In this document: positions 1 through 29,411 of the stretch, piece by piece
Numbering within the stretch: the stretch's first letter is position 1
Layout: each line of letters starts with the position of its first letter
Origin: Candidatus Thorarchaeota archaeon
GTDB lineage: Archaea; Asgardarchaeota; Thorarchaeia; Thorarchaeales; Thorarchaeaceae
Reading direction: 5' to 3'
Assembly (NCBI GenBank): GCA_003345595.1
Contig: PRDI01000072.1
Location: 1-29,411 of the forward strand
Length of the DNA: 29,411 bases
Translations under genes and position numbers: made by a program
The notes under the pieces: model-generated
Database searches by the model: none
The model's input: the letters and a program-made list of their open reading frames with translations, nothing else
Told to the model about the DNA's origin: nothing

Positions 1-2047
1 GCATCTCTGGTGGTAGCACGTCCGCGTTTTCGAGCATCCTCTTCCTTGCCTCTGGCGGCATGATCTTCACCGTCTGCATCATCGCCTCGGGATTTGGGTA
101 ACCTTCACCGCCCATGCCCATCGTTGGGTCAATCCCGCTCACTGTCTGCACGGACCCCATCTCGGGTGACGCGGGCTCGATGATTTCGGCACCCGACTTC
201 AAGACTTCCTCACTGGCAGTCTTCACGATCTCATCTGTTATCTCTTCGATACCTTGGTGAGCATAGTATGTGTCGTAGAGCGCCTTGAATGTCCCATTCA
301 GTGCCAGAAGCTCATCTTGAGTCCCCTCCTCTATCAGCTTGCCGTGATCGAAGACGAGAATCCTCGAAGCATCTGCTATTGTCGTCAGACGATGAGCAAT
401 CACGACTGTGGTCCTATTCGCAAACAGCCGGGCTTGGGCATCCTGGACCAGCGATTCACTGTATGCGTCCAGCCTGCTGGTGGCCTCGTCCAAGATCAGT
501 ATACGAGGGTCTGCAAGCATTGTGCGCGCGATGGTGATCATCTGCCGCTGTCCTGCGCTCAGGTTCTTTCCTCCCTCGATGACCTTGGTTTCATAGCCAT
601 TCCCAAGGACCTCGATGAACTCATTCGCACCGAGAAGACTGCAGAGTCCGATGATTTCGTCATCCGTGGCGCCAGGTCGTCCGTATCTTATGTTCTCCAT
701 GATTGTGTCATCGAAAAGGTAGGGTTCCTGAGATACCAGAGACACCGTATCATGAAGAGACTCGAGCGTCACGTTTCGCAGGTCTTGCTTGCCAATCAGG
801 ATTCGCCCAGAATCGGGGTCATAGAACCTGTCTACAAGTCCGGCGAGAGTCGTTTTCCCTGCGCCTGTGTGTCCGACTACAGCCACCAATTCCCCAGGCG
901 CTATGGAGAAGCTCACGTTCTTGAGAACAGGTGTTCCCTGAACATATGAGAATGTTACGTCATCGAAGGAGATCCCGTCGCTATCTTCAGCCAGTGGCAT
1001 GGCCCCAGGCTTGTCTGTGATAGCGGCCTTTGACTCCAGCACGTCAGAAACACGGTCCATTGCAGCCAGTGATTGTTGTACCGCCGTGGCATTCATCACG
1101 AGCGCGAGAAGGGGCCACATGAACCTCCCAATGAGCAAGATCCCCAAAAAGACCTCTCCAATAGACAAGAGAGGCAATGTCTGGACAACCAATGTTCCTG
1201 CCACGAAGAGTATGGCTGCGATTGCGAACTGACCTATTGCAGTCACCAACGGCTGCATCGCACTCATGAGCATCATGAACTTGAACCCCTGGCCATATGC
1301 CCGCTGGTTGAGTTCGGACATTCCTGCCGCCAACTCCCTCTCTCGGTTGAAGGCCTTCGCTATGTGAATCCCTGACAAATCCTCCGCTATCTGACCAGAA
1401 ACATGCCCATAGGCTCTCTGGGATGCTAACATAATCCTCTGACCAACAGTCCCAAAGAGTACCGCGATCAACAGCACGCCAGGTATGACGACGAGTGAAG
1501 TGAGCGCCAATTCGGGTGACGCAAACCAAAGTATGAGGAAAGAGGACACCAGCATCAGTATCTGACCTCCAAAATCGATTAAGACTTGGATCCCTATTGA
1601 GAGTGAGTCAGTATCTGATGTGACTCTTGACGTGATATTCCCGCTCTGTTCGGACTTGTGGTATGACAGATCCGCTCTAACAAGATGGTTGTAGACATCA
1701 TCCTGAACATTGCGAACAAGACCCGCCTGCGCACTGCTCAGTATCCACGTGTAGACACCGCCAAAGACCCATGCAGCGATCCGCATAATGAGATACAGGA
1801 CAACAAGGAATAGGATGGAAGAGAAACTTGCCGATACTGAAAGTACTTCATCGATACCCGAAGTGAGCACAAGTGGATTGAAGACGGTTATGATCGTGGA
1901 TATGAGAGAGAACACAGCGCCAATGGCAACACTTCGCTTGAACGCTCCGAGATAGTGAATCATACGGCCAAGTAGCAGTCTTGTGGGCCGACTGCGTTTC
2001 TCACGAACCCCGGCTAAGGCTCTGGGGCCTCCAGGACCATGCATCAT
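1..2047 (-). CDS. ABC exporter subunit (TMD+NBD), partial at the 3' end (runs off the window); consensus Walker B/H-switch subunit of a heterodimer
   Basis: Not in the ORF track because no stop codon lies in the window. Manual translation from ATG 2047 (ATGA overlap with the stop of 2044..3960) gives MMHGPGGPRALAGVREKRSRPTRLLLGRMIHYLGAFK..., hydrophobic helices, Walker A GHTGAGKTT, Q-loop SQEPYLF, signature LSAGQ, Walker B ILILDEATS and H-switch AHRL. The C-terminal part is open to position 2 (at least 682 codons in frame with the start). Confidence 0.93.
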   Translation of the reverse strand, partial: MMHGPGGPRALAGVREKRSRPTRLLLGRMIHYLGAFKRSVAIGAVFSLISTIITVFNPLVLTSGIDEVLSVSASFSSILFLVVLYLIMRIAAWVFGGVYTWILSSAQAGLVRNVQDDVYNHLVRADLSYHKSEQSGNITSRVTSDTDSLSIGIQVLIDFGGQILMLVSSFLILWFASPELALTSLVVIPGVLLIAVLFGTVGQRIMLASQRAYGHVSGQIAEDLSGIHIAKAFNRERELAAGMSELNQRAYGQGFKFMMLMSAMQPLVTAIGQFAIAAILFVAGTLVVQTLPLLSIGEVFLGILLIGRFMWPLLALVMNATAVQQSLAAMDRVSDVLESKAAITDKPGAMPLAEDSDGISFDDVTFSYVQGTPVLKNVSFSIAPGELVAVVGHTGAGKTTLAGLVDRFYDPDSGRILIGKQDLRNVTLESLHDTVSLVSQEPYLFDDTIMENIRYGRPGATDDEIIGLCSLLGANEFIEVLGNGYETKVIEGGKNLSAGQRQMITIARTMLADPRILILDEATSRLDAYSESLVQDAQARLFANRTTVVIAHRLTTIADASRILVFDHGKLIEEGTQDELLALNGTFKALYDTYYAHQGIEEITDEIVKTASEEVLKSGAEIIEPASPEMGSVQTVSGIDPTMGMGGEGYPNPEAMMQTVKIMPPEARKRMLENADVLPPEM

Positions 2048-3960
2048 TGCGGCTCACCTCTTGACCGCACGGCCATCTCCAAAAGCTCCTTCGCTCCAGG
2101 AAGGCGCTCAAATATGCGCCTGTAGGCTTCCGACTCTCTCAACAGATCCTCATGGGAGCCGGCCGCCACTATGCGGCCCTTGTCGACTATTATCACCATA
2201 TCCGACTCAATCAGGGTTCTGAGCCGCTGAGTCACTGTTATGCTCGTGCGTCCCCTCATGACCTCATCGAGAGCTTTCCTCATGAGAAACTCTGTCTGAG
2301 CATCAACCGCACTGACAGAGTCATCCAGCAGTAGTATCTTTGGATCCTGGATTATTGCTCTCGCAATTGCCAGACGCTGCCGCTGTCCGCCGCTCAGTGT
2401 CATGCCTCGTTCGCCAATCATTGTATCGTAGCCCTGCGGAAGCCCAACAACAAACTCGTGCGCTTGGGCTCTCTTCGCTGCCTCTTCGACCTCTTCCCTG
2501 GAGGCGAGTGGTTTCCCGAATGCAATGTTGTCGTGGACTGTCTTCCTGAACAGAAAGATGTCTTGTTCCACCAGACCTACGTTACTGCGCACGTTCCTGG
2601 TGGACACATCTCGAAGGTCCACGCCGCCGACACGGACTGCTCCATCTGTTGGGTCATAGAGCCTGAGCAGCAGCTTCAGGATTGTGCTCTTTCCACCCCC
2701 AGGTCCGCCAACTAGGGCTACCCTGGAACCTCCAGGTATCCGGATGGTGAAGTTTCGAAGTGCATAGTGATTGTTGTTTCCGTTGTTCGAAACGTACTTG
2801 AAACTGACATTGTCGAACTCGACGTCGCCAAGCCAGTTCACTTGAGTGACCTCTTCTGCCGGTTCTACCATCGGATCATTCCAAGTGAGAGTGTCGACAA
2901 TCCTCTTTGCGTTGACGTACCCTCCACGCAGCATGAGCAACATTCGAGGCAGTTGGAAGTTGAGACCTTCTAGGGAAACCAGCAGCCCGAGCACGACCAC
3001 GAGCGTTCCCTGACTCAGGACGCCGATCCACACCTCGTAGCTTCCATAGAAGAACGCCAATGTCGTCATGGCCGAGAGCACGAGTGCAGGAATGTAGAAG
3101 GATGCAAGACGTCCTTCCTTCGTGACGATTCTCTCGTAGTCCTTAGTCACCTTACCAAACCTGGAGATCTCTCTCTGTTCTGCGCCGAAAGACCTCACGA
3201 GCTCTATCCCTCTGAAGACTCCCTGTGAAAGTGAGGTGAGGTTCTCCATATCCTCAGAACGTTCACGTCGGACAGGCTCGACAGCGTTGGCATACCTGTA
3301 TGCAAACACAAGATATGCCGGAGTTCCAATCAAGACTATCGCTGTGAACACTCCAATTGGCACGTTGACATAAGGTATTGTGAAAAGCACAAGCAGGCCA
3401 GTCGTCTGGTCTATCATCGCAAGCAGGACTCCTGTTATCAGGAACGACGCGAGTCCACCGATGATGTTCCTCAATGCGGGATTGAGTGACATTCTCACCC
3501 AGTTGATGTCCTGCATGGCGACCGAAAGAAGTCGTTTGCTGTCGACCTGATCGTGGAACGTCATGCTGTAGTTCTGCATTGCCTCGAAGAACTGCTGTCT
3601 GGAATCACGCTCCCATTGAAGAGTCACAATCGCCCAGACGTATCCAACTACGAAGTAGAGACCCATGTAGATTGCAGCCAATGCGGCTATGAGTCCCACA
3701 TAGTACATGAAAGTGGCACTGAGTACGTGCGATGACTGATCGATGGTCAACTGGTTAACGGCCGAACCCACGATTACTGAAGGAAGTATCGTGAGCACCG
3801 TGGACACAACTGTCAGTAGTGTGGCGAACCCGATTGAAAGCGGGTGTTTGATTAGGCCGCCCAGCATGTATCTTGCCGGACTCGTGTGCTTCAGCAACGG
3901 AGGGCTCTGGACAATCTGACCGCTACCCTGCTCAATCACTGCTGTTCTCTGATCCGTCAC
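2044..3960 (-). CDS. ABC exporter subunit (TMD+NBD), degenerate-site subunit of a heterodimer
   Basis: N-terminal TM helices, Walker A GGPGGGKST, EQDIFLF, LSGGQRQR, Walker B LLLDDS (E->D) and switch TQRL (H->Q). The GTG start is preceded by GGAGTGA. Confidence 0.95.
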   Translation of the reverse strand: MTDQRTAVIEQGSGQIVQSPPLLKHTSPARYMLGGLIKHPLSIGFATLLTVVSTVLTILPSVIVGSAVNQLTIDQSSHVLSATFMYYVGLIAALAAIYMGLYFVVGYVWAIVTLQWERDSRQQFFEAMQNYSMTFHDQVDSKRLLSVAMQDINWVRMSLNPALRNIIGGLASFLITGVLLAMIDQTTGLLVLFTIPYVNVPIGVFTAIVLIGTPAYLVFAYRYANAVEPVRRERSEDMENLTSLSQGVFRGIELVRSFGAEQREISRFGKVTKDYERIVTKEGRLASFYIPALVLSAMTTLAFFYGSYEVWIGVLSQGTLVVVLGLLVSLEGLNFQLPRMLLMLRGGYVNAKRIVDTLTWNDPMVEPAEEVTQVNWLGDVEFDNVSFKYVSNNGNNNHYALRNFTIRIPGGSRVALVGGPGGGKSTILKLLLRLYDPTDGAVRVGGVDLRDVSTRNVRSNVGLVEQDIFLFRKTVHDNIAFGKPLASREEVEEAAKRAQAHEFVVGLPQGYDTMIGERGMTLSGGQRQRLAIARAIIQDPKILLLDDSVSAVDAQTEFLMRKALDEVMRGRTSITVTQRLRTLIESDMVIIVDKGRIVAAGSHEDLLRESEAYRRIFERLPGAKELLEMAVRSRGEPQ

Positions 3961-4504
3961 TGCTTTTCACTCCGTTCTCCATAGTGTCTGCGAGTTGCTC
4001 CAGTTTCTCGATCGCCTTCCCGATTCTGGCTGCGAGCTTCCGACGCTGAAACTGTGTCAGCTCCGACATATCGGACGCTAGAGCCTCCGCGGCAATAGAA
4101 ACCGCGTTCATGTGGAAGTAGGCTCTGTCATTTGGATCCAATAGCTGGAGCCACAGCAGGCGATGGAGCCGCGTTCTGTCGTCCATCTGATTCTTGTGCC
4201 TGAAGACTTCTCTGAAACGTTCCTGTCCCTTACCTGACAGCCGATATGTGCTGATTCGTCCGCCTGCGCCGACAGCTTCAATCAGTCCTTCATGCCTCAT
4301 GGTGGCAAGCATTGGATAGATAGAGCCAGGACTTGGGCGCCACTTACCCTGACTGCGATTCTCCAGAACATCCATTATGTCTGTGCCAGACATCTCTTTC
4401 GACTGCAGCAGCCTTGCGATTACGAGTCTGAGGAACCCCCTCGGTACCGACTGCAGACCTCTCAGGTCTTCGCTTGTATTCTTGCTAGGCGCACCCAAGT
4501 TCAT
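3932..4504 (-). CDS. PadR-family winged-helix transcriptional regulator
   Basis: PRGFLRLVIARLL...MSGTDIM...WRPSPGSIYPML...EGLI...YRLSGKG is the PadR wHTH pattern. It overlaps the downstream ABC gene by 29 bp. Confidence 0.9.
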   Translation of the reverse strand: MNLGAPSKNTSEDLRGLQSVPRGFLRLVIARLLQSKEMSGTDIMDVLENRSQGKWRPSPGSIYPMLATMRHEGLIEAVGAGGRISTYRLSGKGQERFREVFRHKNQMDDRTRLHRLLWLQLLDPNDRAYFHMNAVSIAAEALASDMSELTQFQRRKLAARIGKAIEKLEQLADTMENGVKSSDGSENSSD

Positions 4505-4532
4505 GTCACCAGCTCAGGATGGCGAAGGACTC

Positions 4533-4552
4533 CAATATCGGATACGATATTG
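4533..4552. promoter_or_regulatory. Palindromic operator 1 (probable PadR site)
   Basis: Perfect inverted repeat CAATATCG-gata-CGATATTG, about 30 bp upstream of the padR start. Confidence 0.7.
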
Positions 4553-4567
4553 CGACGCGGCGGCTCT

Positions 4568-4585
4568 TATCGGATGCGATATAAA
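4568..4585 (-). promoter_or_regulatory. Palindromic operator 2 overlapping the candidate TATA box of the padR-ABC operon
   Basis: TATCG-gatg-CGATA (4568-4581) has the same core as operator 1, 32 bp away. Minus-strand TTTATA at 4585-4580 overlaps it. Confidence 0.62.
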
Positions 4586-4620
4586 GATGGCGATTGGGCC
4601 ATAATAGATTGAGCTGTCAC

Positions 4621-5364
4621 CTAGTTCGAAGGACACTGTAATGGGAACTCAGTCACATCTTTGACCAAAGGAAATGCGACGTTCAGTACAGTCGTATGAT
4701 CGATCACGATCTTGGTCTGCGCCGCGTTGTGAACATGCCCGTGCACAATAACGTCCGGCCGGGCAAGTTCCATTATCTTGGATACCCACCATGAGAATGC
4801 ATTCGAGTGATTCTCACGCGCCCCTTGGACTAGAGGACTATAATGGACCAAGAGAATCGTGTGTGTAGAGGTATTAGCAGCCTCGGCGAGCAACTTTGAC
4901 AACCGTTCTGCACGTTTCTCAAGAGACTTTCGAATCGAGGACGTTCTGCCAACTTGTGAAACCACACGGTCCGGTACCACTGGCGAAGCTCCCACTATGA
5001 CTACTTTGGCTTCGCCTATGTCAACCCTGAACGTCGTATCCTCAAGGAACTTGATTCTGTGTCCAACAAGACGTACTACTTCTTCTCTAACGTCCCGATT
5101 CTCCTCATTACCAAAGCATGCGACAATCGGGGTGTCATCACCGAAACGAGAGTTGACGGCATCGGCGACCTTCTTATACTCGTGAACACTGCCAGACTCG
5201 ATCATGTCACCTGCTAGCAAGAACACGTCTGGCCTGCGGCATGTCGATATGGATGTTCGGAATTCATCGAGGTATCTAGGACTGTGAACGTCAGAAACTG
5301 CTGCCACATACAGTGCCTTGTTTCTGCTATCTCCTTGCACAATCATCGAAACGCATGAATGCAT
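4621..5364 (-). CDS. Calcineurin-like metallophosphoesterase
   Basis: Motifs SDVH, AGD, GNEE, VHY and HGHVH occur in canonical order. The start may be the ATG at 5346. Confidence 0.85.
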   Translation of the reverse strand: MHSCVSMIVQGDSRNKALYVAAVSDVHSPRYLDEFRTSISTCRRPDVFLLAGDMIESGSVHEYKKVADAVNSRFGDDTPIVACFGNEENRDVREEVVRLVGHRIKFLEDTTFRVDIGEAKVVIVGASPVVPDRVVSQVGRTSSIRKSLEKRAERLSKLLAEAANTSTHTILLVHYSPLVQGARENHSNAFSWWVSKIMELARPDVIVHGHVHNAAQTKIVIDHTTVLNVAFPLVKDVTEFPLQCPSN

Positions 5365-5553
5365 ATCGTGCTTTTGATGTTGACCAAGGCGAGAAGGCTA
5401 CCACACGTACCATTTCATACCTCGCCGGGTAAGGGCCTCAAGCGACCCATTGGGGCGGGATATAAGTCAAATCGACCTATTACCATTCAGTTCCTTGAAC
5501 TAGCGATTAATCGGTACACCAGACCGTAATTGGCAGGGTGTCCAGCGAGCATC

Positions 5554-5562
5554 TTTTTAATA
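5554..5562 (+). promoter_or_regulatory. Candidate TATA box for the giant-protein operon
   Basis: TTTTTAATA about 105 bp upstream of ATG 5667, in a GC-rich context. An AGGAG SD lies at 5654-5658. Confidence 0.45.
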
Positions 5563-5666
5563 CGTAGTTCTCCGGCTTGCTACCCGGACGACACCGGCTG
5601 GTCGGGTGACTGTGGTCCGTTCCGGACGGCCCCGCCCGCCCAGCAAGAATAACAGGAGCCCTATCC

Positions 5667-8600
5667 ATGAGAACCAAGCGAGTAGCGATACTACTGTTCT
5701 TGATGATGTCACTGACATTCGGCGGTATGTTTGCCACTCCGGCGCTGCCCGCTGAACAACAGACTCAGTCCGACACACAAGTAGTTGATCTTGGGGACGG
5801 GACAACTGTTGAAGTTGCACCTGATGAGATGCTTTATGAGTATGTCATATCCGCAGCACCCTCGGAGAAGTCCGGAACCGGCACAGCGCTGACAGTCTCT
5901 GAGTATGGCATTCGCACGGACACATTCTCTGACCGTACGATGACGTATGCGTCTGCAACTCAGACAACAACAACTGCCAACCTCTCTGTTCCTCTGGGCG
6001 ATCAGTGGCAGGGGTACAAGGTCTTCGGAAACGTGACGGACATTACAGAGAATCGCACTTGGGTTCTGAACTCAGGCTTCGGCACTGCGGCAAACTGGAC
6101 CTACAGAACTTCTCAAGTCGAGGGTTCGTTTTCGGGAAATGACAGGGTGCAGGTTTTCTCTTCCGCTGGAAGCTATCAGAGGAAGTGGGGCTCGCGTGGC
6201 ACTGGCAACGGCTTGCTAATCGATCCTTGGGGGATCGCCATCAACTCGACTGGATACGTCTACATAGCTGACACGTATAACAACCGCATTCAGATATTCA
6301 CGCGGACTGGTAGCTACGTGGCTCAGTGGGGAAGCTACGGTACTGGTCCGGGTCAGTTCGATCGTCCGATGGGTATCGCCATAAACACGACGGGATACGT
6401 GTACGTGGCGGATTTTGGAAACGACAGAGTGCAGGTGTTCAATAGCCGAGGTTTCTATCAGAGAAGCTGGGGTTCGACCGGGGACACACCTACGAATGGT
6501 GTTTTCCACGGGCCAGTGGGCGTGGCCATTCTAGATTCCAATGGTCGTGTCTATGTAGTTGATTCAGGCAACTCAAGGGTCCAGTACTTCGGATCTACCG
6601 GCACGTACGTAGGCCAATGGGCTGTTAGTGGTCTGCCGAGAGGAATTTCCATCTATCAGGCAAGCTCGTGGGTTTACGTTTCTGAAACAAGCAACAACCG
6701 AGTCCGGAGATTCGACGCTAATGGTCTCAATCCACTCACATTTCCAACTATTCTAAGTCCCGATGGAATAGCAGTTAGCTCAACCGGGTACGTGTATGTC
6801 AACAACGCGGGTAGCTCTCCGGGAACTCATCGAGTCACCCGCTACAATACCGGGGGTGGAGCTGCCTTCAATTGGGGATCGGATGGGACTGCCGACGGTC
6901 AGTTCAGAATCAACACGGGGATAGCCGTCAACGCCACTGGCTACGTGTACACCACGGAAAGTGGAGGAGAAGGCCGGCTAGCGAGCAAGTGGCTCTCCAC
7001 GGGTCACGGCACTGGAAATGGCGCTCCATCCTTCCTCATCGATGGATACTGGCATGATGCGGGCAGTGGCCTCTACGGCTACTGGTACAACCCAGGTGAC
7101 AAAGCGTTCATCCGGCAGGACTTGGCAATCCCCAGAGGTCAAGTCACGTGGCTGGGAATCTCGCTCGACTACTATGCAGACTGCCGAGGCTGGGCCAACT
7201 ACATGACGGGTTTCTTCGAGCTGTTCGTTTCTGCGGGAGACCCTGACTCCGGAGGAAGATTCCTCTGGAACCGACAGTTCGACAAAATCGCAGATGACAA
7301 CATCTGGTACTCTACCGGAATCATCCCGATTAGTCCGAGCCTATTGACCCTACCCAACGTCGCTCTGATGGCAGGACTGAGGGTAACACAGAGTGAATGG
7401 TACAGAACGAACGATATAATGCCCGAGGGCAGACTGGACAACATTATCCTCTACGTGAAGGCCAAGGCGACACCGACCAACATCAACTTGAGAATGGACG
7501 GGGTTGTCGTGAGCAACCTGATGAATGGATCTAATCCATTCTTCGGACTGGGGGTTGCCACATACTCACCCTCGGTTCCTTGGACCAGCGGATTTGCCTA
7601 CGGTAACTTTTCTTGGACGCCTACTCCGAACCCACCTGATCCAGACCTAAACATCTTGGTTGAGATCGATGTCAGGGTCACAGTATGGGCCCGGAGGTAC
7701 AATGTTCTCACTATCAACGACACGGAGAGATTCACAACCGGCGACAACTACGCGGTTCAGAATGCGACCACGGTGCGTTGGACGACAAACCATTACGTTG
7801 CGGTGCCGGGAGGATATTCGACATACTACTTCTATAACCTGTCGACACCAATCAACAGGGACATTGACTTCGTGGCGGAGCCATACCATCGTGACGTGAA
7901 CTTGACCTACGGTTGGTCCTACGGTAGACCAGGCGATGGAAGGGTCAACGTATCAGTATATAGTGTGACCACGGTGAACCAGAATGGATTCTGGCTGCTG
8001 AAAGGTTCCTCTCCAAATACGATCAGAAACCTCGAGGTGTGGAACGCTGGGGCATCGGCTTGGACCAGTACAAAGACTTTCAGAGCCAACGAGAACACTC
8101 GATTCAGAGCCAATCTATCTGACACATACGCCGGAGACACCGTATACTTCACGGTTTATGACCCAGCAGGTAATGCGTGGAGAAGTCTTCAGGCAATCGT
8201 AGATGGCTCCGGGATGGCCGTCACCGGATATGTCAGCTTTGGAGCAGCGAACTCCAGTGTCGGCGCCTGGGAAGTGCAGGCTTTCTCCGTGGATTCCACT
8301 TCGAGTGGCGGCAGTGTGAGAAATGTCGGCTACTACCGAAGAGCCTTCGCCATCAATCATTCCACAAGCGCCTTAGTGAAGTATCCTGAGGGGTCAGAAA
8401 TCACTTGGACGTACAATGCGACATTCGGCGAGCTCGTCTTCCTTCAACTCCGAGTCAATGATACTGATAATGGCGATCTCTTGCCCGGAGGTTCGATGAC
8501 GTACCTATGGGCTGCAGGCACTGGCCAAGTCAATGACATGGGGACAGGAGAGTACAGCGTTTCGCTGGACACTGGGGCGCTCTCATCGAATGGGCAGTTT

Positions 8601-11600
8601 AGCGTCAACATACAGTGGTCGAAGCAATACTACGACTCGATTGCGAGAACATTCAGCATCAATGTAATCTATACAACAGAACTCCTTTCCGCGGATGCTC
8701 CCGGAGTTGACGTTCCTCGCGGCTATGATGCTCAGCTGCACCTGAACTACAGAAACGAAGTCGGTGGTGGCATCCAGAGTGCAGTCATTATCTGCAATTG
8801 GACTATGGACAGCTATAGCGTCACCCCTGAGGTAGGGAGTCCAGGCAATTACATTCTAAGCCTCCAGACTGATGCAGTTTCACTGGCAAGCTACCGAGTG
8901 ATGATTACTGCGAAGAAGGATTTCTTCGAAACGAGGTCTATCATACTTTCAGTACAGGTGAGGGAGCTTCACACATCTGCGATACCATCCGCGAGTCTTC
9001 TCTCACTACCTGTCGGGTACACGACTTCTCTCACCATAACTTACACAGACACTGACCATGGAACTCCGATCACAGGCGCAGCAGGAGCAATCCGATGCAA
9101 CTGGTCAGAGAAACACACTACTGGTGATCAGAACTACACGGTGACCGAAACAGCAACACCGGGAGTCTATCAGGTCACATTGATATCAAAGGATCTCGAT
9201 GTCCTGCGGACCTACTCTGTTGTCTTCAATGTCCAGGCATATGGTTCCCAAAACCACACGTTCACAGTCACCGTTGTCCTCAGAACACATCTCACTTCGT
9301 TCTATTTCGTAAACCCAATCAGCCCGACTCCCTACACCGGTCACATTCAGATCTATGTGTCATACTTCGATTTCGACACCGGCACAGGCATCGAGAATGG
9401 CTCCTATGTGGGATACAACGTCAGAATGAGAGCAACCACGGCGGGACTGCCAGGGCTCATGTTCACTGTCACGAATGGGACCGTTCCCGGTGAGTACATC
9501 ATCTCCATCTCCGCTGACCAGTGGGGTTCTGTGGGGACCAAGTATCTGACATTCTATGCGAACTGGACTGGTCCGACTGTGAAGTACTTCAATCGGACAC
9601 TCTACACAGACACAGGTGTCATCATAACCGCATCACCGACTGACATATTCATTGGCCAGAGCCCTGTCATCACTCCATATGGCGAGAACATCAGCTTCTC
9701 AGTAGTATACTATGACACTGCCGAACCGATTGGAATCGTCAACGGAACCGGACCTTTCGCCGGCAACGTCAGAATCTTTGTTGCCGTAGTGACATCTGGC
9801 CAGACTCTCAATCAGAACCTAATGGAGATCAGTGAGATTGACTTCTTGACACGGCCGGGTGAATACAGGATTGAGTTTAGCAGTCAGTACCTCACTGGTA
9901 TCATCGGCTGTGAGCTTAGGATATGGCTGAACTGGACTGCGGGAGAGCTTCCGTACTATGGTAACCAATCGCTATTCGTGACAGTCTATACAACATATCG
10001 TCTTACAACGGTAGATTGGACCCCACTGCCAATTACGGCATTTGATGAACTGGTGGATCTCACATTTGTCTACAGAGATGTCATCACAGGAGATCCAATC
10101 CTGAACTCCAGCAAGCTCACGGTTAGCGTCCAAGAGAGCATCTCCTATGACGTGTTCTATGACGGTGACCTGACCGGCATGTTCAGAGTCCGAGTCAACA
10201 CTGCCTCTTGGACTCCTGGCTCACGAACGTTCCACCTCAACGTCGTGTGGTCAGGAAGTCCGTTCTATCAGAATCGAACATTGATCTCCATTCCAGTAAC
10301 GGTTAGATACAGGTACACAGACCTTACTCATGGAGCCTACGCACCCGTCCAGTATGGCAACAACCTAACTATCGTCTTCAGCTATCGTGACCTCGATGAT
10401 ATCGTTACTACTGGCATAGACGGTGCTACGCTCAGGCTCGACTCATGGCTTGCAGGCTATTACAATGTGTTCGACAACCATGATGGCACCTACACACTGG
10501 TCTTGATCACTTCATCATTTCCATCGCCTGGATTATTCGTTGTCAATGCATCAATCACGTATAATGGACTCAGATACTGTGACAATGCGTCAGACTTCTT
10601 CTACTTGACACTCACTCAGAGGAATACCCAGCTCACGAGCGAACTGCCAGAACTCGCACCATATCTGACTCAAGCGAACATCACGGTAAGATACATTGAT
10701 GACAGTACAGGAGTTGGTATCGTTAGCGCCGACGTGTTTGCAGGCTGCTCAACATCTTCAGAACAACTTCAGAAAGGTGTGAACTACTGGGTCGATGATT
10801 TGACAAATGGATACTACCGGGTTAGAGTTTCGACGATCGCGCTTGGCGGCTTTGGGCTGTACTCGGTAGCAGTCACAGCAAATTGGACTGGGGCTCCGTT
10901 CTACTTTGAGCGCGTCAGAAGCGTGAACATCGAGGTGTCAAGAAGACCTGCCGGCTTGACCGTGTCAAGGTCTCCTCTTAACACGCCGTTCCTAGAGAAC
11001 ATTGTGTTTGAGGTGTCTGTTACGGACACATTGGATGGATCGCCGATTGTACTCACGAAGGCAGTCCTTATTCTGACTCATGGATCCGGCACGCTGATCA
11101 GCCCATCGGAGTACGTGCTTTCTGGCTCTGCCGGGTTATACACTATTTCCTTCAACTCGACCCTCATAACATCAGTGCTGGTCAACGAACACCCAATCAG
11201 CATCAAGCTATTCTGGGGCGACACAACGCCGTACTACTCGAATGCCACGGCCGTCACCGAAGCCAGTGTCACCGCACGATCTACTCAGGCAAGTGTGATA
11301 TCTACACCTCCGGCTTACTACTACTTCAACATTAGCGCCATTGTCAAGTACAGCGACTATCTCACGAGTGCGCCTATCTCGGGTGCCACGCTGACGTTCA
11401 GATGCCTCAATGCTTCAGTACAGCATAGCTGGTGGTTTGACAGGGGAGACGGCACCTACCAAATCCTCGTCAACAGCACGGACCTCCCATCCCTCGGAAA
11501 GTACTTCTTCACCGCCAACTTCACATGGACCGGCCAACCATTCTTCAACAATATTAGTGGTATTGTCTTCAGTGTCGTTGTGAATCCCGTTTCGACCGTG

Positions 11601-14333
11601 TTGACCTTTGAGATGCCCATTGGTGTAACGCATTACATGGGCGAAACCATTGTTGCGAATGTGACATTCCGCGATATCGCAACAGGCAGCGGGGTGTCTG
11701 GCGCAAATGTTCAAACCAACTGGAAGACACTGTTCGGCACGGACTATACTCTGGTAGAGATAGGCAAAGGCCTCTGGAATCTCACGATTCAAACCAGCGG
11801 ACTCAATGCAGGTATATACTCATTCAGCATAAACGCTTCTAAGTATCTGCACCAAAACAGGACTGTCACTGCTGACCTTGTGCTTGCGTCTATGCCTGTG
11901 GACATAGCCCTGATTGCTACACCGACTTCGCCCAGTTGGGGAGATACTGTGCAGATTAGGGTAAATGTCACCGCTTCTAGGACTGGTGACCCCATCACTG
12001 GCGCATCTGTCAACCTCACAATCTCGCCTGACCTATACCTCATGACAGACTTGGGGAATGGAACGTACCGATGTACTGTTCCCACAGTGCTCTATAGTGC
12101 CGGCGAGTATACGATGAGCGTGACATTTGCTCTCGTGAACTACGAAACCCGTGAGCAGGGCTTCCAAATCAGGGTGAGCAAAGTACCTGCAACTCTCGCA
12201 GGTGTCATTGACCTGATTACTCCAGTCAATGGTCAACTGGTGACTGTCGAAGCCCAATACCGGATCGAATCCAATAGCACGTCTATAACCACGGGCCATG
12301 TCACGTACAGCTGGACAGGTGGTTCTGGCCTGTTGGTCTGGCAGCCTGCCCAATCGCGATATGTGACTCAGTTCATAGTGACTGATGTGCTCGTAGGGAG
12401 CTACCAGCTCTTAGTACTGGCGTCTTCAGATAACTACAGAACTGTCAGCGTCCAACTCACACTTACCGTGCTTGAGGTAAGGACAGAACTCCTGGCCTAC
12501 GAAGGTCAGACTGTCCTCTCTGCTATTTCAGGCAACTCCTTCAACATCACTGTCTATCTCAATAACACAGATCTGTCTCTGCCGGTGTCTGGCGCATTGC
12601 TGACCTACGGGTTTGGAGAAGGGATTGGCAACCTGACAGACAATGGCGGTGGGTACTATACGGCACTTGTGTCAACTGGGACTTTGGAGATACGTGACTG
12701 GGTACTGACAGTCTCCAGCTCCAAGGCCGGATTCTCGCCCTCCTCAGTTCAGTTCAGGATAGCAATCCTCAAGATACCGACCAGGGTGATTGTAGGGACA
12801 AGTGCTGCCCAAGAGGGCTTCTACGGGAGAAATGTGACATATCTGTTCACGTTTTGGGACTCACACAACAACGTTTCTATACCTAACGCGACTGCCACAT
12901 TTGCCTTGGAGTCAGTCGGAGGTCAGCTTGTTGACCTTCGGAACGGAAGCTACTCTCTTGAGATAGACACGACCTGGGTGAGCGCAGGCGCAGCAAGTCG
13001 AGACATCTCTGTCTTCTTCTCCCGGTCCCGATATGACTATGCATATGCTGCTGTCAAGCTAGTCGTAAGGCCAATCCCCACTGAAGTCTTGGGCTTTGCA
13101 GAAGTATCAGTGCCCGTTGGCGACGACTACAGTCATCTCTTCATCTTCAATGACACTCTGAACAATGCACTCATCGCGGGTGCCACGGCCTCGGCAGTCA
13201 GCCCCGACTTCGGCCTAAAGACTATGACGGATCTGGGTAACGGGTCATATAGACTCGGTCCTGCTGAAACAGGCATTTCACGCCTTGAAGTGAGAACCGA
13301 GCCCTACACAATCCGAATCCAGCTGTCAAAGGGCAATTTCAGCCTCGGGGAGATAGTGTTCCATCTCACAATAAGGAGAATTGCCACAGAGATCAGAGCT
13401 GTGGCTCCGCCTAACACCGTGTACACAAGACAAGTGTTCACTGTGTTGTTCACCTTCTGGGACACAGACCATAACGTCTTGATACCAGGTGCTCTCAATA
13501 CCACCCCCGGTAGCACAGTGGTAGTTGTCAGCAGTGAGAACATCAACTTCGGAGATGGCAGGTATCAACTGGGTTTCATGGCTCCACAAGTCGGGGTCTT
13601 CTATCTGATAATACACCTTGACAAGACTGACTATGAAACAGGTGTGTACAGCGCAGTTGTCTATGCCTTGATGTCGGAAGAGCAACAGGCCCTAGTCAAC
13701 GCTTTCACATATGGGGCGCTCGCTCTGATTCTTGCCGCTGTCTTCGGAGCATTCTACGTGAGAGTCCTCTCCGTACCGAAGATGCTGAGATGGATCAGAT
13801 CTATGATATCTAAGCTCAGCAAGGGAAGAATTCCCAAGCCTGCTCCAGTCAAGAACAGGAGACAGATGTTGCTGGATTTGGTCAACACTGAGTTGGCCCC
13901 GGTTCATATCATAAAGACAGTTGACGATATCTCAATCTCAACTGTGGACGTTGCGGCGCTAGATGTCGAGAAGCTCCTCACAGAACTGGCTACAGTCGTA
14001 GGACTCACAGAGAAGGACATCGACACGCTTCGGCAAGACCTTGAAAAGATGAGACCCAGTGAGAGGGCCGGCTTCATCGGCGAGGTTCTGAAGCAGGAGA
14101 GAGCAAGAAGAGCCCGTGAACTCGTTGAAGCAGAGAAAGCCGCAGAGCCGGGCAAGGCGGTAGAGCGTCTGGCAAGGAAGCTGACAGAGGAGGAACTGAC
14201 GGATTTGCGTGAGCGACTCATCAAGATGGGCATACAGGAGAGCGAAGCAGACCTGATGGTAGAGCAAGCTCGGAGCCTCACGAAGGCAGAGGTGGATGCT
14301 CTGCTCGATCAAATCGGAGGTGACAAGCCGTGA
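5667..14333 (+). CDS. Giant type-I membrane surface glycoprotein A: signal peptide, jelly-roll/CBM-like head with inserted 6-blade NHL propeller, MG-like domain, 17 Ig-like repeats, TM helix, 190-aa helical cytoplasmic tail
   Basis: 2888-aa open frame with signal peptide MRTKR + hydrophobic stretch. NHL repeats (GIAINxTGYVYxAD..NxRxQxF) and about 100-aa beta-rich repeats with D-x-G-x-G-x-Y motifs. TM helix AFTYGALALILAAVFGAFYV (13701-13760) is followed by basic residues. About 60 N-x-S/T sequons by manual count. Confidence 0.9.
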   Translation: MRTKRVAILLFLMMSLTFGGMFATPALPAEQQTQSDTQVVDLGDGTTVEVAPDEMLYEYVISAAPSEKSGTGTALTVSEYGIRTDTFSDRTMTYASATQTTTTANLSVPLGDQWQGYKVFGNVTDITENRTWVLNSGFGTAANWTYRTSQVEGSFSGNDRVQVFSSAGSYQRKWGSRGTGNGLLIDPWGIAINSTGYVYIADTYNNRIQIFTRTGSYVAQWGSYGTGPGQFDRPMGIAINTTGYVYVADFGNDRVQVFNSRGFYQRSWGSTGDTPTNGVFHGPVGVAILDSNGRVYVVDSGNSRVQYFGSTGTYVGQWAVSGLPRGISIYQASSWVYVSETSNNRVRRFDANGLNPLTFPTILSPDGIAVSSTGYVYVNNAGSSPGTHRVTRYNTGGGAAFNWGSDGTADGQFRINTGIAVNATGYVYTTESGGEGRLASKWLSTGHGTGNGAPSFLIDGYWHDAGSGLYGYWYNPGDKAFIRQDLAIPRGQVTWLGISLDYYADCRGWANYMTGFFELFVSAGDPDSGGRFLWNRQFDKIADDNIWYSTGIIPISPSLLTLPNVALMAGLRVTQSEWYRTNDIMPEGRLDNIILYVKAKATPTNINLRMDGVVVSNLMNGSNPFFGLGVATYSPSVPWTSGFAYGNFSWTPTPNPPDPDLNILVEIDVRVTVWARRYNVLTINDTERFTTGDNYAVQNATTVRWTTNHYVAVPGGYSTYYFYNLSTPINRDIDFVAEPYHRDVNLTYGWSYGRPGDGRVNVSVYSVTTVNQNGFWLLKGSSPNTIRNLEVWNAGASAWTSTKTFRANENTRFRANLSDTYAGDTVYFTVYDPAGNAWRSLQAIVDGSGMAVTGYVSFGAANSSVGAWEVQAFSVDSTSSGGSVRNVGYYRRAFAINHSTSALVKYPEGSEITWTYNATFGELVFLQLRVNDTDNGDLLPGGSMTYLWAAGTGQVNDMGTGEYSVSLDTGALSSNGQFSVNIQWSKQYYDSIARTFSINVIYTTELLSADAPGVDVPRGYDAQLHLNYRNEVGGGIQSAVIICNWTMDSYSVTPEVGSPGNYILSLQTDAVSLASYRVMITAKKDFFETRSIILSVQVRELHTSAIPSASLLSLPVGYTTSLTITYTDTDHGTPITGAAGAIRCNWSEKHTTGDQNYTVTETATPGVYQVTLISKDLDVLRTYSVVFNVQAYGSQNHTFTVTVVLRTHLTSFYFVNPISPTPYTGHIQIYVSYFDFDTGTGIENGSYVGYNVRMRATTAGLPGLMFTVTNGTVPGEYIISISADQWGSVGTKYLTFYANWTGPTVKYFNRTLYTDTGVIITASPTDIFIGQSPVITPYGENISFSVVYYDTAEPIGIVNGTGPFAGNVRIFVAVVTSGQTLNQNLMEISEIDFLTRPGEYRIEFSSQYLTGIIGCELRIWLNWTAGELPYYGNQSLFVTVYTTYRLTTVDWTPLPITAFDELVDLTFVYRDVITGDPILNSSKLTVSVQESISYDVFYDGDLTGMFRVRVNTASWTPGSRTFHLNVVWSGSPFYQNRTLISIPVTVRYRYTDLTHGAYAPVQYGNNLTIVFSYRDLDDIVTTGIDGATLRLDSWLAGYYNVFDNHDGTYTLVLITSSFPSPGLFVVNASITYNGLRYCDNASDFFYLTLTQRNTQLTSELPELAPYLTQANITVRYIDDSTGVGIVSADVFAGCSTSSEQLQKGVNYWVDDLTNGYYRVRVSTIALGGFGLYSVAVTANWTGAPFYFERVRSVNIEVSRRPAGLTVSRSPLNTPFLENIVFEVSVTDTLDGSPIVLTKAVLILTHGSGTLISPSEYVLSGSAGLYTISFNSTLITSVLVNEHPISIKLFWGDTTPYYSNATAVTEASVTARSTQASVISTPPAYYYFNISAIVKYSDYLTSAPISGATLTFRCLNASVQHSWWFDRGDGTYQILVNSTDLPSLGKYFFTANFTWTGQPFFNNISGIVFSVVVNPVSTVLTFEMPIGVTHYMGETIVANVTFRDIATGSGVSGANVQTNWKTLFGTDYTLVEIGKGLWNLTIQTSGLNAGIYSFSINASKYLHQNRTVTADLVLASMPVDIALIATPTSPSWGDTVQIRVNVTASRTGDPITGASVNLTISPDLYLMTDLGNGTYRCTVPTVLYSAGEYTMSVTFALVNYETREQGFQIRVSKVPATLAGVIDLITPVNGQLVTVEAQYRIESNSTSITTGHVTYSWTGGSGLLVWQPAQSRYVTQFIVTDVLVGSYQLLVLASSDNYRTVSVQLTLTVLEVRTELLAYEGQTVLSAISGNSFNITVYLNNTDLSLPVSGALLTYGFGEGIGNLTDNGGGYYTALVSTGTLEIRDWVLTVSSSKAGFSPSSVQFRIAILKIPTRVIVGTSAAQEGFYGRNVTYLFTFWDSHNNVSIPNATATFALESVGGQLVDLRNGSYSLEIDTTWVSAGAASRDISVFFSRSRYDYAYAAVKLVVRPIPTEVLGFAEVSVPVGDDYSHLFIFNDTLNNALIAGATASAVSPDFGLKTMTDLGNGSYRLGPAETGISRLEVRTEPYTIRIQLSKGNFSLGEIVFHLTIRRIATEIRAVAPPNTVYTRQVFTVLFTFWDTDHNVLIPGALNTTPGSTVVVVSSENINFGDGRYQLGFMAPQVGVFYLIIHLDKTDYETGVYSAVVYALMSEEQQALVNAFTYGALALILAAVFGAFYVRVLSVPKMLRWIRSMISKLSKGRIPKPAPVKNRRQMLLDLVNTELAPVHIIKTVDDISISTVDVAALDVEKLLTELATVVGLTEKDIDTLRQDLEKMRPSERAGFIGEVLKQERARRARELVEAEKAAEPGKAVERLARKLTEEELTDLRERLIKMGIQESEADLMVEQARSLTKAEVDALLDQIGGDKP
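6135..6974 (+). repeat. NHL-repeat beta-propeller (5 full blades plus 2 half blades) inside protein A
   Basis: Repeats of PxGIAxxxxGxVYVxDxxNxRVQxF...WGxxG. Nucleotide similarity between blades is still visible (6135-6158 vs 6417-6440, 21/24 identical). Confidence 0.9.
8358..13676 (+). repeat. 17 tandem Ig-like beta-sandwich repeats (protein A stalk)
   Basis: Manually delineated about 95-125-aa units with consensus T-x-L...G-x-N-x-T...Y-x-D...I-x-GA...D-x-G-x-G-x-Y...G-x-Y...K/W-xx-Y. The Ig fold is inferred. Confidence 0.75.
14316..14333 (+). promoter_or_regulatory. Shine-Dalgarno and GTGA start/stop overlap coupling genes A and B
   Basis: GGAGGTGA at 14316-14323 lies 6 nt before GTG 14330. 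The TGA stop of A is at 14331-14333. Confidence 0.8.
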
Positions 14334-17300
14334 ATCATACCAGAAGAATAGTCCCGCTCATCTTCCTTGCTATCGTCCTCTTAGTCCCCGTCCTCTCACC
14401 TACCGTGCTTGGCAGCTACTCGTTAGCCCAGACCACCGGCAGCCCCCAGAACAACGACGGGTCACAGACTGTTGACCTAGGCAGCGGGAACACCGTTCGT
14501 CTGGACGAAGGAGAAGAGCTACACAGGTTTGTGTTAACAGATCAAGGATGGACTGAGTGGACTGGTGTGTCATCCCCCCTGACTGGTGGGGAATTCGGCA
14601 ACAGCTCCAATATCTTCGCTGGCCTCGCAATGAAGTACCTGACGACTAACGTCACAACAGGCACTACTGCGAGCATTCCCACTGGGACCGGATGGCAAGC
14701 GTACAGCACAAGTGCATCGGTTACCAGTCTGTCAGAGAACAGGACATGGACACAAAACCCCGACTTCAAGACGGCACCCAGTTCCTCTGATTGGACACTG
14801 GGTGTGACAAATGTGGCTGGCTCAAGCACTCCAACATCAGTATACAACGCAACAGGCCACGGTACAGGGAATGGTGCGATAGACCTTGAGGTCGACTCAA
14901 CATCGGGAAGTGCACCCTATTACTATGACGCAGGTGACCTGGCATGGGCAAGGCAGACCATGACAATCCCGAGAGGGACTGTCGTCTGGGCTGGATTGAC
15001 TCTGGACTACTGGGCGGACACAAGAGACGACACTCACTACGGCATGACAGGATCGTTCTCAATATATGTGATTGTGGAGGGCACGACTATCTGGGAAACC
15101 GTCTTCGACGAGATTGATGCCGAGGAGACTTGGTACAATAGCGGTATGAGCTTTGTTCCAACGTCAGTGTTCAATCTACCCACCGACCAAGCCGTCGCTA
15201 TAGAGGTTGGGCTCTGGAGCAAGCAGTCTGTGGGCTACACTCCCGATATCGGGCCGCGAGCCAAGCTTGACAACATTGAGCTCTACGTCAAGACCAGAGC
15301 TACTCCAACGAACGTCAACCTAAAGATGAATGGCGTCACAGTTGCAAGCGGCACAGGCTACGGCAGTGGCACTGTCATTCAGAATCCTGCTACACCATGG
15401 ACCAGTAATCCTGTGAAGCTAAACTTCACGTGGACACCGACACCAGTCAACCCTGTCCCGAACAGGACAATAGCTGTAGAGTTTGACGTCAACGTGAACA
15501 TGTTTGCTCGACGACTAAACACACTCACCGTCTATGACATCAATCCGCTGGCATATGGTGAGAGGTTCACTATACAGAATGGATCGAATGCGAACTATAT
15601 CACCTACTTCTATGCCGATATTCCTTCAGGCTACCCGAACAGATACTTCTTCAATGAGTCGTTACCACTGAACAGGGATGTCTATTTTGTTGGGAAGCCG
15701 CTGGCACCTTCAACCAACCTCACCACAGGTTGGACTGGAGGACAGGTGGGCAGCGGATATCTCAACGTGTCCACCTATCAGGTAGCGACAGAGGCCGGCA
15801 GGTACGGCTACTGGCGTATGCAAAGCAGCTCAACCAACATGATCACTGATCTCACGATGTACGACCCCGGCGACAGCAACTGGAAGAGAACTGTCAATCT
15901 TAGAGCTGGAGACAGCTCCAGGATCCGTGCTTTCGTTGGTGCATCATACACAGGATCCATTGCCAACATCACCGTGTTCAGTCCTGAAGGCGAGAAGTGG
16001 TACAGCGTCAACGCCACAGCCGATGGCTCGGGCTATGCCACAACGCCCTTCTTGACATTCGCTGGCTCCAACGCAAGCGCCGGGTCGTGGATGATCCAAG
16101 CAGCGACCAACAACGTGGGGACGAGCGGCAAATGGACCTCAACAGGTTTCTTCAGGAGAGCATTCACAATTACTCACTCTTCTGAGCTCTTGCTAGAGTA
16201 CCCAACAGACGCAGTCGGAACATGGACAACAAACGTAACTTACGGAAGCCTGTTGCTCATCATCATGAAGGCCAATGACACAGACAGTTCGGTGCTTGTT
16301 GCCGGCGGCGAACTAACACTCAACTGGGCTCCAGGCAGCGACACCTTCGACGACAGCGGCAACGGACAATACACAAAGGTCGTCGACACATCGTTGCTCA
16401 ACGGTGCTGGACGTTACGCCATGACGCTTCAGTGGACCGCATCCAGCTATGACAATGCAAATGCGGTCCTGTACATAAACGTGAATTACGCCGCCACTCT
16501 CGAATCTCCTCAATATCCAGGAGTATCTGGACCAGTTGGGAGCGTCGGTATCTTCACCGTCAACTTCAGGAACGTGAATGGCACTGGAATCACTAACGGC
16601 GTGATAGCCTGCAACTGGTCTTCATCCTATACAGTCACGAATCTTGGTCTTGGGTCCTACAGGATTACTGTCAACACAATCGGCATTGCGCTCGACGAGT
16701 ACCCTGTGAATGTCACTGCCTTGGCGCCGTTTGTCAACCCTCAGACCATGCTGATGTTCGTAGAGGTCAGAGAGGTCTACAATACTGTCGCCTACACTGC
16801 AAACCAGCTCTCGATACCTGTGGGAGAGTCTGCGTCTTTCAATGTGACATGGAGAGACACTGACAACAATGTGCCCGTAACCGGATGGAGCAGTGCAATC
16901 TCCTGCAACTGGACATCTCTACATAGCAGCGGCGAACAGAACTTCACAGTGACCGAGCCATCACCCGGTATCTACGAAGTTACTGTCTTCACGGAGTCAG
17001 ATGATCCACTGACAGTAGGCGGCAAGTTCTATAGAGTAGTCTTCAATGTGGCACGCTATCACTATCAGAACCACACTTTCACAATCGATGTGGAGATACG
17101 CAGCCATAACACACTCTTCATGCTGGACGAGCCAATTGAACAGACACCCTACAACTTCAATATCGTTGCCCTCGTGCTCTTTGAGGACACAGACCTTGCT
17201 GTAGGCATTGACAACACAAGCGGATACGTACATATCGCAGTGACCTCACCCGGTCTGAGTCAGCTGAAGTTCGCTATCACCGGCTCGACGTTCGGCACAG

Positions 17301-20300
17301 GTCACTACAACATCACGATTGCCAGCAATCAGTGGGGCTCGGCAGGCTGGAAGAACCTGACCATCAGTGTCAGCTGGACTGGCGGAGTTGCCAAGTACTT
17401 CGGCAAGACAATCAACACGTCTGTCAGAGTACTGGGGACGGACACCGACCTATACCTCGAGGTCGCTCCCACTGCAACCTACTACCTGAACAACCTTACC
17501 TTCACATTGGTCTATTGGGATGTTGTCAACTCAACCAGAATATCCAACTCCACGGGCAATGTGATCTTGGCGATAGTGCCGATTACTGGAGGACATCCGG
17601 TGACACAGAACCAGTTCAATGTGAAAGAGTCGATCTCGACTCCAGGGACGTATGGCTTCAAACTCAACAGCTCACTGTTCCAGAAGTGCGGCACCTTCTT
17701 CTTCAGACTAGACTTCATGTGGAAGAGTGGTGCCCCGCCGTTGTATGAGAACGGGACCATGGAGGTCACATTAATCGTCTTAGAACAGCCAACCTATGCT
17801 GACCTCAGTCCCGTGCAGAGCACTGCATTTGGCGAGATAGCAGTTCTGAACTTCACGTTCGTCGATTCCCTACGAACATCGAGAATCCAGAACAGCAGCC
17901 AGTTGACAGTCCGCCTTAATGAGGGAAGTGCCTCGTACACCAAGACTTATGACTCGCTTACTCGCACTTTCTCGATACTCATCAATACTACAAGCTTGGG
18001 CGGAGTTGGGTCCTTCACCCTCCATCTGAATCTTACCTGGACCGGACAGCCATTCTATGCGGCTGTCACCAGCAAGGATTTCACAGTGATAGTTATCCTC
18101 AGGAGCACTCAGCTGACCCACCTGTCATTCTTGCCGCCTCAGTATGGGAGCAGCGCAAGCATCGAGTTCATCTACACCGACCTAGTTGCAGGCTCCTCCG
18201 CAGGTATGACTGGAACCCTTGTTTTGAACGCAACTCTTGCCGGGCATTACAGCGTTACATCGCTTGGAAACGGCCACTATCGGGTCACACTTGACACCTC
18301 GGCATTCGCATCAGACGGCCGATTCACAATCAATGCCACGATTGTATACACTGGAAGTAGGTTCGCAAGCAATGCGGCCGAGTTCTTCAGCATGACCGTA
18401 CTGAGACGCCTCACTCAGCTGGGTTACCAGAGCCCGGACCCAACTGCTTACCTTGAGAACGTCAGCTTCACTGTGACATACTCTGACGACAGTACTGGAC
18501 TAGGTATTTCGGGCGCAACAGTTTCACTGAGCTGTTCAAACTCCTCTGAGAGCCTCTTACTCAACGTGAACTACTGGATAATCTACCTAGGCTCCGGGAA
18601 GTACCAGATACTTGTCAATGCTTCATCGCTCGGGGTACCAGCATCCTACGTTCTCAATGTGACTACATCCAGAACAGGGACACCGTTCTACATGCCAGCA
18701 AGCAGAAACGTGAACTCAATAGTTACGCAGCGAGCAACTCAGATACTCATCACTCAGACGCCAAGTGACACCCCATTCAGAGAGAATGTGACCTTCAGGT
18801 TCAGGTTCTTTGACTACATTTCTGGCTCTGCCATAGCTATCAACAAGAACCAGATCACGCTGATGCACGGAAGTTCCAGTGAGATTTATGCATCGAACTA
18901 CTCACTGACGAACTATGGCACCTACTACGAGATCAGCTTCAACTCAACGGTGTTGGACTCAGTGCAACTAGTCACCAGCCGCCAGATCACTCTGTCCATT
19001 GATGCGAGCGCGGGTGTGCCCTACTACGCATCAAGAACATCCACGACGTACGTCACCACCATACAGAGGCCAACCCAGATTCTCTTCCCTCTAGTTCAGG
19101 AAACGGCCTTTGCGGACAACATGACACTGCTCTTCGACTACATTGACTACATCTCAGGTGAGGGCATAGAGGGAGCGGATGTAGCTCTGGCAAGCACCAA
19201 CCTGACAACACCAGTGTTCTATATGGTAGAGCTGGGTGATGGCTCATATGAGGTTCTTGTCCCTAGCCAACAGTTTGGCTCACTCGGAACGGTCTACTTC
19301 ACACTCACAGTGAACAAGACAGGTATACCGCACCACTATGCAGATAGGACTGCGGCAAACGTGCCTGCCGCGATACGGGCAATCCTGACTACTCTTCAGG
19401 CGGACGTCCCCGCTGCTGGAACCCGTCCCATAGGAGACCCATTTGTCGTCAACGTGACTCTATCGGACTTCGACCACAGCATTCGAGTGAGTGGAGCAAC
19501 CATCACTTGTGACTGGACAGCGCGGTATGGCAAAACAGCAACGATACAAGAGATTGGCAGCGGCGTCTATAGGATAACGCTCAACACGACAGGCCTAGTC
19601 GCACAACCCTACCTGTTCACGGTCCAAGCTCAGAAGACCTTCTACCAGATATCCAACATCAGTGTTGTGGCACAGCCAGGGTCGTCGGCGGTGCAGATCT
19701 CGCTTGATAGCTCGACCTACTATGCTGACTGGGGAGAGGAGGTCACGATTAGGATGACTGTGAGAGAAACATACTACTTCTCTCTTGTTCCTGGAATGAA
19801 TGCGACCCTTTTGTGGAACGGCTCAGTCTATCAGTTCTCCGACCTAGGCAATGGCACTTACGTTCTCATGCTGGAAACAGGGAATGCTGACTATGGATAC
19901 CACGAACCCAAGGTTTCAGTTTCCAGGACGTACTACCAGACCCGTGAGCAAACCTTCGGTCTAGTCGTGTCGAGAGCCGCCGGTCAAATACTGGTCTCGA
20001 GAGCAGCGGGCGAAACATTGCCAGGCATGTCTGCCTATGATGTCGTGCTGGGCACCTCTGGCACATTCATCGTCTATCTCAATGACACGACAAATGGCCA
20101 ACCTGTCATAGCTGACAATGCCACGATTGACTGGAATAACCAAGTGTATTCTCTGGTATACAACGGGACTCCAGGTTTCTACTTGGCGAACGTGGATGTA
20201 ACCGGACTCGCTATAGGGCAGTACGAAGCTGTCATGCGCGCATTCGAAACGAACCACGTATTCCTTGACTATGTTCACTATATCAATGTGGTACCAGTGC

Positions 20301-22132
20301 CGACAACGCTGCAGCTCGTTGGCGGCGCCCTGTCGGTCACTGTCATCTATGGCAACATGTTGGACGTCGTTGTGCAGTACAACGACACGTACTTCGGAGG
20401 CACGGTTGGCGGAGCTAACGTTTCCTTCGTATTGGCCGGCGTAACTGGACTACTTCAGGGACAGCCGGACGGCACGTACAGAGCACTGATCAACACGAGC
20501 TCATTGGCAGCTGAAAGCATCTATCTGCGAGTCTTCGCTTCAAAAGCGGGCTACGCGGCCACACAAAGGACATTCATAGCCAATGTCCTACCCCGACCCA
20601 CCGGAGCTACAATCAACATTCCGACGAGGGATGGATACTATGGTGACAACGTGTCATTCCTAGTTTACTTCAACGATACGTTGCGCAACACACCTATTTC
20701 GGGCGCAACAGCTTCCACGCACTGGGAGGGAGGAGTAGCCAATGTCATAGACTTGGGCAATGGCTCCTATCTCATTGAGGTGAAACTATCTCTAACGACC
20801 CCACGACTGTACGATTTCAGCATCGCGCTTGGAAAGAGCAACTACGAGTTCGCGCAGATTGAAGCGTATCTTGTCATCAAGCCAACACCTGCTGAGATAC
20901 AGGGGTTGACGACGCTTTCGGTACCAGTCAATGATACAGTATCTGTTGTATTCAATGTACTGAATGCTCTCAGCAGCCAATTCGTGACAGGCCTCAATGG
21001 TGCATCCTACTGGACTGGCGTGGGTACGTTTCCATTGCAGACAATGGCAAACGGTAGCTATTCAATGCAGATACCTGGCACGCTTCCGATCGGCGTGTAC
21101 GAGATTGATGTAGCCTTCGCTACTTCGGTCTATCAGATAGTCCCTCTCAGATTCAGCCTGAACGTGAGGACAGTGCTGACTGAGCTCCGAACACCGGATA
21201 CCACGTTAAGCACAGTTCCGGGTGCGACCATTATTGTGCCATTCAACTACATCGACCTGGACCACCATGTTGGCATCAGCGGAGTGACGCCGCTAGTCAC
21301 GATTGGCACAGGAAATGCGACATACTACCCACAGCTGACCAGCGAACCCAGCAACAACGGTAGCTACCTTCTGTACTTCACTGTGAATCGGGGTGGCACA
21401 TTCTACGTCACGGTCCAGTTCGCAAGAGGGCAATACGGCACTCAGACTATCCTCCTGACCATTCTATCTGACATATCTGGAGAGGAGGCGTTCCTCCAGA
21501 ATGTGAGGATCGTAGGAGGATCAGCCTTCATTCTTCTGGCGCTATTGGTCGTCGTCTATGTAAAGGTCCTAAGTGTACCCAAACAGATTCGCAGCATGAA
21601 CAGGATGATTAAAGATCTGAGGCGCGGCAAGATACCCAAACCGCCGTCTGCTCCTTCTAGGGCAGAAACTGTGTTGGACATCGTGAACAGCAATGTGAGC
21701 GATGTAAAGGTCTGGAAGGTTCTTGAGGACATTGCACCAGAGCCCATCTTGGTGGTGATACCCGAGGTCAACGAGCTCTTGGAGAAGTTGGCCAAGATAA
21801 CGGGGCTTGGAACACAGGAAGTCGAGGCCTTCAGAACAGACTTGGCACGGATGAAGCCTAGTGAGAGACCAGGCTTTCTCCGGGAGGTTATTGCTCAAGA
21901 AGAGGCGCGACGTGCCGAAGCCTTAGCGGCCGCGCCGGGCGTCAAGCCGCCGGAGAAAGTCGAGAAGGAAGTCCTAGGCACAAAGCCGACCGAACTAGAG
22001 GAACTTAGAGCCAAGCTTCAGAAGAAGGGCATGGCTCCTGAGGAAGTCGAACTCATCGTCGAGCAAGCCAAGACGCTATCTAAGGCAGACCTTCAGGCTT
22101 TGCTGGATAGCCTTGGCATTGAACTACGATAG
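14330..22132 (+). CDS. Giant type-I membrane surface glycoprotein B, full-length paralog of A lacking the NHL propeller
   Basis: 2600 aa with a signal peptide. Colinear motifs with A include ENRTW, TGHGTGNGA, LDNIxLYVK, RRAFxI and YVxVLSVPK. It has 17 Ig-like repeats, TM IVGGSAFILLALLVVVYV (21509-21562) and a 189-aa tail. Confidence 0.9.
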   Translation: MNHTRRIVPLIFLAIVLLVPVLSPTVLGSYSLAQTTGSPQNNDGSQTVDLGSGNTVRLDEGEELHRFVLTDQGWTEWTGVSSPLTGGEFGNSSNIFAGLAMKYLTTNVTTGTTASIPTGTGWQAYSTSASVTSLSENRTWTQNPDFKTAPSSSDWTLGVTNVAGSSTPTSVYNATGHGTGNGAIDLEVDSTSGSAPYYYDAGDLAWARQTMTIPRGTVVWAGLTLDYWADTRDDTHYGMTGSFSIYVIVEGTTIWETVFDEIDAEETWYNSGMSFVPTSVFNLPTDQAVAIEVGLWSKQSVGYTPDIGPRAKLDNIELYVKTRATPTNVNLKMNGVTVASGTGYGSGTVIQNPATPWTSNPVKLNFTWTPTPVNPVPNRTIAVEFDVNVNMFARRLNTLTVYDINPLAYGERFTIQNGSNANYITYFYADIPSGYPNRYFFNESLPLNRDVYFVGKPLAPSTNLTTGWTGGQVGSGYLNVSTYQVATEAGRYGYWRMQSSSTNMITDLTMYDPGDSNWKRTVNLRAGDSSRIRAFVGASYTGSIANITVFSPEGEKWYSVNATADGSGYATTPFLTFAGSNASAGSWMIQAATNNVGTSGKWTSTGFFRRAFTITHSSELLLEYPTDAVGTWTTNVTYGSLLLIIMKANDTDSSVLVAGGELTLNWAPGSDTFDDSGNGQYTKVVDTSLLNGAGRYAMTLQWTASSYDNANAVLYINVNYAATLESPQYPGVSGPVGSVGIFTVNFRNVNGTGITNGVIACNWSSSYTVTNLGLGSYRITVNTIGIALDEYPVNVTALAPFVNPQTMLMFVEVREVYNTVAYTANQLSIPVGESASFNVTWRDTDNNVPVTGWSSAISCNWTSLHSSGEQNFTVTEPSPGIYEVTVFTESDDPLTVGGKFYRVVFNVARYHYQNHTFTIDVEIRSHNTLFMLDEPIEQTPYNFNIVALVLFEDTDLAVGIDNTSGYVHIAVTSPGLSQLKFAITGSTFGTGHYNITIASNQWGSAGWKNLTISVSWTGGVAKYFGKTINTSVRVLGTDTDLYLEVAPTATYYLNNLTFTLVYWDVVNSTRISNSTGNVILAIVPITGGHPVTQNQFNVKESISTPGTYGFKLNSSLFQKCGTFFFRLDFMWKSGAPPLYENGTMEVTLIVLEQPTYADLSPVQSTAFGEIAVLNFTFVDSLRTSRIQNSSQLTVRLNEGSASYTKTYDSLTRTFSILINTTSLGGVGSFTLHLNLTWTGQPFYAAVTSKDFTVIVILRSTQLTHLSFLPPQYGSSASIEFIYTDLVAGSSAGMTGTLVLNATLAGHYSVTSLGNGHYRVTLDTSAFASDGRFTINATIVYTGSRFASNAAEFFSMTVLRRLTQLGYQSPDPTAYLENVSFTVTYSDDSTGLGISGATVSLSCSNSSESLLLNVNYWIIYLGSGKYQILVNASSLGVPASYVLNVTTSRTGTPFYMPASRNVNSIVTQRATQILITQTPSDTPFRENVTFRFRFFDYISGSAIAINKNQITLMHGSSSEIYASNYSLTNYGTYYEISFNSTVLDSVQLVTSRQITLSIDASAGVPYYASRTSTTYVTTIQRPTQILFPLVQETAFADNMTLLFDYIDYISGEGIEGADVALASTNLTTPVFYMVELGDGSYEVLVPSQQFGSLGTVYFTLTVNKTGIPHHYADRTAANVPAAIRAILTTLQADVPAAGTRPIGDPFVVNVTLSDFDHSIRVSGATITCDWTARYGKTATIQEIGSGVYRITLNTTGLVAQPYLFTVQAQKTFYQISNISVVAQPGSSAVQISLDSSTYYADWGEEVTIRMTVRETYYFSLVPGMNATLLWNGSVYQFSDLGNGTYVLMLETGNADYGYHEPKVSVSRTYYQTREQTFGLVVSRAAGQILVSRAAGETLPGMSAYDVVLGTSGTFIVYLNDTTNGQPVIADNATIDWNNQVYSLVYNGTPGFYLANVDVTGLAIGQYEAVMRAFETNHVFLDYVHYINVVPVPTTLQLVGGALSVTVIYGNMLDVVVQYNDTYFGGTVGGANVSFVLAGVTGLLQGQPDGTYRALINTSSLAAESIYLRVFASKAGYAATQRTFIANVLPRPTGATINIPTRDGYYGDNVSFLVYFNDTLRNTPISGATASTHWEGGVANVIDLGNGSYLIEVKLSLTTPRLYDFSIALGKSNYEFAQIEAYLVIKPTPAEIQGLTTLSVPVNDTVSVVFNVLNALSSQFVTGLNGASYWTGVGTFPLQTMANGSYSMQIPGTLPIGVYEIDVAFATSVYQIVPLRFSLNVRTVLTELRTPDTTLSTVPGATIIVPFNYIDLDHHVGISGVTPLVTIGTGNATYYPQLTSEPSNNGSYLLYFTVNRGGTFYVTVQFARGQYGTQTILLTILSDISGEEAFLQNVRIVGGSAFILLALLVVVYVKVLSVPKQIRSMNRMIKDLRRGKIPKPPSAPSRAETVLDIVNSNVSDVKVWKVLEDIAPEPILVVIPEVNELLEKLAKITGLGTQEVEAFRTDLARMKPSERPGFLREVIAQEEARRAEALAAAPGVKPPEKVEKEVLGTKPTELEELRAKLQKKGMAPEEVELIVEQAKTLSKADLQALLDSLGIELR
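16175..21476 (+). repeat. 17 tandem Ig-like beta-sandwich repeats (protein B stalk)
   Basis: Same repeat consensus as in A. By eye, repeat n of B matches repeat n of A. Confidence 0.75.
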
Positions 22133-22162
22133 GGCTGGGTCCTAGACAGCAAGACCTGCCGC

Positions 22163-23197
22163 CTAGGGCTCACGCTTCCCGTAGGTCTTCTCAACCTCTT
22201 TGAGTATGTCGGAATGGGTTTCGAAATACTTCCTGGCCGGCTCCAGCATTTCAACCAAAGCTGATATAACCGACTGCTTCACATCATCGGGATGGAGCTT
22301 ATTCTCGGCGTAGGCCTTCTCGAACTCACGTGCCGATGTGAACTCGGCATCGCCTCCAAACTTCTCTTTCCGACGAACGGTGAACTTGCCGTATCTTGGG
22401 AGAAGGATTAGGCTCACTGTGGAAGCGATGGCGTTCTGCTCCAGCACGCCGGCAGGACAGTAGGCTTTGGTTATTGCCGTCTTGATCATCTCGGGGCTGT
22501 CGGTCACTCTGATATGTGACAGGGGGTCGCTTGCGGACATCTTGGATCCCCCACCCTTCAGTGAGGGAAGCAGAGGCATGAAGATGTAGATTCCTTTCTG
22601 AAAGTCGAGTTCCTCAAGAAACTCGCGCCCGAGCATGTAGATGTTCCTCTGATCTCTGCCGCCCACAGTGACATCTGCTTGGAGGTACTTGACATCAAGG
22701 ATCTGCAGTATGGGGTACAAGAGTTCTGACACCTTTGGCTCGTCTTTCATCCTCACGACTTCGCTCGCTGCGCGAGTTGCCCTTGTCGTTGTCACCATTG
22801 CTGAGAGCTTGTAGACATCCTCGATGTATTCTCGCTTAGCTTGGTAGCTCGAACCTCTGACGAACTTCATCTTCTTGGCGTATGGTCCCAAGACAGCTTT
22901 CATGCACTCCTCGTAGTAGGTTGAGCGCACGTCCATCAGCTCAAACGAAGTCTTTTGACTATCCAAGTGGGCGTGATAATCAGCCACCAGAATTGTGCCC
23001 TTTCCGCCGAGGTTCGTGAGATCAATCAGCTTGTTCAGAGGAATCATATATGCAAAGTGGAAGGGTCCGGTTGGAGCAGTCCCGTAGTAGAAGTTGAAGC
23101 TCGGTTTCGCAAGGACTGCCTTCAGTTCATCTGGCGTTACGATTTCTTCGCTGTTGTTCGCGGCCTTGTTGAACCGCTGTTCATCTGGCCCACTCAT
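22163..23197 (-). CDS. tyrS: Tyrosine--tRNA ligase (archaeal/eukaryotic type)
   Basis: YYGTAPTGPFHFAY (HIGH-equivalent), ADYHAHLD, LLYPILQILD, GGRDQR, KMSAS, AYCP and LHPDDVK. ATG 23197 is preferred over GTG 23206 because that GTG lies inside the GGTGA SD 5 nt upstream of the ATG. Confidence 0.96.
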   Translation of the reverse strand: MSGPDEQRFNKAANNSEEIVTPDELKAVLAKPSFNFYYGTAPTGPFHFAYMIPLNKLIDLTNLGGKGTILVADYHAHLDSQKTSFELMDVRSTYYEECMKAVLGPYAKKMKFVRGSSYQAKREYIEDVYKLSAMVTTTRATRAASEVVRMKDEPKVSELLYPILQILDVKYLQADVTVGGRDQRNIYMLGREFLEELDFQKGIYIFMPLLPSLKGGGSKMSASDPLSHIRVTDSPEMIKTAITKAYCPAGVLEQNAIASTVSLILLPRYGKFTVRRKEKFGGDAEFTSAREFEKAYAENKLHPDDVKQSVISALVEMLEPARKYFETHSDILKEVEKTYGKREP

Positions 23198-23286
23198 TGT
23201 CGTCACCTTTTTGGTGAGCTACCAGGCTCTTGATGGAAAACAGCCGAGGCCCGGCCTCACCAGCGCAGGGCAACTCCATTCTTGTT

Positions 23287-24327
23287 TTAAGGTTGGTGGG
23301 CAGTCAGCTGAGCGGAACTTTGTTTCGCACGATTCAACAGTCTAAGCGCCACAAAACCAACGACAACACTGAACCACAGTGTCACGAACCGGATTAGAAT
23401 CGTGGCGGCACTCGCGGCAGCATTGGTGAAACTCAGCAGACCCATCATGAGAAGCACAGAGGTCGCCTCATAGGTCCCGAGACCCCCGGGAAGGAACGTC
23501 ACTGCACCAATAACAGAAGATGCAGAATGGATGAACGTCGCGTCGACCAGAAGCATGAATGACACCCAAGAGAGAGTCGGTAGGCCAGCTCCCGACATGA
23601 TACTCAGAAGAATCCAGAGCTCCAAACACTCCATGAACCATCCAGGCATGCTTATCATTGTGCTGATAATCATCGCCCGAGGACACAGCGTCTTTGTCAT
23701 CGTGTCCTCAATCAAGTCACAGCTTTCACCGAATCTCTTGAGAGGGCCGACGGACGTGAGCCGCTTCAGGACCTTGTTGTATAGCTCCTTGCGTCCCAGG
23801 ACGATGGCACCAACCAGAACAAGACCGCCCAGCATGATGACAGTGAACAGAGCATCGCTGGTGCTGATACCTATGCTGAAACCCAGTATCGCGAGCAATA
23901 CCATGGCAAGCAAGTCCGTGACACGTTCGGATACAACTACCGGAGCAGTCTTGGCCACAGGCGTTCCGTCAATCTCGTAGATGAAGTAGCCCTTCACGGC
24001 TTCGCCAATCTTCGCCGGCGTGACTGTCAGTGTGAATCCAGCCAGGAAGACTCTGAAGCTCACACTATGCCCAAGCTGCACGCCGATTCGGTTCAAGTAG
24101 AACTGCCACTTTGCATAGCGAATCAGATAGTTCAGAAAAGACAGACCTATCATCACTGCGAGCACCCAAAGGGGGACTGTCGCAAGTGCTGCTGCAATGT
24201 CATCCACTCTGGCGTATAGCCCAATGAGCGCGTACACTAATGTTCCGAGTATGACAAAAACAACAACTCTGCGGAAACTGATAAGGGAACTCTTCGCCTC
24301 TGGAGCGGCACATTCATCCTGAGTCAA
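23287..24327 (-). CDS. UPF0104 / lysylphosphatidylglycerol-synthase TM-domain protein (putative lipid-linked sugar flippase)
   Basis: Multi-pass hydrophobic protein with family motifs R..KW..YL, TPAKIGE, ERVTD, PGGLGTYE and IRFVTLW. The TTG start overlaps the PHP stop (TTGA). Confidence 0.85.
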   Translation of the reverse strand: MTQDECAAPEAKSSLISFRRVVVFVILGTLVYALIGLYARVDDIAAALATVPLWVLAVMIGLSFLNYLIRYAKWQFYLNRIGVQLGHSVSFRVFLAGFTLTVTPAKIGEAVKGYFIYEIDGTPVAKTAPVVVSERVTDLLAMVLLAILGFSIGISTSDALFTVIMLGGLVLVGAIVLGRKELYNKVLKRLTSVGPLKRFGESCDLIEDTMTKTLCPRAMIISTMISMPGWFMECLELWILLSIMSGAGLPTLSWVSFMLLVDATFIHSASSVIGAVTFLPGGLGTYEATSVLLMMGLLSFTNAAASAATILIRFVTLWFSVVVGFVALRLLNRAKQSSAQLTAHQP

Positions 24328-24995
24328 TAGACAAGCCTCCTAGCCCTCTGCCAAATCATTGTTGGAGCCTGCCATAGCACGAATGAGCAATGGCCGGTTA
24401 TCTGTGTCCTTCCGCGCCTAAGAGCTTCGTAGACATCATCGACGGTCTCGATGTCTTGAAACCAGGTCTTTGCATGTCCGAGTTCAAGGAAGGAGTGCGC
24501 GTCGCTTCCCGCAGTCATGGGTTTTCCAAGGCGTTTTGCCAGACGTTTCGCCCAAGTGTTGAAGAGGTTGATGGCGCACCTTGAGTTGATGCCTTCCACA
24601 AGATCGATGTGACGTACAATTAGAGACTCTGGCAAATGCCTCCTGACTGCTGACTCCCTTCTGAACAAGTCCCTAGGGTGGGGCAACACCGCAATAGCGT
24701 TCTGGTCTCTGATGTTTTCGGCGATCTCAGCGAAGGACTGCTTGGGTATCGGCTCGGTGACGAATAACCCGATAATCTCTCCATAGTCCGTTGACATAAA
24801 CTCGCAGCTATTGATAAGGAAACGACCATCATGCACGACAGGTCGAAGAAAGGATGGAGCCTTGTGTTCAGTGATTGCCATTCCTGTCAGTTCTCTTCGC
24901 TTCATCCACTTGAACACAGACTTGGGGTTCATGAGCCCGTCTTTGGAGTGGATTGTGTGAGTGTGAAGGTCAAATGCGGAGAGCCGGTCGTTCAA
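24324..24995 (-). CDS. PHP-domain metal-dependent phosphoesterase
   Basis: DLHTHTIHSKDG, AITEH, E, PHP, EGIN and GSDAH motifs. Confidence 0.9.
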   Translation of the reverse strand: MNDRLSAFDLHTHTIHSKDGLMNPKSVFKWMKRRELTGMAITEHKAPSFLRPVVHDGRFLINSCEFMSTDYGEIIGLFVTEPIPKQSFAEIAENIRDQNAIAVLPHPRDLFRRESAVRRHLPESLIVRHIDLVEGINSRCAINLFNTWAKRLAKRLGKPMTAGSDAHSFLELGHAKTWFQDIETVDDVYEALRRGRTQITGHCSFVLWQAPTMIWQRARRLVY

Positions 24996-25004
24996 TGTTC
25001 ACAC

Positions 25005-25982
25005 CTACGGAGGTGGCGTCAATGGGAACAGGGGCGGGAACAAGGCCATGAAGAACTCCATCACAGGTTGCCAGAAGAACAGCGTCCATATGAGAACGAG
25101 GCCGAAGAGAACCAACCCGGCCAACATCACATTGTCTTTCAACGCTAGATGTGGCTTTCTGCCAATCGGAGAACCAGACTCTAGGAGGTAGACATACCTC
25201 ATCACAATGCCAGCCACAATCGGCACGGTCATCATCACAGGCTGAGTGTTCATCACGTCTCTGAAGTTCTCATAGCAATATAGGGCGTAGAACATCACGA
25301 CCCAGGTGGCGGCCATCGTGATACCATGATTGAGCATGTCATCTGTATATTCCCAGAAGACGGCCTTGTGTTGCGGAGCAAGGTCTCCAAGGAGCTGTAG
25401 TTCATTCTTTCTCTTCCCGAAGCCCAAGACCAAAGCAACGAAGAACACGCCTATCACCAGCCATGAGGTGAATGGGACATGTATTAGGAATGTGCCAGCA
25501 ATCGCCCTGACAATGAAGCCGACGGCAATCGTGACCACATCAATGACGGCCTTATTCCGGAGATAGAAGTTGTAGGCCTGTGAGTTGATGATATAGAGTA
25601 ACACGAGCATGAAGAACACGCCATTGAGCACATAAGCCGACACCAGCCCAACCGCTAACAGCACTAGGGCAAGAGTCACAGCTTTGCCCTTGCTTGCGCG
25701 TCCCGACGGCAATGGTCTGTTCCTCTTCTCGGGGTGAGCGGCATCCTTCTCCAAATCCTGCACATCATTCAGGACGTATCCAGCACTGGATACCGCACAG
25801 AATACTAGGAAGCCTAGGATAAGAGGTGGGTAGTACTTCCAGAAATTGAAGATGGCTGGCAGCGTTTCCCAAGGCCACTGCTTCGGGATCTCCACGAAGA
25901 CTATGGCAACGAAGACGAGCAGATTCTTGTACCACTGGTAAGGGCGCATGAGTTGGACGTAGTCGCGGATAGCCATCTTCAA
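25005..25982 (-). CDS. UbiA-family prenyltransferase, decaprenyl-phosphate phosphoribosyltransferase (Rv3806c-like) subfamily
   Basis: RPYQWYKN, YVLNDVQDLEKDAAHPEKRNRPLPSG, IDVVTIAVGFIVRAIAG and GKRKNEL motifs with many TM helices. Start is TTG 25982 or ATG 25976. Confidence 0.85.
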   Translation of the reverse strand: MKMAIRDYVQLMRPYQWYKNLLVFVAIVFVEIPKQWPWETLPAIFNFWKYYPPLILGFLVFCAVSSAGYVLNDVQDLEKDAAHPEKRNRPLPSGRASKGKAVTLALVLLAVGLVSAYVLNGVFFMLVLLYIINSQAYNFYLRNKAVIDVVTIAVGFIVRAIAGTFLIHVPFTSWLVIGVFFVALVLGFGKRKNELQLLGDLAPQHKAVFWEYTDDMLNHGITMAATWVVMFYALYCYENFRDVMNTQPVMMTVPIVAGIVMRYVYLLESGSPIGRKPHLALKDNVMLAGLVLFGLVLIWTLFFWQPVMEFFMALFPPLFPLTPPP

Positions 25983-25997
25983 TCAATCCTCATTCTG

Positions 25998-27077
25998 TCA
26001 GCCGGAATATGACTTCCATAGCTCGCCCCATTCGGTTTCCTCAAGGAACCATCGCACCCACTTTCTTCCTCGGAGGGGTAACCAGATTCCATCATGATAG
26101 AATCCAGAGAGTTGCGCTGGGAGCCACATCAGAGGAGACCGGAACAAGAATGTTTCCATGCCCGGGAACTTGAGAAAGCCCCTGTTCCAGGCAATCACTG
26201 GACTCTTGCCAGGCTTCAGATGGAAATTCGGCAGGTCCTCCCACGAATCGAAATCACCCACAATCTCGATCCTGTCGGGGTTGCACTCTCCAAGTCCTAG
26301 CTCGTTGGCGATTCTGAGCTTGTGCACCAGACTCTGGTCGATGCCCATCAGTCTCGTTTGGACAGTGTCAGCCGCTACCATGTCATGAGTAGCCAAAAGC
26401 ACGTTACCTATCTTGGGTACCATTGTGCGTGGTCCTGCACCGTCGCCGAGCACTGTTCCGTCAGTGACGACAAACTCAGAGTTGGATATCGTCTTCTGGA
26501 TGAGCAGCAGGTCCACAAGAACCTCGTGAATCTTCAGGTGAGCGAGGTGCCTCTTCTTGGTTAGATAGAGACCAAATGAGTCCTTCATTGCACCGGTCAT
26601 CTGTGTGTGGCCGTGGGTCTTGATCGTCGGCAGATGTATGATGTTGGTCCGGAATATCTCTCGGGGTGCAACGACCTCGCCAAAGATGTCCTCAAGAACA
26701 AGTGTTCTCCTGGGAAGCTTGACGTCGACGTAGTGCGCCTTGATGAGAGGCAGAAACCGCACCTTGTGCTTCTTCATCACTGGGTACCAGTTGTTCCCTC
26801 GCGCGCCGGCATAGATGTTGGTTACAACGGTCTCATTCTCGACGGCCTGTATCTTGCGGGCTTCAAATCCGTCACTGATCAGCTTCGTCAGGACGCCATC
26901 GAGTATGTACGGATTCGTAGAGCAGGCCGGATAGAACTTACTCCATGAGAGATTGAGCTTGACAGTAGTGACAAGATCCCTGGACACGTGCCGCCTGTAC
27001 TCAGCGAGGTCCATCACCCGGGCCACATCGCTGAGCACCGTCTTCGGAGATGTCCTGACCACTGCCACCTTTGTCAT
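25998..27077 (-). CDS. DUF362 domain-containing protein
   Basis: VKLN, TNP, LPTIKTH...TGAMKDSFG, DG...GAGP, DMVAAD and GLGE motifs, with no C-terminal ferredoxin Cys motif. ATG 27077 is preferred because GGGTG lies upstream. Confidence 0.82.
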   Translation of the reverse strand: MTKVAVVRTSPKTVLSDVARVMDLAEYRRHVSRDLVTTVKLNLSWSKFYPACSTNPYILDGVLTKLISDGFEARKIQAVENETVVTNIYAGARGNNWYPVMKKHKVRFLPLIKAHYVDVKLPRRTLVLEDIFGEVVAPREIFRTNIIHLPTIKTHGHTQMTGAMKDSFGLYLTKKRHLAHLKIHEVLVDLLLIQKTISNSEFVVTDGTVLGDGAGPRTMVPKIGNVLLATHDMVAADTVQTRLMGIDQSLVHKLRIANELGLGECNPDRIEIVGDFDSWEDLPNFHLKPGKSPVIAWNRGFLKFPGMETFLFRSPLMWLPAQLSGFYHDGIWLPLRGRKWVRWFLEETEWGELWKSYSG

Positions 27078-27325
27078 TGGCTGCACCCGTCTCGCTGTGA
27101 GCAAGTCCCTCTATTCAATCTTGCCGGCCAGTGCCAAGCCCGGTCATAGGCCTTATCAAGTTGCCCACATGACAATATCGGTACTAGGCAACTCAGCCCA
27201 CTGAGAAGGCCAAAACCGGGAATACTCCATGAAGGAGCGGCCGTTGAGAACTCTGAGAATGTGGCACGTAGCGACTCAACCCCCATCTTCCTGATGCTTC
27301 TTCTCAGATCAGTCAATGTTAGCAC
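27074..27325 (-). CDS. Possible small hypothetical protein (83 aa)
   Basis: It fills the PPP-DUF362 gap exactly: GTG 1 nt after the PPP stop and an ATGA overlap with the DUF362 start. No recognisable motif. Confidence 0.25.
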   Translation of the reverse strand: MLTLTDLRRSIRKMGVESLRATFSEFSTAAPSWSIPGFGLLSGLSCLVPILSCGQLDKAYDRAWHWPARLNRGTCSQRDGCSQ

Positions 27326-27326
27326 A

Positions 27327-28217
27327 TCAGATTGAAACGGGTCTAACCTTCAAGCCTTCATCCATGCGAATTACCTTCGGGCTCACTCTGCCGGCATAGG
27401 AGGCACTGAACACGCTCATCAGACCACCATCAAAGAACTCCTGAAAACCATCTTCGTACACTTCGTGGCTTCTCACGATCAGCTTAATACTGAGGTCTGA
27501 AGTGAACTCATCGAAGGCAAGGCTGCCAAACTCTCTTGCCCGATCACTCCTGCTGCTTGCTCTGAAGTGGAAGTCTGCCTCTCTCGGATCGTTCCACACC
27601 ATCTGAAATGCAATGTCATCAGGGAAGTTGATATTATGCCTCTCAATCTCAGCTATTTGCTCGCTCGAGTTAACCCCTTCAGGGATGCCACCGTGGCAGG
27701 CAAAAACACCACTTGGACTGAAGGCGGCCAGAGGAAGGGATTCGAACACTTTCAAGTAGCTGTCGAACAGGCCCGGCGAGTAGTGCCTAGATACCTCGGA
27801 GTAGAAACCATAGACCTCTGCAATCTCCTTCGACTCATGGTTTCCTCTTAGCATGAACACCCTATCCGAGTGCTCCAGCGCCAAAGACATCACAAGATTA
27901 AAGGTTTCCACCTGCTGAGGCCCTCTGTCAGCGTAGTCGCCAAGGAAGACGACCGAGTGCTTGGGATGTCGAGCCATCAATTCGCGCACTGCGATTGCCG
28001 ACTTCAGTTCTCCATGCAGGTCTCCAACGTAGAACAGGTTGGACTCTGGGGTAACGACTATGTTAGGCAAATCGGCATTCATGTCGTGCAGCGCACTTGC
28101 CATGCGGCGTATCTCTTCCACAGACAGATCCGGGCGCCATGCGAATTCTGAATCGGTGGGCATAGGACTCTGCTTCAATCCGACTGTGCCAATCTTAAGT
28201 CTTTGTGCCTTCCCCAA
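27327..28217 (-). CDS. PPP-family Ser/Thr protein phosphatase (PP1/PP2A-like)
   Basis: GDLHGE, GDYADRG, LRGNHE, HGGI, WNDP, FG, RSHE and SVFSASY. Alternative start ATG 28163. Confidence 0.92.
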   Translation of the reverse strand: MGKAQRLKIGTVGLKQSPMPTDSEFAWRPDLSVEEIRRMASALHDMNADLPNIVVTPESNLFYVGDLHGELKSAIAVRELMARHPKHSVVFLGDYADRGPQQVETFNLVMSLALEHSDRVFMLRGNHESKEIAEVYGFYSEVSRHYSPGLFDSYLKVFESLPLAAFSPSGVFACHGGIPEGVNSSEQIAEIERHNINFPDDIAFQMVWNDPREADFHFRASSRSDRAREFGSLAFDEFTSDLSIKLIVRSHEVYEDGFQEFFDGGLMSVFSASYAGRVSPKVIRMDEGLKVRPVSI

Positions 28218-28258
28218 TGTGATCTAACAAGCAGATGGTTGAAGAGCCAAACAGACTG

Positions 28259-28762
28259 TTATTCCCAACCTAACGCTCTGAACACGAAGTCAACAGCCGC
28301 CTCAGGTGTCGATGCGGAGTACACCGAGTCGGTTCTCTGGTCGTCAATCCTATCGCCAGCAAGCCTTTGAGCCCAGCCCCCGGATGTTGCGAGCGCCACC
28401 ACGGGCTTCTTAGAGAACCATGCAATAGCCATCTCACTCAGAGTGCCTGCATGTCCTCCAACCGCTATCACTGCGTCACCTGACAACGCCACGAGGAAGT
28501 TCCTCCCACGGCCGAACCCTGATGGAATCGCGATGTCAACAAACCGATTGGCGTCTTTCTTGTCCTCAGAAGGGAGAATGCCTACAGTCACACCGTTACG
28601 CTTCTTCGCCCCGCGACAGGCGGCTTCCATCGCACCCCCGAGACCGCCACATACAAGCACAACACCCCTTCTTGCAATCTCCTCGCCTACCTTCTCTGCC
28701 ATCTTCGACGCAGTTTCGTCAACCTCTGAACCGCCAATAACTGAGATAGCTCTTAGGGGCAT
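28259..28762 (-). CDS. LOG-family (TIGR00725-like) Rossmann-fold protein
   Basis: CGGLGGAMEAACRGA, TVGILP, RNFLV and GGHAGTLSE motifs. Confidence 0.88.
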   Translation of the reverse strand: MPLRAISVIGGSEVDETASKMAEKVGEEIARRGVVLVCGGLGGAMEAACRGAKKRNGVTVGILPSEDKKDANRFVDIAIPSGFGRGRNFLVALSGDAVIAVGGHAGTLSEMAIAWFSKKPVVALATSGGWAQRLAGDRIDDQRTDSVYSASTPEAAVDFVFRALGWE

Positions 28763-28765
28763 TTG

Positions 28766-29411
28766 TCATCCGCACTCTTCCCATTGACCACTGCGTGCAT
28801 CGCCCCGGTGAAGCTTGCTCTTTAGCATATTGTAGGCGGAAACCGGCAGTCGTCCATCCCGGACTCTCACACCAGCCTCCTCTAGTAGGGTCCGACGTTC
28901 CCATGGGTCGAAGCGGCGTGAGCCATCTCGTGGCAGGAAGTTCGAACACCGCGACGCGCAACTTATCTGAGATTCCACATCACGGGGCAAGTCCTTTCTA
29001 ACCAAGGCATTCAGCTTCGCCATTGTAAGAAGGGCCCGTGACCCGATTCTGTCACCCGACCATCCTTTGTCCAAACCCACTATACAGATTCGTGATTCCC
29101 TCTTGCACTCACGAATGCACTGTTCGCACACGAAGGAATTGAAAAGCACAGTTCCGGTTTTGAGGTCCAGCCTTGCGACACCCTCCCGGAAGGGAATGAT
29201 ACATACCGACTGAGTTGCTTCGACGCCGAGTGAGTAGCCTAGCTGTCTGATCTCTGCAATCTCCTCATCAGTATTCAGAGGCAATACGTGTTGCTCCGGT
29301 AACACTGCAAACTCAGGGCAAGCATTGTCGTCAAGTAGAACGAGAAGAGGGGGATGCAGACCTTCCTCCTGTTGTTTCGGCAGTGTCCCGGCAAGTATCT
29401 CGAGACTCTGA
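28766..29411 (-). CDS. Hypothetical Cys-rich protein, partial at the 5' end
   Basis: The frame stays open upstream of GTG 29305 to the window edge (QSLEILAGTLPKQQEEGLHPPLLVLLDDNACPEFAVLPEQ...). The stop lies 3 nt before the LOG start. Contains CEQCIRECKRESRIC and CASRC. Confidence 0.7.
   Translation of the reverse strand, partial: QSLEILAGTLPKQQEEGLHPPLLVLLDDNACPEFAVLPEQHVLPLNTDEEIAEIRQLGYSLGVEATQSVCIIPFREGVARLDLKTGTVLFNSFVCEQCIRECKRESRICIVGLDKGWSGDRIGSRALLTMAKLNALVRKDLPRDVESQISCASRCSNFLPRDGSRRFDPWERRTLLEEAGVRVRDGRLPVSAYNMLKSKLHRGDARSGQWEECG

Follow-up and report, generated by a model that had tools for sequence, protein, structure and literature searches.

The question raised by this locus is whether two giant, adjacent genes of an uncultured Thorarchaeota archaeon, here called A and B, encode surface proteins that work as one unit or proteins that share an operon and are otherwise independent. 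In the window (the whole stretch of 29,411 nucleotides that was analyzed), both reading frames were found where they had been predicted, on the forward strand, to which all coordinates below refer. Gene A (5667-14333) encodes 2888 aa, comprising a signal peptide, a head with an NHL insert, an MG-like domain, 17 Ig-like units, a transmembrane (TM) helix, and a tail; gene B (14330-22132) encodes 2600 aa with a signal peptide, a head, an MG-like domain, 17 Ig-like units, a TM helix, and a tail. All relatives were Thorarchaeota metagenome-assembled genomes (MAGs), in agreement with the assignment to an Asgard-like archaeon in the original prediction.

The two elements from which translational coupling had been proposed, a Shine-Dalgarno sequence and a GTGA overlap, were both read at the junction of the genes (14316-14333). 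The stretch GGAGGTGA occupies 14316-14323, and its GGAGG (14316-14320) lies 9 nt upstream of a 4-nt overlap that joins the TGA stop of A (14331-14333) to the GTG start of B (14330-14332). Among 24 species the overlap is RTGA in 22 and TAATG in two, and GGAGG is kept upstream of the B start in all 24 complete pairs. Other tandem giant paralogs in the same genome (contigs C127 and C25) are spaced by ∼500 nt, so the overlap of A and B is not a general habit of this genome. About 105 nt upstream of the A start codon (ATG), TTTTTAATA (5554-5562) may tentatively be read, from its letters alone, as an archaeal TATA-like box.

Gene A lies directly upstream of gene B at 33 of 33 informative Thorarchaeota loci (24 complete, 7 partial, one genome with a frameshifted A, and CP070658.1), and neither gene has been lost at any of them. 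A survey for tandem pairs therefore never encountered a single orthologue at an informative locus, and the A and B orthologues never differed in repeat count, so these two refuting conditions named in the original prediction did not arise. In the window and 23 other species, the A-type gene immediately precedes the B-type gene and overlaps it through RTGA or TAATG, and both proteins possess a head, an MG-like domain, 17 Ig-like units, a TM helix, and a two-module tail of ∼190 aa. Both frames are intact in these species, and each segment holds its length to a few residues across the 24; the stalk measures 2241 ± 12 residues in A orthologues and 2220 ± 8 in B orthologues. The A orthologues are 48 to 65% identical, and the ∼65 B orthologues, mostly of 2557 to 2626 aa, are at 43 to 87% identity. 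In one relative, A is cut into four frames by frameshifts and still adjoins B. The sequence CP070658.1 ("bin8 chromosome") was considered as a counter-example with a truncated B and no A, and was rejected: the C terminus of A followed by the N terminus of B is present at 0.80-0.81 Mb, and the split locus adjoins 300 N bases and chimeric frames, which points to an artefact of assembly.

The phylogenetic trees of A and B mirror each other. One genome holds two complete pairs, in the order A'-B'-A-B and with the same ATGA junction, and A' and B' fall in one clade of the mirrored trees. In many further genomes two tail matches lie on one strand at a distance of 7.7 kb; the sole genome searched from a second family of the order is among them. 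The pair is near-universal in the family, usually with one copy per genome, and the claim of a pair of giant surface proteins is strengthened in that pairs duplicate or move as pairs. A full-text literature search found no published description of this family.

The proposed end-to-end colinearity of the strongly diverged proteins was borne out. BLASTP aligned A and B colinearly from A430/B160 to the ends of the proteins, with 35% identity in 2493 columns, and the motifs CNWSEKHTTGDQNYTVTE and CNWTSLHSSGEQNFTVTE, as well as DDSTGVGI and DDSTGLGI with their following VNYW, are present in A and B, respectively, and are mutually aligned. A repeat HMM together with two AF2 models (two segments of 1200 residues; pLDDT 83.7 and 82.2) resolved 17 units of ∼105 aa per protein, with the A boundaries mapped from B. 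The stalk of A extends over 8358-13712 (residues 898-2682), with unit lengths of 105, 98, 107, 115, 123, 104, 103, 108, 111, 102, 100, 100, 98, 99, 96, 109, and 107 residues; that of B extends over 16175-21478 (residues 616-2383), with unit lengths of 105, 95, 110, 111, 117, 105, 102, 108, 112, 103, 100, 100, 107, 99, 93, 103, and 110. All-against-all Smith-Waterman comparison agreed with the predicted matching of repeat n of A to repeat n of B: the diagonal was the row maximum for 14 of the 17 units, with a mean score of ∼150 versus 47 off the diagonal. The distances of 1799 (His898 to Tyr2697 in A) and 1794 residues (His616 to Tyr2410 in B) from the first stalk histidine to the end of the TM segment were as predicted. 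The Ig-like units of the B stalk matched the S-layer protein SbsC (Z 9.6) and adhesin-extender domains when compared by VIA-align, and in a Foldseek search of the PDB, B1-1200 retrieved nothing more specific than generic Ig arrays, for example titin, DSCAM, alpha-2-macroglobulins, and S-layer proteins including SbsB and EA1.

The original prediction took this frozen register as a sign of co-assembly, an argument that proved weaker than stated. No DNA repeats were found in the 16.5 kb of A plus B, and the units inside one protein have little mutual similarity, which removes the means by which repeats are ordinarily gained and lost; a stable repeat number accordingly needs no selection for matched length.

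By hydropathy, both proteins begin with a hydrophobic signal and have one TM helix, near the C terminus. The TM helix of A was placed at 13689-13757 (residues ∼2675-2697) by hydropathy scan, and that of B at 21479-21571 (residues 2384-2414 in the AF2 model) by hydropathy scan and AF2; the TM and juxtamembrane lengths of A and B are equal to the residue. The ectodomains contain 64 (A) and 67 (B) N-X-S/T sequons, compared with ∼30 ± 4.7 in shuffled sequences, and the tails contain 0 and 1. The signal peptide, the TM helix, and a two-fold excess of sequons, seen in the ectodomain only, match what is expected of an archaeal S-layer glycoprotein as a secreted, N-glycosylated, membrane-anchored envelope protein; judging by these sequons, A and B are probably N-glycosylated.

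The cytoplasmic tail of A (13758-14330) was assigned a juxtamembrane helix and two three-helix modules from the tail alignment and the AF2 model of its B counterpart, and the tail of B (21572-22129; ∼186-190 aa) contains juxtamembrane helices and two three-helix modules by AF2 and the tail alignment. Tails of 190 and 189 aa had been claimed; the near-equality stands, with measured lengths of 191 and 190 aa. The tail is the best conserved part of both proteins, and module 1 of the B tail is the most conserved protein segment (72% mean pairwise identity). Pfam at E values up to 10 yielded only noise for this domain, comparison of a tail profile with PDB sequences gave a best E of 0.13, and an Atlas feature search returned no usable match. 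Among 1.84 billion proteins the profile retrieved only 141 cluster representatives, with the tail always C-terminal. It was present in 72 of 76 genomes of the family to which the window belongs, in the one genome of a sister family, and in 18 of 19 genomes of one other Asgard family, and in none of the ∼205 genomes searched from 27 other families. Two further proteins of the same genome, on contigs C39 (3876 aa) and C102 (at least 3371 aa), are paralogs with this type of tail that stand alone, so the tail family has no intrinsic need of a paralogous partner.

The head of B (14738-15295; residues 137-322) was modeled by AF2 with a pLDDT of ∼90 as a beta-sandwich jelly roll resembling CBM and MAM domains. 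VIA-align matched it to CBM4/16/22/27/36/61, to alginate- and hyaluronan-binding modules, and to MAM domains with Z values of 10 to 12 and an rmsd of ∼3 Å over 130 to 170 residues. Residues 137-322 of B thus possess the beta-sandwich jelly-roll fold required of a CBM; Pfam gave no CBM match in A or B, and the Atlas leads from the head to CBM_4_9 were weak, with a score of only 0.81. The head of A, assigned to the same CBM/MAM-like jelly-roll class, carries an NHL beta-propeller insert (6144-6956; residues ∼160-430; Pfam NHL E 1.8e-22) that B lacks, as do 16 of 24 A orthologues, and the NHL-bearing forms are scattered patchily on the A tree. The predicted MG-like domain was confirmed as a fold in B (15833-16174; residues 502-615), which matched a human alpha-2-macroglobulin MG domain by VIA-align with a Z of 9.9 and an rmsd of 2.2 Å over 93 residues; the Pfam MG2 match in B (E 0.0037) was below the cut-off. 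Pfam detected no other alpha-2-macroglobulin families, and the thioester domain, bait region, and MG1-8 array that define alpha-2-macroglobulin and complement C3 were not found.

Of the claimed heterodimer with 1:1 in-register co-assembly, the coupled, colinear pair with matched domain counts is real; the neutral explanation for the frozen register, the solitary paralogs, and the uncorrelated stalk lengths weaken the step from pair to rod. The lengths of the A and B stalks correlated with r 0.66 in the raw data, but once phylogeny was removed by independent contrasts r fell to 0.28 (p 0.08), and to 0.23 (p 0.13) for the Ig part alone. Length co-variation was accordingly discarded as support for pairing. 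The difference in stalk length, A minus B, ranges from 2 to 35 residues. A complex prediction for A (Ig17, TM helix, and tail) with B (Ig17, TM helix, and tail), using a 24-row alignment for each, scored 0.01 against a mark of 0.32, a value that has no bearing on binding either way. Gene conversion between A and B was rejected as well: identity between A and B of the same species equals that between species in almost all segments. Higher same-species identity was seen in the MG and juxtamembrane segments (z ∼3.5); it derives from a few clade-level events and was for that reason not taken as evidence of contact.

Together, we read A and B as a co-inherited, co-translated receptor or adhesin pair whose members probably work together, a reading to which we give an even chance. 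The proteins are ancient paralogs and giant, probably N-glycosylated type-I membrane proteins. They would be made from one mRNA, on which ribosomes that terminate on A reinitiate on B at the RTGA overlap, giving near-equal amounts of the two. They would serve as long surface receptors or adhesins on an envelope that lacks an S-layer, reaching tens of nm at full extension; the predicted rod of 60 to 80 nm would be one such structure, and a 1:1 in-register arrangement of A and B within it is possible. The heads may bind glycans, particles, or partner cells, and the tails may dock a cytoplasmic partner. Because A and B are inherited, duplicated, and translated as a unit and have matched architecture, joint action as a heteromer is the most likely arrangement. 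A stronger version, in which they form an obligate 1:1 heterodimeric adhesion and signaling receptor that functionally parallels the paired type-I receptors of eukaryotes, with lectin-like heads that sense partner cells or glycans tens of nm out and tails that signal to cytoplasmic regulators, appears unlikely to us.

Operon coupling is common for subunits of complexes, but also for proteins that are merely co-regulated. A and B might hence be physically independent adhesins or receptors, monomers or homo-oligomers, that are expressed from one operon since both head specificities are needed at once, and that owe their equal architecture to duplication of a whole gene. This explanation is less probable than concerted action. 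The stable repeat number follows from the missing DNA repeats and strongly diverged units, the length changes are uncorrelated after phylogenetic correction, and the solitary paralogs have the same tail; moreover, the heads differ, with the NHL insert gained or lost in A only, and the stalks are now quite different, with A-B identity dropping to 18 to 29% in the membrane-proximal units. Set against these points are the 4-nt overlap with GGAGG found in every pair, compared with ∼500 nt between other tandem giant paralogs, the lack of gene loss at 33 loci, the persistence of the duplicated pair as a pair, and the common tail with TM and juxtamembrane lengths that are identical to the residue.

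A further alternative is a main Thorarchaeota cell coat with A and B as its two components, which would form a membrane-anchored glycoprotein canopy or a loose lattice in place of discrete receptor dimers. Two-component S-layers encoded by adjacent genes do exist, as exemplified by SlaA/SlaB of Sulfolobus, and the near-universal, usually single pair, the strong enrichment of sequons in the ectodomain, and the resemblance of single Ig units to S-layer domains (SbsC by Z value; SbsB and EA1 by Foldseek) would suit such a role. Archaeal S-layer proteins, however, typically end at or shortly past their anchor, whereas the tail of ∼190 aa is the best conserved part here, and known S-layer anchors are far shorter than 17 Ig-like domains with a lectin-like head. 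The literature is uncertain about Asgard envelopes and S-layers, with no lattice known (bioRxiv 10.1101/2024.05.28.596244), which leaves room for a coat; imaging of the cultured Asgard archaeon "Ca. L. ossiferum" shows no ordered S-layer and numerous complex surface proteins (PMC9834061), thought to mediate cell-cell contacts central to eukaryogenesis models, and more than 20 other giant TM-anchored proteins in the present genome fit a mixed "surface protein forest" of that kind. We regard the coat as improbable. The notion of artefactual or decaying long frames, which the A in four frames of one relative and the locus in pieces in one "complete" MAG might suggest, is refuted for practical purposes by intact frames in the window and 23 other species at 44 to 87% protein identity with per-domain length conservation, by confident AF2 models, and by the likely assembly artefact behind the split locus.

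The A/B pair is a concrete, family-conserved candidate for a Thorarchaeota structure of this "complex surface protein" kind, with a lectin-like head, a very long stalk of fixed length, and a conserved, folded tail that has no family match. Should A and B bind each other and the tail recruit a partner inside the cell, the pair would constitute an archaeal outside-in receptor and provide a direct handle for the enrichment, labeling, and cryo-ET identification of Thorarchaeota cells. If the chains are unpaired, they still represent a well-defined new surface-protein family with a new cytoplasmic domain.

Several known systems share parts of this design. The bacterial giant Ig-repeat adhesins, such as the ice-binding adhesin whose extender is PDB 6xi3, likewise use a tandem Ig-like extender to hold a ligand-binding head far from the cell; B502-1036 matched the 6xi3 tetra-repeat with a Z of 9.4 but an rmsd of 30 Å, i.e., the domains match and their rigid arrangement does not. 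Each such adhesin is one protein, secreted by a type 1 system and held in an outer membrane, and its repeats are nearly identical, recombine, and vary in number. A and B, by contrast, are two coupled paralogs whose 17 units have diverged fully and stay constant in number, and whose C-terminal membrane helix leads into a conserved cytoplasmic tail. MAM-headed type-I receptors, represented by the MAM-Ig-FN3 ectodomain of receptor protein tyrosine phosphatase mu (2v5y, 2c9a), resemble A and B in joining a jelly-roll head on an Ig-like stalk, through one membrane helix, to a folded portion in the cytoplasm. The B head matched the MAM domain of this phosphatase with Z values of 10.5 to 10.9, at 10 to 12% identity, which denotes no sequence relationship; A and B are without a phosphatase or other known cytoplasmic domain, their stalk is far longer, and the likeness extends to fold and layout but no further.

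The resemblance to integrin alpha/beta is no more than an analogy between two type-I membrane proteins with cytoplasmic tails, which might pair and whose head is asymmetric through a propeller in one chain. Unlike the integrin chains, A and B are mutual paralogs, and the A propeller is of NHL type, an insert missing from most A orthologues. Pfam found no integrin beta-I (VWA-like) or FG-GAP families in A or B, but only NHL-type propeller families, in A. For the teneurins, the other analogy suggested, TEN_NHL matched only below threshold, at E 7.6e-4 with 19 bits versus a cut-off of 27.1, and Pfam detected no other teneurin family, such as one of the YD shell. The SlaA/SlaB genes of Sulfolobales are likewise adjacent and co-expressed envelope genes with glycosylated products, and Ig-like domains are common in S-layer proteins; SlaA and SlaB are, however, mutually unrelated and only SlaB is anchored, whereas A and B are both anchored paralogs with long tails. 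Finally, the solitary giant paralogs of Thorarchaeota and the other Asgard family (C39, C102, and P0070-P0077, the latter with DUF2341/LamG) share with A and B the same tail, a C-terminal anchor, and an Ig-rich ectodomain, with 26 to 28% stalk identity; they differ in being unpaired, in having other lengths and heads, and, for some, in carrying three to four copies of tail module 2.

A and B are giant Ig-repeat surface proteins, paralogs whose linkage is obligate and whose cytoplasmic domain is new. Their genes (A, positions 5667-14333, 2888 aa; B, 14330-22132, 2600 aa) are long open frames on the forward strand, and the GTG start of B (14330-32) overlaps the TGA stop of A (14331-33), with GGAGGTGA located upstream of the B start at 14316-23. 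BLASTP aligned the proteins with 35% identity over 2493 columns, colinear from A430/B160 to both ends, and the A/B motifs quoted in the original prediction were both found, in alignment with each other. A is longer by 288 residues, the difference being an NHL β-propeller (A residues ∼160-430, positions 6144-6956, forward strand; Pfam NHL, E 1.8e-22).

Each protein possesses a hydrophobic signal at its N-terminus and a single membrane helix close to its C-terminus; the B signal region (residues 1-28, positions 14330-14413) contains a conserved twin arginine with the consensus MKxxRRL. The structure of B was predicted in two AF2 models, using input alignments of 42 and 47 orthologues plus A paralogs, with pLDDT values of 83.7 for residues 1-1200 and 82.2 for residues 1401-2600. 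The models were all-beta to residue 2380, followed by the membrane helix (2384-2414), juxtamembrane helices, and two three-helix modules. Structural comparison of the AF2 model revealed a β-sandwich jelly-roll head (B137-322) resembling many carbohydrate-binding modules and MAM domains (Z 10-12, rmsd ∼3 Å over 130-170 residues) and a macroglobulin-like (MG) domain at B502-615 that resembles that of alpha-2-macroglobulin (Z 9.9, rmsd 2.2 Å), while individual stalk units matched S-layer and adhesin-extender domains. The repeat HMM and the models yielded 17 stalk units of ∼105 aa in each protein, the A and B unit lengths differing by 0-9 residues. The proposed match of unit n of A to unit n of B held for 14 of the 17 units in an all-against-all matrix (mean score ∼150 on the diagonal versus 47 off-diagonal). 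The predicted spans of 1799 and 1794 residues from the first stalk His to the TM-end Tyr were exact; the tails are of near-equal length as claimed, but measured 191 (A) and 190 (B) aa rather than 190 and 189. The ectodomains contain 64 (A) and 67 (B) N-X-S/T sequons, compared to ∼30 ± 4.7 in shuffled sequences, and the tails contain none (A) or one (B), a sequence pattern that fits a glycosylated exterior and a cytoplasmic tail.

Relatives of A and B were found exclusively in Thorarchaeota MAGs and included ∼65 B orthologues (43-87% identity; 2557-2626 aa when full-length). When one genome per species was scanned, yielding 67 loci, an A orthologue was located immediately 5′ of B in each of the 24 species whose upstream DNA was complete, and a partial A in seven more, bearing out the tandem arrangement expected for related genomes. 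The junction was an RTGA overlap in 22 of the 24 species and TAATG in the other two, and GGAGG preceded the B start in every one. Many further same-strand tail matches spaced 7.7 kb apart turned up when 301 genomes of the phylum were searched. Segment lengths in both proteins were constant to within a few residues throughout the 24 species, with no variation in the TM, juxtamembrane, and module-1 segments. The A and B clades were reciprocally monophyletic with largely mirrored topologies; therefore, the duplication took place before the radiation, and A and B have been inherited together ever since. The NHL insert was never observed in B and defines two forms of A, one of ∼2890 aa in 8 of 24 species (the window plus loci L003, L014, L015, L021, L025, L029, and L034) and one of ∼2590-2620 aa in the rest. 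The NHL-bearing forms are dispersed across the A tree, so the insert was gained or lost several times.

One genome, K_3_bin.28 (contig C22 of G002), encodes two full pairs in tandem, A′-B′-A-B (L092:3-14305 and L012:2184-17698), with A′/A 54% and B′/B 48% identical and the same ATGA overlap at the junction. The extra A and extra B group with one foreign clade, the same in both trees, and hence arose by duplication or acquisition of the pair as a whole. Over the final ∼100 residues of the tail, B′ and B hardly differ despite 48% identity overall, a sequence pattern suggestive of local gene conversion there. On a 916-kb contig of a long-read MAG (L001:1347-10004), A is divided into four frames (1407, 915, 283, and 297 aa) beside an intact B, which could reflect sequencing indels or a decaying A. 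An apparent counter-example, CP070658.1, with a seemingly truncated B and no A, was rejected when an A C-terminus with a B N-terminus directly after it was found elsewhere in the record. In this sequence, deposited as a complete chromosome, the locus is divided between 0.81 Mb and 1.66 Mb (L093 800000-815000; L026), and 300 N bases plus chimeric frames lie beside the site with the A C-terminus and B N-terminus; the split is probably mis-scaffolding at a long, internally similar locus.

The tail is the most conserved part of A and B (module 1 mean identity of 71-72%) and had no match in Pfam, PDB sequences, or Atlas. In the window's family, 72 of 76 genomes had it, as did the one genome searched from a sister family and, with weaker E-values, 18 of 19 from one further family; it was found in none of the ∼205 genomes that were searched in 27 other families. 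Among 1.84 billion cluster representatives, its carriers were giants of 2000-5500 aa. B tails at L003 (17201-17878) and L014 contain an extra ∼36 aa, acidic and proline-rich, in the linker between modules 1 and 2, and measure 224-227 aa versus the usual 186-190. The window's own genome (2.73 Mb, 129 contigs, 83% complete) contains more than 20 frames above 1000 aa, many with a membrane anchor at the end. Two of its giants carry an A/B-type tail and are solitary (C39:29350-40980, 3876 aa; C102:1-10116, at least 3371 aa), so the family as such does not need a paralogous partner. The C102 protein has three to four tandem copies of tail module 2, an arrangement also present in several metagenomic fragments (P0172, P0175).

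We give roughly an even chance to the reading that A and B, translated together, act jointly at the cell surface as giant glycosylated type-I receptors or adhesins and probably associate with each other. A stalk of 17 Ig-like domains, which if extended may be tens of nanometres long, would hold lectin-like heads far from the membrane, and the orphan cytoplasmic tail would dock a putative partner. The heterodimer reading is supported in part: in its favor, coupling is conserved, neither partner is ever lost, the pair was duplicated as a unit, and the architecture is matched domain by domain. The first three of these also count against A and B being independent paralogs that are merely co-regulated. 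Nor is the overlap a mere genome habit, since the other giant paralog tandems of this genome (C127:586-12295 and C25:12308-26123; TM-anchored, with different tails) are separated by gaps of ∼500 nt. Two further findings weaken the original prediction. The 16.5 kb contain no DNA repeats except two short chance-level matches, and units within one protein are barely similar (mean score ∼45), so the recombination behind unit gain and loss in repeat adhesins lacks a substrate here and the frozen register is weakened as an argument for co-assembly. Small length changes were likewise not coordinated: the A-minus-B stalk difference ranged from 2 to 35 residues across species, and the raw correlation of stalk lengths, 0.66, fell to 0.28 (p 0.08) once phylogenetically independent contrasts were applied. 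Both results, along with the tails on solitary giants, suit independent paralogs, an explanation we regard as possible but rather doubtful. A strict 1:1 in-register rod, which is a subset of the co-translated-pair reading, also appears unlikely. In the MG and juxtamembrane segments, A-B identity was slightly higher within than between species (z ∼3.5), an excess stemming from a few clade-level events; these sequences offer at most a hint of A-B contact, and adaptation of both tails to one common partner could explain them equally well. A two-component envelope coat made of A and B is improbable.

The genes 3′ of B (22163-28217, reverse strand) encode tyrosyl-tRNA synthetase, an LPG_synthase_TM-like membrane protein, PHP, UbiA prenyltransferase, DUF362, and metallophosphatase, in an order kept in distant Thorarchaeota (L001-L003). 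A hypothetical role for them in glycosylation of the giants is conceivable.

Full-text searches yielded no published description of the A/B family, and the sequences belong to no described family, with Pfam providing only NHL and MG2 below cut-off; assignment as an integrin, teneurin, or alpha-2-macroglobulin was rejected on family membership. The Asgard context lends the pair its significance, and both A-B pairing and tail docking are open to direct test. 'Ca. L. ossiferum' lacks an ordered S-layer and has numerous complex surface proteins (PMC9834061), and the existence of S-layers in Asgard archaea is uncertain (bioRxiv 10.1101/2024.05.28.596244). In layout, a jelly-roll head, an Ig-like extender, and an anchor, A and B are the same as giant bacterial adhesins and share this arrangement with MAM-headed type-I receptors.

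Follow-up and report, generated by a model that had tools for sequence, protein, structure and literature searches.

The window, a 29,411-nucleotide stretch of DNA from a Candidatus Thorarchaeota archaeon (GCA_003345595.1, PRDI01000072.1:1-29411), carries four co-directional genes on its minus strand, which ORF calling delimits as follows, in the order of transcription:

25998..27077, minus strand: DUF362 protein (PF04015), 359 aa from the ATG
25005..25976, minus strand: UbiA protein (PF01040), 323 aa, with ATG at 25976 and an alternative TTG at 25982; candidate PRPP:polyprenyl-phosphate 5-phosphoribosyltransferase
24324..24995, minus strand: PHP phosphoesterase (PHP_C and PHP), 223 aa; candidate 5'-phosphatase
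23287..24327, minus strand: MprF-type flippase-domain protein (UPF0104/PplT; PF03706, LPG_synthase_TM), 346 aa; candidate lipid-linked pentose translocase

DUF362 and UbiA are spaced 21 nt apart from the ATG or 15 nt with the TTG start, UbiA and PHP 9 nt apart, and a TTGA overlap combines the PHP stop with the flippase start. A preliminary description had reported this tight co-directional packing with its TTGA overlap, and our coordinates agree with it; linkage of the genes is conserved as well, with gene order and orientation identical in all 19 relatives' loci fetched and DUF362 paired with UbiA in further phyla of both archaea and bacteria. The four-gene arrangement is not due to chance. 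Synteny inside the family also covers the flanks (SLOG, Metallophos, TyrRS and a giant protein), and the giant proteins, put forward as possible acceptors of the sugar, are syntenic with the operon only inside the family. One of the 19 loci comes from another family of the same order, where the block is kept and the flanks are rearranged.

The UbiA protein has eight hydrophobic segments in a hydropathy scan and no fused domain. It matched PF01040 at 74 bits over part of the model, and it aligned with the Rv3806c structure 8j8j over its full length (residues 6-285, E 1.9e-31), compared with E 8e-6 only for DGGGP synthase. Its best NCBIfam model was NF008977 (decaprenyl-phosphate phosphoribosyltransferase) at 206.7 bits, with prenyltransferase models at 63 bits or less; this score is below the curated NF008977 equivalog cut-off of 234, which defines the bacterial equivalog and not the wider family. 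Bacterial UbiA partners of the same DUF362 clade exceed the cut-off in 17 of 40 genomes. The Mg/PRPP ligands of Rv3806c are R22, K28, Y70, N73, D77, K87, R90, Q135, Y138, K143 and Y157, and phosphoribose ligands are not conserved across the wider UbiA superfamily (PMC10994848). Eight of these 11 are retained here (R11, K17, Y67, N70, D74, K84, R87 and Y135, equivalent to R22, K28, Y70, N73, D77, K87, R90 and Y138), a ninth is conservatively replaced (K143 by R140), and two ribose/5'-phosphate ligands are changed (Q135 to S132, with Q133 adjacent, and Y157 to F154). Sequence comparison therefore supports assignment as an Rv3806c-type PRPP:polyprenyl-phosphate phosphoribosyltransferase, and not as a DGGGP-synthase or quinone type, in line with the PRPP transfer first suggested for this protein.

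The PHP and DUF362 proteins are predicted to be soluble, as the hydropathy scan found no membrane segments in either. PHP matched PHP_C at 59.5 bits together with the PHP N-terminus, and D9, H11, H13, H44, E65, E73, H106, D165 and H167 were invariant in 10 orthologues. Its AF2 model (pLDDT 87) lay closest to TM0559 (Foldseek E 1e-11), an RNase AM PHP (2.5e-10) and Cv1693; conserved His/Asp/Glu metal ligands and a predicted barrel fold place it in the PHP family. Context suggests polyprenyl-P-5-phosphoribose as its candidate substrate. The flippase-like protein, with at least six hydrophobic segments in the scan, matched PF03706 at 134.8 bits across the whole model (positions 1-302 of 302) and TIGR00374 at 71.4 bits, over the latter's cut-off. 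Members of the UPF0104/PplT family, to which the AglD C-terminal domain belongs, are predicted to be archaeal glycosylation flippases (PMC5898192).

PF04015, at 76 bits, was the sole Pfam match of the DUF362 protein; Lar_N (DUF2088) was not matched. The relation to LarA that the preliminary description brought up, with Foldseek suggested as a check, holds up on two counts. The two families share Pfam clan CL0471, with DUF362 as a sister family that has been used as an outgroup (PMC11770544), and the AF2 model (pLDDT 91) matched LarA family structures in VIA-align at Z 16.7 (6d6z, rmsd 2.8 Å over 210 aligned residues) and 15.1 (5huq), compared with 6.0 for the next unrelated hit, and in Foldseek at E 1.3e-6, the match spanning both domains. 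Within a His-x9-Lys motif (K153-T-H155...K165), H155 and K165 align with LarA H174 and K184 at the same 10-residue spacing, an equivalence for which the grounds are a weak (6.3-bit) HMM alignment, the spacing and the fold. H180 lies 15 residues past K165; in LarA, H200 lies 16 past K184. Comparing the profiles of DUF362 and of LarA homologues with hhalign gave no significant match, and no equivalent of the second catalytic histidine of LarA, His108, was identified. The protein is 78-84% identical across genera, and in some relatives the His/Lys motif is split by an intein, which in one of them lies between K153 and T154. Its 70-aa C-terminal extension, 21% W/F/Y compared with 6.6% in the core, is probably membrane-interfacial; this extension is present in the UbiA-linked clade and in the second DUF362 paralogue of DPANN UbiA clusters, and missing from the three other DUF362 paralogues of this genome. 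As separate observations, a DUF362 paralogue on contig C64 has ferredoxin-type Cys clusters, and in DPANN clusters an FAD amine-oxidase-like gene is translationally coupled to the second DUF362 paralogue.

This DUF362 clade is tight and occurs in bacteria as well as archaea, in at least 589 species altogether. Rv3806c-like UbiA was present in 40 of 40 diverse carrier genomes versus 1 of 14 controls and, within one bacterial phylum, in 49 of 50 carriers versus 37 of 101 non-carriers, while 26 genomes of an Asgard sample had both DUF362 and UbiA and in 14 neither was found; the genomes in this and our other co-occurrence counts are partly kin and not independent, and Fisher values overstate the associations. 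UbiA lay within 3 kb of DUF362 in 26 of the 34 non-Thorarchaeota loci with enough flank. UbiA occurs without DUF362 and DUF362 almost never without UbiA, as would be expected if DUF362 tailored the product at a later, optional step. Of 59 outside loci, only 11 have PHP alongside the pair and only 8 the flippase; the pair does not require either of them as a partner.

The neighbourhood co-occurrence first put forward as a check on the locus takes the form of a pair that recurs across phyla in glycan-synthesis neighbourhoods. GT-C (PMT_2) genes sit directly beside it in at least 15 of the 59 other loci, genes for AglB/STT3, Wzx, GT2/GT4 and sugar-nucleotide enzymes lie near it in other lineages, and the cultured Methanolobus bombayensis has GT2-DUF362-GT-C-UbiA-PHP-flippase in one direction. 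The four-gene operon has no GT-C gene of its own. Elsewhere in the window's genome the PMT_2 cut-off is passed by four ORFs and missed by two others; one of these ORFs, on contig C11, is homologous over its full length (E 5e-24) to the GT-C of the Methanolobus cluster.

Absence of a DprE1 partner, originally noted for the window, extends well beyond it: the DprE1-type ALO domain was not found in five Thorarchaeota and 40 other carrier genomes (45 in total). In one bacterial phylum, scored with the unspecific ALO marker, DUF362 and DprE1 did not show the anti-correlation that had been predicted. Of the nickel-pincer cofactor genes, the window's genome (83% complete) has LarC, but no LarB or LarE hit exceeded the cut-off; both occur in five of five high-quality relatives. 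In one bacterial phylum LarC was present in 46 of 50 DUF362 carriers versus 62 of 101 non-carriers and, among its genomes without LarA, in 20 of 21 carriers versus 24 of 58 non-carriers. Five archaeal carriers without LarA have larB-larC operons. Of the 40 diverse carrier genomes, 19 have LarC and 21 gave no LarC hit; for the 16 DPANN genomes among them the figures are three and 13, and in five DPANN carriers LarB was not found either, though the His/Lys motif is kept. Across about 100 DUF362 loci, none had larB, larC or larE adjacent, save that in two related genomes larC lies 2-3 kb from UbiA, which we read as housekeeping synteny.

Together our results suggest that the product of the operon is probably a pentofuranose linked to polyprenyl (dolichyl) phosphate, synthesised and then exported to serve as a sugar donor in extracytoplasmic glycosylation, a reading in which we have moderate confidence and for which we infer the functions of all four proteins. 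The Rv3806c-type UbiA, judging by its sequence and conserved ligands, would transfer 5-phosphoribose from PRPP to polyprenyl phosphate, and PHP, given its context and intact metal site, would strip the 5'-phosphate. The soluble LarA-fold DUF362 protein would then act on the lipid-linked ribose in what is the weakest step of the scheme, most likely by redox-neutral epimerisation through a keto intermediate to give arabinofuranose or xylofuranose; it would stand in for the mycobacterial DprE1/DprE2 pair and may use a nickel-pincer cofactor. The MprF-type flippase would carry the product to the outer face, where it could serve GT-C glycosyltransferases whose genes lie in other parts of the genome. 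Which pentose is made would most plausibly be set by DUF362. As a more speculative possibility, the UbiA-linked DUF362 clade may be a nickel-pincer-dependent, single-protein, redox-neutral polyprenyl-phosphate ribofuranose epimerase, which would make it the anaerobe's replacement for DprE1/DprE2, the first LarA-like enzyme on a lipid-linked sugar and a missing larBCE user where LarA is absent.

We regard it as unlikely, if still plausible, that the pathway stands and DUF362 is not an epimerase, acting instead by oxidation or reduction to a keto or deoxy pentose, by 5'-dephosphorylation, or non-catalytically in hand-over to UbiA or its stabilisation. The rarity of PHP in outside loci implies that some carriers need another phosphatase, but in this operon PHP, with its metal site intact, already provides one. 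Cys-cluster DUF362 proteins such as the C64 paralogue suggest that some family members carry out net redox chemistry, DPANN clusters have the coupled FAD amine-oxidase-like gene, and in many carriers LarC was not found; the sole characterised relatives of the fold, however, are hydride-transfer racemases and epimerases. Very high conservation and the intein within the His/Lys motif argue for catalysis over scaffolding.

It is improbable that the acceptor is instead an archaeal phospholipid precursor such as archaetidic acid, the product then being an outer-leaflet pentosyl-phospholipid head group and not a glycosyl donor. Such a product would suit the experimentally known cargoes of MprF-type flippase domains, the phospholipids Lys-PG and GlcN-PG, and an operon without a GT-C gene, but elsewhere the DUF362-UbiA pair adjoins GT-C, AglB and Wzx, which are users of polyprenyl-linked donors, bacteria, with their different lipids, have this pair too, and archaeal UPF0104 is found fused to the Dol-P-hexose synthase-type AglD (PMC5898192). 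That UbiA is an ordinary DGGGP-synthase, quinone or haem O prenyltransferase in a merely syntenic cluster is very improbable: the partial Pfam match, the missed equivalog cut-off and the syntenic flanks would allow it, but Rv3806c-type models score over 140 bits higher than any prenyltransferase model, phosphoribose ligands that the wider UbiA superfamily does not conserve are present, lipid synthesis could draw on another UbiA gene, on contig C66 of the same genome, and the block outlasts flank rearrangement, with the pair recurring in both domains.

If the pentofuranose donor pathway is correct, it provides an assayable function for a widespread DUF362 clade, extends PRPP-based lipid-linked pentofuranose synthesis to Asgard, DPANN and methanogenic archaea, and offers strict anaerobes without quinones or DprE1 a route to diversify pentoses. 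A true nickel-pincer link would add a new substrate class for the cofactor and explain some orphan larBCE sets. The complete gene set in a glycan cluster of the cultured Methanolobus bombayensis DSM 7082 would give an experimental handle.

With the LarA superfamily (DUF2088; PDB 5HUQ, 6D6Z, 9EIA, 9Q3J), nickel-pincer racemases and epimerases of 2-hydroxyacids, DUF362 shares the two-domain fold, and its His-x9-Lys aligns with the catalytic His174 and cofactor-tethering Lys184. It differs in being PF04015, in a core about 60-70 residues shorter, in its added aromatic C-terminal tail, in showing no recognised match to His108 and in the many carrier genomes from which cofactor genes are missing; LarA substrates are small 2-hydroxy acids, whereas that of DUF362 is presumed to be a lipid-linked sugar. 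The mycobacterial decaprenyl-phosphoarabinose pathway (Rv3806c, Rv3807c, DprE1/DprE2, Rv3789) has the same first enzyme family with its PRPP/Mg ligands and the same succession of transfer, dephosphorylation, modification of a ribose hydroxyl and translocation. There the phosphatase Rv3807c is a PAP2 protein and not PHP, epimerisation requires an NADH reductase together with an FAD oxidase, of which no homologue was found here, and in place of an MprF-type flippase there is Rv3789, a small multidrug-resistance-type transporter.

The operon is probably a variant, with new components, of the known three-component pathway for extracytoplasmic pentofuranose glycosylation, described for Citrobacter youngae O1/O2 ORF12-15 (Kelly et al. 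2024, PMC11127046). In that system, too, an Rv3806c-like polyprenyl-phosphoribose synthase opens the pathway from PRPP, later steps fall to a dedicated phosphatase, a flippase and, optionally, a cytoplasmic epimerase, and GT-C uses the product outside the membrane. Its phosphatase is a fused HAD domain and its flippase a MATE protein, whereas here a separate PHP protein and an MprF-type (PF03706) flippase occupy these positions; the auxiliary role that DprE1/E2 or ORF13 play in known systems would fall to a LarA-fold DUF362 protein. The GT-C (GT136) of the Citrobacter system is linked to the synthase, and the candidate GT-C genes of the Thorarchaeota genome lie outside the operon. Systems of the Citrobacter type have been described for bacteria only, whereas the host here is an Asgard archaeon.

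The assignment of the operon to a lipid-linked pentose pathway appears fairly secure. In the scheme proposed from the preliminary description, UbiA would move phosphoribose to polyprenyl phosphate, PHP would remove the phosphate, DUF362 would modify or epimerise the sugar, and the flippase would export it. The window corresponds to contig C72 of a 2.7 Mb genome that is 83% complete, and the operon and the genes upstream of it are as follows:

27077 to 23287, minus strand: four operon ORFs (ORF calling), named in order of reading DUF362, UbiA, PHP and MprF-type flippase domain (Pfam, NCBIfam)
27327-28217, minus strand: calcineurin-like phosphoesterase, upstream of the operon and co-directional
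28259-28762, minus strand: SLOG/LDcluster4 protein, upstream of the operon and co-directional
within 27327-29410, minus strand: 214-aa protein with no Pfam match, upstream of the operon and co-directional

DUF362 and UbiA are separated by 21 nt and UbiA and PHP by 9 nt, and PHP overlaps the flippase gene in a TTGA; the packing first described was thus observed again, its 15-nt gap being measured with an alternative TTG start. A hydropathy scan found no hydrophobic segments in DUF362 or PHP, eight in UbiA and at least six in the flippase.

We compared a region of about 17 kb spanning the DUF362 orthologue from each of 20 related genomes and found the block unbroken, with order and orientation unchanged, in 19; the remaining locus holds only a DUF362 of 38% identity at a contig end. 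Inside the family, synteny extends to the flanks (SLOG, calcineurin-like phosphoesterase, TyrRS and the C-terminus of the second giant protein). In two genomes, G025 (from another family) and G022, the flanking genes are rearranged and the synteny of the upstream trio is broken, and as the four genes still stand together there, we take these four as the unit. The expected conservation of their linkage therefore holds even where the surroundings change. DUF362 is the best conserved member (78-84% identity, across genera), compared with 57-75% for UbiA, 55-74% for PHP and 53-67% for the flippase.

Elsewhere in the window, the TyrRS adjoining the operon (22163-23206, minus strand) is 65-78% identical in most relatives; at the same position in loci of three genera (L038, L043 and L044) stands a TyrRS of just 32-34% identity, in one case on the opposite strand, which suggests replacement by another TyrRS type. 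At 14330-22132 (plus strand) lies the second giant surface protein. Its C-terminal 900 aa are encoded convergently with the operon at 16 of the 20 relatives' loci, with 42-63% identity in those that cover it fully (among L036-L052); G025 and G022 lack it at this place. Positions 2-5364 (minus strand), upstream of the giant gene pair, hold a tandem pair of MsbA-like ABC exporter genes together with genes for a PadR-type regulator and a metallophosphoesterase.

The identity of the UbiA protein is central to the pathway. Its top NCBIfam model is decaprenyl-phosphate phosphoribosyltransferase (206.7 bits; curated cut-off 234), followed by HAD-UbiA fusions, with ordinary prenyltransferase models at 63 bits or less. 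Among solved structures, M. tuberculosis Rv3806c gives a near full-length match (E 1.9e-31) and DGGGP synthase one at 8e-6; the protein does not group with DGGGP synthase or the quinone prenyltransferases, a grouping that would have spoken against phosphoribose transfer, and Rv3806c is far closer. The Rv3806c structure paper names the Mg and PRPP ligands and reports that the phosphoribose sites are unconserved in the wider UbiA superfamily (PMC10994848). By alignment, 8 of 11 ligands are identical here (R11, K17, Y67, N70, D74, K84, R87 and Y135); K143 to R140 is conservative, and Q135 to S132 and Y157 to F154 differ. A second UbiA gene, on another contig of the source genome, is available for membrane lipid synthesis.

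The PHP protein keeps the full metal-ligand set across ten orthologues from five lineages. It found no PDB sequence match and was placed by fold search, closest to uncharacterised PHP phosphoesterases, RNase AM and the pAp phosphatase Cv1693; its substrate in the pathway is suggested by context. For the MprF-type flippase family, to which the C-terminal domain of AglD belongs, Makarova and colleagues predicted translocation of lipid-linked sugars in archaeal glycosylation (PMC5898192). The cargoes demonstrated experimentally for the family are phospholipids, which leaves room, at low probability, for an operon making a phospholipid headgroup.

The association of DUF362 with UbiA extends well beyond Thorarchaeota. 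The clade is tight and full-length, with 45-51% identity between archaea and bacteria, and a pattern scan limited to a single genome from each species yielded at least 589 carriers, including other Asgard lineages, DPANN groups, Methanosarcinales, Thermoplasmatales and Altiarchaeota among archaea, and Aminicenantes, Planctomycetota, Armatimonadota and Zixibacteria among bacteria. Of 59 loci examined outside Thorarchaeota, 37 have an Rv3806c-like UbiA gene, no more than 200 nt away in 22; where at least 3 kb of flank was present on both sides, UbiA lay within 3 kb in 26 of 34. Neighbour clustering and Pfam scans of the 59 loci also gave PMT_2-type GT-C glycosyltransferases (at least 15), PHP (11), an MprF-type flippase (8) and AglB/STT3 (5), and Wzx, GT2/GT4, UDP-glucose dehydrogenase, UDP-GlcNAc 2-epimerase and nucleotidyltransferases recur. 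The cultured Methanolobus bombayensis DSM 7082 encodes, in one direction, a PglF-like dehydratase, glycosyltransferase, radical SAM, Wzx, GT2, DUF362, GT-C, UbiA, PHP and flippase.

Across whole genomes, all 40 diverse carriers hold the Rv3806c-like UbiA gene (a single match in 39), also where it is non-adjacent, compared with 1 of 14 controls. An Asgard sample (n=41) gave 26 genomes with both genes, 14 in which neither was found and one with a 39%-identical DUF362 without UbiA. In an even sample of one bacterial phylum (n=151), UbiA is present in 49/50 carriers versus 37/101 non-carriers; the latter include the unpublished genomes G104 and G128, and leaving these out gives 35/99 and alters no conclusion. 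Related genomes are not independent, and Fisher values for these counts are descriptive only. This asymmetry, in which DUF362 needs UbiA but UbiA does not need DUF362, fits an optional enzyme downstream in the UbiA pathway.

We modelled DUF362 with AlphaFold from 14 orthologues (mean pLDDT 91). All significant PDB matches by Foldseek were LarA-family racemases, enzymes dependent on the nickel-pincer cofactor; VIA-align gave ten LarA-family entries at Z 15.1-16.7, the uncharacterised Thermotoga Q9WYS3 structure 4nar at 14.0 and the next at 6.0. DUF362 and DUF2088 share Pfam clan CL0471, with DUF362 taken as outgroup (PMC11770544), so that the relation to LarA given in the preliminary description was correct in both fold and clan. 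By sequence, a DUF362 profile search of PDB sequences returned nothing relevant, hhalign against three LarA homologues was not significant, iterated HMM searches started from the clade did not reach LarA, and a search of clustered proteins (protein Atlas) returned DUF362 clusters only. The Pfam DUF362 model scores 30 bits against a LarA homologue of the source genome. The His/Lys motif was aligned, weakly (6.3 bits), by one small profile of diverse DUF362 proteins only, which pairs K153-T-H155...A-M-K165 with K-A-H...A-L-K of that homologue, which aligns with H174...K184 of L. plantarum LarA; the His/Lys spacing is identical in DUF362 and LarA.

Some Thorarchaeota DUF362 proteins carry a mini-intein of about 160 residues (Pfam PF14890) exactly between K153 and T154 of the KTHGH motif (locus L054, 8618-9075, in G022:C4; also L075, proteins P0061/P0062). 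Inteins usually occupy functionally essential positions. Paralogue comparison separated family-wide core residues (K40, K153, H155, K165, R176, H180, D206, D232 and D237) from those specific to the UbiA-linked clade (C52-S-T, E80-N-E-T, H148, H157, H184, R217 and Y327-H328-D329). The clade also has a C-terminal extension of 70 residues, 21% W/F/Y versus 6.6% in the core. This extension may be a membrane-interface module; it is missing from the source genome's three other DUF362 paralogues.

In DPANN-type loci the pair occurs with an FAD amine-oxidase-like gene translationally coupled to a second DUF362 paralogue, 25-27% identical (L084, L088, L107, L122 and L132 from DPANN; also L090, L101, L106, L108, L126 and L127), together with SAM methyltransferases and B12-binding radical SAM genes. 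This paralogue has the extension with a different sequence, and LarB and LarC were not found in the five tested genomes that hold it.

We regard use of the nickel-pincer cofactor by DUF362 as a tentative possibility, somewhat short of an even chance. Of the cofactor synthesis proteins LarB, LarC and LarE, the source genome has LarC, with three LarA homologues; this 83% complete assembly gave no above-threshold match to LarB or LarE, both of which are present in 5/5 high-quality relatives. LarC is near-universal in the Asgard sample (37/41) and thus uninformative there. For the bacterial phylum the LarC counts are 46/50 carriers versus 62/101 non-carriers and, among genomes without a LarA homologue, 20/21 versus 24/58, so that DUF362 is as good a predictor of LarC as LarA itself (64/72 LarA genomes). 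Both larB and larC occur in five LarA-free archaeal carriers, of which three are DPANN with genomes of 1.0-1.6 Mb. In four of the five the two genes stand side by side; the small archaeal genomes with adjacent larB-larC, UbiA-linked DUF362 and no LarA homologue (G041:C161, G049:C18, G053:C41 and G052:C3) therefore hold an orphan nickel-pincer cofactor pathway.

On the other side, LarC was found in just 19/40 diverse carriers and 3/16 DPANN, and five DPANN also lack LarB, yet their DUF362 retains the His/Lys motif. Four genomes holding LarA are without LarC, which shows the extent of what assembly gaps can hide and does not explain the DPANN pattern. Within about 100 DUF362 loci, larB, larC and larE were not found, except for a larC in two bacterial genomes, at a distance of 2-3 kb from UbiA. 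We rejected a functional link there, as the surrounding phosphoglucose isomerase and GTP cyclohydrolase I genes indicate housekeeping synteny. Separately, in one bacterial genome a gene of the DUF362 clade has a true LarA homologue 1.3 kb away (G093:C66:1821-4736; Lar_N, E 5.6e-49).

For the predicted anti-correlation of DUF362 with dprE1, the results differed between samples. The ALO domain, our marker for DprE1, was found in none of 45 carrier genomes (the source genome, four high-quality relatives and 40 diverse carriers), with Corynebacterium positive as control. ALO is not specific to DprE1, and with this marker the bacterial phylum gave no anti-correlation (8/50 carriers, 10/101 non-carriers). 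In the non-carrier G215, an ALO match lies 340 nt from the UbiA gene.

Together, comparative genomics supports the first reading of the operon, as a probable pathway, as far as such data allow, the epimerase role of DUF362 excepted. DUF362 is a candidate epimerase and a candidate nickel-pincer cofactor user. Our literature search found no paper linking DUF362 to UbiA or sugar metabolism, and a recent account of nickel-pincer users newly found among other folds makes no mention of DUF362 (PMC13524815). Of the systems described so far, the nearest is the three-component pentofuranose pathway (Kelly et al. 2024), in which a polyprenyl-phosphoribose synthase is joined by a phosphatase, flippase and GT-C enzyme and, optionally, by epimerases (PMC11127046). 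The operon described here has the same logic, but three of its components come from other protein families and its host is archaeal.
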